NCBI GenBank assembly: GCA_965250085.1
Contig: OZ252287.1
Coordinates: 320,001 to 384,000 of the forward strand
Direction of reading: 5' to 3'
Length of the DNA stretch: 64,000 bases
Source of the DNA: Candidatus Altimarinota bacterium
GTDB lineage: Bacteria > Patescibacteriota > Gracilibacteria > CAIRYL01
Shown: positions 1 to 64,000 of the stretch, in pieces
How the letters are laid out: the number at the start of each line of letters is the position of its first letter
Numbering within the stretch: the first letter of the stretch is position 1
The notes under the pieces: generated by a model
Told to the model about the DNA's origin: nothing
Database searches by the model: none
What the model saw: the letters and a program-made list of their open reading frames with translations, nothing else
Translations under genes and position numbers: made by a program

Positions 1-153
1 AAATGGTATTCGCCAGAGGAGGAGGGCTATATCCCCTTTTTTCACTCCGAAAAAATAAAAAGTCTTCGCGGAGAATACCGGATGCACGCTGAAAAAGGAA
101 GCAATAACAACGCCTTTTTGCCAAAAGAAGTTTTTCTTTTAAAAAACTCTTGA
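1..153 (+). CDS. C-terminal end of an unidentified gene entering the window
   Basis: Frame 1 is open from base 1 (KWYSPEEEGYIPFF...LLKNS) to TGA at 151-153; no motif recognised. Confidence 0.4.
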   Translation, partial: KWYSPEEEGYIPFFHSEKIKSLRGEYRMHAEKGSNNNAFLPKEVFLLKNS

Positions 154-357
154 CGATGAACAAAAAAAGAGTACACTGCTTCACAGTTTCATGTTCCCCC
201 TCGTGAATAATACAATCTTTTGCAAGATTCTCTTCTAAACACTCCCTTTTGAGAAAGAGGCATGGGTTTTCTTGTGAATATCTATAAGCAAAACTTCTCG
301 TCTCTTTTCTTCAGAAATGGTAGAAGGCTTTTCTCTCTAAAATCTCACAGAAAACAC

Positions 358-387
358 TTGACATTATGTTAATAAATATTTTATAAT
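358..387 (+). promoter_or_regulatory. sigma70-type promoter
   Basis: TTGACA(358-363)-N18-TATAAT(382-387) upstream of ATG 411. Confidence 0.6.
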
Positions 388-410
388 TATTATCTATTGT
401 TCTTATTCCT

Positions 411-680
411 ATGAAAGCACCTTCTGATCGTTTTTCCCATGAAAGGCAGCTACCCAATGCTCATACAACAGATGGTGATGAACGCAATGGAATAAGTAAT
501 ACAACGAGAATGGGGACAGGTAGAATTCTCAGTTGGAGACCAGAAGAAGGAGTCAACGTAGTAATATTTGATAAGAACGGAAACAGAACTACGAACACAT
601 GTCCATCATATTCTTCTCCTTCCAGAAGGTCTCGAAAGATACCACAAGGAGGTGGATTTCCCTACGGAACTCTCAGATAA
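411..680 (+). CDS. small hypothetical protein
   Basis: 89-aa ORF directly after a consensus promoter. Confidence 0.4.
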   Translation: MKAPSDRFSHERQLPNAHTTDGDERNGISNTTRMGTGRILSWRPEEGVNVVIFDKNGNRTTNTCPSYSSPSRRSRKIPQGGGFPYGTLR

Positions 681-724
681 AAACCATTTATTTCTTCTTT
701 TTCTCTCTTTTACCCCTTTTCCCT

Positions 725-1294
725 ATGGATCCAGAACAAAACAACCCTGCCGATCGCTCACCTAAATTAGAAATTATCTCCACCAATCAGCAAGGCTCAA
801 GAGATCCTGTTGTAGATGCTTTTTTAGCTGGAGCTTCGCCCGATGCGCTCGACCAGATTTCAGCAATAGGTATAGATTTGACGAATACTTCTGGGTCGCA
901 AACTCCTGTTACTGTTGACCAAAACCGAAGTTTCTTTCATCGAGCAAGTACGCAGCTTCTCAGATGGAATACATTAGAAGCTGCTTACAGAACGGCAGTT
1001 CAAGATAATCCTGATGATGAAGGTTTGGAAAGAGATGCAAATACTCTTAACGATGCAATCACAATGCTAAAATGCGCAATGAAGAGCGATGATCACAAAG
1101 CATCTCGAATGGCAATTTCAATGGTAAAAAGTGGTCAAATGCCTACACTCAATAGGGTTCGCAAATTTTTAAAGTTAAAGTCAGGAAAGCCAAATATAAG
1201 ACCTACTAAGCACGATCTCCATGGAATGAGAGAAGAAGTTCCTTCTGATCTCGACTTATTACAAGAAGGCTATGGAGATAAGATGAGCCAATAA
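725..1294 (+). CDS. hypothetical protein (likely start MDPEQNN)
   Basis: Long ORF; ATG at 725 follows a pyrimidine-rich leader. Confidence 0.6.
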   Translation: MDPEQNNPADRSPKLEIISTNQQGSRDPVVDAFLAGASPDALDQISAIGIDLTNTSGSQTPVTVDQNRSFFHRASTQLLRWNTLEAAYRTAVQDNPDDEGLERDANTLNDAITMLKCAMKSDDHKASRMAISMVKSGQMPTLNRVRKFLKLKSGKPNIRPTKHDLHGMREEVPSDLDLLQEGYGDKMSQ

Positions 1295-1413
1295 ACAATG
1301 AGAGGAGTCACTTTCTCATTTAACTTGAATTTCTTTGTTAAAATTATACGTTGCTGACTGAAGCCGAGTACGAACACTTGGCTTCTTTATTTTTAATAGA
1401 AAAAAGGGAGATT

Positions 1414-2340
1414 TTATCCTCCAAATGCTTCCTGCAGTCTCTGAATTCTATTTTCCGGAAGTGGATGGGTAGAGAACCACTCACGAAAGAAGCTTCGATG
1501 TTTCTTTTCTGAAAATGGAGTACAAAAAAACAGGTGCGCTGTCGCAGTGCCCGCTCGTTTCATACGACTGTCATCAGCTGTTATTTTTTGAAGTGCCCCA
1601 ATAAGTCCATCTGGATATCGAGTGATTTCTACCGCAGAAGCATCTGCCAGATATTCCCGCTGACGTGTCATAGCAAGCTGGATAAGTTTGGCAATTATTG
1701 GTGAGAGAAGCATAAATGCGATGCCCACAAAAATCAGTATCCCATTTTCTCGCGTGCCACCTCGACTATTTCGTTGCCTCCCTTGCCCATGCCACATGAG
1801 TCTCATAGCAGTATCTCCGAGCATGGCAATTATTCCTACAAATACCACGACAATAGTTCCGATGCGAATATCATAATTTTTGATATGACTGATTTCATGC
1901 GCTATCACGCCTTCAAGTTCACTTTTTTCTAGCATATCAAGGAGTCCTGTACTCACCGCGATAGCCGCATTTTCCGGATTTCTTCCCGTGGCAAATGCAT
2001 TAGGTGATTGATCGTCTATTACACACACTTTTGGCTTGGGGATTCCTGCTGTAATGCAAATATTTTCTACAATGCGATGAAGCTCTCGAAATTGTCCTTC
2101 TTTTAATACCTCCTTCGCACCAGTAGAAAGAAGTGCTATTTGCATAGAAGAATAATATCCTACAAATGCACTGACAAATGACACCGCCCCTACTGTTCCG
2201 AGCAATGAAACCTGCTCCGCGCCCTGGAGTCCAAACATGTAGGAATACAGCCATCCTCCCAGAACAACAAAGCCAATAAAAAAGAGAATTATGAGCGCTG
2301 AGTTGCGTTTATTTCGCCGAATTTGCTGATACAAGAGCAT
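1414..2340 (-). CDS. htpX: M48 family membrane zinc metalloprotease HtpX
   Basis: PNAFATG, AHEISH (HEXXH), REYLADA, STHP motifs; downstream of lemA. Confidence 0.93.
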   Translation of the reverse strand: MLLYQQIRRNKRNSALIILFFIGFVVLGGWLYSYMFGLQGAEQVSLLGTVGAVSFVSAFVGYYSSMQIALLSTGAKEVLKEGQFRELHRIVENICITAGIPKPKVCVIDDQSPNAFATGRNPENAAIAVSTGLLDMLEKSELEGVIAHEISHIKNYDIRIGTIVVVFVGIIAMLGDTAMRLMWHGQGRQRNSRGGTRENGILIFVGIAFMLLSPIIAKLIQLAMTRQREYLADASAVEITRYPDGLIGALQKITADDSRMKRAGTATAHLFFCTPFSEKKHRSFFREWFSTHPLPENRIQRLQEAFGG

Positions 2341-2362
2341 AGTTCAATTACAAATTTGCGAA

Positions 2363-2570
2363 TTACGCAATAGTCATTTTTGCAAAAAAATCTTTCTTCG
2401 ATTGAGCTCCTACAGCTTCCTCTACGTTCGCTCCAATTGAAGTCCCACTTTTCAATATTTGTTTTGAAAGCACGAATTCTTTTTTTTTTCACTAAAAACT
2501 GATATAGCTTTACTATTCGTAAAGCAAATTCATAGCTTTTATCCCGAATAACATTGTCTTGGCTGCTCAT
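2363..2570 (-). pseudogene. four-helix-bundle (IVP/TIGR02436-like) protein, frameshifted and truncated
   Basis: VIRDKSYEFALRIVKLYQFL, a shift in a 10-nt A tract (T2480-2489), then EFVLSKQILKSGTSIGANVEEAVGAQSKKDFFAKMTIA and an early TAA. Confidence 0.8.
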
Positions 2571-2601
2571 GAAGAATTAATTGTACATTGCGCATTGCAC
2601 A

Positions 2602-3159
2602 TTAAAAATTGACTTTTACATTTTCTCGTTCTTCTTTATTCTCAAGTTCAAAAAACTCAAACTTTGGAAATGAAGGAAAAAATCGAACGATGATATTATT
2701 AGGAAATACCTCAATCTTGGTATTGAACTGCTCCACCATAGAATTGTAAAACCTGCGTGCCGCTTGAATCTTATCTTCTGTGTCCGTCAATTCTCTCTGA
2801 AGTTCTATAAAGTTTTCATTTGCTTTGAGATCTGGATAAGCTTCTGCCACAGCAAAGAGGCTTTTGAGCGCACCAGTCAGCATATTTTCTGCCTTGGCTT
2901 GCCCTTCCACGCTTCCAGCGCCCATGGCAGCTGTACGAGCTTTTGTGACATTTTCAAAAACCTCTTTTTCATGCCCCGCATATCCTTTTACTGCTTCAAG
3001 AAGATTGGGGATGAGGTCGTATCGACGTTTGAGCTGCACGTCAATATCGCTCCACGCTGCTTTCGTTTTATTCTTGAGGCGAATAAGACCGTTGTACACT
3101 CCCACCACAAAAAGCGCGATTACTCCAACGATGAGAAGAAGAATCCAAAAGAAATTCAT
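2602..3159 (-). CDS. lemA: LemA family protein
   Basis: YNGLIRLKN, AWSDIDVQLKRRYDLIPNL, AEAYPDLKAN motifs. Confidence 0.95.
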   Translation of the reverse strand: MNFFWILLLIVGVIALFVVGVYNGLIRLKNKTKAAWSDIDVQLKRRYDLIPNLLEAVKGYAGHEKEVFENVTKARTAAMGAGSVEGQAKAENMLTGALKSLFAVAEAYPDLKANENFIELQRELTDTEDKIQAARRFYNSMVEQFNTKIEVFPNNIIVRFFPSFPKFEFFELENKEERENVKVNF

Positions 3160-3248
3160 AGTATTTTATAATGAAATAGAAAAACTACTTCCATTGTAGA
3201 TGAAATTAAAAAATTAGGAAATTATCAATTTTTTAAGAAAATTTTTCC

Positions 3249-3857
3249 TTACTTTTCGTTATGTCGTGATTCGAGTTCCTCAAGAATACTATCAAGAGAG
3301 ATCTCTTTTTCCGCTAAAAGCACAAAAAGATGAAAAAGAAGGTCAGAACTTTCCTCAATTATTCTTTTCTTGCTCTTATTTTTTGCTGCAATAACTACTT
3401 CCGTCGCTTCTTCGCCGACTTTTTGCACAATCCGATCGAGTCCTTCTTTGAAGAGACTGGTCGTATATGAACCTTCAGACGGTTCCTTTTTCCGTTTTTG
3501 AATCAATTTAAAGAGATACTGCAGGAAGTAGATACTTTCTTCCTCACCAAAGCAGGAAGTCTGACCAGTGTGACATGTCGCACCTTTTGGAATAACAGAA
3601 ATAAGAATCGCATCATTGTCACAATCTAATTCCGCATCAATAAATTCCAAGGTATTACCACTGGTTTCACCTTTCATCCAAAGTCGCTTTTTAGATCTGC
3701 TGTAAAACCAAACCTTCTTTGCTTTAAGTGTTTTTTGGAGTGATTCTTTATTCATATAGCCCAGCATCAAAACCTGTTTTGTCTGGTTATTTTGAATAAT
3801 TGCCGGAATTAAACCGTTACTTTTGGCAAAATCAGTATTGTTGAGAAGAGATTTCAT
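3249..3857 (-). CDS. hisIE: bifunctional phosphoribosyl-AMP cyclohydrolase / phosphoribosyl-ATP pyrophosphatase
   Basis: LWMKGETSGN, DCDND, TCHTG, QKVGEEATE motifs. Confidence 0.95.
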   Translation of the reverse strand: MKSLLNNTDFAKSNGLIPAIIQNNQTKQVLMLGYMNKESLQKTLKAKKVWFYSRSKKRLWMKGETSGNTLEFIDAELDCDNDAILISVIPKGATCHTGQTSCFGEEESIYFLQYLFKLIQKRKKEPSEGSYTTSLFKEGLDRIVQKVGEEATEVVIAAKNKSKKRIIEESSDLLFHLFVLLAEKEISLDSILEELESRHNEK

Positions 3858-5965
3858 AAACGAAGAGAAATATTTTGAGAAAAAAGATATTGTTTGAGTT
3901 CAGGAATCTGGAGTTCCTCAGAATGAAATATGCCAGCGGCAAGTGCTGCATCACATTTTCCTTCTGTAAAAGCCTGTAAGAAGTGCTCTTTTTTGCCTGC
4001 TCCGCTAGAAGCTATTACGGGAATATTTACTGCTTCTGAGATTGCCTTGAGGAGCTGAAGATCATAGCCACTTTTCATGCCATCTCGATCAAGTGAATTT
4101 ATGAGAAGCTCCCCAGCCCCAAGTGTTTCCATCTGTTTGACAAACTTAATTGCATCAATGCCAGTATTTTTTTTACCACCATTAATATAGATTTCCCATT
4201 TGTCCCCTGATCTTTTTGGAGAAAGGGAGATCACAATACATTGAGAGCCAAAAGTTTGAGCAGCTTCCGCCACGAGATCAGGGGTATTTACGGCAGATGA
4301 CTCAATGGCGACTTTATCAGCTCCATTGGCAAGTACTGTCCTGATATCATCAATGCTTCTAATTCCTCCACCAACAGTAAAAGGAATATTGATGTTTCGA
4401 GAGATTTTTTCCACAAGTTCAACCAGGGTTTTTCTTTTTTCTGTTGTTGCGGTGATATCAAGAAATACGAGCTCATCAATACCCATATCACTATACATTG
4501 TTCCCAGATCTACCGGATCACCAGCATCTTTTAGATTTTTATAATTCGTTCCTTTCACTACACGACCTTTATCAATATCCATACAAGCGATAATGCGCTT
4601 AGCGATACCAGAAGATTTTGTAGAGGAGGGTTTGAAACCCTCCCTTACGATCTCTGCAAGATCAATCTTTCCTTCATATATGGCTTTACCAATAATCACT
4701 CCATTAACATTCATCTTTCTCAATTTTTCTACATCTTGCTCAGAAGAAATTCCACCAGCGACAATTATACTCAATCCTGATTCTTGAACTTCGGAAACAC
4801 TCTTAAAGCTTGGACCGCTCAGCATTCCATCTTGTGCAATATCAGTGAAGATAACTGTAGTAACGCCAAGTGTTTTCAATTCTGCGAAAAAATTAGAAAT
4901 AAGGATTGTGCTTACCTCTTTCCAGCCATTAGTTGCCACCACGCCATCTCTGGCATCAACGGAGACAATAATTCGATCAGAGTTAAAATTCTTCACCAAT
5001 TTCTTAATGAGTGCTGGATTTTTTACGGCAGAAGTACTGAGGATGATTCGCTCTATCCCATTCTCAAGAAGCATTTGAGCATCTTTGTATGTACGAATTC
5101 CTCCACCAGTTTGCACAGGGATATTCACTGTCCTTGCCACCTTTAGAATTATTTTTGAATTACAGAGTTGACCCTGCTTCGCTCCATCGAGGTCAATAAC
5201 ATGAATTACCGAAGCACCTTGTTTTTCAAATTTCTTTGCCATTTCGAGTGGATCAGTGTTGTATTCAGTTTTTCGTCTGTAATTTCCTTGGCTGAGTCGA
5301 ACACACTTTCCATCGATAAGATCAATTGCTGGGATAATCTCCATAGGCTTTTGTTTTTTCGATACTGATTCATTCTCTAGTTTGCAAAAGTTCTCCAGGA
5401 ACTGTAGGCCCATTTTTCCAGATTTCTCAGGGTGAAATTGAACTCCATAGAAATTATCTCTCCGAATAAGAGCAGCGAATGTATCACTATGTTTTCCCAT
5501 TCCAAGTACATATTCGCTGCTCACTTGAACATAATATGAATTTGCAAAGTAAAAATAACTTTCAGATGGAACACCATTCAAAATAGGGTCATTTTGAGGA
5601 GAACATATACTATTCCAGCCCATTTGTGGCACCTTGAAACCCACCTTGCTGCTGAACCTTTTGACCCTTCCGGGGATAATGTTAAGCCCTTTGGTGTCAT
5701 CTTCTTCGGACGCAATACAAAGGAGCTGCATCCCTAAACAGATGCCAAGAAATGGTACCTTGATTTGAGGAATTACATCCCAAACCCCGAGCTTTTGAAG
5801 CTCCTGCTTTGCTTGTGCAGCACGACCCTGTCCAGGGAAGATTACTTTGTCTGCACTGAGAATCTCCTCAGGATCGGAAGTCACAATAAATTTTACTCCA
5901 AGCGTGCCCAAGGCATTCGTTATGGAACAAATGTTGCCAGCGTTGTAGTTAATAATAGCAATCAT
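3854..5965 (-). CDS. hisHAF: HisH-HisA-HisF triple fusion protein (703 aa)
   Basis: HisH (GICLGMQ, QFHPEKSG), HisA (MEIIPAIDLIDGKCVRL from 5344), HisF (AKRIIACMD, GDPV, DELVFLDITA, SLDRDG) in one open frame. Confidence 0.92.
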   Translation of the reverse strand: MIAIINYNAGNICSITNALGTLGVKFIVTSDPEEILSADKVIFPGQGRAAQAKQELQKLGVWDVIPQIKVPFLGICLGMQLLCIASEEDDTKGLNIIPGRVKRFSSKVGFKVPQMGWNSICSPQNDPILNGVPSESYFYFANSYYVQVSSEYVLGMGKHSDTFAALIRRDNFYGVQFHPEKSGKMGLQFLENFCKLENESVSKKQKPMEIIPAIDLIDGKCVRLSQGNYRRKTEYNTDPLEMAKKFEKQGASVIHVIDLDGAKQGQLCNSKIILKVARTVNIPVQTGGGIRTYKDAQMLLENGIERIILSTSAVKNPALIKKLVKNFNSDRIIVSVDARDGVVATNGWKEVSTILISNFFAELKTLGVTTVIFTDIAQDGMLSGPSFKSVSEVQESGLSIIVAGGISSEQDVEKLRKMNVNGVIIGKAIYEGKIDLAEIVREGFKPSSTKSSGIAKRIIACMDIDKGRVVKGTNYKNLKDAGDPVDLGTMYSDMGIDELVFLDITATTEKRKTLVELVEKISRNINIPFTVGGGIRSIDDIRTVLANGADKVAIESSAVNTPDLVAEAAQTFGSQCIVISLSPKRSGDKWEIYINGGKKNTGIDAIKFVKQMETLGAGELLINSLDRDGMKSGYDLQLLKAISEAVNIPVIASSGAGKKEHFLQAFTEGKCDAALAAGIFHSEELQIPELKQYLFSQNISLRL
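4620..4648. repeat. GTAG-type REP-like palindrome inside the HisA-HisF linker
   Basis: gtagaggagggtttgaaaccctcccttac; 28/29 identical to 8141-8169. Confidence 0.8.
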
Positions 5966-7050
5966 AAGAGTCCTTTTGTGGAAGGTAAAATTTTGGTAGT
6001 TCTGGAATTTCTCTCAGCAGCCATTTTAAGAGCTCTGGCAAGTGCCTTAAATGAAGATTCGATCATATGGTGCTCATTTTTTCCTGTTATCCTGACGCTC
6101 AGTGTTGCTTTGAGACCGTCAGCGAAGGAACGAAAAAAGTGTTCGAGCATTTCTGTCGGCATATCACCGACTTTTTCTCTTTTAAACTTTGCGTTGAATG
6201 TCGTATAGCTCCTGCCTGAGAGATCGAGGGAAACTTCTGCTAACGATTCATCCATAGGCATGCGCACACCAAATCGCTCAATACCTTTTTTATCTCCAAG
6301 TGCTTTTGTAATCGCTTTACTCAGGGTAATGCCGGTATCTTCTATGGTGTGGTGCTCATCAATGTGCAGATCACCTTTGACTTTGATATTCATATCGATC
6401 AGAGAGTGTTTGGAAAGTTGTTCCAGCATGTGGTCAAAGAAGCTAAGACCCGTAGATATCTTGTATTTTCCGGTTCCATCAAGATTCACACTGACTGAAA
6501 TATCAGTTTCTTTCGTCTTTCGTTCAAGTATTGCTTTTCGCTCCAAAATTTTGGCAGCAATCTTTATCCAACCATTCCGAGGACTGATCTTTATCCCCTT
6601 GCATCCAATATTTTTGCCAAGATCCATATCACTTCGCCTGTCTCCAATTACATATGAGCACTGCAGATCAATCTTATTCTCCCGAAGGTATTTTTTCAGA
6701 AGCCCTGTCTTTGGTTTTCGACAATCACAATTTTCTTTTGGTAGGTGCGGACAGATAAAAATCTCTTCAAACTCAATTCCCTCACCTCGCAGAGTATTCA
6801 GAATCAAATTTTGCGGTGCATCAAAATCCTTCTGTGGAAATATCTTTTGCCCAAGCCCGTCTTGATTAGAAATCATGACCAGTGTAAATCCGGCATCATA
6901 AAGCATCTTAAGCGAACTAATAGCGTACGGAATAAACTCCAGTTTTTCTAAGCAGTCGAGCTGATAATCGATCCATTTTGGGTCATTTGGACGAGATTCT
7001 GGTTCTTTGACGATGCAGCCATCTCGATCAATAAAGAGTATTTTTTTCAT
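5962..7050 (-). CDS. hisB: bifunctional histidinol-phosphatase / imidazoleglycerol-phosphate dehydratase
   Basis: FIDRDG HAD motif, CDCRKP, RKTKETDI, DEHHTIED, NEHHMIE; ATG 7050 overlaps the hisC stop. Confidence 0.95.
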   Translation of the reverse strand: MKKILFIDRDGCIVKEPESRPNDPKWIDYQLDCLEKLEFIPYAISSLKMLYDAGFTLVMISNQDGLGQKIFPQKDFDAPQNLILNTLRGEGIEFEEIFICPHLPKENCDCRKPKTGLLKKYLRENKIDLQCSYVIGDRRSDMDLGKNIGCKGIKISPRNGWIKIAAKILERKAILERKTKETDISVSVNLDGTGKYKISTGLSFFDHMLEQLSKHSLIDMNIKVKGDLHIDEHHTIEDTGITLSKAITKALGDKKGIERFGVRMPMDESLAEVSLDLSGRSYTTFNAKFKREKVGDMPTEMLEHFFRSFADGLKATLSVRITGKNEHHMIESSFKALARALKMAAERNSRTTKILPSTKGLL

Positions 7051-8120
7051 AGGAATGGAGAAAAAATGGTAATAAAATCTTCCATTTGTTTTTTTGTTCC
7101 AATACTCAGTCGTAGAGTGTTTCCTAAATACCCTTTTCGAGGTCTGAGCAAACACCCATCTTGTTTTAGCTTTTTAAAAAGTTTTTGAGGATTACTTTTT
7201 GGGAAAAAAAGAAGGAAGTTAGCAGTGCTTTCGAAGAATTGAATTCCATTTTCTGTAAAAAACTTTTCCATAAGTGGCTTTGCCCTGTTCATCACTTCCT
7301 CTACATATTTTTCCAAATCTTCAATGTCATCCAATGCTCCTGTGGCAGCATAATATGCGAGAGAATTTATATCATACGGTCCTCGAACTTTTAACATTTG
7401 CTCAATATTTTGCTGTCCGGAGAGCACATATCCAACTCGTAATGCCGCGAGTCCAAAGGCTTTTGAGAAGGTTCTGGTAATTATAAGATTTGGGTATTTT
7501 GAAATAAGTCCCGCAGCAGTAACGCCCGAAAACTCATAATAGGCTTCGTCCACATACACGATTGCATTTGGTGCTTTTTGAATAATTGCCTCAATTTGTT
7601 CAAGTGATATGGGTGTTCCCGTTGGATTATTTGGGCTGCATAAAACAATAAGTTTTGTTTTTGAGGTAATGGCACCCAATATTTCTTTACACGGAAATCG
7701 TAGAGGCTGAAAATTTTCAGCCCCTACAGCACAATATTCAGGTTTTATAATTTTATTCCCCATAATTCCAGCACATTGATAAAACATAGCAAAGCTCGGA
7801 GAAGGAATAATCACTTCATCATCTTTTTGGGTAAAGGTGCGAAAAATCAGATCAATACCCTGGTCTGAACCATTGGTCACCATTGCCTGCTCAGGAGAAA
7901 CTTTGGCGTACGCAGCAATGCGTTCACAGAAGTCGAAATATTCGGGATAGAGATTGAGTTTTTTCCCTTCTATAAAATTTGTAATAGCATCGAGTGCTTT
8001 CTGACTTGGGGACACTGTCCGTTCATTAAAATCAAGTAGCATGCCTGGATAACCACTTCTTCCTTCGAGTGGAGGAGAATAGGGTGTAAGTGCCTGAATG
8101 TGAGGATTTGCAAAGTTCAT
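7047..8120 (-). CDS. hisC: histidinol-phosphate aminotransferase
   Basis: NGSDQGI, CSPNNPTG, VDEAY, RTFSKAFGLAALRVGY. Confidence 0.93.
   Translation of the reverse strand: MNFANPHIQALTPYSPPLEGRSGYPGMLLDFNERTVSPSQKALDAITNFIEGKKLNLYPEYFDFCERIAAYAKVSPEQAMVTNGSDQGIDLIFRTFTQKDDEVIIPSPSFAMFYQCAGIMGNKIIKPEYCAVGAENFQPLRFPCKEILGAITSKTKLIVLCSPNNPTGTPISLEQIEAIIQKAPNAIVYVDEAYYEFSGVTAAGLISKYPNLIITRTFSKAFGLAALRVGYVLSGQQNIEQMLKVRGPYDINSLAYYAATGALDDIEDLEKYVEEVMNRAKPLMEKFFTENGIQFFESTANFLLFFPKSNPQKLFKKLKQDGCLLRPRKGYLGNTLRLSIGTKKQMEDFITIFSPFL
7700..7727. repeat. GTAG-type REP-like palindrome in frame inside hisC
   Basis: gtagaggctgaaaattttcagcccctac, read as VGAENFQPLR. Confidence 0.7.
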
Positions 8121-8140
8121 AAAGTAAAGTTGAATATTTC

Positions 8141-8169
8141 GTAGGGGAGGGTTTGAAACCCTCCCTTAC
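8141..8169. repeat. GTAG-type REP-like palindrome, hisD-hisC intergenic
   Basis: gtaggggagggtttgaaaccctcccttac. Confidence 0.8.
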
Positions 8170-8172
8170 AAT

Positions 8173-9456
8173 TTATAATCGTATTTTGACAGCATCAGCA
8201 TGAGCTTGAAGTTCTTCCGCTTCAGCCATAGTGATTACTGTTTGAGAAATATTCTTGAGTCCTTCCTCAGTAAGTTCTTGAAAGGTAATTTTTCTCAGAA
8301 AGCTTTCGACCGATATGCCACTGTAGCTACGAGCGTAGCCAGAGGTTGGAAGAGTGTGATTTGTTCCAGAAGCGTAATCTCCAACTGACTCAGGACTATA
8401 GGGTCCAAGAAACACAGAACCCGCATTTCGAATAAGTGGGAGATACTTTCTTGAATTCTGGAGACTCAAGATCAAGTGTTCTGGAGCGTATTGATTGCTG
8501 AAGTCAAAAGACTCTTCAATGGTGTCAGTAATCAGGATAAGGCTGTTTTGAAGTGCTGCTTCTGCAATACTCCTTCGAGGCAATGCCTGCAGTTGTTTCT
8601 TCATTTCTGATTGTACTTGTGCTGCTAATTGCTCGTCCGTGAGCATTAAAACAACCTGGCTATCCTCTCCGTGTTCTGCTTGGGAAAGAAGATCAGCAGC
8701 AATAAAGGCAGGATTGGAATCTCCATCAGCAATAACAAGGACTTCAGAGGGTCCAGCTGGCATATCAATTGCTGATCCGTTTGGATCAATCGAGATAAGC
8801 ATCTTGGCAGCAGTAACATATTGATTTCCAGGACCAAATATTTTATCTACTTTGGAAATACTTTCCGTCCCATATGCCATAGCAGCAATCGCCTGTGCCC
8901 CGCCTACTTTGTATATTTCAGTTACGCCATTTGCCTTTGTTGCAAAGAGAATTTCAGGAGCAATATTTCCTCTTTTATTTGGAGGAGTACAAAGAATAAT
9001 ATTTTTACATCCAGCAATCCGAGCTGGTATTGCCAGCATTAAGACCGTAGAAAAGAGCGGTGCGGTTCCTCCTGGTACATAGAGTCCCACTTTTTCAATT
9101 GCCCTACTTTCTCGGAAGCACATCACTCCTGGCATAATCTCAACAGGAGCTTCTTGCTGCAACTGAGCACTGTGAAACTTTTGAATGTTTTGTGCGGCAA
9201 TCTGAATTGCGTTCTTTATTTCTGGTGTGAGGCTCTTTTCTGCATCAATAAATTCTTGCTCAGAAACTTTGAAATCATTCATTTTTACACCATCAAATCT
9301 CAGGGCGTATTCCTTGAGAGCAGTATCTTCATTTTCTTGTACCTTTTGAAGCACCGCTTTCACTATCTCAGAAACATCTTGCACATCAGAAGAGGGTCGT
9401 TTGACGAGGTTTTTGATTTCTTCAGCCGATAGATTGTTTAAAAAATAGGTTTTCAT
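8173..9456 (-). CDS. hisD: histidinol dehydrogenase
   Basis: [42 protein letters not shown]. Confidence 0.96.
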
Positions 9457-10055
9457 AGTTTTGAGAGAAATTCAGATTTAGCAGGATTGGAGAAGGGGCT
9501 TTCAATTAAGATAGCTTCTGATTCCATAATTGTTGTTAGTTCCACAAGGTTGTGAGCACTCAGCGTATTTCCTGTTTGTGTAATGTCACAAATAGCATCA
9601 GCCAGCCCAAGTTCTGGTGTTACTTCGACTGATCCAGCGATAGGCACAAGAGATGAGTGTATGCCCTTTTTACTCAGAAATTGAGAAAGTACACGAGAAT
9701 AAGATGTAGCGATACGCTCTCCTTCCAAGTCTTGTAGTGTTTTGATTGGTGAATTTTTTGGCAAAGCAAGAACCAGTCGACACTGTGCAAATCCAAGTCG
9801 CTTTATGATCTTTGCCGGTGCATCTTTTTCTGCGAGTACATTTGCACCAGCGATTCCAAAATCAGCCACTCCTCCGCTCACATATTCAGGGATGTCATTA
9901 CTGCGGAGGAGGAAGATATCAATATTCGCATTTGTGCAGGAAGTCATGAGATTCCTTCCATTTCGTTCAAATTCAAGTCCTACAGATTGGAGGAATTTAC
10001 TACTTTCATCACTGAGACGACCTTTGCTTTGTATTGCAATGCGTAATGCACTCAT
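9453..10055 (-). CDS. hisG: ATP phosphoribosyltransferase, short (200 aa, no C-terminal regulatory domain)
   Basis: RIAIQSKGRLS, RIATSY, GSVEVTPELGLADAICDITQTGNTL. Confidence 0.92.
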   Translation of the reverse strand: MSALRIAIQSKGRLSDESSKFLQSVGLEFERNGRNLMTSCTNANIDIFLLRSNDIPEYVSGGVADFGIAGANVLAEKDAPAKIIKRLGFAQCRLVLALPKNSPIKTLQDLEGERIATSYSRVLSQFLSKKGIHSSLVPIAGSVEVTPELGLADAICDITQTGNTLSAHNLVELTTIMESEAILIESPFSNPAKSEFLSKL

Positions 10056-11350
10056 GATTTTCCGAGATAAAGACCTTCAAAATATGGAATAAGCTGATTT
10101 CTTGGAATTTGCTTCTCTGTGCCATTCTTCATCATTTTCACCTTTACTTGGTTCTGTGTAATTTCCTCTTGTCCACAAAAAACAACAAAAGGAATTCCTT
10201 TCTTGTTGGCGTATTTCATCTGTTTTCCGAGTTTTACTGGATCAAAATAGATTTCAGCAGGAATTTGAGCTTCTCTAAGTTCCTCCACCACTTTTAATGA
10301 ACTCTGAAGAGTGGAGTTATCAAAATAAGTCACCAGAACTTGAGTACTCAGACCAATATCTTGAAGTATTCCTTTCTCCTCTAGAGCCATGACAATACGG
10401 TAAAAGCCAAAGGCAATGCCTACGCCAGATATTTTCTTTTGAGCAAATCTACTGCAGAGATCGTCATATCTTCCTCCGCCACAAATAGACCCTATATCTA
10501 CATCTGGCAGAATAATTTCATAAATTATCCCTGTATAATAATCGAGCCCTCTTGCAAGACCGAGATTAAATTGTAGATTTTTTTCGGGAATTTGGAGTCC
10601 ATTGCAAAGATCAAAGAACTCTTTTACTTCATCTACTTTATATTTTTGAGCAGCTTTGATTTTTTCCGCATTAGACCCCTTCGTAAGAACAATCTCCAGA
10701 AGCTCTTCTGCTCTTTTTGAATCAACTATTTTTGCGAGTTCAACTGCTACAGTCTCCCGAGGAATCTTATCAAGTTTGTCGAGAACTCGAATGACAGGTA
10801 TTTGATTTTTTGATGGTATTTCGAGTTTTTCAAGAATGGCATTAATGAGTCGACGGCTGTTGACCTTGATAATAAAATTATCAAATCCAAGTTCTTCGCA
10901 AACACTCCAAATAAGTTTTGCTATTTCTGCATCTGCAACAAGGCTTTCGGTGCCAATAACATCCGCATCGCATTGATAAAATTCTCGATAACGACCTTTG
11001 GCAGGTCTATCAGCACGCCAAACACGACTGATTTGGTATCGCTTAAAAGGCATTGGGAGCTCTTGATAGTTTTTAGCAACCACTCGAGCAGTGGGAACAG
11101 TTTGGTCATACCGAAGGGCAATTTTACGACCTCCATTATCTTCAAACTTATACATAAGCTTGTTGCCTTCGTCACCATATGAACCAGTCAGAGTTTTAAG
11201 ATACTCAATGGCTGGAGTTTCAATGGTGTCATATCCAAAGCGAATAAAGATTTTTTTGATAATCTCCATGACATACTGGCGTTTTGCCATATCTTCAGGA
11301 AGGAAATCACGAGTGCCACGAAGGATCTCTGGTGTAATAATGTCGGTCAT
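10052..11350 (-). CDS. hisS: histidine--tRNA ligase
   Basis: RGTRDFLP, LRYDQTVP, GRYREFYQCD, RGLDYYTG, GGGRYD, plus a C-terminal anticodon-binding domain (KQMKYA). Confidence 0.92.
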   Translation of the reverse strand: MTDIITPEILRGTRDFLPEDMAKRQYVMEIIKKIFIRFGYDTIETPAIEYLKTLTGSYGDEGNKLMYKFEDNGGRKIALRYDQTVPTARVVAKNYQELPMPFKRYQISRVWRADRPAKGRYREFYQCDADVIGTESLVADAEIAKLIWSVCEELGFDNFIIKVNSRRLINAILEKLEIPSKNQIPVIRVLDKLDKIPRETVAVELAKIVDSKRAEELLEIVLTKGSNAEKIKAAQKYKVDEVKEFFDLCNGLQIPEKNLQFNLGLARGLDYYTGIIYEIILPDVDIGSICGGGRYDDLCSRFAQKKISGVGIAFGFYRIVMALEEKGILQDIGLSTQVLVTYFDNSTLQSSLKVVEELREAQIPAEIYFDPVKLGKQMKYANKKGIPFVVFCGQEEITQNQVKVKMMKNGTEKQIPRNQLIPYFEGLYLGKS

Positions 11351-11377
11351 ATAAAAATGTTTGAAAAAATAAAATAC

Positions 11378-11406
11378 AAAAAAATCCCGAAGGGAATCGC
11401 GGGATT
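11378..11406 (-). terminator. terminator-like hairpin between yerC and hisS
   Basis: mRNA AAUCCCG-10nt-CGGGAUU followed by a U run. Confidence 0.5.
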
Positions 11407-11444
11407 GAGGGATTGAGGGAAGATAGAAACGATGCTGAGGAAAT

Positions 11445-11732
11445 TTATTTTCTTGTTTTCTCAAGCACACGCTTATATCCACCCTCTCCATGATGCAACC
11501 AATGGGCTACTCTGGATACAGTGGTTGTAGAGAGTCCAGTTGTTTCAGCAATACTACGATAAGGCATCTTTTTCTGAAGCATTCGTGCAGCCTGCCATCT
11601 TTTAGACATTATGGTTATTTCATCTATGGTAGCCACATCCCTCATAAACGCAGCTGCTTCAGAAGCATTTTTCAGTTTTGAAATAACCTGAAACAAATCT
11701 TTCATCGCCGATGTTTGCCAGTCACCTTTCAT
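11445..11732 (-). CDS. TrpR-like YerC/YecD repressor (probable HisR)
   Basis: FMRDVATIDEI, RWQAARML, YRSIAETTGLSTTTVSRVAHWL HTH, GEGGY; first gene of the his operon. Confidence 0.88.
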   Translation of the reverse strand: MKGDWQTSAMKDLFQVISKLKNASEAAAFMRDVATIDEITIMSKRWQAARMLQKKMPYRSIAETTGLSTTTVSRVAHWLHHGEGGYKRVLEKTRK

Positions 11733-11764
11733 AAAAAGTAAAAAATATTCTCAGTGTCACGTAT

Positions 11765-11805
11765 TAATGTGTTAACACATTAGCAAAAATATAAAAATGC
11801 GTCAA
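11765..11805 (-). promoter_or_regulatory. his operon promoter with overlapping palindromic operator
   Basis: Minus strand TTGACG-N17-TAATGT; perfect 18-bp palindrome TAATGTGTTAACACATTA (11765-11782) covers the -10. Confidence 0.7.
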
Positions 11806-11859
11806 GAGAAAATCACGAATGAGAAGTGAGGAGTTAAAAATTCGTAATTTGTAATTGAT

Positions 11860-13062
11860 TTATTCGTAATTGAGTATGTGCCCCATTTTTTCCTTCTTTG
11901 TTTTTAAGTACTTTTTATTTCCTTCGTGTGCAGGAATTTCAATAGGAATCCTTTTTACAATTTCTAATCCGTGTCCTGAAATTCCAGAGATTTTCTTAGG
12001 ATTGTTGGTGAGGAGCTTGATTCTTTGAATACCCAAATAATTGAGTATCTGAGCTCCTATTCCATAGTCCCTGAGATCTCCCTTAAATCCTAGTTCTTTA
12101 TTTGCTTCTACGGTATCGAGTCCTTTTTCCTGTTGGAGTGCATATGCTTTTATTTTGTTCCCCAAACCAATCCCTCTCCCCTCCTCTCGCATGTACAGAA
12201 TGATTCCACTGCCTTCTTCTTCAATCATTTTCATGGCAGTTTGAAGTTGGGATCCACAATCACAGTGACGAGAGGCAAATACATCTCCTGTAATACATTC
12301 TGAATGAGCCCTAAGCAACATCGGATCTTTTGAAGAAATTTCACCTTTGACTAGAACAACATGCTCCTTATGAGCAATGAGGTCTTCAAATACATGAATT
12401 CGAAACATTCCATACTCTGTCTGAAGATCAGTTTCTGAAACATGAATAACCATTTTTTCTGTCTTTTTGCGATATGCAATAAGATCTGCAATGGTGAGAA
12501 TATTCAAACTGTGTTTTTGAGCTATCTTTTTGAGATCTGGCATTCTTGCCATGGTTCCGTCTGCATTCATGATCTCACACACTACTCCTACTTCTTTCAT
12601 CTCTGCGAGCCGGCAAAGGTCTGTAGCGGCTTCTGTATGTCCAGCGCGAACAAGGACTCCTCCTTCTTTGGCAACTAATGGAAATACATGCCCCGGACGT
12701 ACAAAGTCCTGTGGAGTGCTGTATTCGCTGCAAATTTCCTGCACTGTGCGCGCTCTCTCTGCTGCAGAAATACCAGTGGTCATGCCTTTACGAAAATCAA
12801 TAGAAACCGTGAAATTACACAAGTTGGAATCTGCATCTGGCACCATGGGATGAAATCCAAGCTTATCCGCAATATTTTTGATCACTGGTGCACAAATAAG
12901 CCCTTTTCCATGCGTTGCCATAAAATTAATTCCATCAGCTGTAATTTTTTCACCTGCAAGGAAAAAATCTCCCTCATTCTCACGATCTTCATCATCGACA
13001 AGGATAACAGGTTTCCCTTTTTTAATATCTGTAAGAGCAGCAGTGACTCGAGCGAAAGGCAT
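11860..13062 (-). CDS. ribBA: bifunctional DHBP synthase / GTP cyclohydrolase II
   Basis: [53 protein letters not shown]. Confidence 0.96.
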
Positions 13063-13077
13063 TTTGAAAATAAAATA

Positions 13078-13347
13078 CTAATGTTTTTTCCATCTCTCTA
13101 GCTTTGGAATACTGCGAGTGAATATCCAAGCTACAAATTTTGGCATATTGCTTTTGTTCATCATTTCCATACAGAATTTTTGCATTTTTTGAGGTGTATT
13201 AATTTCAGGATTCAAAAATTCGCCATTTTTATAGCAATAGGAACAGTATTTTTTGCTTCTTTCGCCTTCTTTCTCAGTTCCTCCATTTTCTGGATCTTTT
13301 TTGAATGGCATACCGCAACTTTGGCAAAATTTATATTTTTGAGACAT
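13078..13347 (-). CDS. zinc-ribbon domain protein
   Basis: CQSCGMP, YCSYCY, IPKLERW. Confidence 0.8.
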
Positions 13348-13538
13348 GATTTGAGAAAAAGAATTATGGTGGACCTTGTAACGTCGCAGATAAACCCGGT
13401 AGCCGAGGAGTTGCGGCGATGGGAAATCGTGCTGCGAGGAGAGAAACCGGCCGCCTGAATCTGGTTTGTAGACCGGCAGCGGGAAGACCGAGGACGTTCT
13501 CCAGACTACGCTTGAGTACCATGGAAGTCCATGGAGAA

Positions 13539-13811
13539 TGGTTACTCAGTGGTTACTTCACTCTTTCCTATCTTTTGGAGATATTTTATAAGATCTTGAT
13601 TCTAAAGAAGAAAAATGGAGCCGACGAGCGGATTTGAACCGCTGACCTATTGATTACGAATCAGGTATTTCCCTATTCTTCTTTCTTCGATCTGATACGA
13701 TGCGGTGCGATAACTCTTCATAAAACAGGGTGTTACCGGTCGTTAGTGAAATCACATGCTACGATGGAAAACGCTGTGAGATCATTCCTCGTGGTTACTC
13801 AGCGGTTACTT
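13539..13811. other. attP-like site of the tyrosine integrase: arm repeats flanking a tRNA-Thr 3' half
   Basis: TGGTTACTCAG(T/C)GGTTACTT at 13539-13558 and 13792-13811 flank a tRNA fragment. Confidence 0.7.
13616..13663 (-). pseudogene. 3' half of tRNA-Thr(CGT) (att core, not a full tRNA)
   Basis: Minus strand TGATT-CGT-AATCAATAGGTCAGCGGTTCAAATCCGCTCGTCGGCTCCA; no D-arm or 5' acceptor strand. Confidence 0.8.
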
Positions 13812-13854
13812 TTTGCCAGAACTCGGATCAAAGCGTGGAGAAGAGAGGAAGGAA

Positions 13855-15036
13855 ATGAAGCTGACAAAGCGAGCCATTGATGCGGCGAAGTTTTCTTCCG
13901 CGTCTTCGTCTTCCTCGAACAACAACACACCGGATTACCGATGGGATGACGCTATGCCCGGTTTTGGTGTGAGGATTTATCGAAGCGGGAAGAAATCGTT
14001 TGTGGTGTCGTACCGGGTTCAGGGTCGCAAACGGATCATGGTGCTCGGCAAATACGGAGTTCTCACGCTGGACGAAGCCCGCAAAAAAGCCCGCAAGGTT
14101 CTGGGGAAAGTAACGGACGGAAGAGATCCGAGTCGTGAGCGAATGGATTTGCTGAAGTCTCCAACAATGTCGGATTTGGCGAAGCGGTATCTGTCCGATC
14201 ATGCGCCGAAGAAAAAAGCGAGTAGTGCGAAAACAGATGAGCGAATGTGGGAACTACATATATTGCCGCGTCTCGGAAGCCGGAAAGTGTCTGCCATTAC
14301 GCGAGAAGATATTGATCGTCTGCATACAGGCATGAAGGACACGCCCTACGCGGCCAACAGAACACTTGCCCTTCTCTCAAAATCTCTTCACTTGGCAGAG
14401 GTTTGGGGTTGGCGTCAGGACAGTACAAATCCGTGCCGGCATATCCAGAAATATACGGAAGAAAAGCGGGAACGATTTCTGAGCGTGGAGGAACTCAAAC
14501 GATTGGGTGCCGTGCTGGATGAAGTGGAACGGGAAGCCACCGAGCTTCCTGGTGTTGTCCCCGCTCTGCGTCTCCTCCTTCTCACCGGCTGTCGTCTCAA
14601 TGAGATTCTGCGTCTTCGTTGGGAAGATATCGATGAGGTCAATCGGTGTTTCTATTTACCGGACAGTAAAACAGGGAAACGAATAGTCGTGGTCAGTGAA
14701 GGAGTTTTCTCAGTTCTGGAGAAGATGGAATGTGTTAAAGGAAACCCGTATGTGATTGCGGGAGCCAGAGAAGGTCAGCATCTGGTGAATCTCTCGAAGC
14801 CCTGGGGGCGTATCCGGAAGAGAGCGAATCTCGCAGATGTCCGGCTGCATGATTTGCGGCATACCTATGCCAGCTTCGGAGCTGGTGCTGGATTATCACT
14901 TCCACTTATTGGAAAAATGCTGGGGCATACACAAGCATCAACCACGGCTCGATATGCACACTTGGCGAATGATCCGGTACGACGGGCGGTCGACCTGGTG
15001 GGTGATGAACTGCTCAGTGCCCTTCATCAGAAATGA
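13855..15036 (+). CDS. tyrosine recombinase/integrase with N-terminal arm-binding domain
   Basis: WDDAMPGFGVRI, TGCRLNEI, DSKTG, HDLRHTYAS, LGHTQASTTARY (R-K-H-R-H-Y set). Confidence 0.95.
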   Translation: MKLTKRAIDAAKFSSASSSSSNNNTPDYRWDDAMPGFGVRIYRSGKKSFVVSYRVQGRKRIMVLGKYGVLTLDEARKKARKVLGKVTDGRDPSRERMDLLKSPTMSDLAKRYLSDHAPKKKASSAKTDERMWELHILPRLGSRKVSAITREDIDRLHTGMKDTPYAANRTLALLSKSLHLAEVWGWRQDSTNPCRHIQKYTEEKRERFLSVEELKRLGAVLDEVEREATELPGVVPALRLLLLTGCRLNEILRLRWEDIDEVNRCFYLPDSKTGKRIVVVSEGVFSVLEKMECVKGNPYVIAGAREGQHLVNLSKPWGRIRKRANLADVRLHDLRHTYASFGAGAGLSLPLIGKMLGHTQASTTARYAHLANDPVRRAVDLVGDELLSALHQK

Positions 15037-15529
15037 GCACGAAGAAGGAGGATATCGGGATAGAGGACAGGAAGGATCGATCGATAGGGTGCGAAACTAA
15101 TACTCCGCTCACCCACTGGCACAACCTGCCATTGTGCAAGGAGTTTCCGTCCTCCCGATCTTTGCAGTCGGGAGAACTCCAACTTTGCACGAATGCTTTG
15201 TTGTGCTCAGCGAGTCAAGTGACAGAACAAGAAATTCCTCCAACCTCCCCGCCACCAACCATCAGCCTCGGCTGACAGGTCTTCCACGGCTGACAGCTCT
15301 TCAACGACTCTTCCTACCGTTTCTTTTTTCTGTCATCTGTATGAAGTCTGTCTCTGGTGCACATTCAGAAGATACTGAAGAAGCCCTGGAAGTACTTGGA
15401 AGTTCTTTGTTTCCAGGAGTATGAGGATTCCTTGCGTACCCGTTGACTCTACCCGCTTCCTCTGCCCGAATGACGGGTACGGCAAACGGATACTGAATCC
15501 GGGTACGGCTTGCCGTGTGTCTTGGGACC

Positions 15530-16789
15530 CTACGGATTTTTGTCGAGCAGGCGTTCCAGTTCGTCGGCGAGATCCTGGTCAATCACAAGGTGGGTCACGC
15601 AGCATTTCTTCACAGCCGTAAGAGCAACCTTCGCTTTGAGCTTGCCATTGGCAACGGCAACGACTCCCATCCGTTCATTTAGTGCGATGCTCCTAAAACA
15701 ACGGTAGCGGATTCCCAAGCAGGCCGTGTTAAATGGCTTAATCCATTCATCGAACTCGCTGTCGGATATGGATGGATGGGAAAGGATCACGCCACCGATG
15801 TCCCCCGCAATGTACCGAGAGAGATCTCGCTGTTGCCGGCGTGTTAATCGTGCTCGCAACGTTGGCGTGGGATTATCACCAAGAGCCCCCATGCCACAAA
15901 TCAAACCCTCGGCTTGATGAATCAGAGCGTCGGGATCGTTCTTGTCTGATCCAAAGACGCGTCGATAACCAAAGCCTTCTTGGTAGAACTTCCGCAAGAG
16001 ATCCATAACTTCGAGGCGATCGAGGCGAAGGGGCTTATTACCCCCCTCTATAGCTCTGTCCATGTCCTCTGTGAAGTCCAGGAAAGCGGGTACAGCCGCA
16101 AGACTGGGCGGAGAGTCACTCCCCCAGATGAGAGCAAGGCGCTTAGCAATAACCGAGGCGCTTTGACCGATATCTCTTGGGCGACCACGGAAAATGACTT
16201 CTCCAGCCGCCGGAAAGACAATCGGCGGATTTGAAGGTTTCCGATCTGTCAGCTGCGCGAGGCGTGCAGCGAGGTATTGTGGTGTCTCGCCCCAAGTGAC
16301 TCCGACGACCTGAGGCTGGTTTCTCATCAGCCAAGCGACTACTTCAGCCGCTTTGAATGCCGTATCCTTCTTCCCCCCTCCATCCACAGGAGCAATATGA
16401 ACGGCTCGAAGAGAACCTGGACGTCTTGATTTGGGCTCCTGCAATTCCTTCAGCTTGTCGACCAAAGAGATCTCACGCTCTCGATGGCGCAGGACTCCAT
16501 CGCAGATCTCTCTGAGCTTCTCTTCGTGTTTTTCTGAAAACTCTCCTGTCCAGCGCTTCTGGAGACCAAACCGATCCACCAGCTTGGAGACCATGCGAGA
16601 CACGGTGGCTTGGCTGACCCCTCTTGGATCATCGCCGGTCTGACCAGCAGCTTCCAGTCGCCTTGCCAACTCTGCCTGCGAAAGATCATCAAACAGAAGA
16701 AGCGCCAATAGCTGCAGCTCCTTTTCACTGAGTTCCGGGAACAACTCTTCGACCGGCTCTTGGTCTGTGTCTGTGTGCTCATCACTCAT
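15530..16789 (-). CDS. SorC/DeoR-like sugar-binding transcriptional regulator, divergent
   Basis: N-terminal HTH (LSQAELARRL...VSQATVSRMV), VGVTWGET, AGDIGG, THLVIDQDLA. Confidence 0.7.
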   Translation of the reverse strand: MSDEHTDTDQEPVEELFPELSEKELQLLALLLFDDLSQAELARRLEAAGQTGDDPRGVSQATVSRMVSKLVDRFGLQKRWTGEFSEKHEEKLREICDGVLRHREREISLVDKLKELQEPKSRRPGSLRAVHIAPVDGGGKKDTAFKAAEVVAWLMRNQPQVVGVTWGETPQYLAARLAQLTDRKPSNPPIVFPAAGEVIFRGRPRDIGQSASVIAKRLALIWGSDSPPSLAAVPAFLDFTEDMDRAIEGGNKPLRLDRLEVMDLLRKFYQEGFGYRRVFGSDKNDPDALIHQAEGLICGMGALGDNPTPTLRARLTRRQQRDLSRYIAGDIGGVILSHPSISDSEFDEWIKPFNTACLGIRYRCFRSIALNERMGVVAVANGKLKAKVALTAVKKCCVTHLVIDQDLADELERLLDKNP

Positions 16790-16936
16790 ATGGCGGAGTT
16801 TATCCTACCGCCATGATGCAAATCTGTTTCGCCATTGAATTGACAATTCATCGCATTGTATCCTACGATGCCATCTACGGAGATAACCGATGCCGCAAAG
16901 CAACCAATTCCAGACCTGTTTTCTTGGAGAAACAAC

Positions 16937-17806
16937 ATGACAAAACTCGCAATTGTCGCCAGCGGACTCATCCTCACCCTGTTCTCAGGAGTGCTGAGCG
17001 CAAAGCCGGCCATGGAATGTGAGCCGAGGAAGTTGGAACTAGAGCCGGTTCTCGGCCACGAGATGACCGAGACGATTACATGCACGGCCACACGAGATCT
17101 TGGTCGTACTCATCCGTGGGTCAGCTCGGAGGGTCAGTCCTACATCACCCATATCGAGCCCAATAGCCCGATCGAGGTATTGAAGGGTGACGAGATCATC
17201 TACGAGATCTCGTTCTTCGTCCCTGAAGATGACATACATGCCACTGTCGATCTGACTTTCCATGTTCGTGAGTATCGCCCTGGAAGGAAAGGAAGGACGT
17301 ACTCGGGACCGGTGCCGGCCAAGTTGAATTTGGTTGAAAAGAACTGGATTCCGTTAGAAGGAGATAGGTTCAGTTTTTTTTATCCTCCGGTCTTAGATTT
17401 CGACTTTCCTCTCGTGATTACCGAAGGTAGCCATGTCAATCAAACAAAGGTGAATATATCCGATGCGGTCGATAGCGTATCGCCTTATTTTTTCGTGTTG
17501 TCAATGCACTCAACGGAAGCTGAGACGATTATCGAGATTAATCCGAAATTAGATTTCCTCGCCAGACACCACGGAACAGAGGTACTCGCGAATGGGAATG
17601 AACTCCTGACCGTTGACCCCGCCAATCATGTGAGTGACGAGCGTTTCGGACCCTACCCTTCAACGTTTATTTTGGATAGAAGCAGAGAAATCGCCTTTAC
17701 GGTAAACCTGTCTCAAGACCCCAACCCAGATCTATACGATGAGTTTGGAGATCACGAATTACATCGGATTCTGGTCGAAATCTCGAGAACCTTAGTAGCG
17801 GAATAA
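16937..17806 (+). CDS. secreted hypothetical protein
   Basis: Signal peptide MTKLAIVASGLILTLFSGVLSA; GGAG upstream; beta-rich. Confidence 0.65.
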   Translation: MTKLAIVASGLILTLFSGVLSAKPAMECEPRKLELEPVLGHEMTETITCTATRDLGRTHPWVSSEGQSYITHIEPNSPIEVLKGDEIIYEISFFVPEDDIHATVDLTFHVREYRPGRKGRTYSGPVPAKLNLVEKNWIPLEGDRFSFFYPPVLDFDFPLVITEGSHVNQTKVNISDAVDSVSPYFFVLSMHSTEAETIIEINPKLDFLARHHGTEVLANGNELLTVDPANHVSDERFGPYPSTFILDRSREIAFTVNLSQDPNPDLYDEFGDHELHRILVEISRTLVAE

Positions 17807-17818
17807 GAGGAGAAGCAA

Positions 17819-18502
17819 ATGAACGGAAATCGTCAGGCAATAATCGTCATGATTCTTTCAACCGTTCCGGTCTTAGCCAGCGGTGAAACACCTGAGTGCC
17901 ATGAAGAAATGGCTCGCCTCGATGGTGTGGCTGCCTATTCCAACGAAGTCATACCTTCGCCGGTGTCGTGTGGCGGTCGAGGGACGTATGGCAACCAATA
18001 TCAATGCGTGGAATTCATCGACCGTTACTACGCCGAGGCTCTTGGAGTTTCTGGTACCGAAGGCTGGATTGCTAATGGTGGCGACTATTTTGGAAAGGCA
18101 AGCGAATTTGGCCTTGAAGCATACAAGAATGGAGATGCTGGAACGCCTCCCAGAAAGGGTGACATCTTAGATTTTGGCCGGCCAGGGACGGAAATCGGTC
18201 ACGCTGCAATTGTGAGCGGTTTTGACCGGGACTCAATGCTTGTCCACATTATTGAGCAGAACTGGTCGTTTGATGGTGTCGCTAGACTTAGCATTGAGCA
18301 AAAAGCCGATGGGAAGTGGTACATGCCACCGAGGGGGAATAGCACTCCTTATGAGATTCTTGGGTGGCTCCGGCTCCCAGGCTCGACACCACCACCCGCC
18401 GACTGCACGCCAGCTTTACGGAGGGCGAAGCAATGCGTGGCAGCTGTAGAGGAGCGTCTGGCACTCCCCGAATTTGGTGTCAGGTCTTCTGAGGAAGCAT
18501 GA
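17819..18502 (+). CDS. secreted CHAP-domain amidase/peptidase
   Basis: Signal peptide; YQCVEF (Cys), GHAAIV (His), IIEQNW; GAGGAG RBS. Confidence 0.85.
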   Translation: MNGNRQAIIVMILSTVPVLASGETPECHEEMARLDGVAAYSNEVIPSPVSCGGRGTYGNQYQCVEFIDRYYAEALGVSGTEGWIANGGDYFGKASEFGLEAYKNGDAGTPPRKGDILDFGRPGTEIGHAAIVSGFDRDSMLVHIIEQNWSFDGVARLSIEQKADGKWYMPPRGNSTPYEILGWLRLPGSTPPPADCTPALRRAKQCVAAVEERLALPEFGVRSSEEA

Positions 18503-19008
18503 TGCCTGAATATCCATCCAGAATTTTGATAGAGCAGTCGATTCGATGCTGGGAAGCTCAAACAGAAATATCGGGAAAGCTTTCTTCTGAGTTAAGATCT
18601 CTTTGGATCGCTTCACTATCCGCGATCGCCGTTTGCGGAAATTTTCTCTCTTCTAGAGATCCTCTAAATTCAGAATGGCAGATAGGGAGACTATTGGTTG
18701 TTGGCGGGCTTTGTCTATTTGGGGTATGCCTCTTGACGTTGTCTTTTTGGAGACAAGGTAGCCGCGACTCCAACAAGGACGAACTACCGTTCTATAATCG
18801 CCAAGAAATAATGCTTCAGGATCAAGTGTGGAATGAGCTTGCACCCTTGGAGCAAATGGCGGTCCTTAAACAGTACACTATAGCCTTGAAATTGGCAGAC
18901 GAAAATTGTTGGGTCGAAAGCGTAGTTCGACGAAGAGCGCGAGCTTTCTTTTCGGGAGGCATTTTCCTAGTCCTTATAAGTGTTGTTGGCGGGTTTCTCT
19001 ACGCGTAA
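18499..19008 (+). CDS. membrane hypothetical protein
   Basis: About three hydrophobic segments; ATGA overlap with the CHAP gene. Confidence 0.55.
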   Translation: MMPEYPSRILIEQSIRCWEAQTEISGKLSSELRSLWIASLSAIAVCGNFLSSRDPLNSEWQIGRLLVVGGLCLFGVCLLTLSFWRQGSRDSNKDELPFYNRQEIMLQDQVWNELAPLEQMAVLKQYTIALKLADENCWVESVVRRRARAFFSGGIFLVLISVVGGFLYA

Positions 19009-19039
19009 AAGGGGGTATCAATGAACACAGGCGGAGTAG

Positions 19040-19387
19040 ATGGGTAGTTTGCATCAAATAAATGGTGGGGTTCGTGGAGGAGAGAGCCCTCAAGATGAAG
19101 TTGCCTTGACAACAAAGCTTATCATTGATAAGCTCTTTTCACATATTAAGCAACTTTTGGTCGAATACGAAAAACACAAACCGGCAGCGGAAGAGCTCAA
19201 AACGGAATCTCCGTCACAGGCACCGACTGTGCCCTTGGCCACGGGACACGAGACGATGATCAGGGAGGAAATTCAAGCAAGTATCAATAACCTGATCTTA
19301 CAGGAAGAAGCAGGCAGGCGCAGACATAGGCAAATCGAGGAGCGAAAGAGCAACAGTCTTTTTTTTAGACTTTGGTGCCGGATCTAA
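19040..19387 (+). CDS. hypothetical protein
   Basis: 115-aa ORF with GGAG RBS. Confidence 0.45.
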   Translation: MGSLHQINGGVRGGESPQDEVALTTKLIIDKLFSHIKQLLVEYEKHKPAAEELKTESPSQAPTVPLATGHETMIREEIQASINNLILQEEAGRRRHRQIEERKSNSLFFRLWCRI

Positions 19388-19920
19388 CGCGCTCCAAGCT
19401 ACAGATAAATGCGGCGTTGGTGGAATAGGCACGATGCGTCTTCTTATTGTTTGTCGCTAGCGTCGACTGATCTTTGCGGACCGCTTCACTTTCAAAGGGA
19501 GCGTACATCGACTGACTGACCTCGCCATCTTGCACACATCTTCCCTGTACTACTCTCCAAGGAATTCGAAGAGGGCATACCCCTTCTTCACCGCCCCCGC
19601 CCCTGGCAGACCACACACCGGAGGCAGCCCGGCAATGCAGGGCTTCCAGAGCAATTGGGCAGAGCTGTGCTCGGGGCCGCCCAATTGCAATCTTGCTCCT
19701 CGGTGCCGCAGCGCGGCATCCCGAGCACACACCGCTCACACACACGCCCACCGGCGGCCATGCCGCCTCTTCCTGCTGTCCGGGTTCTGATTCCGGTGAC
19801 GAGAATGAGAACAGATATCGGCTCTTCGGCTTCACGATCGGCAACTGAGAACCTGGACACGATGCCGTGTCATCGGAGAATGGAGGATACGCTTCCTCTT
19901 CTTTCCTTCTCGATCCTCTG

Positions 19921-20067
19921 ATGGCAGTAACGGTCTCCGAAGCACGGCAGATCCTCGGTTCTGATGCAGACCCCTTGTCGGACGAAGACATCCGAGAAAT
20001 GCTGGCGAGCTTGTACCTTCTTGCCGAAGAACTCCTTGATCTGCAGGAGAAGGGAGGATTACAGTGA
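19921..20067 (+). CDS. small acidic protein upstream of the recombinase
   Basis: MAVTVSEARQILGSDADPLSDEDIREMLASLYLLAEELLD; helical, directly precedes the recombinase. Confidence 0.55.
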   Translation: MAVTVSEARQILGSDADPLSDEDIREMLASLYLLAEELLDLQEKGGLQ

Positions 20068-20116
20068 TCGCACTGCAGATATTAGAAATTGGAAAAATCT
20101 TTCTCCCCTTGTTCGA

Positions 20117-21649
20117 GTGCCATGCGCTGTGCTCTACTGCCGGGTCTCCAGTCAGAAACAAGTTCGTGAAGGACATGGGCTCAGTTCACAGGAAACCACC
20201 TGCCGGCAATACGCTCGGGAACAAGGGTTTACGGTTGCTCGTGTTTTTACCGATGATGCTTCGGGAGGAGGCGATTTCTGGAAACGGCCGGGGATCTGTC
20301 AGCTCCTTGCATTCCTCGAAGAACAGGAAGAGAAGAAATATGCCGTTATCTTTGACGACATCAAGAGATTTGCCCGCGACACGGTCTTTCACCTGAAACT
20401 TCGGCAGGAACTGGCGGTGAGAAATGCCTATCCCCTCTGTCCCACGTTCCGCTTTGATGATTCTCCAGAAGGGGCGTTTGTAGAAACGGTCATTGCGGCG
20501 ACAGCAGAACTCGAACGCAAGCAGAACCGACGGCAGGTCATTCGTCGGATGAAGGCGCGCCTTCAAGCCGGGTACTGGGTTTTCGGTCCCCCACTCGGAT
20601 ATCGGTATGGGAAGAAACGAGGGCAGAAGATTCTTGTTCCAGATGTACCGGCGTCTGATGCCGTGACGGAGGCTTTGAAGCAATATGCTTCTGGAGAACT
20701 GCCCACGCAGCGGAGTGTCGGACGCTTTCTCCAACAACAAGGGCGCTTCCGGCGCTCGTCAACACACCGATCATTCCCGGCAGAAACCATACGGCGATTG
20801 CTCAGCAATGAGATCTATTCCGGCTGGTGTGTCTGCACCAAATGGAATCTGCGGGTGAAGGGAATTCATAGGGCTCTTATCAGCGAAGAAACGTATCGAA
20901 GGATTCTCAGCAGACTCGATCACCGGAAGAAAACGAAGGGAGTGAGATGTCTCAAGAAACGGGAAGAATTTCCCTTGCGAGGATTTCTGCGATGCACTCG
21001 ATGTGATCGGCAGATCTCTTCCTATTGGGCCAAAGGACGAAGCAAACGATACGCCTACTACGGGTGCCCGAATCCCGGATGCTTCAATCTACGGAAAGAG
21101 AAGATGGAGGACCAGTTTCTTGATCGTCTCCACGATGCCGTGCCTTCTGCAAGTTCTGTAAGACTCCTCGAAGCCGTGCTGACCGATGCCTTTCAGAACA
21201 GACTGACCACACGGGAACAGATACGAACCGCACGGCGGAAAGCAAAACCTCAGATCCAGAAGAAGATCGATTCCTGTCTTGATGCCTTGCAGAGTGCTTC
21301 AGCTCCCGCTGTCCGACAGATCTATGAAGAACGAATCGAGACCCTGCAAGCCGAACTCGACCAGCTGGCAACAGCAAGAAGCGATGAAGCGCAATACACT
21401 CTTGAACCACTCCTCACCAGTGGCAGAGATATTCTGCAAAACCCGGTGCGAACCTGGAAAAACAGCGATCTGAGTCGTCGCCAGATTATCCAGAAACTCG
21501 TCTTCACTCCGCCTATTGCCTATCACAGAGATTCAGGACTTCGAACCGCTCGATTCTCGCTTCTCTACCGTCTCATCCGACAGTCGGAAAAGGGGAAATC
21601 CTGTTTGGTGGACCCGGCTGGATTTGAACCAGCGACCAATCGGTTATGA
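20117..21649 (+). CDS. large serine recombinase (island 1); start uncertain (GTG 20117; frame open from 19964)
   Basis: AVLYCRVSS catalytic motif, DDIKRFARD, FPLRGFLRCTRC zinc ribbon, coiled coil; 3' end overlaps the tRNA antisense. Confidence 0.9.
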   Translation: MPCAVLYCRVSSQKQVREGHGLSSQETTCRQYAREQGFTVARVFTDDASGGGDFWKRPGICQLLAFLEEQEEKKYAVIFDDIKRFARDTVFHLKLRQELAVRNAYPLCPTFRFDDSPEGAFVETVIAATAELERKQNRRQVIRRMKARLQAGYWVFGPPLGYRYGKKRGQKILVPDVPASDAVTEALKQYASGELPTQRSVGRFLQQQGRFRRSSTHRSFPAETIRRLLSNEIYSGWCVCTKWNLRVKGIHRALISEETYRRILSRLDHRKKTKGVRCLKKREEFPLRGFLRCTRCDRQISSYWAKGRSKRYAYYGCPNPGCFNLRKEKMEDQFLDRLHDAVPSASSVRLLEAVLTDAFQNRLTTREQIRTARRKAKPQIQKKIDSCLDALQSASAPAVRQIYEERIETLQAELDQLATARSDEAQYTLEPLLTSGRDILQNPVRTWKNSDLSRRQIIQKLVFTPPIAYHRDSGLRTARFSLLYRLIRQSEKGKSCLVDPAGFEPATNRL

Positions 21650-21681
21650 GCCGACTGCTCTAACCACTGAGCTACGGGTCC
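21606..21681 (-). tRNA. tRNA-Ile2 (CAT anticodon; Met not excluded)
   Basis: GGACCCGTAGCTCAGTGGTTAGAGCAGTCGGCT-CAT-AACCGATTGGTCGCTGGTTCAAATCCAGCCGGGTCCACCA. Confidence 0.92.
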
Positions 21682-21845
21682 AATGCTCGGGAAATACTAT
21701 AATGCAATGGAAGTAAATCGCAACTCATTTATGTTCACTCCAACGCTCAATCCCATTATGCGAAACTCCTCTCTTGCCCTTGAGTTACGGATTCATGGCT
21801 CAGAAAAGAGTATACGGCAGCAAATTGCTGAGAGAAAACACTTGT

Positions 21846-22358
21846 CTATTTTTTCTTCGCCACAACTTTTTTCGCCACCTTTTTCGCTTTTGTTTCTTTC
21901 TTTGGTTGTGCTTCTTCTCCTCGTACTTCCACCGCTATAGAAACGTCTACTTCTTCTCCAAGATTAAGTTGAACAGTATACGACCCTTCTTCCTTGATAT
22001 GTTCTTTCATTTTCACCTGATCAACTGAAACTTCGATCTTTTGAGATTTTTTGAGTTCTGCAACGATGTCTTTTTCTGCTACAGATCCATACAGATGTCC
22101 TTTTGCGGTAAGTTTTTTAGAAAAAGACAGGGTGATCTTCTTGAGTTGTGACACCACCTCTCGTGCCTTTTGCAGTACTTCTTCTTGTGTTTTTATGCGC
22201 TCGGATTGTATTTTTCTCGCATGAGAAAGTGCTGGTGCATTCGCACTGGTGGCAAAACGTTTTGGAAAAAGGTAATTACGTGCATATCCAGGAGAGACGT
22301 CTACTACATCTCCTGAAAATCCGAGTTTTTTTACATCTGTAAGAAGAATAACTTGCAT
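21846..22358 (-). CDS. rplI: 50S ribosomal protein L9
   Basis: MQVILLTDVKKLG, GYARNYLFP, LYGSV, IKEEGSY; Lys-rich tail. Confidence 0.95.
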   Translation of the reverse strand: MQVILLTDVKKLGFSGDVVDVSPGYARNYLFPKRFATSANAPALSHARKIQSERIKTQEEVLQKAREVVSQLKKITLSFSKKLTAKGHLYGSVAEKDIVAELKKSQKIEVSVDQVKMKEHIKEEGSYTVQLNLGEEVDVSIAVEVRGEEAQPKKETKAKKVAKKVVAKKK

Positions 22359-22373
22359 ATGGAAAGACAAAAA

Positions 22374-24617
22374 TTAGAAAAATGTATTTTTAAAAGAAGT
22401 AAAGAGCCAAGGAACAAAACTGAGCCAATTTTTTTTTGGTACAAACGTCCGACTCTCACGTATATGCCAATCCTCGACGTTAGAAAACTTGTCAGGAAAA
22501 AGTGCTATGTAATTAACTTCCAGGTTCTGCACCTTTGAGTTGACCGGCATCGTGTAATAAGGACTGAAGAGAAAAACTGCTGGTACATCTTTTTTAATGA
22601 TTTCTCTGAGTTGAGAGAGTTTTTCATTTCTTTCTTCCTCATTGTGGGTCTGGCGGATCTCTTCCAAAAGAATCCCTGCTTCAAAGCTCTTATATTTTGA
22701 GAGATTGGACCCGCCCTCATCAGCCTGGCTGAAGTGCCAGAATGAAAAAGCGTCGGGATTGTAGCCTAGGTTTTGCCCGTAAAGCAAGAGATCATAGTCC
22801 TTTTGAATGATAGCCGCTTCAACAAATTTTTCTTGATCTAATATCTCTACTTCAATGTCTATTCCTACCTCAGCCCACTGAGATTTTAAGGCAGTAGCAA
22901 CTTCAGGATAAAACGATGGAGATGAGATAGTAGTCATTCGAAGAGAGAGCCTTTCTCCTTCTTCATTTTGACGAACAACTGGAGCTTTATCTCCACCAGC
23001 AGCTGCAGCTGAAGGAAATATTTGAAAGAACGCAGATTTGGCATCTTCATCCACATACAACGTTACTACTTCTTCATCTAGTTTTTTTCCATTCTTATCA
23101 AAAAATTCTACAGTGTATGTGTTTTTCCCCTTTGTGATGGTTTCGATCTCAAAATTGAGTTTATATGAAAATCGTTGCTTTTCTGGAGTAAACAATTGGA
23201 GATTATATCCATTTACTCGAACCGTTTGAGTTCCCTCCGGAAATGATCCCAAAAGAAAATCGGCTTCTTGAGATTGAACATGTTGATTATTTTTTATGAC
23301 CGGCTGGAATACATATTTCAAGTCTTCTGCATTTGCTTCCAAAGGTGTGTCTTCATTTGCGTCTTGAGATTCTTCATTCTCTAATTCTTCCAAATCTTCA
23401 TCCTGATTATCTTGTTCATCCTGAATTTCATCAAGAGAATCATCATCGGGAAGATCTTCCTCTTCACTTAAGGAAGACTTTGGTATTTCAGGAAGAAGCC
23501 ATCCAGAATCTTTTAAGGCGCCTGCTGCTTTTTCGGTGTCAAACTCAAAAAGCCACTCAGAAAGATCTGTTTCCAGGAGAGGGGTGTCTATTCGTTTTCC
23601 AGAAACAATTTTAAGGATTTCCTCTTTATCAGTTGCCAATTGCAAAGCCAACCGCACCTTCTGGTTTTCTTCTCCAGAAAGCTTTGGGGAATCCATATTG
23701 ATAAATACAGCTGCGTATTGAGGAATAATAAAATTCAAAGGCTTAAAGTTTTTGTCGTCCTCCAAAAATTCATATTGAGACTTCAATTTGGGATGGAGGG
23801 CATCCAGCTTGGAAATATTGTTTACCATCAGGTCTACATTTGGAAACAGCTGAAACTCAAAAAATGAAATTTTTGGCTTTCCAGAAATATATTCCGGAAA
23901 TGCTTCTAAAGAAATAGTTGTGATAGGAGATTCTTCCGAAAAACCAATTCCACGAAATCGGTATGGTCCGGCTCCAATGGGGTCCTGATTGAAAACGTCG
24001 TATTGCAGGCTTTCTACCGGAACTTCTTGGAGTAAATGCTGAGGAACAAGGCCAATTGTAAAGTTGGTGAGAAAAAATTTATAGGGAACAGGAAGAGTAA
24101 ATGTAACTGTTTTATCATCTACTTTTTCTATTTCTACGCCTTTAAATGTATGATTCAGGAGCTTGTTGGGGAAATCTGGGTGCTGAATCAGAGATTTATA
24201 GGTAAATATCACATCGTCAGCAATGAGAGGCTCTCCATTATGCCATGTGAGGTTTTCTTTGAGAGTAAAGGTGTAGGTTTTTTTATCAGGAGAAAGAGTA
24301 TGATCTGCGAGATGGTCTTCTATCGTACCGGTAGATGGGTCATACCGCATGAGGCCCGCAAATATGAGTCGCGCAATATCTGCCTCTACAGAAGTCGCTT
24401 TGTTATTTCCCGTAACCAGTAATGGGTTGAGAAAAAAGTTTTGATCTACAATCGCTACTGCTCCTTCTGTAAGGGTGCCTCCTTCTGCAGAGTATGCAAC
24501 CGTATTTTCTTCATAAAATCGCCAAATAAGCCCTCCAAAAGAGATCAGAAAAATGAGCACAAAGAATGCCAGAAGTGCTTTTTGTGACTTTGAAAAATGC
24601 CAAAAAAGTCGTTTCAT
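22374..24617 (-). CDS. OppA/SBP_bac_5-like substrate-binding protein with an acidic and beta-rich insert
   Basis: GGTLTEG, TFTLKENLTWHNGEPLIADDVIFTY, PIGAGPY, N-terminal TM anchor. Confidence 0.85.
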   Translation of the reverse strand: MKRLFWHFSKSQKALLAFFVLIFLISFGGLIWRFYEENTVAYSAEGGTLTEGAVAIVDQNFFLNPLLVTGNNKATSVEADIARLIFAGLMRYDPSTGTIEDHLADHTLSPDKKTYTFTLKENLTWHNGEPLIADDVIFTYKSLIQHPDFPNKLLNHTFKGVEIEKVDDKTVTFTLPVPYKFFLTNFTIGLVPQHLLQEVPVESLQYDVFNQDPIGAGPYRFRGIGFSEESPITTISLEAFPEYISGKPKISFFEFQLFPNVDLMVNNISKLDALHPKLKSQYEFLEDDKNFKPLNFIIPQYAAVFINMDSPKLSGEENQKVRLALQLATDKEEILKIVSGKRIDTPLLETDLSEWLFEFDTEKAAGALKDSGWLLPEIPKSSLSEEEDLPDDDSLDEIQDEQDNQDEDLEELENEESQDANEDTPLEANAEDLKYVFQPVIKNNQHVQSQEADFLLGSFPEGTQTVRVNGYNLQLFTPEKQRFSYKLNFEIETITKGKNTYTVEFFDKNGKKLDEEVVTLYVDEDAKSAFFQIFPSAAAAGGDKAPVVRQNEEGERLSLRMTTISSPSFYPEVATALKSQWAEVGIDIEVEILDQEKFVEAAIIQKDYDLLLYGQNLGYNPDAFSFWHFSQADEGGSNLSKYKSFEAGILLEEIRQTHNEEERNEKLSQLREIIKKDVPAVFLFSPYYTMPVNSKVQNLEVNYIALFPDKFSNVEDWHIRESRTFVPKKNWLSFVPWLFTSFKNTFF

Positions 24618-24626
24618 GATTTTGTT

Positions 24627-24872
24627 TTAAACAAACAAGATTTCTATCTGTGGCCAGAATGCAACGACAAGTGCATTGAGGCAAAAGAGCACCGTGAGCG
24701 TCACTGTTGCCCGAAAAAGAAGTTTTTCTGCTCCTCTGCGAACGGCAAAAAATTCACCGCCACCACTTCCACCAATAGCACCAGAGAGTCCCTCTCCTCT
24801 GTTTTGAAGCAAAATAGCAACGAGAAGCAATACAGAAATAATAAGCTGTGTAATAAGGAAAATAGTATTCAT
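24627..24872 (-). CDS. secG: preprotein translocase SecG
   Basis: ILLQNRGEGLSGAIGG, RRGAEKLL, two TM helices. Confidence 0.92.
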   Translation of the reverse strand: MNTIFLITQLIISVLLLVAILLQNRGEGLSGAIGGSGGGEFFAVRRGAEKLLFRATVTLTVLFCLNALVVAFWPQIEILFV

Positions 24873-25058
24873 TTTTCTCAAAAAAAGCGTTGTGGATAAT
24901 ACGTTTTTTGTCTCATAGCGTCAATGAAGTCGCTAGAGAGTTTAATAAAGAAAAATATGCAAACTCCCCTGAAAAACCTGAGGAAAAAATAAACATTTTC
25001 TGTTCTCAAGAGAGAATGCTCTGTCGTACAATAGAACCAATTTATAAACTTGAAACAT

Positions 25059-25313
25059 ATGGAATCTGCAGAACTTATTGGTTTTCTCGCTGGGATATTG
25101 GTCGCAATATCACTCTTTCCACAAATTCTTAAATCTTGGCGAACAAAATCAACCAAAGATATCGCCCTTGCCTGGACCCTTATCAATCTCTCAGGACAGA
25201 TCCTCTGGATTGTTTATGGTATCAAAATTGGAAGTCCGTCCTTAGTCGCTATGAGTAGTCTGACCTTGATGATGACGCTGTTTCTTATAGGCTTAAAGCT
25301 TAGATTTGGGTAA
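25059..25313 (+). CDS. SemiSWEET / PQ-loop transporter
   Basis: LFPQILKSWRTKSTKDI, three TM helices. Confidence 0.9.
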   Translation: MESAELIGFLAGILVAISLFPQILKSWRTKSTKDIALAWTLINLSGQILWIVYGIKIGSPSLVAMSSLTLMMTLFLIGLKLRFG

Positions 25314-25391
25314 GTAAGAAAAGTAGCTTCAGTAAGCCATAAAATAAATAGTGAAGAGAAAAGAAAATACACATCCTCTGAAAACTATTTG

Positions 25392-25730
25392 CTAGTAATG
25401 GCCTATAGTTCCTCCGATTCCAGTGCCTGGGCGATCAGTGCCATAGAAAGTGAGACCCTTCCGCCTATCTTTGTTCTGAGGAAGTCCTCCTCCTCTCATA
25501 GTGAGATCCTCCTGCCTTTTTTCTTGCTGAGAAAGTCCTCCTCTCATAGGTCGAACAGGAGGTGGAATAGGTCGTTGCCTAGCCAGTTCACGCCTTACAC
25601 TAGCCAGTTCACGCCTTACACCTCTCATTACATCTTCAGCGCCACCATTGACTCTTGAATCTTCACAATTCTGATCTTCTTCATCCACAGGAATGCTCTT
25701 CGTCTCGGTAGCAGGGGATTCTCTCGTCAT
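25392..25730 (-). CDS. orphan protein with internal repeats
   Basis: 21-bp tandem repeat at ~25579-25621 (VRRELAS/VRRELAR) and repeated MRGG...Q...R units. Confidence 0.5.
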   Translation of the reverse strand: MTRESPATETKSIPVDEEDQNCEDSRVNGGAEDVMRGVRRELASVRRELARQRPIPPPVRPMRGGLSQQEKRQEDLTMRGGGLPQNKDRRKGLTFYGTDRPGTGIGGTIGHY

Positions 25731-25818
25731 AAGAAAGCTGGATAACTTTTTAGGAAACTGCCTTTAAAACTCAATCCCAAGTATAACAGTGTAATATTCG
25801 ACTTGTCAAAAAAATATC

Positions 25819-26232
25819 CTATAATTGATCTGTTATACGTGAAAGTACAATACGCAGTGTATTTTGTATTTCCCGTATCTCTAAAATTTCTGTTACTTCC
25901 ATATCTGCTTCTCCATCTACTTGTCTTGCATACTTCATATTGACTCTATTCCCCTCTACTCGCAATTGTTGAACATCGTAATGTAGTGTTGGGAGTCTTT
26001 CAAACGCGCTTTCCCACCATTCTCTGAGTTGGTCTTTTCCTTTGACCCAACCTTGTGTTTCTGGCTGATGCTTTTGTAATTTTGGACTATAATGCTCTGC
26101 ATCATCAGCATAAAGGCTCAATAACGCTTCAATGTCATGCTTATTAAATGCCCGAAACCATTCTATGGCTACTGCCATTATTTCCTCCGCATCCAATTTG
26201 CCCGCTGTTGGGAGCTTGTCAGGTGTTCCCAT
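25819..26232 (-). CDS. SnoaL/NTF2-like protein
   Basis: WFRAFNKHDIEALLSLYADDAEHYSP, GKDQLREWW. Confidence 0.85.
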   Translation of the reverse strand: MGTPDKLPTAGKLDAEEIMAVAIEWFRAFNKHDIEALLSLYADDAEHYSPKLQKHQPETQGWVKGKDQLREWWESAFERLPTLHYDVQQLRVEGNRVNMKYARQVDGEADMEVTEILEIREIQNTLRIVLSRITDQL

Positions 26233-26295
26233 AAAAATTTATAAAAGAAAGAAAGGGATACCTCTCATTTTAGACTTTAAGATTCTGGAAATATT

Positions 26296-27552
26296 TTACC
26301 TACTTCCTTCTTCTGCAATTTGTGCCTGATGCTCTTGCTCAGCAGTGCTTTCAATCCAGAGATAAAAGAGGTAGCCAATTATAAGGAGTAAGGATCCTAA
26401 AATAACGATAAGGAGTGTCATTATTCCCAATGCATGAGTAAAAAAAGCAAGAACAAGGAGTCCAGCTCCTATGAGTATTTTTAACATCTTTAAGAACGAA
26501 AAACTTTTTGGAGCGAGCATCAATTTTTGTGTTTCGTCAGTAAAAGAAGGTGCCATGAGCCCAATAGCGATCAAACTCACTCCAAGAGATCCCGGAAGCA
26601 GCCATAATCCGTGGAGAGTCTCTTCAGTCCCAACATGCTCAAGGATAATAATAAGTCCTGCTCCTGCCGCAGCGATTCCTGCAAAGACAAAGAGATGCAT
26701 ATACGTCCACAGCTGACGCCACCAAAGACTTGTCTTTACCGTTCGGCGAGCAACTGTGTCAAAATATATCCACCATACCGCAAAAGCTATGCTCACGCCT
26801 AACATGCCCAGCACAATATGCTGAGTACTCAGAATTTCTTGATCAGTCATTACTGTAATTACGCCAATCACGAGTTCCCCCAAAACAATGATGGACATAA
26901 GACCAAAGCGTTCTCTCATTTTTGCACTCGTTGAACCAAATGACGTTTCTCTCTTACTGATGATATGAGCAAAAACAATCGGGGTAAGAAGGTCAACAAA
27001 TAATGCCACACCCCAAAGAACAAGACGTATCTGGAGTGGAACAAAAATAGAAATGATAAAGAGTGTCGTGGAGAGACCAAAACCTATCACAGGTATTTGT
27101 ACAACACTCTTCATGTGTGGAATGTTCATATTATGTCTGCCAGCACGCAAGAACATAAGAGTACTAAATCCATGGTGCATGATGTAGGCAATAGCAAATG
27201 GGATACTGGTTTCATTCATAGCTCCACCAATAAATACCGCCATACCAGCAACAGCAATCATTTGGATATAGGTGAATACGCGAATGCTCAAATCATGAGT
27301 CTCAAAGGCATCAAAATAATACGCTCCTGTCAGCCATGCATACCAAACCGGTAGGAAAAGAAAAACGAAGACCAGAAGTCCCTTGAGATCTGGATGCATA
27401 ACGAGGTGATGAGTAAGCTGCGCAATGAGAGCTACAAAAACAAGGTCATAAAACAGCTCAAGCCATGAAACCCTTCTTTCTACATCAGGATCACGAAAAT
27501 CTGGTTTATGCCACCAAAGTCTTTTGTGATGTGTGTGTTCATGTTTTTTCAT
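26296..27552 (-). CDS. ltrA: low temperature requirement protein A family
   Basis: RVSWLELFYDLVFV, ERFGLMSIIVLGE, WWIYFD. Confidence 0.88.
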   Translation of the reverse strand: MKKHEHTHHKRLWWHKPDFRDPDVERRVSWLELFYDLVFVALIAQLTHHLVMHPDLKGLLVFVFLFLPVWYAWLTGAYYFDAFETHDLSIRVFTYIQMIAVAGMAVFIGGAMNETSIPFAIAYIMHHGFSTLMFLRAGRHNMNIPHMKSVVQIPVIGFGLSTTLFIISIFVPLQIRLVLWGVALFVDLLTPIVFAHIISKRETSFGSTSAKMRERFGLMSIIVLGELVIGVITVMTDQEILSTQHIVLGMLGVSIAFAVWWIYFDTVARRTVKTSLWWRQLWTYMHLFVFAGIAAAGAGLIIILEHVGTEETLHGLWLLPGSLGVSLIAIGLMAPSFTDETQKLMLAPKSFSFLKMLKILIGAGLLVLAFFTHALGIMTLLIVILGSLLLIIGYLFYLWIESTAEQEHQAQIAEEGSR

Positions 27553-27653
27553 ATACTTCCTGCCCAGAGTCAAAAAATAAAAAATCCTCGTAATGATATG
27601 CTATTACAAATGTAAATTCAAAAATATAAAAAAATATAGTAACCTCATTTTTT

Positions 27654-27682
27654 TGAAAGAAAAGATATAATAGATGCGTATC
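27654..27682 (+). promoter_or_regulatory. ECF (SigW-like) promoter
   Basis: TGAAAG-N17-CGTATC upstream of the ECF sigma gene; second copy at 29103. Confidence 0.6.
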
Positions 27683-27690
27683 TAAAAATA

Positions 27691-28275
27691 ATGACTATTC
27701 CTTCTTTTGCTTCCCTCACCGACGAACAAATTGCAGAAAAAGCTCAGCTTCAGGATATTGCTGCTTTTGAATGCCTCGTACAGAGATATGAAAACCCTCT
27801 TCTAAGATATATTCTTCGCATTTCTCATTTCTCTCCAGAAGAAGCAGAAGAAATATTACAAGAAGTATTTCTCAAAGCTTGGAAAAATCTGAATGATTTT
27901 GATATTACTGAAAAATTTAGCAGTTGGATCTATCGCATTACTCATAACCAGACAATCTCAGAATTTCGAAAAGCAAAATCTCGTGGACTTGAACAGCAAA
28001 CAGCATGGAACGAAGAAATTTTTGGGAACTTGCCCGATAAGATTGATATTCCTGAAGAACTGAATCAAAAACTGAATTCAGAGAAAATTCACAAGATGCT
28101 TGATCTGATGCCAAAAAAATATAGCACAGTAATAATTTTAAATTTCTTAGAAGAAAAAAGTTATGACGAAATTTCTGATATATTGCACATTCCTCCCGGC
28201 ACTGTCGCTACACTTTTAAATCGGGCAAAGAAAACTTTTTATGAACTCCTTACCCGTAACCATATTTCTTTTTAA
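27691..28275 (+). CDS. ECF RNA polymerase sigma factor
   Basis: AEEILQEVFLKAW, FSSWIYRITHN, SYDEISDILHIPPGTVATLLNRAK. Confidence 0.92.
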   Translation: MTIPSFASLTDEQIAEKAQLQDIAAFECLVQRYENPLLRYILRISHFSPEEAEEILQEVFLKAWKNLNDFDITEKFSSWIYRITHNQTISEFRKAKSRGLEQQTAWNEEIFGNLPDKIDIPEELNQKLNSEKIHKMLDLMPKKYSTVIILNFLEEKSYDEISDILHIPPGTVATLLNRAKKTFYELLTRNHISF

Positions 28276-28278
28276 GAC

Positions 28279-29097
28279 ATGACAAAACTCTCCAAATCCA
28301 TCGCCGGCAAAATCAAAAAAGAAGAGATTCAACCAGATCCACATTGGAAATTCCTTTTAAAACACGGTTCATTCTGGGGTCTTTTTGCTGGCGCTCTTTT
28401 GATTGGAGCTGTCGCATTTTCTGTAATCCTGTTTGTATTCTCCGAGGCAGACTTTGAACTTTTGCAGCATGTCACACGAGGGAGATTCGGTGGTGCCATC
28501 ACTCATCTTTTAGTGTTTTGGGGTATCTTCTTTGGCATCTTTTTGGGACTCGCTTTCTACGGGGCCCGCCACACCAAAAAAGGATATCGGTTTCCTCTCT
28601 GGAAACTAGTCAGTGCTAATGTACTGGGAAGCATCATTTTGGGGGGGATTGCTTATGGCTTTGGTGGAGCTGAGCACTTTGAACATTCAATCGGAAAACG
28701 TATACCGGGATATACAATGTTTGAACATCATCAAACAGAAATGTGGTCCCAGCCTGAAGATGGACTCCTGGCGGGCACTATTGTAGAAATTACAGAAGAG
28801 ACCATTCTTATTTTAGAAGATTTGGGAGAAAAAAAATGGGAAGTTTCCCTCATTTTAAAGCGCCCCATGGATAGAGGAATCAGGACGGACAAAAAATTGA
28901 TCGGACGAAAGATTAAACTGATAGGAACAAAAACCAGTGACAGTACTTTTGAAGCAAATCGTATTCTGCCATGGAAACGACATCGGCCTCCATTCCGAAA
29001 AAATGGAGAACGCCCTGAAGAACACTTGATGGAGATGATGAGGATTCAAGGAGGAGAAGAACCGATCATTCCTCTGCCTCCTCAGGAAAGAAAATAA
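28279..29097 (+). CDS. membrane protein, probable anti-sigma factor
   Basis: Three TM helices, immediately after the ECF sigma gene. Confidence 0.6.
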   Translation: MTKLSKSIAGKIKKEEIQPDPHWKFLLKHGSFWGLFAGALLIGAVAFSVILFVFSEADFELLQHVTRGRFGGAITHLLVFWGIFFGIFLGLAFYGARHTKKGYRFPLWKLVSANVLGSIILGGIAYGFGGAEHFEHSIGKRIPGYTMFEHHQTEMWSQPEDGLLAGTIVEITEETILILEDLGEKKWEVSLILKRPMDRGIRTDKKLIGRKIKLIGTKTSDSTFEANRILPWKRHRPPFRKNGERPEEHLMEMMRIQGGEEPIIPLPPQERK

Positions 29098-29102
29098 TTT
29101 TT

Positions 29103-29130
29103 TGAAAGGAATAAAATTCGTATGCGTATC
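29103..29130 (+). promoter_or_regulatory. ECF (SigW-like) promoter
   Basis: TGAAAG-N16-CGTATC. Confidence 0.6.
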
Positions 29131-29182
29131 AAGGGGTGGACTAGCCCACTTCATATATTTTTTTCTTTTAATTATTTTTACT

Positions 29183-29953
29183 ATGAAAGCATTTACATTA
29201 TTCCGAACTGGAATCGTTGCCATCATCATGATGGCAATTCTTATCACCGGCATGAGCGTGTCAGCTCAGGAGGAAATCATCCCTGAAAACTTTGGTCTTA
29301 ATATCACAGCAGACCAGCTAAGCGAAATCAAAACCGCTATGCAAAATAGAGACAAAGAAACCGTACAAGCACTTTTTGAAGAATATGATATCAGCATGGG
29401 GGACCTTATGAAATTTCGCCAAGCTTATAAGAAAGGCCACCGTGGACCTTCTGAAGAAGTGAAAGCGGCTCTTGAATCTGGAGACTATGCCGCATTTCAA
29501 GAAGCAATAAGAGAAGATGGTCCTTTCGCAGAAGCCATCGATAGCGAAGATAAATTTGCTCAACTCATCGCTCTTCACGAAGCAAAACAAGATGGAGATC
29601 GAGAAACCGCTCAGCAAATTGCTGATGAGCTCGGACTCAAAAAGCCAGGACGCTCACACAAGGGTTTTGGATCTCAACTTTCTGAAGAAGAACGCGCTGC
29701 TGCTAAAGAAGCAGTTCAGAATGGAGATTACAACGCTTGGATCTCGATAGTGGGATCAGACAGTAAGATTGCAGAGAAGGTGACCACAGAAAATTTTAGT
29801 GATTTTCAGGCACTCCACGAAGCCAGAGAAAATGGAGACAAAGAAACAGCCCGGAAAATCGCTGATGAACTTGAACTCAAGCGCCATGGACATGGACACG
29901 GAGGAAAGGGTGGTCGCTTTAAAGGACCAAACGACCAAAGCGATACCAACTAA
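29183..29953 (+). CDS. secreted helical-repeat protein
   Basis: Signal peptide; two repeats of GDY..ALHEA..GD.ETA..IADEL.LK; His/Gly-rich linkers. Confidence 0.7.
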   Translation: MKAFTLFRTGIVAIIMMAILITGMSVSAQEEIIPENFGLNITADQLSEIKTAMQNRDKETVQALFEEYDISMGDLMKFRQAYKKGHRGPSEEVKAALESGDYAAFQEAIREDGPFAEAIDSEDKFAQLIALHEAKQDGDRETAQQIADELGLKKPGRSHKGFGSQLSEEERAAAKEAVQNGDYNAWISIVGSDSKIAEKVTTENFSDFQALHEARENGDKETARKIADELELKRHGHGHGGKGGRFKGPNDQSDTN

Positions 29954-29988
29954 GCATACTTCTCTTTTGGGGAAAAGAGAAAAGGGAT

Positions 29989-30019
29989 AAAAAAGAGGTC
30001 AGTAAATGACCTCTTTTTT
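29989..30019 (+). terminator. intrinsic terminator
   Basis: AAAAAAGAGGTCA-gtaaa-TGACCTCTTTTTT. Confidence 0.8.
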
Positions 30020-30063
30020 GTAAAACACGGAAAATAGCTTACATAAACCATAAAACAAAACTG

Positions 30064-30153
30064 CCCTTCGACAAGCTCAGGACATTCGACTCGATAAAAA
30101 CGATTCTATGGTTGGAAACCATGAGCGAATCCGCTTTAGCAGATGAGTCGAAT
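30064..30153. repeat. REP-like cluster originally 3' of tRNA-Ile
   Basis: CCCTTCGACAAGCTCAGGAC, CATTCGACTC...GAGTCGAATG inverted arms, GAGCGAATCCGC hairpin. Confidence 0.55.
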
Positions 30154-30388
30154 GGTGGAGCAGTTGCACAAATCTTAGAACCGCTTATTGACCTATTCCG
30201 ACTAGATAGAAAAGTGCTTACCTTAGTCAATGGGTTTACTGCCTACTGTCAGAATACCTTTGTGCTAAAAATCCCGCAACCCGTTGTATCGCCAATTGAT
30301 GGGTATTATTATCCATAACCTCAGGGGGACTAGAACTTATAGTAATAGATAGTATAATAGAGATAGAAGACTACAATTATCAATTTCT

Positions 30389-30601
30389 ATGACTAAACCA
30401 AAAAGATACACAACCGAACTTGCGCCAGAAGGTTTTCAATACAAGCCTGCCTGTGGAACTGTAAATGGTGACGGGAGTGTTACTGTTTCTGGATACAATA
30501 TGCAGCAGAAGGATATTGATGAGTATGGAGCTTCATACAAGAATCTTGATGATGTATTCAAAGAGATTGAAGAAGGTATGGAAAGTGAAGGAAAAAAGTA
30601 A
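30389..30601 (+). CDS. small hypothetical protein
   Basis: 70-aa acidic ORF; TATAAT upstream. Confidence 0.5.
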   Translation: MTKPKRYTTELAPEGFQYKPACGTVNGDGSVTVSGYNMQQKDIDEYGASYKNLDDVFKEIEEGMESEGKK

Positions 30602-30950
30602 TAAGTGTCGGAAGCCTAAAAATTTCCCAACATGGGGTTTGTGGCTAAAACAAAACAAAAACTCCTGTTTTTGAGAAAATGATAAGTGTTGGAAAAGACA
30701 GTTATTTGCACTTTTTCACCTATTTCAACAACCCAGAATAACTATGAATAAAACAAACCTATCCAGACGCCAAAAGTGACAAAAATCCATCTGCCAAAAC
30801 TAACAAAAACGTGTTTTTTGCACAGCCGTTAGCCAAAAAAGCTTTACGTTCGAAGTTGCCGCCTGCTAAAGTTTACTTAGAACAACCAAAAACTACGCCT
30901 ACGAAAGAGGGCGTCTTTTCAATGTAACCTAAGTTTTAACCTTCAAACCT

Positions 30951-31547
30951 ATGAAATTTCAACTAAGAACCAAGAACGACTATCCGTTATTTGAAGTAAC
31001 CTCTGCTTTCCAGAAGTCTGTTCGTAGAGGATTAGAAGAGGAAGCAATGTACTGGGCGATGGAGATGGAAGAAAAATACCATGCCTATCTTTGGAAGCGT
31101 GTCACAGTTATTGCTTCGGAAGATATTGGATTAGCTGATAACGGTATGGCAATCCTTATCAGTTCCCTTAAAGCCAATTATGAAGAAGCAAAGAAAAAGG
31201 ATAGAGACGAACGTCTTCTCTTTGTATCGCATGCAATTCTTGCTCTTTGTCGGTCACGAAAGTCCAGAGAGGTAGATGAGTTCATTCATCATTACATCAT
31301 CAATCACACCAGTCTTTACAAAACACCCGAGAAAATGTCCATTCCTGAGTTCGCATACGATAAGCACACAGCTAAGGGTAAACGCATGGGCAAAGGAATG
31401 GCTCACTTTTGGACTGAAGGTGCAACGCTTGCAAATGATATCGGAGGAAGCCAGTACAAAGATTTTGTTACAGAGTTTTACAAGACAGAGCCAAAGCCAA
31501 AAGAGAAAGTTGAATTAGAAGAAAAACAAAATAAATTGTTTGAATAA
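30951..31547 (+). CDS. stand-alone RarA/MgsA C-terminal-like helical domain protein
   Basis: SAFQKSVRRG, AMYWA, KRVTVIASEDIGLA, KSRE; no Walker A. Confidence 0.7.
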   Translation: MKFQLRTKNDYPLFEVTSAFQKSVRRGLEEEAMYWAMEMEEKYHAYLWKRVTVIASEDIGLADNGMAILISSLKANYEEAKKKDRDERLLFVSHAILALCRSRKSREVDEFIHHYIINHTSLYKTPEKMSIPEFAYDKHTAKGKRMGKGMAHFWTEGATLANDIGGSQYKDFVTEFYKTEPKPKEKVELEEKQNKLFE

Positions 31548-31564
31548 CATTAACCTTTAATCCT

Positions 31565-32131
31565 ATGAAAACCGCAATCTATGCACGTATTTCGACCACA
31601 GACAAAGGTCAGGATGTTGATACTCAGCTCATACCACTCAAAGAATATATAGAACGTAGAGGCTGGGAAACATTCAATATCTACGTTGATGAAATGAGTG
31701 GGAGTAAAGAAAATCGACCTTCCCTTAATGAATTGATGAAGGATGCACATAAGAAAAAGTTCGATGTTGTACTTTGTTTCCGCTTCGACCGTTTTGCACG
31801 GTCTACAAAGCAGTTAATCAATGCGCTCGATACTTTTAACAGTCTGGGAGTCGATTTCGTAAGCTATCAGGAAGCCATTGATACAACTACACCAGCCGGT
31901 CAGATGATGTTTACTATGATTGCTGGATTCGCAACTTTCGAGAGACAAATTATACAAGAGCGAGTCAAAGCAGGTCTTATTAAGGCAAGGGCTAAAGGTA
32001 AGCGTCTTGGTAGACCAAAATCAAATGTAGATGTTGATAAAATCAAGGAACTGAAAGCTAAAGGTTATTCAATCCGAAAAATTGCAGAGATCCTACAAAT
32101 TCCAAAGAGTACGATACAAAATTACCTTTGA
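31565..32131 (+). CDS. small serine resolvase/invertase
   Basis: AIYARIST, RFDRFARS, FERQIIQERVKAG, GKRLGRP, C-terminal HTH. Confidence 0.93.
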   Translation: MKTAIYARISTTDKGQDVDTQLIPLKEYIERRGWETFNIYVDEMSGSKENRPSLNELMKDAHKKKFDVVLCFRFDRFARSTKQLINALDTFNSLGVDFVSYQEAIDTTTPAGQMMFTMIAGFATFERQIIQERVKAGLIKARAKGKRLGRPKSNVDVDKIKELKAKGYSIRKIAEILQIPKSTIQNYL

Positions 32132-32209
32132 TTTTTACAAAACCGCTGGAAAAACGTAAACTATGAATAGCCGAGCAGGTTATTTTTTATTAAAAGGAAC
32201 AAGTTAAAT

Positions 32210-33667
32210 ATGCTCTCAAAATCCGATTATCTTAGGTTCTTACAATGCCCCAGACTCCTGTGGCTTTTTAAGAATCGAAAAGGTCAGGTTGAGCAAACCG
32301 AGAAATCAATAAGCAGTAAAAGGACTATAGAAGAAGGAAATGAGGTGGAGGGATATGCACGTAAGTTATTCCCCACAGGCAAGCTGGCAGAAGGATTTTA
32401 TGAGGAAGCTCACAAGTCTACTAAAGCTCTGCTAGATGCAGATGAAAAAGTTATCTTTCAGGCTACTGCTATTGTAGAAGGTCTATTGGCTATGGCAGAT
32501 ATTTTTGAATATGACGAGTCCAATCAATACTGGGTTATCAACGAGGTTAAAAGTGCAACGGAAGTTGATGATGACCATATTGCAGATGCCTGTTTTCAAA
32601 AAATAGCGTTTGAAAAAGCTGGATTTAAGGTTGGAAAAGTTAATTTGATACATATCAATAACGAATATGTCAGAAATAGCGAAATCAATCCGAAAGAACT
32701 TTTTAAGATTGAAGACATCACCGAACAGGTCAAAAAGATTGAGCCAGAAACCAAAGATAATATCGAGATAGCTCTAAAGGTTGAATCACAAGAAAAAGAA
32801 CCTACCCCTCAAATCGTCAAACAGTGTAAGAGGAGACAGGTTAAACAATGCCCCTACATTCCACATTGCTGGAAGAACATTCCAGATTACTCAATTTATG
32901 ACCTTAGTCGCATTTCAGAAAAGAAACTCATTCAGCTTCTTGATGATGGTGGCTTGGATATTACAGACATACCTATTGAGGGCTTTCCCTTATCTGAAAA
33001 GCAGGAAAATCAAGTTACGGCAGCCCATGCAGGCAAGCCAATGATTGATAAAGAATCCATACGAGAGGAATTATCGAGTTTAGAATATCCACTCTACTTT
33101 CTGGATTACGAGTCATTCTTTCCAGCCATTCCACTTTTCGATGGATTCAAACCATATCAACAAATGTGCTTTCAGTACTCACTACATGTAGTTGAAGCGG
33201 AAGGAGAAAAAGCTAAGCATTATGAATTTTTGCAAAAAGATTTATCAGACCCAGTACCAGCCTTGCTCGAAAGTCTCAGGGTAAACATTGGTGATACTGG
33301 AGCAGTATTGGTTTGGCATAAAACATTTGAAACTCAACGGAATACAGAAATGGGGCTCATGCACCCAGAATATGCAAGCTTCTTAGAATCAGTTAATAGC
33401 CGAGTTTATGATTTAGAAGATATCTTTACCAAGCAATACTTCGTACACCCAGATTTTAAGGGTAGAACATCAATCAAAAAAGTTCTTCCTGTTCTTGTGC
33501 CAGAGCTGTCATACCAAGATTTAGAGATATCAGAAGGAGCTACTGCAAGTTGTAAGTGGTTTGAAATGGTATCACAGACAAAAGATGAGAAGCTCTACAA
33601 GGACTTACTGGCCTATTGTGAGATGGATACCTTAGCAATGGTGAGACTTTTTGAAGCCTTACTTTAA
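32210..33667 (+). CDS. DUF2779-like protein (Cas4/PD-(D/E)XK-like N-terminus plus DEDD/RNase H-like C-terminus)
   Basis: LSKSDY..QCPRLLWL, ADI..EVKS, C..CPY..HC, YFLDYES, FQYSLH, SIKKVLP, YCEMDT. Confidence 0.75.
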   Translation: MLSKSDYLRFLQCPRLLWLFKNRKGQVEQTEKSISSKRTIEEGNEVEGYARKLFPTGKLAEGFYEEAHKSTKALLDADEKVIFQATAIVEGLLAMADIFEYDESNQYWVINEVKSATEVDDDHIADACFQKIAFEKAGFKVGKVNLIHINNEYVRNSEINPKELFKIEDITEQVKKIEPETKDNIEIALKVESQEKEPTPQIVKQCKRRQVKQCPYIPHCWKNIPDYSIYDLSRISEKKLIQLLDDGGLDITDIPIEGFPLSEKQENQVTAAHAGKPMIDKESIREELSSLEYPLYFLDYESFFPAIPLFDGFKPYQQMCFQYSLHVVEAEGEKAKHYEFLQKDLSDPVPALLESLRVNIGDTGAVLVWHKTFETQRNTEMGLMHPEYASFLESVNSRVYDLEDIFTKQYFVHPDFKGRTSIKKVLPVLVPELSYQDLEISEGATASCKWFEMVSQTKDEKLYKDLLAYCEMDTLAMVRLFEALL

Positions 33668-34168
33668 TACCGGATTATCTTTTATCAGGAATAGCTCAAA
33701 GTAGTTATGCCCCTGTCGGTTTTTGAGTGTTCTGGTTTTCAGCTTGCCTTCCTTTACTAGCTTACGAGCGTCTTTCTTCTTCAATCCAAACTTAGATTCG
33801 AGACTCCAATATGAATACCAGCTATCCCTATTCTTAAATACGGATTTGGGAATTCTTTTCTTATTAAGATTATCTTGGCAGTCCAAGCATTTTTGCCCAC
33901 ATTCGTCATACCAAACTTCGGTATTGCACATCTGCTTACCGCAAATAGGACAAGAATAGATACCGTTATCATCATAATGAAATCCTTTTGGATTATCTTT
34001 GAGTTTGGCTTTACGTTTGCATTCCTTCGCGTGCATGTCATAGCACAGCTTCACATAATTCAATAAATTTTGAGCTGACTCTCTGGCTTCGGTATTGCTA
34101 ATCTCTTTACCAAACTCTTTTTTGTAAATTTGTTTGAACTCTTCGATTCTTTCATCGGAAATTTGCAT
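33659..34168 (-). CDS. hypothetical protein with a zinc-finger-like motif
   Basis: ISDERIEEFKQIYKKEFG N-terminus; CPIC...KCLDC. Confidence 0.7.
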   Translation of the reverse strand: MQISDERIEEFKQIYKKEFGKEISNTEARESAQNLLNYVKLCYDMHAKECKRKAKLKDNPKGFHYDDNGIYSCPICGKQMCNTEVWYDECGQKCLDCQDNLNKKRIPKSVFKNRDSWYSYWSLESKFGLKKKDARKLVKEGKLKTRTLKNRQGHNYFELFLIKDNPVLK

Positions 34169-34422
34169 AGGATTGAGGTTAAAAGTTAATTACTCATATT
34201 GTATGAAAAAATGACTGTCCCAAAAACCCCTAAATTTTGAGGTCTGAAAAACGCCTTAAATAAAAGCTTTGATTAAGTCAAAACAACTGTCCCACAAACA
34301 TTTCTTTTACGTCCATAGTGGGTAGGTTTCAGCACCTACCCTTTATTGATTTTATTCTCAAAATTGATATGATACCTATGAAAGACTTGTATAACTTTAA
34401 TCGCCTACATAATTCTTTGAAT

Positions 34423-34635
34423 ATGCTAGAAGACAAGCCAGAAATCCTCACCATTCAGGAGGTTGCGGAGATACTCAATGTTTCAACGCAGACATTACGA
34501 AGATGGGACAATCAAGGTATTGTGAAGTCCTTTCGGGCAACTACTACCCACCCTCGCAGGTATCACAAAAAGGACATAATCGCATATCTGCAATCAAGCC
34601 CTCAAGACGAGGACTCATCTACATCAGATAACTAA
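34423..34635 (+). CDS. MerR-type HTH (excisionase/controller-like)
   Basis: LTIQEVAEILNVSTQTLRRWDNQG...RRY. Confidence 0.8.
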   Translation: MLEDKPEILTIQEVAEILNVSTQTLRRWDNQGIVKSFRATTTHPRRYHKKDIIAYLQSSPQDEDSSTSDN

Positions 34636-34647
34636 GCAACCAATCCT

Positions 34648-36528
34648 ATGAAAAATACTAAAATGGACGGCAAATCAATAAACCCACAAGAAGAACTCTT
34701 GGAGCTTCTCAAGCAGAAATTTCCTGAGATATTCGCAGAAGGTGAAGTTGATTGTCAAAAACTCAAGCAAACTCTTGGAGAAGAGGTTGATTTGGATAGC
34801 GAACGATACGGAATGACATGGGCTGGAAAAAGTAACTGCTTCCGTGTAATTCAAGAACCAACCACAGCCACTCTAAAGCCGGCGCAAGATGAGTCGGTAG
34901 ATTTTAATGAGACTGAGAATCTTTTCATTGATGGAGACAACCTTGAAGTTCTCAAGGTTTTGCAAAAATCCTATTATGGGAAGGTGAAGATGATTTACAT
35001 AGATCCTCCATACAATACTGGTAACGATTTTATCTACAATGATGATTTTAGGCAGAACCTAGAAAGGTATCAGCAGGAGGCTGGTATAAAAGATGACAAT
35101 GGCAACTTACGTGACGATGGTTTAATGAAGAATACTAGAGATAGAGGTCACTATCATTCTGATTGGCTCAACATGATGTACCCTCGGTTGTTCTTGGCTC
35201 GCAACCTCTTGCGGAAAGACGGGGTGATTTTTGTGAGCATTGATGACAATGAGGTTCATAATCTAAGAATGATGATGAACGAGATATTTGGAGAAGAAAA
35301 TTTTATAGCAAAATTTGTGTGGAAAAGAAGACAGAATGCTGACAATAGAAATCAAAGCAACGTTTCAATTGATCACGAGTACGTTTTAGTCTTTTCTCGG
35401 AATTTTGAAGCAACTTCGTTTTCAGGGGTTGCTATTGATACTTCAAAGTACAAAAATCCAGATAATGACCCCCGTGGCGATTGGGCAAGTATAGACTTAT
35501 CAGGTTTAGCCACTCAAAACCAAAGACCAAATCTTCATTACGAAATAACAGACCCCAATACAGGCGTTTCATATCCACCAAATCCGAAACGTGGCTGGTC
35601 GAAGTCGAAAAATGTCGTATTAGAGATGATTAAAGATGGACGAATTTTATTCCCCAAAAAACCAACAGGACGACCAAGAGAAAAGAAGTTTATTGCTGAT
35701 TTACGAAAGCAAATTACAGGTTTTTCTTCCGTGCTTAATTCTTCAATCGTTGGCTATACAACAAATGGAACAAGAGAGGTCTCTCAAATCTTTGATGAGA
35801 AGATTTTTGATTTTCCGAAACCAGTCAGTTTGTTAAAGCAACTCATTCAACAAGGAGTATCAAATAACGATATCGTTCTCGACTTCTTCGCAGGCTCAGG
35901 TACAACAGCACATGCCGTTATGGCTTTGAACGCAGAAGATGGAGGAAACCGTAAGTGTATATCAGTCCAGCTTCCAGAGCTATGCGATGAGAAGAGCGAA
36001 GCTTACGAGGCAGGTTACAAGACCATTGCAGATATATCAAAAGAACGTATCAGACGTGCTGGCAAGAAAATAACAGATGAAAAAGGCAGCCAATTGGACC
36101 TAGACGGCAATAAGCTAGATACGGGATTCAAAGTGTTCAAACTCGACCAGAGCAATTTCAAAATTTGGAGAACCGACGTGAAGAACGACAAGGAATTGAT
36201 AGAGCAGATGAACATATTTGTTGATAATGTGAAGAAAGAGAGTACGCAAGACAATATCCTCTACGAGCTAATACTCAAGAGCGGGCTTGATTTGAATGTC
36301 AACGTAGAGAAAAAAAAGGCAGACAAAAAAGTCTACTACTCACTAGATGGGGGCAAGTTGGTTATTTGCCTTGAAGATAAGCTATCTCAAGATTTAGTCG
36401 ATGCAATCCTTGCTGATAAGCCTGAGAAAGCTATCTGTCTCGATAAAGCGTTCGGAGGAAACGACCAACTCAAAACGAATACAGTCTTGCAAATGGAAGC
36501 TGGGAAGATAGATTTTAAGATAATTTAA
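34648..36528 (+). CDS. mod: type III RM methyltransferase
   Basis: GDNLEVLK, IYIDPPYNTG, HSDWLNMMYPRL, FPKP, LDFFAGSGTT. Confidence 0.95.
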   Translation: MKNTKMDGKSINPQEELLELLKQKFPEIFAEGEVDCQKLKQTLGEEVDLDSERYGMTWAGKSNCFRVIQEPTTATLKPAQDESVDFNETENLFIDGDNLEVLKVLQKSYYGKVKMIYIDPPYNTGNDFIYNDDFRQNLERYQQEAGIKDDNGNLRDDGLMKNTRDRGHYHSDWLNMMYPRLFLARNLLRKDGVIFVSIDDNEVHNLRMMMNEIFGEENFIAKFVWKRRQNADNRNQSNVSIDHEYVLVFSRNFEATSFSGVAIDTSKYKNPDNDPRGDWASIDLSGLATQNQRPNLHYEITDPNTGVSYPPNPKRGWSKSKNVVLEMIKDGRILFPKKPTGRPREKKFIADLRKQITGFSSVLNSSIVGYTTNGTREVSQIFDEKIFDFPKPVSLLKQLIQQGVSNNDIVLDFFAGSGTTAHAVMALNAEDGGNRKCISVQLPELCDEKSEAYEAGYKTIADISKERIRRAGKKITDEKGSQLDLDGNKLDTGFKVFKLDQSNFKIWRTDVKNDKELIEQMNIFVDNVKKESTQDNILYELILKSGLDLNVNVEKKKADKKVYYSLDGGKLVICLEDKLSQDLVDAILADKPEKAICLDKAFGGNDQLKTNTVLQMEAGKIDFKII

Positions 36529-36532
36529 TACT

Positions 36533-39187
36533 ATGAAATTACAATTCGACTCAACACAGGAATACCAGCTAGAAGCCATCAAGGCTACTACAGACCTATT
36601 CAAAGGACAACCCTTGAACAAGGGTGACTTTGAGATGAAACTAGCACTTCCAGAAGACCAGTTGCAAATAGGTAACGAATTTGTAGTTGGTAATAACCTC
36701 GTGCTTGCAGAAGAAACAATGCTCAAGAATCTTCAAGCAATTCAAGGTATAAACGAACTAGAAAAGTCTCAAGAGCTAGATGGAAAGCATTTCTCTGTTG
36801 AAATGGAAACTGGGACAGGAAAAACCTACGTCTACTTACGAACCATTCATGAGCTATACAAGCAATATGGTTTCAAAAAGTTTGTCATAGTAGTTCCAAG
36901 CATTGCTATCAAAGAAGGAGTAGTAAAAAACCTCAAAATTACACAGGAACACTTTGACATGCTCTACGAAAACCCAGAGATGGACTTCTACGTGTACGAC
37001 ACCAAGAAACGAGGACAGCTCAAGAATTTTGCTACTACCAATGCTTTGCAAGTCCTTGTCATCAACATCGACTCCTTTGCCAAGTTCAGCGAGGACAAAA
37101 AAGGTAAAAATATCATCTACAAGGATAGCGATTGGGGTATTCCTATTGAGTACATACAAGGCGTGAAACCTGTCGTGATTGTAGACGAACCACAGAATAT
37201 GGAAACAGATATCAGGAAGAAGGCTATTGATAATCTTAACCCTCTCTGCACCCTTCGCTACTCTGCTACCCACAAATACCATTACAATCTTGTACACAAG
37301 CTCGACCCAGTAAGTGCCTATGATTTAGGTTTGGTAAAAAAGATTGAAGTGGATTCGGTCATTACCGAAGAAAGTCATAATGGAGCATACGTTCAACTCA
37401 AGTCGGTTGATGCCAAAAAGACCAAAGTCACAGCAAAAATGCAGATAGATGTAGCTGATAAAAGCGGTGTAAGCAAGAAAGTAGTTACTTTCAAGGTGGG
37501 TGATGACCTTTTCGAGGTCTCAGGTCAAAGAGACGTTTATCGAGACGGTTACATAATAAACGAGATTGATGTAGCAGGTCAGGCTGTGGCGTTTAGTAAT
37601 GGCTCAATACTTTACGTCGGACAAACCAAAGGAGGATTAAATGACGATGTGATGAAATTTCAGATAAAAAAGACTGTTCAGAACCATTTCGAGAAAGAAA
37701 AACGGTTGAAGGAGCAAGGAATCAAAGTCCTGTCCCTCTTTTTCATAGACCGTGTAGCAAACTATCGGGACTATCAGGATGGAAAAGCCCTCAATGGTAA
37801 ATTCGCCGACTGGTTTGAAGAAGCATTCAATGAGATGGTTCAAAATCCAATGTACAAAGACCTCATACCACATGATGTTGCTAAAGTTCACAATGGATAT
37901 TTTTCTGCTGATAAAAAAGGGCTCATCAAAGATACCAAAGGAAATACAAAAGCTGATGATGATACGTATGCCCTTATCATGAGAGACAAAGAGAAATTAC
38001 TCTCCATAGAAGAGCCTCTTCGGTTCATATTTTCTCATTCTGCCCTACGGGAGGGGTGGGACAATCCAAACGTTTTTCAAATCTGTACCCTAAACGAATC
38101 CCGTTCGGACATAAAGAAACGTCAAGAAATCGGACGCGGTTTACGTCTACCTGTGAATCAGGAGGGTGTACGAGTATTTGATGACAATGTAAATATCCTT
38201 ACTGTGACAGCCAATGAAAGCTATGAAGATTTTGCCAGAAGTTTGCAGACTGAAATCGAGCAGGACTGTGGCGTAGATTTCAAAGGACGAGTGAAAAACA
38301 AAGCCAAAAGAACAACCGTGAAACTCAAGAAGGGATATCAGCTTGATGAGAATTTCAAAGACCTTTGGAGCAAAATCCAGCACAGAACACGGTATCAGGT
38401 TGAATATGAGACCACTGAATTGATTGAGAGAGCTTCAAAGGAGCTTGAGGCAATGAATATCACCGTTCCTAAGATAATGAGCCTAAAAGCACGGCTAGAT
38501 ATTACAAGAGAAGGAGTTGAGACAGGATTGACTAGCGTCCGTGAAAAGAGGGTCGAAGTTAAAATGACCAGCATCCCAGATATTTTAGGGTACATTCAGG
38601 GAAAAACACGACTTACAAAAGATACTATCCTCAAAATCATTGAAGAATCAGGAAGAGTGTCAGATATTTTCAAGAATCCACAGCAGTTCATGGATAATGC
38701 AGCCACTCTTATCAATACCGTTCTTCGTAAAATGATGATAGACGGTATCAAGTACGAGAAGATTGCTGGTGAGGTGTGGGAAATGCGTCAATTTGAAAAC
38801 GAAGAGCTTGAGGGATATTTGGATAGCATGTTTGAGGTGAATAACTCAGATAAAACACTTTACGATTATGTTGTGTGTGATTCTAAGATCGAAAGCCAGT
38901 TCGCTAAAGACCTCGAGGTAAATGAGGACGTAAAGTTCTACATCAAGCTCCCATATTGGTTCAAAATTGAAACCCCTATTGGTTCGTACAATCCAGACTG
39001 GGCAGTAGTTTTTGAAGCTGACAAAAGGGTTTACTTTGTTGCTGAAAGTAAAGGAACAACTCACCTTGATGAGCTACGAGAAGCAGAGCGTATGAAAATC
39101 AAATGTGGTGAAAAACATTTCGACGAATTTGATGATGTTGAGTTCAAAGCACCTGTTAGCAAAGTAAGCGAAATGGTCACGAGCTAA
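36533..39187 (+). CDS. res: type III RM restriction endonuclease/helicase
   Basis: EMETGTGKT, VDEPQ, RYSATH, LREGWDNPNVFQIC, QEIGRGLRL, YNPDWA..ESK. Confidence 0.95.
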   Translation: MKLQFDSTQEYQLEAIKATTDLFKGQPLNKGDFEMKLALPEDQLQIGNEFVVGNNLVLAEETMLKNLQAIQGINELEKSQELDGKHFSVEMETGTGKTYVYLRTIHELYKQYGFKKFVIVVPSIAIKEGVVKNLKITQEHFDMLYENPEMDFYVYDTKKRGQLKNFATTNALQVLVINIDSFAKFSEDKKGKNIIYKDSDWGIPIEYIQGVKPVVIVDEPQNMETDIRKKAIDNLNPLCTLRYSATHKYHYNLVHKLDPVSAYDLGLVKKIEVDSVITEESHNGAYVQLKSVDAKKTKVTAKMQIDVADKSGVSKKVVTFKVGDDLFEVSGQRDVYRDGYIINEIDVAGQAVAFSNGSILYVGQTKGGLNDDVMKFQIKKTVQNHFEKEKRLKEQGIKVLSLFFIDRVANYRDYQDGKALNGKFADWFEEAFNEMVQNPMYKDLIPHDVAKVHNGYFSADKKGLIKDTKGNTKADDDTYALIMRDKEKLLSIEEPLRFIFSHSALREGWDNPNVFQICTLNESRSDIKKRQEIGRGLRLPVNQEGVRVFDDNVNILTVTANESYEDFARSLQTEIEQDCGVDFKGRVKNKAKRTTVKLKKGYQLDENFKDLWSKIQHRTRYQVEYETTELIERASKELEAMNITVPKIMSLKARLDITREGVETGLTSVREKRVEVKMTSIPDILGYIQGKTRLTKDTILKIIEESGRVSDIFKNPQQFMDNAATLINTVLRKMMIDGIKYEKIAGEVWEMRQFENEELEGYLDSMFEVNNSDKTLYDYVVCDSKIESQFAKDLEVNEDVKFYIKLPYWFKIETPIGSYNPDWAVVFEADKRVYFVAESKGTTHLDELREAERMKIKCGEKHFDEFDDVEFKAPVSKVSEMVTS

Positions 39188-39253
39188 TTTGGCGGTCTAT
39201 TTGATTAAAAATTTACAAATCTGCTAGAAAAGTTTATTACTTAAAAAATTAAG

Positions 39254-40720
39254 ATGAGTGGTGAAAAGGGCTATTTCTCAGGCTATTTCCAAGCAAAGTC
39301 GAAAACAATAAGCGACTATGGAGCGATAGACATATCTTTAGTTTCAGATTTGCCATTGTTTATTGACCCATTTTTGCTTTTCAATAGCAAGAACAAGCAA
39401 TATCAGCAATTGCACAAGGATATTATAAATTATCTGCAATTTTTACGACAAAAATCTCTCTTAGGTGGAATCGATAAGGGGCTGATTACAGCTTGGTACA
39501 AATTTTCAGAGGTTTCACAAAATTGGTTTGGCTATTCTCAATCAGGCAATCGTGGTAGCGGATTAGGAAATATGTTCGCTCAAGCCTTGAATAAGAATCT
39601 ACATAGAATTTTTAGAGATTTTGGAACTGAAAAAATTACACAAGGCAGTCATTTAGAAAAGCTATGTTTAATTGAAAAGGGTGTTGGCAAAGACCATATC
39701 AGCGATTTTACAACAAATCTAATTAAAGAATTTTTATTAGAATACACTCAAGAATTTGCCAAGAAACATATTGATAAGAAGTTTTTAAAGAATTTTGCTG
39801 TTGCAAAGGTTTGCTTCAATTACAAAACCGAAACATGGGAAACAAAAACCTTTCTATTACCAGAATACAAAGGAGATTATGTGCTTCTTACTCCTAGAGA
39901 TATTTTAACTCTAGATGATACGTGGATTAACAAATCTGATTTAGTTTCAGATTTTGAAATGATTCCAAATTGTGTAGAAAATGACCAGATGAGAGGGCAA
40001 ATTAACAATTACTTTTTATCTCAACTACCTGAAAAGGCTACAAAAAAGGATAAATCAGAAGCTGCAATTAAGACTATCAGAAAATATCCAGAGCTTTTTG
40101 ATTACTACATTAAGAGAAAAGAGGAGCAAGGTGATATAGCTGTCGGAGTTAGTGCGGAAAAGGTAAAGAAAGCAGAAGAGCTATTTATTGCAAGAATTAA
40201 AGAATTGGTCCCATTACTCCATTCTCAGAGTCAATTTTATGAGTTAATTGGAGACACTTATAAGGAATCATTGGATAGAGTCAGTTACTTAAAACGGTTT
40301 ATTGAGAGTAATGATGGATACAGGTTTTTCTATCTTAAAGGTAGTCCGATTAAACGGGAAGAAGACCTGCAGTTGTTATACAAGCTAGTTTGGCATGGGA
40401 GTCCTTCTGATGTTAATCGCGAAGTAAATAACGGAAGGGGAGATGTTGATTTTAAAGTATCCAGAGGAAGTGCAGATAAAACGCTTGTAGAATTTAAGTT
40501 GGCGTCAAATACAAAATTAAGACAAAATCTTGCAAAGCAAGTTGAGATTTACGAAGAAGCAAATGACACAAAAAAGAGCTTAAAGGTGATAATGTTTTTC
40601 ACCCAAGAAGAAGAGGTTAAAGTTAGAGATATATTGTCCGATTTAGGTCTTGCTGGTAGTCCGAATGTTATTTTAATTGACGCAAGGAACGACAATAAAC
40701 CATCAGCTTCAAATGCATAA
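39254..40720 (+). CDS. uncharacterised protein with a C-terminal PD-(D/E)XK-like motif
   Basis: 488 aa; DLPLFIDPFLLF N-terminus; REVNNGRGDVDF...VEFKLASN. Confidence 0.7.
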   Translation: MSGEKGYFSGYFQAKSKTISDYGAIDISLVSDLPLFIDPFLLFNSKNKQYQQLHKDIINYLQFLRQKSLLGGIDKGLITAWYKFSEVSQNWFGYSQSGNRGSGLGNMFAQALNKNLHRIFRDFGTEKITQGSHLEKLCLIEKGVGKDHISDFTTNLIKEFLLEYTQEFAKKHIDKKFLKNFAVAKVCFNYKTETWETKTFLLPEYKGDYVLLTPRDILTLDDTWINKSDLVSDFEMIPNCVENDQMRGQINNYFLSQLPEKATKKDKSEAAIKTIRKYPELFDYYIKRKEEQGDIAVGVSAEKVKKAEELFIARIKELVPLLHSQSQFYELIGDTYKESLDRVSYLKRFIESNDGYRFFYLKGSPIKREEDLQLLYKLVWHGSPSDVNREVNNGRGDVDFKVSRGSADKTLVEFKLASNTKLRQNLAKQVEIYEEANDTKKSLKVIMFFTQEEEVKVRDILSDLGLAGSPNVILIDARNDNKPSASNA

Positions 40721-40929
40721 GGATAATTTGGGCTTCTAGCTGTTCTGCAAACCGAAAACACACAAATATACCTAATGAGGATGCAAGGTGCTGTAAATCG
40801 AATCCTAGCAGCATTCAGGAGCTTTTTATATCACCATTCAACATGGTTCTAATTTTAAACGTGACAAACCTTAACTAACTCAGGACAACATGTTAAAATT
40901 AGAACAGCTCTAAGTCATACCTCAATGAA

Positions 40930-42681
40930 ATGTCGAACAATAAAGCAAAATTAGATTGGCGAGAACTCTTAGATGAGTATGAGAATGAAAAAGCAGAAGG
41001 TTATATTCTGTATCTTAGGCGTTCAATAAAAAGAAGAAAGAAAAATGGAATAGCTATTGATGAAGAGGAGGAGAAGCAAGAACGTATAGATAAAGTATCT
41101 ATCGAACAGCAAAGAGAGGTGTGTGAACATATTGCTCAATCACGAAATCTTAAAATCGTTGCAACATACGAAGAAGAAGTCTCAGCAAAAAAGCCAGGTA
41201 AGCGTAGTGAGTTTAAGAAGATGCTCGAACATCTACAAACCAGTAAAAAATCTCTAGGAGTACTTGCATGGGCGCCAGACAGACTTAGTAGGAATGCAAT
41301 CGAGGCTGGAATTCTTATCCAGCAATTTCTGGATAGAGATATAATGGATTTCCAATTTGCTACATATCACTTTAATCAAGATGATACAGGGGTTGAATAT
41401 CTCATGATGGAGTTTGCACGTGCGATGGGTTATTCCCTTCGTCTTCGTAAAAATGTACTAAGAGGAATGTATAAGGGGTTTTTCGATGAAGGAGAGTGGT
41501 TGTTTGCTGATAAGTTTGGATACACTAGCTTACTTAAAACCTTTTCAGGTGGTGAGCGTAAAAGAGTAAAGTTCCCTATACCTCATGAAGGCGATGGAGA
41601 GCTTATGGGGGAATTTGAAGCAGTACAAATGGCTTTTGATTTGAGATTGAAAGGATATTCCTTAGAAAGAATTTCTTCAGAAATAAATAAAAAGGGATTT
41701 ATAACCAAAAAGGGTAAGCGAGGGAAGATGACCAAACAGAAGCTTAGTGGGAACAAAAGTCGTAAAGGTTATCTTCACGATTCTTTTTATTATGGAATGA
41801 TGGAAATGGAATGGGGCAATAAAGATATTTCAGACAGGACTATCTTCGATGACCATGGAACTGAGATTCTATTTACACCTGTTGTTCTAAAGGAGGTGTA
41901 TGACCAAGTTCAGCTAATAAACGATAGTAAGGCGAATATCAAAGCTAAAACTCATGATGACCTACCATTTAGGGGGCAAATCTTTTGTGGGCATTGTGAA
42001 GGTCCATTAACTCCTCAAAATAAGAAGGGGTATGCATATTACTACTGTTATAACCCTACATGTGTAGCGAATAAGGCTCACAGCCAATCAAGTAAGAAGG
42101 CAAAAAATGAAGGAATAACCGGAACAGCTTTGTTTAATGAAATAGGTAAGATAATTAAAAAGGGATTCAAACTCACAAAAGTAGAGTTCACTTATTATCT
42201 CGCTAGCCTAGAGAAACAACACCAAATAAAGAAACAGGTACGAGCAACTGATTTAAAACGCATAGCAGCAAATAAGGGGCATATTAGAAGAGAGATGGAC
42301 CAAAAGACATCTGAGTTCACTGCAGCACTTGGAAGGCTTAGAAGCCCAAATCAGAAGACCATCAAAGCTATGAATAAAGAACATGATAAGAAAATGGCAC
42401 AATTACAAACTCGGTATGATTCAGAGAATGAAAAAGAGAATCATATTAACCAAGCAAATCATGCTTGGACTCAGGATTTGATTCATTGGTTAGAACACAT
42501 GCAAAAAGCCCATACCTACTGGGAAAAAGCTACATTCGACCAAAAAAGGATAATTGCTGAAAATCTCTTCTTAGAACTGGCAATCAAAGATGGGAAATTG
42601 GCTAGCTTTACATACAAAAAACCCTACTCCGCTTTGGAGAAGGCTAATTTGTCATACAATGGTGGACCTGGGAAGACTTGA
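40930..42681 (+). CDS. large serine recombinase (island 2)
   Basis: ILYLRRS, SIEQQ, SAKKPGKRSEF, APDRLSRN, FRGQIFCGHC..YYYC..C; 3' end overlaps the tRNA antisense. Confidence 0.92.
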   Translation: MSNNKAKLDWRELLDEYENEKAEGYILYLRRSIKRRKKNGIAIDEEEEKQERIDKVSIEQQREVCEHIAQSRNLKIVATYEEEVSAKKPGKRSEFKKMLEHLQTSKKSLGVLAWAPDRLSRNAIEAGILIQQFLDRDIMDFQFATYHFNQDDTGVEYLMMEFARAMGYSLRLRKNVLRGMYKGFFDEGEWLFADKFGYTSLLKTFSGGERKRVKFPIPHEGDGELMGEFEAVQMAFDLRLKGYSLERISSEINKKGFITKKGKRGKMTKQKLSGNKSRKGYLHDSFYYGMMEMEWGNKDISDRTIFDDHGTEILFTPVVLKEVYDQVQLINDSKANIKAKTHDDLPFRGQIFCGHCEGPLTPQNKKGYAYYYCYNPTCVANKAHSQSSKKAKNEGITGTALFNEIGKIIKKGFKLTKVEFTYYLASLEKQHQIKKQVRATDLKRIAANKGHIRREMDQKTSEFTAALGRLRSPNQKTIKAMNKEHDKKMAQLQTRYDSENEKENHINQANHAWTQDLIHWLEHMQKAHTYWEKATFDQKRIIAENLFLELAIKDGKLASFTYKKPYSALEKANLSYNGGPGKT

Positions 42682-42736
42682 ACTTCCGACCTCACGATTA
42701 TCAGTCGTGCGCTCTAACCAGCTGAGCTACAGGTCC
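42660..42736 (-). tRNA. tRNA-Ile(GAT)
   Basis: GGACCTGTAGCTCAGCTGGTTAGAGCGCACGACT-GAT-AATCGTGAGGTCGGAAGTTCAAGTCTTCCCAGGTCCACCA. Confidence 0.95.
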
Positions 42737-43032
42737 AGAAAAGTAGAAAGTGAAGAGTTATAAAGTTTTTAAAGTTCAAAATTTTTTATTCTATTACTGA
42801 GAATCAAGAGTTGGACTTTGTTCCTATAGGTCCATAGCCAAGGTATTTTTGTGATTTTTCCGAGGAAAATCAAGAGAAAAGTGAGAACCTCATCTGTGTT
42901 TTCTTTTTCTGGTGCAATGCTTTTGTACTGTTAGATTGCTTTTTTTCTCTAAAAATAAATTTATTCAATCTTAATAAAAATTGCTTTTGAATAAATATTT
43001 TATTCATGAACAAATTTGTAGAACACGAATAT

Positions 43033-43305
43033 TTATTTTTCTCCGATCAAATATTTGCATCCTTCTGCTCCCATTTGAGCTGAATGAACCGTGTTTGCAG
43101 GCACGTCAACCCTCTCCCCTGCTGCGTATATGTGTGTGTTTCCTTCTGAAGTAAGTGTCATCTCTCCTTGCAGAATAACATGTGCTGTTTTTGTTTGGTG
43201 GGTATGGTCTGCGTACAATGTGTATGGCTCGTCTCTCCATACATACACATGTGCATATCCTTCATCTTGAAGTTGCTGCTCGAGTTGAGAAATATCCATA
43301 CACAA
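43033..43305 (-). CDS. small cupin protein
   Basis: HTH...HVILQGEM...VPANTVHSA. Confidence 0.8.
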   Translation of the reverse strand: MCMDISQLEQQLQDEGYAHVYVWRDEPYTLYADHTHQTKTAHVILQGEMTLTSEGNTHIYAAGERVDVPANTVHSAQMGAEGCKYLIGEK

Positions 43306-43308
43306 AAA

Positions 43309-44133
43309 CTAAGAAATTGCATTTTGCATTACTTTTTCTGGAGCATTTTTCCCTATCCAAATTTTGAATTGTTCCATGCCTTGATAGAGAAACATATTTT
43401 TTCCAGAAATAATACGTGATCCTGCCAATTCTGCATCTCGAAGAAACCGCGTTTTTTCTGGAGTATAAACAGCGTCAAAGGCTGTCAAATGTGATCGCCA
43501 AAAATCTTGAGGAAGCGGTGATATTTTTTCATACTTTCCCATCATTCCTAAAGGCGTGGTGTTGATGACGAGTTGATATTCTTCAGGTTGCAAGGCTTCA
43601 GGTTTTTTCCACTGTACTCCAAATTCATGTGCCAACCCTGCTGCGGAATTTTCAGTTTTACTCACAATAATGATTTGATCTGCTCTTTGTTCTCTCAGCG
43701 CAAAAATAATGCTTCTGGCTACTCCACCAGCACCAAGTATCAAAACTTTTTTTGCCTCTACATCATATTGCTCGGCGAGAGATTGAGAAAAACCAATCCA
43801 ATCTGTATTCGTTCCACAAAGTCTCTTCTCTTTCCAATATACAGTATTTACTGCTCCAATTTTCTGAGCTGATTCATCTGTTTTATCCAAGAATTCTATG
43901 ACCGTCTCTTTATAAGGAATACTCACTGCCAAACCTTCTATATTTCTTGCTTTTTTGAAGTTTTGATCAAAAAATGTATTCAATGACTCTGGAGAAATAT
44001 CATATCGTTTAAACACTGCATCAACACCACGGTGTTTGAATGCAGCAGTATGCATTTGAGGAGATTGGGAATGGCTGACGGGGTGAGCAAGAATACCGTA
44101 ATGGAGCATGTCAATCGGAGTCGAGAAAGACAA
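43309..44133 (-). CDS. aroE: shikimate dehydrogenase
   Basis: HSQSPQMH, VSIPYKE, GAVNT, NTDWIG, GAGGVA, INTTPLGM. Confidence 0.92.
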   Translation of the reverse strand: MSFSTPIDMLHYGILAHPVSHSQSPQMHTAAFKHRGVDAVFKRYDISPESLNTFFDQNFKKARNIEGLAVSIPYKETVIEFLDKTDESAQKIGAVNTVYWKEKRLCGTNTDWIGFSQSLAEQYDVEAKKVLILGAGGVARSIIFALREQRADQIIIVSKTENSAAGLAHEFGVQWKKPEALQPEEYQLVINTTPLGMMGKYEKISPLPQDFWRSHLTAFDAVYTPEKTRFLRDAELAGSRIISGKNMFLYQGMEQFKIWIGKNAPEKVMQNAIS

Positions 44134-44140
44134 AGAATGG

Positions 44141-45304
44141 TCAATGATTTTTTAAAGCATTTCGAAAGCTCTTCATCTTTTTACTCTTCATTTTTTTTAC
44201 ACACTTCTCTATGTCTGGAAGAGATTTTAGTGAATCTTTGAGGGCGACCAAATCTCTCGGATTGGCTCTGCCACATGAAATCTTGGCAAGCAATCTTTCC
44301 AAATCATTCACTTGCCTCAGATGAGATTGAAGCTCTTTGAGATCTGCAGGATTTTCCAGCAAATCTTCTACTCCTTCAAGTCTCTGAGTAATTCGCTTAA
44401 TATCTTGAAGGGGATGAAGGATTGATTGCCTGAGCATTCTGCCCCCCATAGCTGTTTTTGTTTCATCAATAGTGTGCACCAAACTCCCCTCTTTCCTTCC
44501 CTCTGCATCCATAAAGAGTTCCAGATGACGAATGGTTTCTACATCAAGATGTAAAGAATCTTTGCTCTTTTCACATCTTATTCCTGCTAGATGCGACACG
44601 TTCCCCTTTTGAGTATCTTGTAAAAATCTCAGCAAGAGCGAAGCAGCATGAACGCAAAGATTTTTTCCTTCAATTCCAAATCCTTTCAGATTTTTTGTTC
44701 TAAAATGTTCAACAAGGTGTGTGTAGGGATCTCGAGCAGGAAGCTGTGTAGAAATCACTGGAAAAAATGATTGAATATCGTTTCTTGAAAATAAATGCTC
44801 TGGAAGTACGAGTTCTTTAAGTTCAAGCCTACGGATCTCTCTTTTTGCCGTTTCGAAGTCGTCTATCTCTCTCACAAAAAAATCCCCTGTGGAAAGATCA
44901 CTTGCAGCAAGGGCAAATTCTCCACTTTGCTCTGCCAGTGCTCCCAAAAACTGATGCTCCTTGGATTCGAGCACTTGTTCAGAAAAAGTTGTTCCAGGAG
45001 TAATCACCCTCACTACCTCTCGTTTTACAATCCCCGGAAGAGAGGGGTCAGACACTTGCTCAGCAATTGCTATTTTTTTTCCTACCTTGGTCAGCTTGGC
45101 CAGATAATTATCCGCTGCATGATAGGGTATCCCGCACATCGGCACTGGGTCAGGAGCGTCTTTGTGCCGTGCTGTAAGTGTGATTCCCAATATTTTGGAA
45201 GCCTCTTTGGCATCTTCTCCAAACATTTCATAAAAATCTCCCAGACGAAAAAATAAAATCGCATCTGGATATTCATCCTTCATTTTATTATATTGCCGTT
45301 GCAT
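44141..45304 (-). CDS. mutS: MutS N-terminal part only (mismatch-recognition and connector domains; no ATPase)
   Basis: FFRLGDFYEMF, PMCGIPYHA, RVITPGT, TKTAMGGRML, DLERL; stops at 387 aa. Confidence 0.85.
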   Translation of the reverse strand: MQRQYNKMKDEYPDAILFFRLGDFYEMFGEDAKEASKILGITLTARHKDAPDPVPMCGIPYHAADNYLAKLTKVGKKIAIAEQVSDPSLPGIVKREVVRVITPGTTFSEQVLESKEHQFLGALAEQSGEFALAASDLSTGDFFVREIDDFETAKREIRRLELKELVLPEHLFSRNDIQSFFPVISTQLPARDPYTHLVEHFRTKNLKGFGIEGKNLCVHAASLLLRFLQDTQKGNVSHLAGIRCEKSKDSLHLDVETIRHLELFMDAEGRKEGSLVHTIDETKTAMGGRMLRQSILHPLQDIKRITQRLEGVEDLLENPADLKELQSHLRQVNDLERLLAKISCGRANPRDLVALKDSLKSLPDIEKCVKKMKSKKMKSFRNALKNH

Positions 45305-45407
45305 AGGAGTTATTTTTTTCAGATATATTCTACAAATCTAAAAAAGCCTATCTATTGTAGAGAGGAAATATCTTTTGCTCAATTCAATCATTTTTAAAAT
45401 TTTGGCT

Positions 45408-46580
45408 TCATACAGAATCTTCGTTTACCGGCAAATCCTCCTGAGCCAGGCATGCAAAAAATGCCTTTTGTAAAGCATCGGAAAGAATACGAACTTTTTC
45501 TGTTGCAATAACAAAATCATGCAAATGAAAATCTACATGATGAGGATGGTCTCTTGAAACTTCACTCTTCAAAAAATCCACAAAAACTCCTCGTCTGTAC
45601 TGCTCCGCCAATTGAGTAGCCATGTCTTCTGCGCTGTACCAATACGCTCCCTTAGGATTATCAGGAGATCCAAAAGTGCAGGGGATCCCCAGAGAATTGA
45701 GTCTTCCGTGAATTTCATTCGCAAGCTGATGGTGAGAAAGATGATTTTTATGAGAATCAATCGTAAAAACTACATTTGTTCTTTCGCTTTTTGGAGTCCA
45801 AAAGATTTTTTCGGTGTAATCTTGCTCATGAGCCTCAATCTTTCCTGGCTCCATGTGAACAAAATCAACTTCTTTTTTACCATGCTGATGGCCTTTTGGA
45901 TGATATGGATTCATCATATGAAGATTGAAGTAGAGTCCTTCATTTTCCGTGACTTCTTGCAAAAAGTGATGGGTGATCTGCATATAGACATCGTGAAACT
46001 CTCTGATGAGACGTTCCACCAGTTGCCAGTGTTTTTCCAAATCAATAATTTCTTTTATCGGGAACATCCGATTGGAGTCTATGACACGAGGATACAAAGC
46101 TCGTATCACAACCGCTCTGACAGAATCTTTTTTTTCAGTAATGTCCGCGTTTCCAATTCCCTTTGCCAGTTCGTGTGCAATTGGAGTGCTTCCTCTGTCT
46201 CCTTCTATGAGGCAATATTTCAAAAGCGTATGAAAGTCATCACGACATGCCTGCAAATATCCAGTTGCTTCAACACGAAAAAAATGAAGCACATCATTGA
46301 GAGAAGCGGTGCCTCCGTGGGGATCCAAAATAGCGCAGGCAAGTGGCGCATTTGGGTCTCCATAGTATGTCACTTCTGCTATTCCGGGAAATATGAGGTT
46401 TTCCCGGCGTTGTTCTGAGTCTACAGAATAATGATCCATCAAAAATCCATTCCCATTGCTCCATGATTGGTGTGCTTTGGTTAAATGCCGGACTTGAAGC
46501 GGTGTTGGAGGAGTAATAGCAAGGTCACTGTTTCCAGTAGAATGAGTTTTTGTGGGAGTATTTGCAGATTCTCTCGTCAT
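45408..46580 (-). CDS. hypothetical protein, possibly a divergent N-formylglutamate amidohydrolase fold
   Basis: DPHGG, RVIDSNR, FHDVY, NLHMM in the order of FGase motifs. Confidence 0.5.
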   Translation of the reverse strand: MTRESANTPTKTHSTGNSDLAITPPTPLQVRHLTKAHQSWSNGNGFLMDHYSVDSEQRRENLIFPGIAEVTYYGDPNAPLACAILDPHGGTASLNDVLHFFRVEATGYLQACRDDFHTLLKYCLIEGDRGSTPIAHELAKGIGNADITEKKDSVRAVVIRALYPRVIDSNRMFPIKEIIDLEKHWQLVERLIREFHDVYMQITHHFLQEVTENEGLYFNLHMMNPYHPKGHQHGKKEVDFVHMEPGKIEAHEQDYTEKIFWTPKSERTNVVFTIDSHKNHLSHHQLANEIHGRLNSLGIPCTFGSPDNPKGAYWYSAEDMATQLAEQYRRGVFVDFLKSEVSRDHPHHVDFHLHDFVIATEKVRILSDALQKAFFACLAQEDLPVNEDSV

Positions 46581-46644
46581 AAAAGTCCTAACAGTTTGAT
46601 GACCTTCTACTTTAAAAAGTGTGTTTTGTCAATTTGCCATATGA

Positions 46645-48285
46645 CTACACAACTGTTTTTACATAACACTTCTCACAAAGTATTTTTTGATACTTGAGAT
46701 ACTCTGGATAATATGTGACCGTTTGTGTCTTGCACAAATGACATGATACTTCCCGAGGGGTAAAGGTCATGAGTTGCCGGAATCGCTGAAGATTTCTTTC
46801 TTCCGGATAATACTGGGGGAGCGGCAGATTGTGCTGCCGATAAAAATCTAATTCCGGCTTGATAAAATTGTATATTTTTCCGGTTTGAGCACAGGCAATA
46901 ATCTCTTTCAAATATTCATCTGTTATTTCCTGTGTGGTATCTGGAAGCTCTTTTCCGGAAATACCCTTCTCATCATTTTGAGGAATTTCTTCCCAAAATC
47001 CGCCTTTGCTTCGAACTGATTCTTGTGTTTCTGTATTGTAATAAAAGGCTCCCAGTGACAGATTAAAACCGTTATAAGCAAAACGATAGGGAAAGAACTC
47101 TCCATATTCTCCATATTGTTTCATATGCTCAATGATTTTTGGAACAAGCTTTTTATAGTCTTCCTCAGAATACTGCTTATTTAAAATGCAGCACCTTTGA
47201 CGTTTCAAGCCAACACACCCAAAAAGATTCTCAGAACTATAACATTGGTCAATATACTCACTGTCATGACAGTCCATGCAATAATTGGCAAAGTTTACAT
47301 TATTGAGGTCAACACTCTGACATGCTTGATAGCAGAGTTCGCAGGTAAGCAGTCCACTCACATCTTGGCAATTCTTGCTTTGCAATCCTCGCTGAAAATA
47401 CGCACAATCTTCACTTTCTTCCAAGAAGTATGTTTCTGAGCAATTCTTACATTTGGTGATATGATTTCCCGTGCAATTCTGCGCCTGGATTCGGAAATGT
47501 GCCCGATGGAATGCTTCCGTTTGGAGATATTTTTGAAATTTTACTTTTTGATTTTCTAAAAATTTTCGGGAGTTGAGTTGAAAAGTTTTTAATTTGGAAG
47601 AATATTCTTCTTTTGAATATGGCTTATTGAAGATGTGGTATTGCTTGTTACGAAGATTTGAACACATGAAAGAGTCACGAGTGTTATGACAATCATAGAG
47701 AAAATATGAATCGCGACATTGTCTGCAATGAAGAGAAAAGTACAGATTATAACTCTCAAAACAATATGTGCATTCATAGCATTCATTCATGTCAAAACAG
47801 TATGTGAGATCGAGGGAATCTTTTGAACGAATAAGACGATACACATAGTAAACGTCTTCACAATGAACCATAGATCTACTCATGTATGCATTTTTTGAGA
47901 AATACACGTCATCAGCGTAATCACAATTCTGATTATTTTTTCCAAGCTGATGAAAATGCGGAGTTTTACACTGGAGTTCATACAACTGATCAAAAAATGA
48001 ACAATCCCAGTCGATTTCTTGTTCTGGCGGTGTCCATTTATCTGAAAACCAGTATTCTCTTTTGTATACTGGAAAACGTGCCTGAGGAGGGAATGTAGAA
48101 ATAATAGATTCTCCGGAAAAATCACATGTCCGTTTTTGGAGCATTCCAAATGGCCAATGTGCGAGGCGTTGTTGTCGACGACAATCTGGACAGAGAGATG
48201 GCTCTGGTACATTTATGGTTGTATAAAAAGCTCGATCCGAGTCAAGAATTTTGAATTTAGCCGCGCATTGGGAACAAGATGCCAT
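46645..48285 (-). CDS. Cys-rich zinc-ribbon/repeat protein
   Basis: CSQC, LCPDCR, many CxxC repeats, FGCVGLK, EYGEFFP, CEKCY. Confidence 0.75.
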   Translation of the reverse strand: MASCSQCAAKFKILDSDRAFYTTINVPEPSLCPDCRRQQRLAHWPFGMLQKRTCDFSGESIISTFPPQARFPVYKREYWFSDKWTPPEQEIDWDCSFFDQLYELQCKTPHFHQLGKNNQNCDYADDVYFSKNAYMSRSMVHCEDVYYVYRLIRSKDSLDLTYCFDMNECYECTYCFESYNLYFSLHCRQCRDSYFLYDCHNTRDSFMCSNLRNKQYHIFNKPYSKEEYSSKLKTFQLNSRKFLENQKVKFQKYLQTEAFHRAHFRIQAQNCTGNHITKCKNCSETYFLEESEDCAYFQRGLQSKNCQDVSGLLTCELCYQACQSVDLNNVNFANYCMDCHDSEYIDQCYSSENLFGCVGLKRQRCCILNKQYSEEDYKKLVPKIIEHMKQYGEYGEFFPYRFAYNGFNLSLGAFYYNTETQESVRSKGGFWEEIPQNDEKGISGKELPDTTQEITDEYLKEIIACAQTGKIYNFIKPELDFYRQHNLPLPQYYPEERNLQRFRQLMTFTPREVSCHLCKTQTVTYYPEYLKYQKILCEKCYVKTVV

Positions 48286-48391
48286 AGATGTATACTACCT
48301 TTTGCACAAAAAAAAACACAAATTTTTCTTGAATTTGTAGCACCGTAAAAAAAACAAAGTTACAATCTTTGAGGATCTATTCATTGAAATT

Positions 48392-49096
48392 ATGAGAGAC
48401 ACTTGGAGCGTCTTTGATGTCATTGGACCCGTCATGGTAGGTCCTTCCAGCTCACATACTGCTGGGGCATGCAAACTGGGGTATATGGCGCGTATTATCT
48501 TTGGACCGCAACCAAAAAAAGCGATTTTAAAACTCCATGGTTCTTTTGGTGAAGTTTATGCTGGTCATTGTACTGATATTGCAATCATCGGTGGACTTCT
48601 CGGAATGTTGCCATGGGATCCGGATATTCAAAATGCACGTGCAATTGCAAAAAAACAAGGAATGGAAGTACAAATCATCCCCTCTAATCTGGGAAATCAA
48701 TATCACCCCAATACAGTACAGCTTGAGCTCTCTGATGACGAGCGATCTCAGGTTATCATCGGTGAATCCATTGGTGCCGGAAGAATACGAATTACTCAAA
48801 TAGACAAGGTTCCTGTTTCTATCAATGGAGCTTATTCATGTCTTTTGGTGGAATATGATAATACCAAATTTGATATTTCCAAGCTTATGGATACCGCCAA
48901 TAAGAGAAATGTTTCTTTCGTTAATATTGAAACAACACGATACAAAAATCGATCTATCGCTGACATTCAGATTAAGGAATGGTTTGAACGGGATGTTATT
49001 TTTGAAACAGAAGAGCTTCCTGGTGTGCATTGGGCTCGATTTATAAATCATACTTCTCACTATGGAGAAGGAAAAAAAATGTTGTGTAGTTTTTAG
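48392..49096 (+). CDS. sdaAB: L-serine dehydratase beta subunit
   Basis: VFDVIGPVMVGPSSSHTAGA, HPNTV, SIGAG. Confidence 0.92.
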   Translation: MRDTWSVFDVIGPVMVGPSSSHTAGACKLGYMARIIFGPQPKKAILKLHGSFGEVYAGHCTDIAIIGGLLGMLPWDPDIQNARAIAKKQGMEVQIIPSNLGNQYHPNTVQLELSDDERSQVIIGESIGAGRIRITQIDKVPVSINGAYSCLLVEYDNTKFDISKLMDTANKRNVSFVNIETTRYKNRSIADIQIKEWFERDVIFETEELPGVHWARFINHTSHYGEGKKMLCSF

Positions 49097-49168
49097 TCAT
49101 TTGAAATTTAAAATTCATAATTTCCGCCACAGGCGGACAGGCTCCATTCATTATTTGTAATTACTCCC

Positions 49169-50074
49169 ATGTCTTTTCAATTTTACTCAGCAGAAAAGCT
49201 CCTCAAACTTCTTGAAAAATCGAAGCACTCTCGTATTTCGGATATTGTCCTCAAAGCTGAAGAAGAACTCACGAGACATTCTGAAAAAGAAATTTTTGAA
49301 AATATGAGGAGCCGCCTTCATTTTATGAAAGAGTCTATTCAAAACACACTCAAGAACCCAAAAAAATCTTTGAGTGAAATGGTAGGAGGAGAGGCCGAAA
49401 TTATGGCGGGAGCAACCACAGAAGATCTCTTTATGTCAGAAGTAATGCAAAAGGCGAGTGTGTATGCGCTTGCTACTATGGAAACCAATGCCTGCATGGG
49501 GCGAATTATTGCGGCTCCTACCGCTGGCTCTGCCGGTATCCTTCCGGGTGTGCTCTTGGCGATACAAGAGGTTTGGGGTGTAGACGAAGATACCATCATT
49601 AGAGGTCTTCTCACCTCTTCTGGAATAGGAATTGTTATTGCCAGTATTTCCACTTTTTCCGCCGCCGCCGCTGGATGTCAGGCGGAGATCGGTGCCTCCA
49701 CTGCTATGGCCGCCGCTGGCATTTCGGAGATTCGCGGCATGAGTCCAGAGAAGTGCATTAATGCCGCTTCATTGGCACTCAAAAATATGTTGGGGCTCGC
49801 CTGTGATCCCATTGCTGGGCTTGTAGAGGTGCCTTGTATGAAACGAAATGTTATTGGAGTCGCCCATGCCATGACCGCCAGTGATATGAGCTTTGCTGGT
49901 ATTAAGAGTGTGGTTCCCTTTGATCAGGTGGTGAACGCGATGAACAACGTGGCAAAAAATATGAACGAAAACATTCGTGAGACTTCAAGAGGAGGACTGG
50001 CAGTAAGTGAAACCGGACGAGCTATTGCAAAAAAAATTCTGGAACGGAGAAAATCTTCGCGAACAGGCTCCTAA
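49169..50074 (+). CDS. sdaAA: L-serine dehydratase alpha subunit
   Basis: AAPTAGSAG, GCQAEIG, GLACDPIAGLVEVPC.KRN, RETSRGGLA. Confidence 0.94.
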   Translation: MSFQFYSAEKLLKLLEKSKHSRISDIVLKAEEELTRHSEKEIFENMRSRLHFMKESIQNTLKNPKKSLSEMVGGEAEIMAGATTEDLFMSEVMQKASVYALATMETNACMGRIIAAPTAGSAGILPGVLLAIQEVWGVDEDTIIRGLLTSSGIGIVIASISTFSAAAAGCQAEIGASTAMAAAGISEIRGMSPEKCINAASLALKNMLGLACDPIAGLVEVPCMKRNVIGVAHAMTASDMSFAGIKSVVPFDQVVNAMNNVAKNMNENIRETSRGGLAVSETGRAIAKKILERRKSSRTGS

Positions 50075-50172
50075 AAATATTTTCGGCAAAAAGAGAAAGT
50101 GTCTCAACTTGTTTGACAAAAAATAAAAAGCATATAAAATAGACGATGTTTTTTTATTTCCTCCCAATACTT

Positions 50173-50424
50173 ATGAGTGAAACAGTTGATGAACCGAAAG
50201 GAAGAAGCGATGTTGAACAAGGTCAGAGAAATGATGGATCTCACACAATCCCTGAAGGAAAAAGTTTGCACGACGAGTCTTTTCCGTTTCCTTTAACGAG
50301 TCCAATAGCAGCAGTGGCAATAAAGAATGATGATTACCTATCAGTCTTTGCCAGAATTGCTCTGGCACAAAGAGAAGCCCTTCTGAGACAAGAGGAAATA
50401 ATTGCAGACAGACTCCTCCGGTAA
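50173..50424 (+). CDS. orphan protein
   Basis: MSETVDEPKG start after a TTGACA-N16-TAAAAT promoter. Confidence 0.5.
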   Translation: MSETVDEPKGRSDVEQGQRNDGSHTIPEGKSLHDESFPFPLTSPIAAVAIKNDDYLSVFARIALAQREALLRQEEIIADRLLR

Positions 50425-50502
50425 AAGTAGGGTGAGTTTAAATTTGAGAAAATACAAAAAAATATAATAAAATGGACGATAGTTTTTTTATTTTCTCGTA
50501 TC

Positions 50503-51099
50503 ATGAGTAAAACAGTTGATGCTCCAGAGGGTATGATAGTAGAGAATCAAGAATCACTTGTTAAACATGATATAAGCACTACACAGGTTGTTTCTCAATC
50601 CATAAGGCAACATTTTAAAAAAGTAATTTCTCAATGTGATCGAAATGGTCTAGATCTTGTTACCCCTCCAACAGAGAAGCCTCAGAAGTCAGATTTTGAA
50701 AAAAAGTGTCGCAAACTAGATATTCTTTTATTTTCGAGTAGTATTGACACTGGTGATCCTTATTATACCCCTGCTCAATTTGCAGAATTTGCTGGCAGAG
50801 ATACAGAGGAAGTAGAGACTGCTGTGGATGTTCTTCAGGAAAAAATTGATACAGCGCGATCAGAAGTAGATCAGAATCTTGAAGCGTTTTTGGCAAATAT
50901 AGAAAATCCTGAGATGTTTCAGGATTTTTTGAAGAGCTTGGAAAAATTAACAGCACTCCATCTCCAAGACCCTCTACTGGATGGCTTTCGCGCATACCAT
51001 AATCAAGAGGGACGATATGATCGTTCAAATCGTCCTCGTGTTTTTGGTCCACCAGATATATCCCTTTCTACCAGAGGAGCAGGTCCAAAATATCCTTAA
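50503..51099 (+). CDS. orphan protein
   Basis: MSKTVDAPEG start; upstream region resembles that of 50173. Confidence 0.6.
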   Translation: MSKTVDAPEGMIVENQESLVKHDISTTQVVSQSIRQHFKKVISQCDRNGLDLVTPPTEKPQKSDFEKKCRKLDILLFSSSIDTGDPYYTPAQFAEFAGRDTEEVETAVDVLQEKIDTARSEVDQNLEAFLANIENPEMFQDFLKSLEKLTALHLQDPLLDGFRAYHNQEGRYDRSNRPRVFGPPDISLSTRGAGPKYP

Positions 51100-51686
51100 A
51101 ACTGATACGCTTTTTTACACATCTCCAAAAAATATTTATGGAGACAAATATCGGTCGTGAGTTCTGGATGAAAGGCACTGGCGAGCATGTTGTTTTGGCG
51201 AAGAAGAACCGGTGCTTCTTTGTATTTTGTCAAAATTTGAATATCATCTGAGTCCGCTTCCAGTCTTGGTGCACGAATAAAAACTGCTTCTATTGAACAC
51301 TTTTTTTGTTCATTAAATTGAATGTCCACCATATCAATAAAACTCTCCTGTTGCGCTCCATACCAGTTTCGATGAGCCGTAATATCCATAACCTCAAGGG
51401 TTTTTGGATTGTTTTTTCCCTGTATCTTTTTGGCAAGAAGAATAGCCCCCGCACATGTTCCCCACACCGGAAGACCTTCCATTATCTTCTTTTTGAGAGG
51501 ATCAAAAATACCGTACTGCTGTAGTAACTTTGACTGCGTAGTACTTTCTCCTCCCGGAAGAATAATTCCGGAAATATTTTCCAAATCTTCAGCCGATTTT
51601 ACCAACTGAACATCAGCACCAAGACTTTCTAACGCCTTCTGGTGCTCCTCCACTGACCCTTGAATAGCAAGAATACCTATTTTCAT
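51096..51686 (-). CDS. pdxT: PLP synthase glutaminase subunit
   Basis: PGGESTT, GTCAGAI, FIRAP, FHPELT. Confidence 0.95.
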   Translation of the reverse strand: MKIGILAIQGSVEEHQKALESLGADVQLVKSAEDLENISGIILPGGESTTQSKLLQQYGIFDPLKKKIMEGLPVWGTCAGAILLAKKIQGKNNPKTLEVMDITAHRNWYGAQQESFIDMVDIQFNEQKKCSIEAVFIRAPRLEADSDDIQILTKYKEAPVLLRQNNMLASAFHPELTTDICLHKYFLEMCKKAYQF

Positions 51687-51719
51687 TCATAATTCGTAAT
51701 TGTTCATTCGTAATCTATT

Positions 51720-52589
51720 TTACCATCCCCTCTCTGCCATTTTCACCTTCAACTCATCAATTGCCTTTGAGTCCATTGGAGCTCCAAGATCTTCTGAAAC
51801 ACGAGCAAGAATATCTGGTGCATCATAATTCATCGTTGCCTCTACCACTGCTTTTGCCATTTTCTTTGGACTCTCGGATTTGAAGATCCCAGAACCGACA
51901 AATACACCATCACACCCCATTTGCATCATCATAGCGGCATCGGCAGGAGTTGCGATCCCTCCAGCAGCAAAATTGACTACCGGCAGTTTTCCCAATTGTT
52001 TTGTTTGTTTTGCCAAATCATATGACACTCTCATTTGCTCCGCTTGTTTTTTTACAACATCATCCTCCATATTTTTGAGTGCTTCAATTTCTGACAACAT
52101 CTGCTTCCAGTGTCGTACCGCTTCAATGATATTTCCTGTTCCCGCTTCGCCCTTGGTGCGAATCATGACCGCTCCTTCTTCAATACGTCTGAGTGCTTCA
52201 CCCAAATTGGTTGCTCCACAAACAAAAGGAGTCTTGAAGTTTTTTTTGACCACATGCTCTGCGGGATCCGCAGGAGTCAGCACTTCACTTTCATCAATAT
52301 AATCCACTCCGAGTGCTTCTAAGATCTGTGCCTCTACAAAATGCCCGATACGGACCTTTGCCATAACAGGAATAGAGACCGTCCCAATGATTTCCTTAAT
52401 CATTTTGGGATCACTCATACGAGAGACGCCGCCAGAAGCACGAATGTCAGACGGTACTCTTTCCAGTGCCATCACCGCCACAGCTCCCGCCTCTTCTGCA
52501 ATCTTTGCCTGATCTGCGCTGACCACATCCATGATTACTCCGCCCTTGAGCATCTGTGCAAGACCTTTTCCAAGTTTTTCCTGATTCAT
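51720..52589 (-). CDS. pdxS: PLP synthase lyase subunit
   Basis: [42 protein letters not shown]. Confidence 0.97.
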
Positions 52590-52645
52590 TGAAGCTGTAA
52601 AAAATAGGGCAAAAGTATATGAAAAAACAGAAGAGAAATCTAGGC

Positions 52646-53149
52646 TCAGTGGTGTTGAGCAACAAACCTTTCGGCAGAAACATCTTTTTCTACTGCATCT
52701 GCTAAAAAAGTTTTTCCGTTCATACAGACAAAAATTCCTGGAGAAAGTACTGACAACTGAGAAAGTGCATAGCCAAGATTGAAATCAGCGTCAGAATACC
52801 GCTCATTAAGGGGCGTCATAGAACCTGTTAATACGATAGTCTTATCTGTTCCTTTTACATTTTTTTGCAAGTATCGAGCAGTATCTGACATCGTGTATGT
52901 TCCATGGGTGACAAGTATTTTTGAATATTCGTCCTTTTCAATTATTTGAATCATCTTTTGCAAGTCTTTTAAATTAATATCTCTACTGTCTTTCATGCAA
53001 ATTTCAATAAACTCTAATTGCGTATAAAGTTTTAGTTTTTTTGAATAGTTTGGTATTGCAGATTCTGGCAGTGGAATGATATTTCCTGTTTTTTCATCGC
53101 GATGGGAATCAATAGTTCCGCCAGTGAGAAGAACAAGAATATCTTTCAT
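52646..53149 (-). CDS. short asparaginase-domain protein
   Basis: TGGTID, KDSRD, THGTYTM, VLTGSM; N-terminal domain only. Confidence 0.85.
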
Positions 53150-53164
53150 CAATAAATATAAAAG

Positions 53165-53253
53165 TGGTGCCGAGGGCGGGACTTGAACCCGCACGAGATG
53201 TATATCCCAAAGGATTTTAAGTCCTTCGCGTCTACCAATTCCGCCACCTCGGC
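53165..53253 (-). tRNA. tRNA-Leu(TAA)
   Basis: GCCGAGGTGGCGGAATTGGTAGACGCGAAGGACT-TAA-AATCC, long variable arm, CCA end. Confidence 0.95.
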
Positions 53254-53299
53254 AAGAAGACACGTCCAAGTATATATGAATTATTCGAAGTGAAAAGTC

Positions 53300-53434
53300 C
53301 TCCTTCGTCCCGTCTTGCGGGACTACGGCCACAGTATCTTCGGATGAGCCCTTCGATTCATTCCATTCACTCAGGACAGCATTTCGCTATTTCTCGCTTT
53401 CGGCTTGCCAGCCGTAGCTTGAAAGAGCGAAGGC
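53300..53434. repeat. REP-like hairpin cluster between tRNA-Cys and tRNA-Leu
   Basis: CCAGCC-GTAGCT...AGCGAAGGCTGG, CCCTTCGA...CTCAGGAC, GTCCCG..CGGGAC arms. Confidence 0.55.
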
Positions 53435-53508
53435 TGGAGGCGACGGGCGGAGTCGAACCGCCGATAAAGGCTTTGCAGGCCCCTGCCTTACCACTTGGCC
53501 ACGTCGCC
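53435..53508 (-). tRNA. tRNA-Cys(GCA)
   Basis: GGCGACGTGGCCAAGTGGTAAGGCAGGGGCCT-GCA-AAGCC...GTCGCCTCCA. Confidence 0.95.
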
Positions 53509-53586
53509 CCAAAAGGATTTTTTACTGTCCCCCTTCCTTCGACCATGAGCTCAGGACCGAATGGTGAAAAGGGGGATTGAGGGGGT

Positions 53587-54168
53587 TTACTCTTCAAGAT
53601 TGAATGAAGTCACGATCTGCTTGAGAAGATCTTTTTGTGCATTAGAGGCATCTGGAGGAGTTGCACTGCTGACGACATATCCCATGTCCTCCGTTGCGAG
53701 AAAAAGATGTTGCCATTCCAGAGTTGGTTCTTCAAGGGATGATTTTCCAGAAAATCGAATGTATTTGGCGTTGTGATCCCCTATTTTCATATTCGCATTT
53801 TCAATTTCTTCATATTGGACAATAGAATCTTTTGTTTTTTTTGATGCTGCTCCCGTATAGCGCCGAGCAGATGTCCCACTTGGAACGGCTTCACGAGCTA
53901 CAGAAACAGTAGCAAACATATCTCCTGCTCCCCAGGGCTCTACACTGCTAAACAGTAAAATAACACCTGGAGGAAGCTTGTCAGGAGAATCTTCTCTGGT
54001 GAGGATATCCCATTCCACCGGTTTTTCCAGCACGATACCACGAGTGCGTACTTCCTGGACTTCATCAGAAACATCTGTTGTCACTATTGACGTATCACCA
54101 TCACCTGAATGAAAACATCCCGCCAAAACAAAGAGTGCTGAAAAGAGTATGTGTCTAAAGCGTTTCAT
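53587..54168 (-). CDS. lipoprotein (PsbP/DUF1795-like fold possible)
   Basis: Lipobox LAGC after a hydrophobic signal; IVTSFNL end. Confidence 0.65.
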   Translation of the reverse strand: MKRFRHILFSALFVLAGCFHSGDGDTSIVTTDVSDEVQEVRTRGIVLEKPVEWDILTREDSPDKLPPGVILLFSSVEPWGAGDMFATVSVAREAVPSGTSARRYTGAASKKTKDSIVQYEEIENANMKIGDHNAKYIRFSGKSSLEEPTLEWQHLFLATEDMGYVVSSATPPDASNAQKDLLKQIVTSFNLEE

Positions 54169-54250
54169 AATTTCACAAAAAAAAGTAAGAAGATTCTGGC
54201 AAATTTTATGCGAAAGAGCAAGGAAAGGAGATTTTGGCATACAAAAATTT

Positions 54251-54325
54251 AAACCCCCTTCAATTCCCCCTTGTTAAGGGGGAAAGAAAAATATTCCTCC
54301 CTTGAAAAGGGAGGCTAGGTGGGTT
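54251..54325. repeat. CCCCTT-N-AAGGGG palindrome family
   Basis: TCCTCCCTTGAAAAGGGAGGCT(A/G)GGTGG also at 63364-63391; related copies at 60977-61027 and 53566-53588. Confidence 0.7.
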
Positions 54326-54337
54326 TAGATTGGATTA

Positions 54338-54976
54338 TTATAAAAGCTCCAAAAACGACTGCACGACACAATCTGCTCCTTCAAAACGGTGATGCATGTT
54401 GCGATCAATTGCCACTACTGTCATCCCCGCATTTTTTCCTGATTGAATTCCTGTAGGTGAATCCTCAAAAACAAGGCATTTTGAAGGAGGAATATTCACC
54501 ATTTTAGATGCTTCCAGATACAAATCTCCTGCCGGTTTTCCACTGATATCAGGACCATTACAAAGAATATTTTGAAAGTACTGCTCCAGATCAAGCGCAT
54601 TCGTTGTGAGCTCAAGCTCCCACGCATGGCAATTGGTTACCAGTGCTCGCGGAACAGAATCATAATGATTAATAAATTTGAGAGCATCGTCATGAAATGA
54701 AACAGGTCGATCTGTTCTGAGCATTCGCTGTTTATTCTTTTGATAGAAAAGGTCGATAAAATCATCACCCTCATGAGGAAAACTCTCTCGTACAAAATTC
54801 TTGAGTCCATGTCCAGGGGGAATATGAATATCATCTTTCCCAAACTCTTTGGCGGTCTCATGCACACACATCACAAAGTGTTTATCGCTCCCTTCTATGA
54901 AGGTGCCATCAAGATCAAAGAAAAAAGCATCAAAATCTTTGATTTGTACAAGGGTATCACTCACAAATAGTATCAA
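54338..54976 (-). CDS. HAD family phosphatase
   Basis: FDLDGT, GKPAGDLY, VFEDSPTGIQSG. Confidence 0.9.
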   Translation of the reverse strand: MILFVSDTLVQIKDFDAFFFDLDGTFIEGSDKHFVMCVHETAKEFGKDDIHIPPGHGLKNFVRESFPHEGDDFIDLFYQKNKQRMLRTDRPVSFHDDALKFINHYDSVPRALVTNCHAWELELTTNALDLEQYFQNILCNGPDISGKPAGDLYLEASKMVNIPPSKCLVFEDSPTGIQSGKNAGMTVVAIDRNMHHRFEGADCVVQSFLELL

Positions 54977-55051
54977 AATAAACGCCGCGATAGTGTAGCA
55001 TCATGCGGCAACAAAATGTAAAATCTTTTCGCGGATAATAGTTTTTATTGT

Positions 55052-55798
55052 ATGTCTCACAGAGATGATATCGTCTCCTTTGCAGAAAAACTTCTGAAGA
55101 ATTCAGAAGTGGAAGATGCATGGTGTGAAAATGGACTTCAGGTAGAGGGGAAGGAGGACGTCAGGCGCATTGCTCTTGGCGTTTCGTCTTCTGCTTCCTT
55201 TTTAAACGAAGCGGCTAAGTGGAGTGCCGATATGTGCCTGGTTCATCATGGGCTCTTTTGGAAAAAAGGAGCGACAAAAGTGACAGGAATTATGAAAAAG
55301 CGACTGGAAGTGCTTCTCAAAAATAATATTTCTCTGGTAAATTTTCATATCCCACTCGATGCGCACGAAGAGATTGGCAACAATGCTGCGATTATTGAGC
55401 TTCTGGAGCTCCAAAATCCTGAAGTAGTGAGTTGTGGATTTGTAGCAGAACTCAAAAAAGAAATGCTTTTTGCAGAATTTGTAGAGCAGGTCAAGAAGGC
55501 TATTGGACAGGTAAATTTTGCAGAAAATTTTTCTTTAAAACCGGTAAAGAAAGTGGCTGTCATCTCTGGTGGAGCCGCGAGTTTTGCGCCTTCAGTACTC
55601 AAAACCGGAGCTGATACCTTCCTCTTTGGCGAACTTTCAGAACATGACTATCATGACCTCAAAGATATGGAACTGAGTTTCATTGCTGCCGGACACTTTG
55701 CCACCGAACGATACGGAGTCCAGAGGCTGGGAGAACGCATTGCAAAAAAATTCCCTGATGTAGAAGTACAGTTTTTTGATGAAGATTGCCCAGTGTAA
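55052..55798 (+). CDS. Nif3/YbgI-like dinuclear metal protein
   Basis: NGLQVEG, VHHGLFW, HIPLDAH..GNN, AGHFATE. Confidence 0.92.
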   Translation: MSHRDDIVSFAEKLLKNSEVEDAWCENGLQVEGKEDVRRIALGVSSSASFLNEAAKWSADMCLVHHGLFWKKGATKVTGIMKKRLEVLLKNNISLVNFHIPLDAHEEIGNNAAIIELLELQNPEVVSCGFVAELKKEMLFAEFVEQVKKAIGQVNFAENFSLKPVKKVAVISGGAASFAPSVLKTGADTFLFGELSEHDYHDLKDMELSFIAAGHFATERYGVQRLGERIAKKFPDVEVQFFDEDCPV

Positions 55799-55800
55799 AC

Positions 55801-55877
55801 AATTACGAATTACGAATGATCAGTTACAAATTAAGATTTATATGCATTCGTAATTCGTAACTCGTAATTTGTAATTC
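55801..55877. repeat. heptamer (AATTACG) tandem/inverted repeat
   Basis: AATTACGAATTACGAATG...CATTCGTAATTCGTAACTCGTAATTTGTAATT. Confidence 0.8.
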
Positions 55878-55886
55878 AAATAAACT

Positions 55887-56309
55887 ATGTCCCAAAAATC
55901 TTTTTACACCTTCGATCTTCCACAATTCGCAGATGAACGTGGACTCTTAGTACCTGCTGAGCTTGATGACACGTTTCCTTTTGAGGTCAAGCGTGTATAT
56001 TTCCTCAAAGATGTACCACCAGATACCACCCGTGGAGCGCATTGCCACTGTATAGAACAAGAAGTTTTTGTCTGTGTACAGGGGTCATGCCGAGCTCTGA
56101 TCGATGCTGATGGAAATGGGAAGAAGGAGTATGCATTAGATGATCCGACGAAGGCGATCTATGTGGGAACCAAAGTATGGCATGAGTTTGACTCTTTTTC
56201 CCAAGATGCTGTCCTCCTTGCTTTTTCTTCTACGCATTATATGCCGGGAAAGGAAAACTATGAGTCGGAGTATGAACGATTTTTAAGAACGATAAAAGAC
56301 TCCATTTAG
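55887..56309 (+). CDS. FdtA/QdtA (WxcM) sugar 3,4-ketoisomerase cupin
   Basis: DERGLL, FEVKRVY, RGAHCH, WHE. Confidence 0.88.
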   Translation: MSQKSFYTFDLPQFADERGLLVPAELDDTFPFEVKRVYFLKDVPPDTTRGAHCHCIEQEVFVCVQGSCRALIDADGNGKKEYALDDPTKAIYVGTKVWHEFDSFSQDAVLLAFSSTHYMPGKENYESEYERFLRTIKDSI

Positions 56310-57137
56310 CCCTATCGTAATACCACGTTTTTCCGCATCCTTTTCTTGTTGATGATGATATTTTTCCATATCCTGTTTTCTTGAAAAATAATGAGTTGAT
56401 GCCTCTTCAGCTATCCTTGTCAAACTATCATCCGATCCCTCCCGAACTTCAGCAAACAACTCTTTGTCACTTAGAGTCTTAAAAGGATCGATATACTTAA
56501 AGAGACATTCACGTCGTACCAATTCTTCAAATATAGCTGTCTCTTGTTCACCACTAAGCCTTGGATAAGTGAGGTCTTTAAGAGGTCCATCAGGATATAC
56601 ATGTCCATACTCTCCGAACTGAATGCATATCACAATATAGCTCAAAAAATTTTCATCAGCCAAGAGATCTTCAATCGGAGTTTTTAAATTGTACGGGTGC
56701 TCAATCTTCCGAGGTATTTTTTTACTGTAATGCCAAACATTCAGCCTGTGTCGGATCTTTCCCAGAACATCCGTAGGAGTAAAATCGTAAGTATTACGAA
56801 CACCTTCAGGGTCATTAGCAGAGGAGAGCAAATCGCCTGTTTGAATAATAACACCTTCTTCCAAGAGAGCCTCCAGAGCTTCTTTAATTTTCTTAAAATG
56901 TATTTCAATGCCCTCAGAATCTATGTCCAGATCTTTTATCTCGCGCAAAATCGAAATACCCAGAACCTTGTGAGGAGATGGTCTATATGGATCATTTCTA
57001 TCCCTTCTTTTTTTATCGTTTTTTATTCGTAATTTTGCAATAGAAGCGAGTACTAAATCTTTCATAGGTTCGAGATCCCCTCCATTTGAAGAAACTGATT
57101 CTGCGGATTGAGTATGAAGATCTGATCTATCGATCAT
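56283..57137 (-). CDS. orphan protein
   Basis: 284-aa ORF, no motif recognised. Confidence 0.6.
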   Translation of the reverse strand: MIDRSDLHTQSAESVSSNGGDLEPMKDLVLASIAKLRIKNDKKRRDRNDPYRPSPHKVLGISILREIKDLDIDSEGIEIHFKKIKEALEALLEEGVIIQTGDLLSSANDPEGVRNTYDFTPTDVLGKIRHRLNVWHYSKKIPRKIEHPYNLKTPIEDLLADENFLSYIVICIQFGEYGHVYPDGPLKDLTYPRLSGEQETAIFEELVRRECLFKYIDPFKTLSDKELFAEVREGSDDSLTRIAEEASTHYFSRKQDMEKYHHQQEKDAEKRGITIGLNGVFYRS

Positions 57138-57270
57138 ACAATATGATTAATGGTAACTGTATTTTGATGTTTTTTTAATATTTGTCAATATAAACCCTTT
57201 TAAAATATGTATTTTCTGCTTATAATCCCGCAGATCATGAATCAGGAATTTATAATCCATTATTGATTCT

Positions 57271-58203
57271 ATGAGCAAATACCTTTCTCCCAAACTCATC
57301 ATTGCCGAAGCGTGGGAACTCACCAGAGAGCACAAAAAGCAGCTCTTCTGGTATGGATTCATTCCCGCTTTTTTAGGGATGATTGTGGGAACTGTGTACG
57401 TCATTTACCAAATTGTTGCCTTTCGTCATGCGGTTTTACAAGAAAGAGACACCATAGAGTATGGAGAACTCTTTCAAGTGGCGTGGAATTTTCTCACCGC
57501 TGAAGGGACTCCAACGGGCACACTCATTATTCTTGCTATCATTGTATGTCTGGGATATATCACTGTCCCTGTTTTTTGCAAATCATCACTCATATTTTTG
57601 ATTAAAAAAATAAAAACAGGAGAAGATCTGGAAAAAGGAATACAGGTTGGATTTCTCCGATTTATGCCCATGTTTGAGTATGGAGCCCTTAAAAATTTCG
57701 CCTCACCCTTCAGTTTTTTTACTGAATCCTCTTTTGTTTTTCGAAGCTTAGGCCCCGGAATGTTTCGTCTTTTGCTACCAGTCTTTATAATTCTTGCTTT
57801 TTTTGGTCTCATTGCCCTGTTTTTCTTTGCCTATGTAGAACAAATCATAGTCCTCAAAAAAAAGGGAGTCATGGCCAGTATTGCCGATTCGAGCAAACTC
57901 GCCTTTAATTACTTTTCCGAAACCTTACGTCTGTTTCTTCTTATTCTGCTTATCGAACTGAGAGTATTTTTTAACATTGCCATTATTTTGCTCCTTCCTT
58001 TTACCGTATTTGGTATTATGAGCTTTTTTACTGCCATGAGTATTACCAAGGGAATTGGAGTAGCGGTGGCAGGAATTGTTGTCTTCGCCATGATTTCGGT
58101 CGCCTCCGCTATATATGGTACGTTAGAGATCTTCTCTACGGCTATCTGGACACTTGCTTTTGACAAATTTGCCACTCACGAAACAGAAGATACAGAACTA
58201 TAG
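57271..58203 (+). CDS. multi-pass membrane protein
   Basis: About six TM helices; AWELT..K.LFW.G N-terminus. Confidence 0.75.
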   Translation: MSKYLSPKLIIAEAWELTREHKKQLFWYGFIPAFLGMIVGTVYVIYQIVAFRHAVLQERDTIEYGELFQVAWNFLTAEGTPTGTLIILAIIVCLGYITVPVFCKSSLIFLIKKIKTGEDLEKGIQVGFLRFMPMFEYGALKNFASPFSFFTESSFVFRSLGPGMFRLLLPVFIILAFFGLIALFFFAYVEQIIVLKKKGVMASIADSSKLAFNYFSETLRLFLLILLIELRVFFNIAIILLLPFTVFGIMSFFTAMSITKGIGVAVAGIVVFAMISVASAIYGTLEIFSTAIWTLAFDKFATHETEDTEL

Positions 58204-58288
58204 TCAATGTTCAATTACGAATTACAAATGAACAGTGTTGTAATAACTTTCAACTTTATGAACTGTATAAGCTTTTAACTCGCCTCGC

Positions 58289-59668
58289 CTACGGCGCAGG
58301 CTCTATTTGGTGTGAGCGATAAATCTTTCGATACGTAACCGTTCCAGGAGGCCAACAGGTCATCAGAGTTCCAATTTTTTGATCTGTTGGTTGATTGAGT
58401 ACAGAAGTGTCTTCTGGTGGTACAATCCTCTCTTCAAAAATTTTATAGACATACTTTTTTTGATCGTAGTATACCGTGTACGTATCTCCCACCTCCAGTT
58501 TTCCGAGAAGTGCAAATACATCTTTATATTTTCCATTGTCCCAAAAGTAAAACGAGGAGTGACCTGTTAAGAAGAAATTGCCCACCTCTCCTGCCTCCGC
58601 CGTAGCCGGATAATGCACCACTCCATCTTTGAGTGCCAATTGAATCTTACTTTCAAGTCCTTCCCAATCTTCGTTCAGGAGTTCTTCATATCCTATTCCA
58701 GAAACAATAGGAACATTTCTTCCTATTTTTTCGATTATCAAGCGATTATCGAGAGGAGCCACGCTCAAAAAAGATTTGAGTTTTGGAGGAGGATCCTGTC
58801 GTTCTATCCCCGCGACAGGCAGGAGTGCCACTCTGTCGAGTCGAGGTTTTTGCTCCAAAGTTTGTCTCAACTCCTCAGATCGTTCTGCATTTTTTTCTGG
58901 GTGGAGGTAATCATCAAGGAGTATTGAATACGATTCAAAATTGAGCCCTGCGAATACCAGAAGAAAAATTGATGCACTGGTAAGAGCAAATTTAAAAATC
59001 TCTCCTGCGATCGATTTCTTTGAAGAATTTTCTTGTGGGAGATCTTCACTCTTCTTTGGTTTTTTGTGGGGAGAAACAGGTATGTGCATTTCTTGCTCTC
59101 CATTTGTATTTTGCAACTCATTGGAAATTGGCAATTGGAAATTGGCCTGCCCTGTCTTCGACTCTGAGGACTGAGTCCTCAAGCTCAGACTCGAACGAGA
59201 GCTTGCTTGCAGTGAGCTTGTCGAATCTGTCGAATGGGAAATTCCTTTAGATTCTTGCTCTGCATCTATCTCTTGTGATTCATTAGAAACTGTTCTGTTC
59301 CGTTCTTTATCCAGCTTTTTCGACTCATTCGTAGTTCGTAATTCGTAATTCGTAATTCCCTGAATTTCTACTTCTGAAGTGACGGGTTGATCATTCAGAG
59401 ATTCTATCTCTATCTGCTGTGCCTCTTCCTTTGGTGTCATTGGGATATGACCCATATCATACGTTTTTTCCTGATGCTCCAAAGCACTCTTTTCCTCAAA
59501 AACATGAGCCCTTCGAGAAAGTCTCCCTATTTCTGGAGAAACAACTGCTTCATCGCTTGGCAATCGTGTCGAGGCAGAAAGCTCAGTATCGCTGAGCCTG
59601 TTTTCACGAGCCCGAAGACTCAGTTCCATTTCATTGTTCTCCCTGTCTTGCATATCTTGATTTTTCAC
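58289..59668 (-). CDS. sortase with a long disordered N-terminus
   Basis: TM helix, then GVVHY, LTGHSS, TLMTCWPPGT..R (His-Cys-Arg). Confidence 0.85.
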   Translation of the reverse strand: MKNQDMQDRENNEMELSLRARENRLSDTELSASTRLPSDEAVVSPEIGRLSRRAHVFEEKSALEHQEKTYDMGHIPMTPKEEAQQIEIESLNDQPVTSEVEIQGITNYELRTTNESKKLDKERNRTVSNESQEIDAEQESKGISHSTDSTSSLQASSRSSLSLRTQSSESKTGQANFQLPISNELQNTNGEQEMHIPVSPHKKPKKSEDLPQENSSKKSIAGEIFKFALTSASIFLLVFAGLNFESYSILLDDYLHPEKNAERSEELRQTLEQKPRLDRVALLPVAGIERQDPPPKLKSFLSVAPLDNRLIIEKIGRNVPIVSGIGYEELLNEDWEGLESKIQLALKDGVVHYPATAEAGEVGNFFLTGHSSFYFWDNGKYKDVFALLGKLEVGDTYTVYYDQKKYVYKIFEERIVPPEDTSVLNQPTDQKIGTLMTCWPPGTVTYRKIYRSHQIEPAP

Positions 59669-59934
59669 AAGTTTTAAAGTATAAAGTGTGTTATTTTAAA
59701 ATATTTATTATGTATTAGTCAATCAATTTCTAAGAGGCTTTTTCCCTACATTATATCACATTGAAAGGAAAAAAAGAACTCTTTTCCCTCGCATTAATGA
59801 GAGTTTCATTGTACTTCGAAAACTGAAAGAGAAGCAATTTTTTTTCTCGTGAAAAAGGTTACTAAAAAAACATTTTTGAGATTTCACAGATTGGATAAAC
59901 CGATCACAATATCGGCGGTACCTTATTTAAAGTC

Positions 59935-60966
59935 ATGTCTTTCAAATCTCTTCTTCCGGTGTTTATAGGGGTGCTCTTTTCGGGAGGATTTTATATATTC
60001 CATTCTGCACGTATCTCCAGTACAGAAGAGACTTTGCACTGCTCTCTTGAAGAAAATGGAGAAGAATCTCCACACTGCTCTTTTGAAGAAAGAGAAGGAG
60101 AAACAACAACACAGGTTCAAACTCTTGGGAGAATTTCTCCCGAACTTCTTCTGAGTGGAGGTCCTCCAAAAGATGGAATTCCCGCTCTTGATAATCCTGC
60201 TTTTGACAATATTGAGCAGACACCGTTTTCTGATAAAGAGCTTGTTGTGGGAGTCTATCTGAATGATGAAGCCAGGGCGTATCCGTATGGGATTTTAAAT
60301 TGGCATGAAATTGTAAATGACCGCATTGGTGATACTCCCATCAGTGTCACCCTTTGTCCGTTATGTGATACAACTCCTGTGTTCATCCGCAAGGTGAACG
60401 GACAAGAAACAACATTTGGAGTGTCTGGAAAACTCTTTCAGAGTTGTCTGGTCATGTATGACCGACTGACCGATAGTTTATGGAGCCAGCCTTGGGGGAT
60501 GGGCATTATGGGACCACAAACCAATGAAGATCTCACCAGAATCCCCGCGGTCAAAACCACATTGGGAGCATGGAAGAAGCAATATCCAGAAACAAAAGTA
60601 CTCTCTCTTGAAACGGGATACAATCGCGATTATTTCAGGTCTCCTTATGGCAGTTACGCCACTGATGAAACTCTGATTTTTCCGATCAGAAATCAAGAAT
60701 CAAGATCTGGTCATCCCAAAAACATTGAATCATATATCTGGAGAGCAGATGACAGTCAGCATCCAAAAAACACCTTCTTTGGTGACTCTCAGCATGTTTT
60801 GCATACTGAAGCGAAAGAAAAAGGAGAAATCAAATTTATTTTTCAAGGACAAGAAACTTTCGCCCGATGGGATGATGAACTCCAAACCGTTCGATTTTTT
60901 CAAAATGAAGAAGAAATTCCTTCGAGTACTGCCTTTGCGTTTGTGTATCCTGCCTTTTTTGAATAG
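59935..60966 (+). CDS. DUF3179 family protein
   Basis: SGGPPKDGIPAL, ARAYP..WHEIVND, TLCPLC, FGVSGKL, MYDRLTDSLWSQ. Confidence 0.85.
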   Translation: MSFKSLLPVFIGVLFSGGFYIFHSARISSTEETLHCSLEENGEESPHCSFEEREGETTTQVQTLGRISPELLLSGGPPKDGIPALDNPAFDNIEQTPFSDKELVVGVYLNDEARAYPYGILNWHEIVNDRIGDTPISVTLCPLCDTTPVFIRKVNGQETTFGVSGKLFQSCLVMYDRLTDSLWSQPWGMGIMGPQTNEDLTRIPAVKTTLGAWKKQYPETKVLSLETGYNRDYFRSPYGSYATDETLIFPIRNQESRSGHPKNIESYIWRADDSQHPKNTFFGDSQHVLHTEAKEKGEIKFIFQGQETFARWDDELQTVRFFQNEEEIPSSTAFAFVYPAFFE

Positions 60967-61027
60967 CAGTTCCTCTTCTCCCCTTATCAAGGGGAGAGAT
61001 GTCTCCTTCCTCCTTTAAAAAAGGGGG

Positions 61028-61774
61028 CTAGTCTTCGACTCTGAATGTTTCCATAAGTTCTTTTGCAAACTGCCTCGCTTTTTTTCCTACAATAAAATCA
61101 AAGTGTTGAAAATGATCGTGATGCACTACTTCTAGTTGGAGAGGCGTTGTTATACTTGGTGTTTGATTGAGAGGAGGAACAACATTATCTTCTTCTGAAA
61201 CATGGCAAGTAACAGAAACATCCTGCAAAAATATTTCATTTAGGCTTCGAAGGAATTCAGAGTCTGGAGATACCTGCTGCACCATTTCACCCATTCTCAA
61301 GAATGAGCCCACTCTTGCTTGTGGTGTCCCTCGGAAGGGGGTGGCAAGAGCTACAAGTCCGGCAACATCTTGTATATTTCGCTGTGTTTCAAGTCCGATA
61401 AGCCCTCCAGTGCTATGCCCTATAATTGTAAGGTCTTCATTTTTTTCATGATCCCTGAAGATTTGTTCAATTTTTTCTCGCAACTTCTCTGCAGAGACTC
61501 TTATATCATCCGTATTCCATCGAGAAAATATTGGAGCATAAGCAACATTGTGTTTGTCTCTTAAAAAATCTCCCAGTTCTTTCATGGTCCTTGGCAATGA
61601 ACAAATTCCATGAACCATGAGAAGGGTTGATGCATTGTTACCGTGTTCAAAATTATCTTGAGGAGCTGGTCCAACTTCTCGTAATCTTTGCAGAGCATGC
61701 CCCTTTAAATATGAAGGGGTTACGAGAGCTTTGAGAGCTGTTGCCATTGGACTATCTTCGGAGTGAAGCTTCAT
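61028..61774 (-). CDS. alpha/beta hydrolase (lipase-like)
   Basis: VHG, GHSTGG, LATPFRGT, DNVVPP, QH. Confidence 0.82.
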   Translation of the reverse strand: MKLHSEDSPMATALKALVTPSYLKGHALQRLREVGPAPQDNFEHGNNASTLLMVHGICSLPRTMKELGDFLRDKHNVAYAPIFSRWNTDDIRVSAEKLREKIEQIFRDHEKNEDLTIIGHSTGGLIGLETQRNIQDVAGLVALATPFRGTPQARVGSFLRMGEMVQQVSPDSEFLRSLNEIFLQDVSVTCHVSEEDNVVPPLNQTPSITTPLQLEVVHHDHFQHFDFIVGKKARQFAKELMETFRVED

Positions 61775-61960
61775 ATCAGAAAAATCTAGATTATATTTTT
61801 ATCATAAAGCAATAAATACGTCAAATAATGCCTTTTTTATTCCTGCACCGCATCAAATGCAGTATAAACTCCAGCAAAAATTTAGTTTTAGAAAGCTAAG
61901 CTGGATTTCGAATCACTTCGACTTCGCTTAGTGCGGGCAAATTCGGGATGACGAATCGGA

Positions 61961-62035
61961 TGGTGGGTGAGGTGGGGGTCGAACCCACGGCCAATGGCTT
62001 AAGAGGCCACTGCTCTACCACTGAGCTACTCACCC
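61961..62035 (-). tRNA. tRNA-Lys(CTT)
   Basis: GGGTGAGTAGCTCAGTGGTAGAGCAGTGGCCT-CTT-AAGCCA...CACCCACCA. Confidence 0.95.
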
Positions 62036-62156
62036 AAAAACGGAAAAAAGTCTAAAGTAAAATATTTAGCGACTCAATGTCTTTTTTCCCATTTATAATT
62101 TATCTCTCAGGATTTACAATCCTTGAGGATTTTGTAATTCTCTCTATTTTTCAAAC

Positions 62157-63311
62157 TTGACTCCTCAGGTTCATATCGGCATTGATGCCCGCATGTACTC
62201 CAAAAGCTTCACTGGTATTGGAAGATATACTCATGAACTCACCAAACATTTGTTTGTGCTCAGGCCAGAATGGCACTTTACACTCTTTTTGGCACCTCAG
62301 GAATATGAAGCATTTGATCCCCCGTCACTCAATGTAGACAAGGTGTTATCTCCAGAAAAACATTACTCCTTTGCAGAACAAACTTCATTTTGGACAAAAA
62401 TTTCTCGACAAAAGTTTGACCTCTTTCATTTTCCGCATTTCAATGCTCCCCTGCTCTATGCAGGCAAAACAATTGTCACTATTCATGATCTGACTATTTC
62501 ATTTTTTCCCGGAAAAAAGAAGACATCTTGGCTGGATAAAGCGGGATACAAACTGGTGGTTTCTGACATCGTCAAAAAATCCAAAAAAGTAATTGCTGTC
62601 TCTGAAAATACTAAAAAAGACCTCCAAAATATCCTCAAAGCTCCAGAAGAAAAAATAGCAGTGGTTTGGAACGGCCTTGGAGCAGAGTTTTTGAGAGAGG
62701 AGCAAAACGTTGAGCAAGTTAAATCTCTCTTTGGGAAACTCAAAAAAAAGCATGAAATCGAATATCCATACTTCTTGTACACTGGAGTACATCGCGAGCA
62801 TAAGAATGTAGTGGGAATGATTAAGGCATTTGAGAAATTTCTCAAAAAACGTCCAAACGTTCAATTGGTCATTACCGGAAAAGAAGATCCATATTACCCT
62901 GAAATTAGAGAAGAAATTGAGAAAAGCAGTCTCCAAAACAATGTCAAAACAGTGGGCCTTGTCTCTGAAAATGAGCTCAAGACACTGTTTTATCATGCTC
63001 ATACATTTGTGTTTCCGAGCTTCTATGAAGGATTTGGCCTTCCTCCACTCGAAGCGATGGCGATGGAGATACCAGTTGTAGCGTCAAATGCCAGCTCCAT
63101 ACCAGAGATCTGCGCAGATGCAGCAGAATATTTTGACCCAAAAAATATTGATGATATTGCAGAAAAAATGACAAAAGTATTTAGTGATACAAAAAGAAGA
63201 AATGAACTCAGGGAAAAAGGAAAAAAGCGAATACAGTTCTTCTCATGGAAACGAATGGCAGAAGAAACCATAAAAGTATATGAAGAAGTACTTTTTCCAG
63301 AAGCAGATTGA
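62157..63311 (+). CDS. GT4 glycosyltransferase
   Basis: GIDAR, TGIGRY, TIHDL, FPSFYEGFGLPPLEAM. Confidence 0.92.
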   Translation: MTPQVHIGIDARMYSKSFTGIGRYTHELTKHLFVLRPEWHFTLFLAPQEYEAFDPPSLNVDKVLSPEKHYSFAEQTSFWTKISRQKFDLFHFPHFNAPLLYAGKTIVTIHDLTISFFPGKKKTSWLDKAGYKLVVSDIVKKSKKVIAVSENTKKDLQNILKAPEEKIAVVWNGLGAEFLREEQNVEQVKSLFGKLKKKHEIEYPYFLYTGVHREHKNVVGMIKAFEKFLKKRPNVQLVITGKEDPYYPEIREEIEKSSLQNNVKTVGLVSENELKTLFYHAHTFVFPSFYEGFGLPPLEAMAMEIPVVASNASSIPEICADAAEYFDPKNIDDIAEKMTKVFSDTKRRNELREKGKKRIQFFSWKRMAEETIKVYEEVLFPEAD

Positions 63312-63459
63312 AAGCAGAAAGTAAAAAATTTGCAAAAGCCCCCTTGATAAAATGGATTTTTTCTCCTCCCTTGAAAAGGGAGGCTGGGTGGATTTATTCT
63401 ATGAGAAATGAGATACCTGCTTTCGCAAGTACAAACTTTACAAACTTTTGACTTAATTT

Positions 63460-63771
63460 ATGCAACGTCTTAGTGATATATTGCCCAAAATAACAGCTCG
63501 CTATCAACTTGATGAGAGCGCTACTGCCAGTCAGATATTAGAAGTTGCGGAACAATATCTCAAAGAAATCTTTGACGAAGACAATGTTGGAAGAGAAAAA
63601 AATATATTTCCCCAAAAACTCAAAAATGGTGTCCTGTTTTGCGAGGTCTCTTCCTCCGGGTGGAATCATAGCCTCTTTCTTAAAAAAGAAGATGTGCTGA
63701 GTCATCTCAAATCACAGTTTCCAAGCTGTACCATTACTGATATTCGAGGAATTGTAAAAGGTGTTCATTAG
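63460..63771 (+). CDS. DUF721/DciA-like protein
   Basis: LKNGVLFCEVSSSGWNHSL...ITDIR. Confidence 0.7.
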   Translation: MQRLSDILPKITARYQLDESATASQILEVAEQYLKEIFDEDNVGREKNIFPQKLKNGVLFCEVSSSGWNHSLFLKKEDVLSHLKSQFPSCTITDIRGIVKGVH

Positions 63772-63828
63772 AGGTATTTCTCTTTGAGATAAATAGTATT
63801 TTTTAATTTACAATTCTCTTTTTAACGA

Positions 63829-64000
63829 TTACATCCCTCTCTCGGTTTTGATCTTCTCTGCTACATTGGTCGGTACTTTGTCATAGTGTCCAAACTCCAT
63901 GCTATAACTCGCACGTCCCTGACTCATAGAGCGCAGATCGGTAGCATATCCAAACATTTCTGCAAGAGGCACCTGTGCTTTGATCACCTTGGCGGTTCCC
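63829..64000 (-). CDS. fusA: elongation factor G, C-terminal end (partial)
   Basis: [32 protein letters not shown]. Confidence 0.93.

Follow-up and report, generated by a model that had tools for sequence, protein, structure and literature searches.

The 64,000-nt window analyzed here, a stretch of contig OZ252287.1 of Candidatus Altimarinota bacterium, raises the question of whether a mobile island can recombine inside the coding sequence of its own recombinase and, if so, what becomes of the enzyme. The original prediction had placed a repeated recombination core inside a recombinase gene, and its coordinates and translations all checked out. The island (13367 to 21614, 8.2 kb) is inserted where a tRNA(CAT) gene ends in CCA, and its GC content is about 52% compared to 39% for the genome. 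The core TGGTGGACC is found both at positions 13367 to 13375, at the junction with the host flank that we call tail side, and at positions 21606 to 21614, at the recombinase-side junction. This 9-mer occurs four times in the window versus 0.19 times expected, and at least four copies were obtained in 0 of 100 shuffles; the 9-mer match by itself is weak evidence for an island boundary. One of the two extra copies, at 42660, is the 3' end of a tRNA-Ile(GAT) gene, and the second (51046, minus strand) appears unrelated.

The GC content steps at about 13370 and about 21650, and BLAST homology to a sibling element (L013, described below) has its limits exactly at 13367 and 21614, in blocks covering 13367 to 13559, 13893 to 18415, and 19622 to 21614. 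In addition, both junctions are bridged by short-read contigs (four runs, one sample). On the evidence of the GC jumps, the exact ends of sibling homology, and the bridging contigs, we consider the boundary to be established. A 17.7-kb host contig crosses the tail-side core and reaches 13413, and a 32.7-kb host contig begins at 21585, near the recombinase-side core. Among the matches listed for the assembled contigs of these four runs from one sample, there was neither a circular junction nor an empty site.

The target is a complete tRNA gene with a CAT anticodon on the minus strand (21606 to 21681), called by ARAGORN and Rfam (76.3 bits), whose 3' end, ...GGTCCACCA, complements the core. Since the last nine bases of the tRNA are identical to the core of the element, the tRNA is intact wherever within the core the exchange fell. 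It had been described as tRNA-Ile2 read in antisense; the CAT anticodon is confirmed, and the Ile2 identity is plausible, although short of proof. The tRNA shows a G1-C72 pair and resembles tRNA-Ile(GAT) (58 of 77 positions alike) more than any other tRNA in the comparison, and on these sequence features it is probably Ile2. In the whole genome, TGGTGGA occurs 307 times and five tRNA genes end in TCCACCA, two of which are occupied by insertions.

The recombinase gene lies on the plus strand (20117 to 21649, with a GTG start inferred from homologues). Its product carries a resolvase N-terminal catalytic domain (PF00239, 7.3e-23), in which S11 and S12 of the YCRVSS motif are invariant in 18 of 18 sequences, a recombinase domain (PF07508, 29 bits, cutoff 21.1), and a zinc ribbon scoring slightly below the cutoff (PF13408, 24.8 versus 25.3 bits), with C293, C296, C317, and C322 invariant in the aligned homologues. 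Long predicted helices at residues 362 to 392 and 397 to 419 match a coiled-coil insertion. The top Foldseek hits were full-length serine integrases, with 9dxd_A as the best match (E value of 6.6e-18), followed by Bxb1 (9iu2_A) and PhiC31 (9tep_A), at an identity to the solved chains of only 11 to 17%. By its domains and its predicted fold, the protein is thus a large serine recombinase (LSR).

In the window, the 499 native codons of the LSR gene are intact and are followed by 11 codons from the antisense tRNA, the frame reading ...GKSCLVD-PAGFEPATNRL* with the stop codon at 21647 to 21649. At the tail-side core, the same frame continues as (M)VD-LVTSQINPVAEELRRWEIVLRGEKPAA* with the stop codon at 13456 to 13458; the last 27 LSR codons and this stop occupy 13375 to 13458 on the plus strand. 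The host base preceding this core, an A at 13366, creates an ATG.

The sibling element L013, found in an Acidobacteriota MAG, harbors the same LSR gene unbroken and with its tail (ORF 10001 to 11581, crossing the core uninterrupted). This bears out the claims that the core lies within the recombinase ORF and, by sequence comparison, that circularization would restore the 27-residue tail in frame. L013 is flanked by duplicated tRNA-Thr(TGT) 3' halves (about 3878 to 3942 and 11711 to 11776), showing that it was inserted by a tyrosine integrase route. Its identity to the window is about 93% at the nucleotide level in the 4.5-kb block with the tyrosine integrase and 84 to 88% in the other two blocks. 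A second copy in the host genome (G000:C1, about 603165 to 612483) displays the same split layout in a tRNA-Ala(GGC) gene. Since this copy shares only a 7-bp core, comparison of the two insertions confines the crossover to TGGTGGA; large serine integrases exchange at a central 2-bp dinucleotide within short att sites. A single TAG and a frame break disrupt the LSR gene of the second copy, and its tyrosine integrase module is 97% identical to that of the first copy; the broken LSR, a single case, fits an insertion that is locked in and decaying. Overall, the split gene is real and not a chance repeat.

A tail of this kind is also found in homologous recombinases, in line with the original prediction. 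A homologue with 91% identity (P0002) ends in ...SCLVDLVTSQINPVAEELHRWEIVLRGEKPAA, from which the window tail differs by one residue. Every one of the 18 close homologues in the alignment retains the tail; V498 and W515 never vary, and E511 and R514 are present in at least 90% of them. Besides the sibling, 17 homologues with 48 to 56% identity keep the motif [LMV]V[DE]x5..NPVAEE..RW. Between the window and L013, the tail has accumulated 5.5 synonymous and 1.5 nonsynonymous changes, a dN/dS ratio of about 0.08 that is based on only about seven changes, versus 0.17 for the gene body. AlphaFold2 predicted a helix at residues 505 to 520 (block pLDDT of 81 to 87 across 501 to 520), and the codons beside the core belong to the stretch of the LSR C-terminal region that is least conserved. 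The suggestion that the C-terminal AA acts as a ClpXP degron found no support: besides the two copies in the host genome, a single tail among the 18 aligned ends in AA, the others ending in GS, LG, RI, SS, DV, etc.

The island also encodes a second integrase, overlooked in the original prediction together with its own intact attP. This tyrosine integrase (13813 to 15036, plus strand, with a provisional start codon) comprises Arm-DNA-bind_3 (PF13356, 1.2e-17), SAM-like, and Phage_integrase (PF00589, 2.3e-20) domains. Near it, on the minus strand, is a tRNA-Thr(CGT)-like 3' half running from the anticodon loop to the CCA (13616 to 13660), which we read as the attP of this integrase in its unrecombined state. 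The arm-binding and catalytic domains beside a tRNA-half attP, and the repeats flanking the inserted L013 sibling, characterize a tRNA-targeting module. The remaining genes encode a 419-residue protein (15530 to 16789, minus strand) whose regulator-like matches (Sugar-bind, sigma-70 region 4) are weak and which has no PHROG or NCBIfam match, a 316-residue ORF without a family match (16856 to 17806, plus strand), a CHAP-domain protein resembling peptidoglycan hydrolases (17819 to 18502, plus strand; PF05257, 7.3e-10; phrog_8781, endolysin, 1.5e-6), and three ORFs without a family match (18499 to 19008 and 19040 to 19387, plus strand; 19365 to 19991, minus strand).

The split-gene layout is not peculiar to this island but common to many LSR relatives, a point that the original prediction had also missed. 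In 56 of 80 metagenome loci, an antisense 3' end of a tRNA (54 loci) or tmRNA (2 loci) gene is found at the aligned codon; in the remainder, the contig ends too early (13/80) or none was called (11/80). The targeted tRNAs represent at least 16 anticodon types. Acidobacterial loci with only 28 to 32% identity display the same antisense 3' end in 12 of 16 cases. Among 120 listed database homologues, a regular expression recognized tRNA-antisense-like tails in 74, while 9 have a stop codon within three residues of V498, 18 have an intact tail, 15 have other ends, and 4 are truncated. Integrated copies with open frames are common, which suits a truncated enzyme that is still active and a recent insertion equally well.

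Taken together, these data support, with a probability of roughly 85% for the explanation as a whole, that the island forms a single small integrative element, that its two integration modules are alternatives to each other, and that the LSR inserted it here. The attP core, TGGTGGA(CC), lies inside the LSR ORF at codons L497-V498-D499, 27 codons ahead of the stop, and attB is the tRNA gene 3' end ...TCCACCA in its complementary reading. Recombination between them preserves the tRNA, lets the LSR read into the antisense tRNA to give a 510-residue form ending in PAGFEPATNRL, and leaves the conserved 27-codon tail at the opposite island end. Since the LSR cuts within its own coding sequence, insertion swaps the last 27 residues of the enzyme, and since the tail is thereby stranded, the full 526-residue enzyme can come only from a circular copy or from one inserted by the tyrosine route, as in L013. 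Sequence comparison demonstrates the att arrangement, the split, the displacement of the tail, and these sources of the 526-residue enzyme. The tyrosine integrase would offer an alternative route in hosts with a matching tRNA-Thr. We infer that the tail helix contributes to the function of the enzyme; if so, the integrated form would be altered or weakened, and stable insertion would be favored. A real functional difference between the two isoforms is somewhat short of an even bet.

The view that the 9-bp match marks no real recombination site, being a chance repeat or an assembly chimera, could appeal to the shortness of the 7- to 9-bp cores and to the abundance of TGGTGGA in the genome, but sibling homology breaks exactly at both cores, a second insertion has identical anatomy, contigs span both junctions, and related loci share the layout (56/80 and 12/16). 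It is contradicted by all of these and has a negligible chance of being correct. As for the effect of the swap on the enzyme, the att site may have come by drift to lie within the gene's 3' end, yielding a compact and inseparable int-attP module whose tail is helpful but dispensable, so that both forms work. Most listed database members are integrated forms with frames open to the junction, and the core-flanking codons lie in the least conserved C-terminal stretch, as such a neutral by-product would have it, whereas the invariant W515, the near-invariant E511 and R514, and the low dN/dS of the tail point to selection on the tail itself; we hold this account to be possible, if on the unlikely side.

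Alternatively, in the reading of the original prediction, the tail swap could be an evolved sensor of state, the full-length enzyme integrating and the truncated one differing in direction or stability, for example by loss of a degron, such that insertion and excision would be governed by the location of the gene. The strong conservation and predicted helicity of the tail are consistent with this, as are the persistence of the layout over a deep clade, down to 28% identity, and the precedents of integration-dependent immunity in BPs and of SSV1; the available text of McMurdie et al. (2011, PMC3146451) raises the same idea for the recombinase DsiB. However, AA ends only 1 of 18 aligned tails, and the layout could last merely because an overlapping attP and gene are inseparable, which leaves an evolved sensor rather doubtful. 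Similarly improbable, in our estimate, is that the truncated enzyme is inactive and that LSR insertion is final as long as no other copy provides the full-length form, comparable to the split int of the SSV1 type. The second copy, with its broken LSR beside a tyrosine module 97% identical to that of the first, argues for such a trap, but it is one decayed copy only, and the 499 native codons of the window LSR are intact.

In domain order and fold, the island LSR resembles Bxb1, PhiC31, the 9dxd enzyme, and the Listeria LI/A118-type enzyme, and its short att sites with little common sequence are like those of canonical large serine integrases, in which attP, as far as is known, lies outside the int ORF. 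SSV1-type archaeal integrases are tyrosine recombinases with attP inside int, split by integration into two large parts. The island shares with them a tRNA target and the partition of the recombinase gene at its own attP, but here it is a serine recombinase that is split, and the exchange affects no more than the final 27 of 526 residues. In mycobacteriophage BPs, attP lies in the repressor gene, and integration removes an ssrA-like tag; here too attP is inside a coding sequence and integration alters the C terminus of the protein, but the gene is the recombinase itself and not a repressor, and the AA end is unconserved.

The nearest precedent, as far as the available text of McMurdie et al. 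(2011, PMC3146451) describes it, is DsiB, an ssrA-specific large serine recombinase of Dehalococcoides genomic islands whose reading frame ends either within the tmRNA gene or within the following island and which its authors proposed to be perhaps fully functional on the circle only. We compared it with the island LSR by published layout. The two tmRNA loci among the 80 metagenome loci are a likeness to DsiB, whereas the relatives of the island LSR mostly target tRNA genes, of those 16 or more anticodon types. Furthermore, the restored tail is conserved here, while divergent ends are reported for DsiB in that text (PMC3146451), and this island adds a second, tyrosine integrase; no small DsiA-like partner was seen in the island. 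tRNA genes have long been considered tyrosine integrase territory, and serine integrases were not known at them according to the Islander paper (PMC4383910). The available text of Ghinet et al. (2011, PMC3218068) terms serine recombinase insertion at tRNA genes rare and gives Mycobacterium AICEs (tRNA-Leu) and phage phiRSM (tRNA-Ser) as cases; neither a recombinase gene that contains attP nor an exchanged C terminus is mentioned in that text. The enzyme of phiRSM is small and resolvase-like, unlike the large serine recombinase of the island.

For annotation, these findings mean that 83 of the 120 listed database entries are integrated-state proteins ending in antisense tRNA, their true C termini being absent. 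Only tentatively, and with the odds against it, can they be extended to a deep and widespread LSR clade that uses the universal CCA ends of tRNA and tmRNA genes as attB and carries attP in its own gene, the inserted form differing in direction or activity. With attP within its own coding sequence, such an enzyme would sense its own location: full-length, tail-bearing integrase would come from free or otherwise-inserted copies only, so that direction could be controlled with no separate directionality factor or alongside one, and pairing with a tyrosine integrase would let an 8-kb element move between phyla, in this case those of the Acidobacteriota MAG and of a small, probably patescibacterial genome. 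Serine integrases are prized genome-engineering tools whose direction is normally set by a separate factor. A large clade acting at tRNA CCA ends would provide near-universal natural landing sites, and an integration-dependent C terminus would give a model of self-limiting recombination that is simple and can be tested. Finally, the pairing of two integrases and the presence of nearly identical copies in two very dissimilar genomes from one community are relevant to the ways in which small elements extend their host range.

The nine-base core TGGTGGACC is present twice in the window, at 13367-13375 and at 21606-21614, and the right-hand copy is complementary to the 3'-terminal nine bases (...GGTCCACCA) of a full-length tRNA gene with anticodon CAT, located on the reverse strand at 21606-21681. 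Both coordinates are those of the original prediction, whose observation that one of two core copies lies inside the recombinase gene was confirmed. The GC content is about 52% between the core copies and about 39% outside, with steps near 13370 and 21650. A further copy of the 9-mer, at 51046 on the reverse strand, resembles neither a tRNA end nor the tail described below and was treated as a chance match.

The open reading frame of the large serine recombinase (LSR) of the island (19964-21649) gave Resolvase, Recombinase and zinc-ribbon matches, and the fold of the protein resembles that of solved full-length serine integrases. Because the first residue of the homologues corresponds to the GTG at 20117, we assigned the integrated gene to 20117-21649. 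The integrated LSR has 510 residues, the final 11 of which (PAGFEPATNRL) come from the antisense tRNA, and its TGA stop (21647-21649) falls in the complement of the tRNA anticodon loop. Most relatives read their antisense T-arm as G-[IFLV]-E-P. The ending of the integrated forms is pseudo-conserved, since it is the tRNA that is conserved and not the protein.

The last 27 codons of the LSR gene form a tail that is displaced to the other end of the island (13375-13455). A database search returned 804 relatives among 8,000 scored candidates, the best 120 of which were listed. The closest among the matches listed, P0002, is 91% identical and ends in ...GKSCLVD-LVTSQINPVAEELHRWEIVLRGEKPAA, which is the displaced tail except for one substitution. 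Seventeen further homologues (48 to 56% identity) all run past [LMV]V[DE] into x5-[LF][NH]P-VAEE-x-RW-xxxL, and V498 and W515 are invariant in the tail alignment, so that homologues ending in a tail like the 27-residue one, as the original prediction implied, do exist. Between the window and the P0002 locus, the tail has accumulated about 5.5 synonymous and 1.5 nonsynonymous changes, corresponding to a dN/dS of 0.08, compared to 0.17 for the 499-codon LSR body. An AlphaFold2 model (mean pLDDT, 82) placed LVD in a helix spanning residues 494 to 503 and the tail in a helix spanning residues 505 to 520. A complex prediction of the tail (residues 497 to 526) with residues 280 to 496 gave a median score of 0.37 (control, 0.40) and was given no weight in either direction. 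An intact-looking tail, ...MVAPTVATLNPREFVSGLLRLRDRIAA, was also seen in an acidobacterial protein of only 30% identity (L118, G046:C36), with no adjacent tRNA called, which suggests that the motif reaches far into the clade. In 43 distant loci of alphaproteobacterial type, the 10-kb flanks were scanned for distal tails by means of short matches to the core, and no convincing tail emerged; the islands at these loci are probably longer than the flanks.

P0002 is encoded on a 3.35-Mb contig of an Acidobacteriota (Thermoanaerobaculia) metagenome-assembled genome, within a sibling element (locus L013) that has the same gene set as the island and lies between two tRNA-Thr(TGT) 3' halves, at approximately 3878-3942 and 11711-11776 of the locus, with a complete tRNA-Thr(TGT) at 11728-11803. 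There, the gene order runs from a tyrosine integrase to an uninterrupted LSR gene, which ends 147 bp short of the tRNA. BLAST against L013 aligned window 13367-13559 at 84%, 13893-18415 at 93% and 19622-21614 at 88% identity, and homology ended exactly at both cores. The island and the L013 element are circular permutations of each other. In the island, the displaced tail is adjoined by a tRNA-Thr(CGT)-like 3' half (13616-13660, reverse strand) and by a tyrosine integrase gene (13813-15036), which together represent, in unrecombined form, the attP-plus-int of the route taken by the L013 element. Only 31 of 34 bases agree between this attP and the tRNA-Thr(CGT) of the host itself, which may be a reason why the LSR route was taken here. 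In the cargo, annotation gave a name only to a CHAP protein and recognized no excisionase or directionality factor.

The host genome (G000; 1.37 Mb) carries a second, decayed element (copy 2; locus L021) at approximately G000:C1:603165-612483, inserted in tRNA-Ala(GGC) with the same split-gene anatomy. Its LSR runs ...SCLVE-HMGFEPMTS into the antisense tRNA-Ala(GGC) but is interrupted by one TAG codon and a frame break, and its tail lies 9.3 kb from the LSR, after a host-derived ATG. The host base preceding the core is A in both copies of the element, so that the stranded tail starts with ATG and forms a 30-codon predicted open reading frame (MVD...PAA; 13366-13458 in the window). Since the copy 2 insertion shares only TGGTGGA, the exchange lies within these 7 bases. 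The tail, attP and tyrosine integrase module of copy 2 is 97% identical to that of the window copy, compared to only 83% for the LSR, showing that the two elements of G000 are mosaic.

All 40 tRNA genes of G000 encode CCA and 5 end in TCCACCA, 2 of which are occupied, while TGGTGGA occurs 307 times in the genome. tRNA-Ile(GAT), at 42660-42736 in the window, has the same 9-base end as the core, and tRNA-Val(GAC) and tRNA-Ala(TGC), elsewhere in G000, end in the 7-base core; all three are unoccupied and represent potential further landing sites. In addition, at least five tRNA genes (Arg-TCG, Thr-TGT, Gly-TCC, Ser-TGA and Ser-GCT) are directly followed by the motif (c/g)agttgaatt(t/c)g and four others (Arg-CCT, Leu-CAG, Glu-TTC and Leu-CAA) by ttcgact; these motifs may be the scars left by other elements or may serve as a processing signal. 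Distant serine recombinase matches (27% identity) were found at G000:C1:1294279-1295280 and at G000:C1:558954-559490, the latter about 1 kb from tRNA-Thr(TGT) and tRNA-Tyr genes (557614-557887).

The layout among relatives was examined in 80 metagenome loci (36 to 46% identity) drawn from 391 confirmed relatives. In 56 of them, the 3' end of an antisense tRNA (54 loci) or tmRNA (2 loci) coincides with the codon that aligns with L497/V498; 13 others end too early to tell, and none was called in the remaining 11. Targets include Thr(GGT) (18 loci), Ala (15), Arg (8) and Tyr (4). The junction sequence is TGGTG; with G as the discriminator base it is TGGCG, and the protein then has M-A instead of M-V. 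Among Acidobacteriota, 16 of the 401 genomes searched gave a match at an E value of 1e-40 or better, and the same antisense-tRNA arrangement was found at 12 of 16 loci (28 to 32% identity, the sibling being left out). Of the best 120 of the 804 proteins, 74 have tRNA-antisense-like ends as judged by a regular expression, 18 have intact tails, 9 end no more than 3 residues from V498, 4 are truncated and 15 have other ends. Only one relative was found among 38 pattern matches in viral contigs, and the plasmid collection gave no LSR match at an E value of 1e-30; the clade is thus not typical of the viral and plasmid collections searched, and we read no more into this.

In the contigs of four runs of one sample, both island junctions were bridged, one contig running from the left flank to 13413 and another beginning at 21585, and the summed contig depth over the island (13101-21541) was about 2 to 6 times that of the flanks. 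Loose contig ends matched copy 2 and an L013-like variant; those at 13467 corresponded to the acidobacterial variant, and those at 13663 ran on into a complete tRNA-Thr, indicating that relatives of the element and the matching tRNA-Thr target share the same sample. The joints listed included neither a circle nor an 8-kb empty-site joint, which for assembled contigs says nothing on absence. The left flank was matched in 17 of the 41 genomes searched (G000, itself matched, and 40 relatives), at only 64 to 78% identity, and none of these comparisons gave a close empty site; in one of six left-flank loci scanned for tRNAs, a tRNA-Ser adjoined the zinc-ribbon gene.

Insertions of serine recombinases in tRNA genes are described as rare by Ghinet et al. 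2011 (PMC3218068), the Islander paper (PMC4383910) states that no serine integrases are known at tRNA genes, and "tRNA" occurs 0 times in a large LSR survey preprint (10.1101/2021.11.05.467528). In the literature consulted, which also included PMC6536676, PMC12884075, PMC12424338, PMC9144972 and PMC11476347, we found no tRNA-targeting LSR with attP in its open reading frame except DsiB. Nor did we find a clade of tRNA-targeting LSRs whose tail is conserved and restorable, or the pairing of such a clade with a tyrosine integrase; supplementary files may list such islands. According to McMurdie et al. 2011 (PMC3146451), the DsiB gene overlaps its att site as in the island LSR, but at a tmRNA gene, and DsiB was suggested to be fully functional only on the circle. 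Sequence comparison shows that the LSR integrated at the CCA end of a tRNA gene by an attP located inside its own gene, the tRNA being kept and the last 27 residues of the enzyme being exchanged. This supports the part of the original interpretation concerning attP in the gene and an in-frame tail, but not the proposed ClpXP degron, as AA terminates only 1 of 18 aligned tails. We infer that the tail is functionally important and, thus, that the integrated enzyme differs.

Follow-up and report, generated by a model that had tools for sequence, protein, structure and literature searches.

The window, that is, the whole 64,000-nucleotide stretch of DNA analyzed, carries between about positions 30160 and 42657 a genomic island of ∼12.5 kb (island 2) whose insertion point is the 3′ end of a tRNA-Ile(GAT) gene. 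As expected for an island that targets a tRNA, the gene is intact at one end (42660–42736, minus strand; RF00005, 75 bits) and a displaced 3′ fragment of it lies at the other. Flanking the left junction (attL) on the side of the host, a tRNA-trailer element (30062–30150) that lacks an Rfam match ends with GAGTCGAA, and directly after it comes the displaced tRNA 3′ end, the 7-nucleotide TGGTGGA within the left common core AATGGTGGA (30151–30159, plus strand). This core is repeated on the plus strand at 42658–42666.

The island genes described here are on the plus strand. The left core is followed by an open stretch of 52 codons plus a stop (30160–30318) that has no start codon of its own and is in frame with the NGG codons of the core; we call it the parked tail. 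Adjoining it is a backbone ORF of 70 amino acids (30389–30601) that is kept in G161, G036, and L012, has no Pfam or PHROG match, and is a candidate accessory or directionality factor. Next come an MgsA_C-like protein (30951–31547; PF12002, 1.7e-09; phrog_33349, ATPase), a small serine recombinase of the resolvase/invertase type with a helix-turn-helix (31565–32131; PF00239, 4e-44) that has a homologue in the G036 island, a DUF2779/RNase H-like protein (32210–33667; Pfam), and a MerR/HTH_17-type DNA-binding protein (34318–34635; Pfam). The main cargo is a type III restriction-modification system, comprising the methyltransferase Mod (34648–36528; PF01555, 2.2e-39), which has 75 to 78% nucleotide identity to its G161 counterpart, and Res with helicase and endonuclease domains (36533–39187; PF19778, PF04851). 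A 488-amino acid protein of unknown function (39254–40720; phrog_30194, no Pfam match) precedes the large serine recombinase (LSR) P0001, which is present in a short integrated form of 583 amino acids (40930–42681; Pfam and homologue alignment). Island 2 is best explained as a defence-cargo genomic island placed by its LSR.

P0001 has the domain order of an LSR, with a resolvase-type catalytic domain (PF00239, 8.4e-14) followed by Recombinase (PF07508, 3.1e-07) and zinc-ribbon (PF13408, Zn_ribbon_recom, 1.2e-06) domains. Residues R30, S32, D117, R118, and R121 are invariant among 17 aligned sequences, and we take them to be catalytic (the Ser nucleophile and the DRLxR motif). An insert of ∼20 residues follows the catalytic Ser. 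A sequence search with P0001, which is too divergent for this purpose, finds no solved LSR structure. When models were examined for a coiled coil, long helices were seen in P0040 (residues 362–419) and P0161. All 16 close homologues (44–85% identity) are conserved up to NLSxxGG and then diverge, ending with 1 to 20 variable residues. An LSR 85% identical to P0001 resides at tRNA-Ala(GGC) and one 46% identical at tRNA-Ile(TAT), and these islands have ends in common with that in the window, whereas their flanks and cargo differ.

The preliminary description of this DNA had claimed that the LSR terminates at the right core as NGG-PGKT and that the same frame reopens at the left core for 52 codons, and both statements are confirmed in the sequence. 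The protein ends with LSYNGG-PGKT, where the antisense strand of tRNA-Ile(GAT) supplies both PGKT and the stop; the last 22 nucleotides of the ORF overlap with this tRNA gene. The left core is read in the same codon phase as in the LSR (AAT GGT GGA) and continues as NGG-AVAQILEPLIDLFRLDRKVLTLVNGFTAYCQNTFVLKIPQPVVSPIDGYYYP to a stop at 30316–30318. The two other forward frames past the left core are shut after 10 and 6 codons.

Among the direct repeats listed, none is longer than the 9-nucleotide core, which by itself is too short for significance; the island boundaries rest on the trailer and the displaced tRNA end. Copies of the trailer are present directly 3′ of tRNA-Glu in the same genome (L004) and after tRNA-Ile, tRNA-Tyr, and others in a related genus (G004). 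In the latter, at L008, the trailer directly adjoins a complete tRNA-Ile(GAT), reading gagtcgaATGGTGGAcctggg, in what appears to be an empty-site-like join, although its flanking genes are not syntenic with the window. The locus is present in four runs from a single sample, probably the source sample. Their assembled contigs show only the integrated form and neither a circular junction nor an empty site, a result of little weight because contigs drop rare variants.

An open stretch of at least 52 codons has a probability of 0.032 in first-order Markov simulations of the island composition, and of 0.027 when 6066 off-frame positions within the island's own genes are used. The openness of the tail alone is weak evidence and suggestive only; the case for the tail is made by conservation instead. 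The proposal that the 9-nucleotide repeat and the open stretch are meaningless coincidences draws on this p value of ∼0.03, which attaches to a feature noticed post hoc, but it is hardly credible given that homologous tails occur at 12 other sites (E values down to 4e-9 among 1.84 billion proteins) and that the trailer abuts an intact tRNA-Ile in G004.

The tail is in the LSR frame in all three related islands that are readable at both ends, namely those of the window, G036, and L012, of which the latter two encode LSRs 46 to 52% identical to that of the window. At attL, G036 reads NGG-TVAQKLEPLIELFKFE for 42 codons and L012 reads NGG-PEAVALEPLYQVFAFNEK, both in the LSR frame. When the window and G036 are compared, only one of six frames is open in both, and it is the tail frame, which also has the top BLOSUM score (81, with the next at 60). 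A tail profile searched against 1.84 billion representatives gave 12 matches with E ≤ 1e-3. Ten of these (E values from 1e-21 to 5e-4) are ORFs of 46 to 83 amino acids with unrelated N termini, in which similarity to the tail begins exactly at the core (x)GG; because they were ascertained as ORFs, the fact that they are open adds no independent support. The consensus is GG-PVAQRLEPLIEMFRLDEKVLxYAEKFxxYCxENF.

P0160 and P0161 each combine an LSR C-terminal region with a tail that shares 85% identity with that of the window, the join being at LGG. P0162, which clusters with them, carries the same LSR part followed by unrelated sequence after GG. The LSR part of P0160 and P0161 is just 29% identical to P0001, and this disparity with the tail identity fits a junction between tandem islands better than a true excised form. 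These proteins are the sole candidates in the P0001 family for the occurrence of both protein forms. We found no attP-form protein of 631 amino acids in this family, either among the 25 proteins recovered, where the 16 close homologues span 487 to 593 amino acids, or in profile searches.

These comparisons support the conclusion that the tail is genuine coding sequence that has been conserved, and it is predicted to continue the LSR only across a rejoined attP. Some of the conservation could nevertheless reside in the DNA, since the first ∼25 nucleotides of the tail lie within the expected attP half-site (∼25 bp), and the conservation of VAQxLEPL could be partly of this kind. It is quite improbable, however, that the left end is solely an attP arm with regulatory DNA and that its open frame is incidental. 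Such a view is suggested by the best-conserved nucleotides (48 nucleotides, 85%, window versus G036), which begin at the core, and by a GCAGTTGC motif that recurs in the attL of a 780-kb island. Yet conservation extends over ∼35 codons, far past an LSR half-site, many substitutions are synonymous or conservative (D/E, R/K, L/F, I/V), indels occur just downstream but not in the tail, the sole frame open in both the window and G036 is that of the tail, and the corresponding tail of the second island described below is a protein C terminus in 18 homologues.

Alternatively, the tail could be an independent small gene at attL that begins in the host flank and is expressed while the island is integrated. 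In favor of this are the ten database ORFs, which gene callers predicted, and an in-frame ATG at 30121 within the trailer, which gives a 66-amino acid ORF in the window. We consider this reading very improbable, because the parts before GG are unrelated and variable in length, no start codon at or past the core is conserved, a hairpin flanked by T/A runs (29989–30019, scored on the minus strand) lies just upstream, and expression would depend on whichever DNA the island enters.

Another island in the window supports the view that an LSR unrelated to that of island 2 shares the same design. Island 1 has the core TGGTGGACC at 13367 and 21606, and its left core together with an in-frame tail of 27 residues, LVTSQINPVAEELRRWEIVLRGEKPAA, and the stop spans 13367–13458 (plus strand; parked tail 13376–13455). 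Its LSR, P0002 (19964–21649, plus strand), has its stop inside antisense tRNA-Met(CAT) (21606–21681). The island 1 tail is the natural C terminus in the 18 closest P0002 homologues (P0040 to P0057), with W515 invariant. Accordingly, the database holds uninterrupted tail-bearing proteins of this family, and both tail-type and antisense-tRNA-like C termini are represented. The tail is modelled as helices (pLDDT 81–87), and the family model matches the SPbeta, Bxb1, and phiC31 structures (Foldseek E values of 1e-17 to 1e-10); the fold of the island 2-type tail is not confident (pLDDT 34–50). A second island 1-like copy in the same genome has the tail in frame at its attL, and a third LSR of the genome, at tRNA-Gln, has an in-frame tail of 45 residues for which a homologue search gave none. 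Overall, this genome of 1.37 Mb and 40 tRNAs carries four LSR islands, all at tRNA 3′ ends, one of which is already a pseudogene.

We also assessed how general this arrangement is. Among 165 distant LSR loci, 49 terminate inside an antisense tRNA. The far end was located by a core of at least 10 nucleotides at seven loci, and an eighth match was judged spurious. At these seven, the attP form would extend 0, 0, 3, 3, 4, 9, or 30 residues past the core, and rebuilding the protein changes its length by −30 to +3 residues relative to the integrated form. The preliminary description had proposed a general tail-swapping system among tRNA-targeting LSRs, with reconstruction of attP as its check. The proposal is supported in the P0001 and P0002 families, in which the reconstructed tails are conserved, but it does not extend to the seven distant loci.

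The anatomy shows that the 3′ end of the LSR gene contains attP, such that the gene can take two forms, and in both the P0001 and P0002 families the attP is within the ORF and the C terminus is changed by integration. The excised circle of island 2 would encode a protein of 631 amino acids whose last 52 residues are the conserved tail. Upon integration, crossover within AATGGTGGA would move the tail 12.5 kb away to attL, and four residues from the antisense tRNA would take its place. The integrated element would make the short form only and the circle the long form only, so the long form would be present when integration (attP × attB) is needed and the short form when the element is resident or excising. 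The tail is most likely retained as an aid to the integration-state enzyme, perhaps by affecting its activity, its choice of site, its stability, or its resistance to an excision factor. If so, the resident recombinase would be damped or redirected once integration removes the tail. We assign a probability of about 0.6 to this reading as a whole, that is, a defence island inserted by an LSR with attP in its gene, two gene forms, and a tail that putatively aids the integration-state enzyme.

The preliminary description had suggested that the tail could act as a built-in recombination directionality factor (RDF), which would be expected to bind the zinc-ribbon or coiled-coil region of the integrase. 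Docking of LSR residues 1–579 with the tail gave weak support (median 0.50 from runs of 0.50, 0.00, and 0.54), and no interface is given; the best of three controls scored 0.00 (partner pLDDT at least 34). In calibration, 58 of 80 solved complexes attained the mark used, as did 2 of 110 mismatches, and values of 0.60 or less accounted for seven of the solved complexes and both mismatches.

The tail has no PHROG match (window tail and P0029 scanned) and nothing at curated significance in Pfam, where a MOM1-like subthreshold match appears in three of 13 members (best E value 0.008); hence, it resembles no RDF family described in these two collections. Moreover, the tail would be joined to the LSR when the element is excised, and a classical RDF works in the opposite state. 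The RDF of phiC31 is described as being contacted by the extreme C terminus of the integrase. A possible but rather doubtful elaboration is that the tail serves as a topological sensor, with long and short isoforms of opposite preferred direction or different RDF sensitivity, and with tandem islands donating tails.

The two gene forms could also mean that the tail is essential and that integration is "suicidal," disabling the LSR and fixing the island in place, such that excision needs an LSR in trans or a tandem tail donor. The crossover of the island 1 family cuts through a pair of C-terminal helices that is modelled with confidence and contains an invariant Trp, the genome's four LSR islands offer possible trans-acting enzymes, and the pseudogene among them is in keeping with such a fate. 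Precedents exist in archaeal SSV-type integrases that are split by their own integration (PMC7253208, in the portion cited) and in the tandem supply suggested for DsiB (McMurdie 2011, likewise in part). Nevertheless, we consider this outcome unlikely, because all 16 homologues (44–85% identity) keep an intact integrated-form LSR gene, and because near-relatives occupy different tRNAs in different host families, which indicates that the lineage keeps moving from the integrated state.

If the tail indeed aids the integration-state enzyme, a protein that changes with integration state would provide a self-contained coupling of enzyme properties to element topology. Large serine integrases are prized in genome engineering for their strict direction, which is set by a separate factor; were the sensor reading true, directionality would be set by the location of the gene's own 3′ end and not by a separate factor alone. 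For annotation, the true recombinase 3′ end would lie at the opposite end of the island, and small "hypothetical" ORFs at left junctions would be gene fragments. The presence of four such islands in a 1.37-Mb genome, together with 49 of 165 loci terminating in tRNAs, suggests that such elements form a major class of mobile DNA in reduced genomes of this kind.

In canonical phage large serine integrases, attP generally lies outside the int ORF and an identical protein is made in both states. The phiC31, Bxb1, SPbeta, and LI/A118 integrases have the same domain set as P0001. The man-made C-terminal integrase-RDF fusions described by Olorunniji et al. (2017) act intramolecularly and switch the preferred direction. 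They resemble the natural tail in that a polypeptide is attached at the integrase C terminus, but they favor attL × attR, whereas the natural tail belongs to the excised rather than the integrated state and matches no known RDF family (Pfam, PHROG). Integration of SSV-type elements disrupts an integrase ORF at an internal attP, as here (PMC7253208, as excerpted). However, those enzymes are tyrosine recombinases split mid-gene into two large parts, whereas here all recognized domains stay together and just the last 27 to 52 residues are exchanged.

Mx8 IntP/IntX and Dehalococcoides DsiB are precedents for the island 2 design. The Mx8 attP is in the integrase coding sequence, and integration recombines the gene so that it acquires a different 3′ end; the altered product is still active with changed specificity (review PMC6070905, in the passages cited). 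As in island 2, an attP within the recombinase gene leads to alteration of its 3′ end. Mx8 encodes a phage tyrosine recombinase, whereas island 2 has an LSR on a defence island of a candidate-phyla-radiation bacterium, and what integration removes here is a short tail that has been conserved across many elements. According to the portions of PMC3146451 cited here, the CcrB-like dsiB gene in every case has a 3′ end that overlaps the att site and a stop that lies beyond the island, the ssrA island module includes a small serine recombinase, and full function was suggested to occur maybe only on the circle or beside a tandem island from which the gene would obtain its 3′ fragment. Island 2 shares both the overlap of the recombinase 3′ end with the att site and the small serine recombinase. 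The DsiB target is ssrA, whereas tRNA 3′ ends are used here, and the same portions of that report describe divergent C termini and mention no conserved parked tail, whereas the tail is conserved here in 13 sequences of the P0001 family and 18 of the P0002 family.

The recombinase gene of island 2 spans attP, the site formed on the excised circle, and its integrated and excised states encode different C-termini. The window belongs to a 1.37-Mb genome in a single contig (G000:C1:320001-384000), and the large serine recombinase (LSR) of the island, P0001, is encoded on its plus strand at 40930-42681. This protein of 583 aa carries Resolvase, Recombinase and Zn_ribbon_recom domains (Pfam), and its named database matches point to Candidatus Peribacteraceae, a candidate-phyla-radiation lineage; a PDB search with its profile had no match at E ≤ 0.001, and relaxing the cutoff to E ≤ 5 added only ribosomal noise. 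It ends in ...LSYNGGPGKT and a stop, with the final 22 nt of the gene inside an antisense tRNA-Ile(GAT) (42660-42736). The core AATGGTGGA is present in two plus-strand copies, at 42658 and 30151. The preliminary description had the LSR running into this tRNA and the same frame continuing at the left core, and we confirmed that 52 codons follow that core in the LSR codon phase before a stop at 30316-30318. The other forward frames close there after 10 and 6 codons. Two estimates put the chance of at least 52 open codons at about 0.03, and taken alone the open frame barely supports a tail kept open beyond chance; likewise, a 9-nt repeat across 12.5 kb has no significance alone.

Comparison with related islands placed the end of one conserved segment and the start of another at the same GG. 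Sixteen LSR homologues (44-85% identity, 487-593 aa) can be aligned as far as ...NLSxxGG and have 1-20 divergent residues beyond it, and none of the 16 has a tail-bearing length. At loci with DNA, the homologues end within tRNA-Ala(GGC) (genome G161, 85% identity), tRNA-Ile(TAT) (locus L012) and tRNA-Ile(GAT) (locus L013). In genome G036 the island and its LSR end are in a non-tRNA site, and a nearby tRNA-Ile is an unoccupied site. Searching the LSR alignment against metagenome contigs retrieved only LSRs of 23-39% identity.

At the far end of the G036 island, whose LSR is 52% identical to P0001, the sequence reads NGG-TVAQKLEPLIELFKFEVEVIESAESFSFFCAENLAPKILTPA followed by two stops. The far end at L012, 10.9 kb from an LSR with 46% identity, reads NGG-PEAVALEPLYQVFAFNEKAVEAAHFFVAFCK.... 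and stays open for 100 codons, overlapped by a minus-strand ORF from the 26th. Thus, in all three islands with both ends readable (window, G036 and L012), the tail is in phase with the GG of its own LSR. The left end in G161 is a contig end within the tail (L109, G161:C131, 4711), and its final 20 residues share 90% identity with those of the window. Between the window and G036, the tail frame is the only one of six open in both and scores highest in gapless BLOSUM comparison (81; next 60), with 16, 21 and 25 differences at the successive codon positions.

Two features of the G036 recombinase (L104, G036:C1 1703-3433) deserve separate mention. Its one in-frame TGA falls at a conserved position and may reflect genetic code 25 in G036 and not a broken gene. 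In addition, it reads on for 84 residues past GG into host sequence, and we rejected this extension as a second tail (hhalign probability 2%).

A tail profile built from three sequences and searched against 1.84 billion representatives matched 12 proteins at E ≤ 1e-3. Ten of these are ORFs of 46-83 aa in which unrelated N-termini are joined at (x)GG to PVAQRLEPLIEMFRLDEKVLxYAEKFxxYCxENF, which is what gene callers would make from left junctions; in these ten, openness was ascertained by ORF calling and sequence similarity was not. The tail matched no Pfam or PHROG family at curated significance, and 160 pattern matches in JGI metagenome contigs left 0 confirmed.

Longer tail-bearing proteins were sought by a word-indexed search, which retrieved one cluster (P0160-P0163). 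P0160 and P0161 (222 and 228 aa) comprise an LSR C-terminal region ending in ...FVRLGG and then a tail 85% identical to that of the window, whose final 20 residues match those of G161 exactly. P0162 shares this LSR part and continues past GG into unrelated sequence, and P0163 is cut earlier than the others. The same recombinase end is therefore found with either of two tails, the two versions parting at GG. Because the LSR part of P0160 and P0161 is only 29% identical to P0001 and is absent from G161, their sequences suggest that a tandem-island junction is the likelier origin of the fusions. P0160 had no match in viral contigs, and the predicted fold of P0161 has a mean pLDDT of 56.8 (34-50 in the tail). 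The G161 assembly breaks within the tail, and a database protein has that tail attached to another recombinase end; in the G161 population, what lies upstream of the tail may be polymorphic, in tandem or excised forms.

At the left junction, the island abuts a repeated host sequence (30062-30150), which we call the trailer element. Other copies lie directly 3′ of tRNA-Glu in the same genome and of tRNA-Ile, tRNA-Tyr and others in genome G004, and this conserved element, of about 85 nt, directly follows several tRNAs across the genome family (L004 1501-1588; L008 1501-1583; L002, L005 and L006). The outer stem is CATTCGACTC...GAGTCGAATG, and the inner hairpin covaries among copies (GGTT..AACC versus GGTC..GACC); Rfam gave no match to the element. 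In G004 the trailer adjoins an intact tRNA-Ile(GAT) with the join ...gagtcgaATGGTGGAcctggg, and removal of 30160-42666 from the window would yield exactly this join. The G004 empty site is analogous rather than orthologous, because the two loci have no flanking genes in common. The trailer end is the host half of the island target site, and this role may account for the use of different tRNAs by related recombinases. Dyad symmetry of attP, used as a guide to the central dinucleotide, reached at best 10-12 of 28 matches. Contigs over 29500-43200 came from four of the seven runs found, all of one sample; one contig spans the whole island, and no joints were seen among these contigs, which are assemblies and not raw reads.

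All ORFs between the island 2 cores but one are on the plus strand. Besides a 70-aa ORF, they encode an MgsA_C-like protein, a DUF2779 protein, an HTH protein, a 488-aa protein of unknown function and type III Mod and Res (34648-39187). This restriction-modification system is adjoined by a small serine recombinase (31565-32131), and published papers describe such recombinases as marking defence loci. The 70-aa ORF (30389-30601) represents a conserved ORF of 70-81 aa that directly follows the tail in four of four related islands (1679-1924 in L012) and would sit immediately 3′ of the full-length recombinase gene on the circle; it has no family match. Scans of 29900-31000 found one promoter-like site, with 2.1 expected by chance, and a terminator-like hairpin (29989-30019, scored on the minus strand) as the sole sound feature.

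The LSR of island 1 (P0002), which is unrelated to P0001, stops in an antisense tRNA-Met(CAT). A second copy of its core TGGTGGACC, at 13367, coincides with a jump in G+C content, and from this copy the LSR frame runs on as LVTSQINPVAEELRRWEIVLRGEKPAA and a stop. This peptide is the real C-terminus of P0040, and each of the 18 closest homologues (P0040-P0057) terminates in its motif; W515 is invariant. A crude regex sorted the 120 listed P0002 homologues into 15 tail endings, 68 antisense-tRNA-like and 37 other. AlphaFold models the P0040 tail as helices (pLDDT 81-87), with the crossover inside helix 494-503, and the model matches the SPbeta, Bxb1 and phiC31 integrases. Because P0040, a family member with 91% identity, is carried on a 3.35-Mb contig from another organism and named members are found in Alphaproteobacteria, the data suggest recent transfer across phyla. 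The block (13367-21681) has 52% G+C, compared with approximately 39% in the genome. It further encodes a CHAP-domain protein and a P4-type tyrosine integrase (13813-15036), the latter accompanied by a tRNA 3′ fragment at 13617-13668.

In total, four LSR islands are located at tRNA 3′ ends in this 1.37-Mb genome with 40 tRNAs. A degenerate second copy resembling island 1 (G000:C1 603089-612476, tRNA-Ala GGC) keeps an in-frame tail, preceded by a trailer element, and its LSR is frameshifted with a TAG. In an island with an LSR of a third lineage (G000:C1 780198-789652, tRNA-Gln CTG), the core measures 11 nt and the in-frame tail 45 residues, where other frames close at 10 and 6; no homologue of this tail was found in 400 class genomes, and one match at E 0.009 is low-complexity sequence.

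The preliminary description had also proposed that tail swapping is general among tRNA-targeting serine recombinases. A survey of 165 distant LSR loci, duplicate records included, found a stop inside an antisense tRNA in 49 (nine of the 165 ran off the contig). For attP reconstruction, the far end was placed by an exact core of at least 10 nt, which gave seven usable loci, with L145 counted once as a duplicate of L023 and L164 excluded because its match, into a gene, was spurious. The attP forms are 531, 532, 528, 531, 550, 528 and 561 aa, versus 543, 532, 528, 528, 548, 528 and 591 aa for the integrated forms in the same order. Long conserved tails are therefore particular to certain lineages and not to the class. 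The proposal thus held for conserved tails in two unrelated LSR families and was not borne out in its generality.

A circle would yield the long form of 631 aa alone, and a chromosomal copy the short form alone, so each isoform would coincide with one reaction. Because it is present in the excised state, the tail cannot be a classical excision factor. Related islands are found in different tRNAs and different host families, and the lineage therefore moves. Such mobility is an argument for a short form that, aided by helpers, would still support excision, and for a tail that would be under selection through integration or through events on the circle. When the tail was docked on the LSR, the median score was 0.50 (runs 0.50, 0.00 and 0.54; best of three controls 0.00; partner pLDDT at least 34), in a range (≤0.60) where calibration passes are more often wrong than right; this lends weak support to a predicted contact. 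A C-terminal switch is mechanistically plausible by analogy, because phiC31 integrase has its extreme C-terminus in the interface with the directionality factor (RDF) and, in engineered fusions, an RDF joined to the C-terminus works within a subunit.

A non-exhaustive literature search found no description of conserved parked LSR tails at tRNA 3′ ends. Related arrangements have been described. In Mx8, attP lies within int, and integration creates a new 3′ end and alters specificity. In the ssrA islands of Dehalococcoides, the 3′ end of dsiB always overlaps the att site, and the authors of that work propose that the gene may reach full function only when it is on the circle or has a tandem island next to it. 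Archaeal SSV-type integrase genes are split by integration. Relative to these systems, what appears to be new here is the demonstration of parked-tail conservation in two unrelated LSR families and its setting at the tRNA 3′ ends of reduced genomes.
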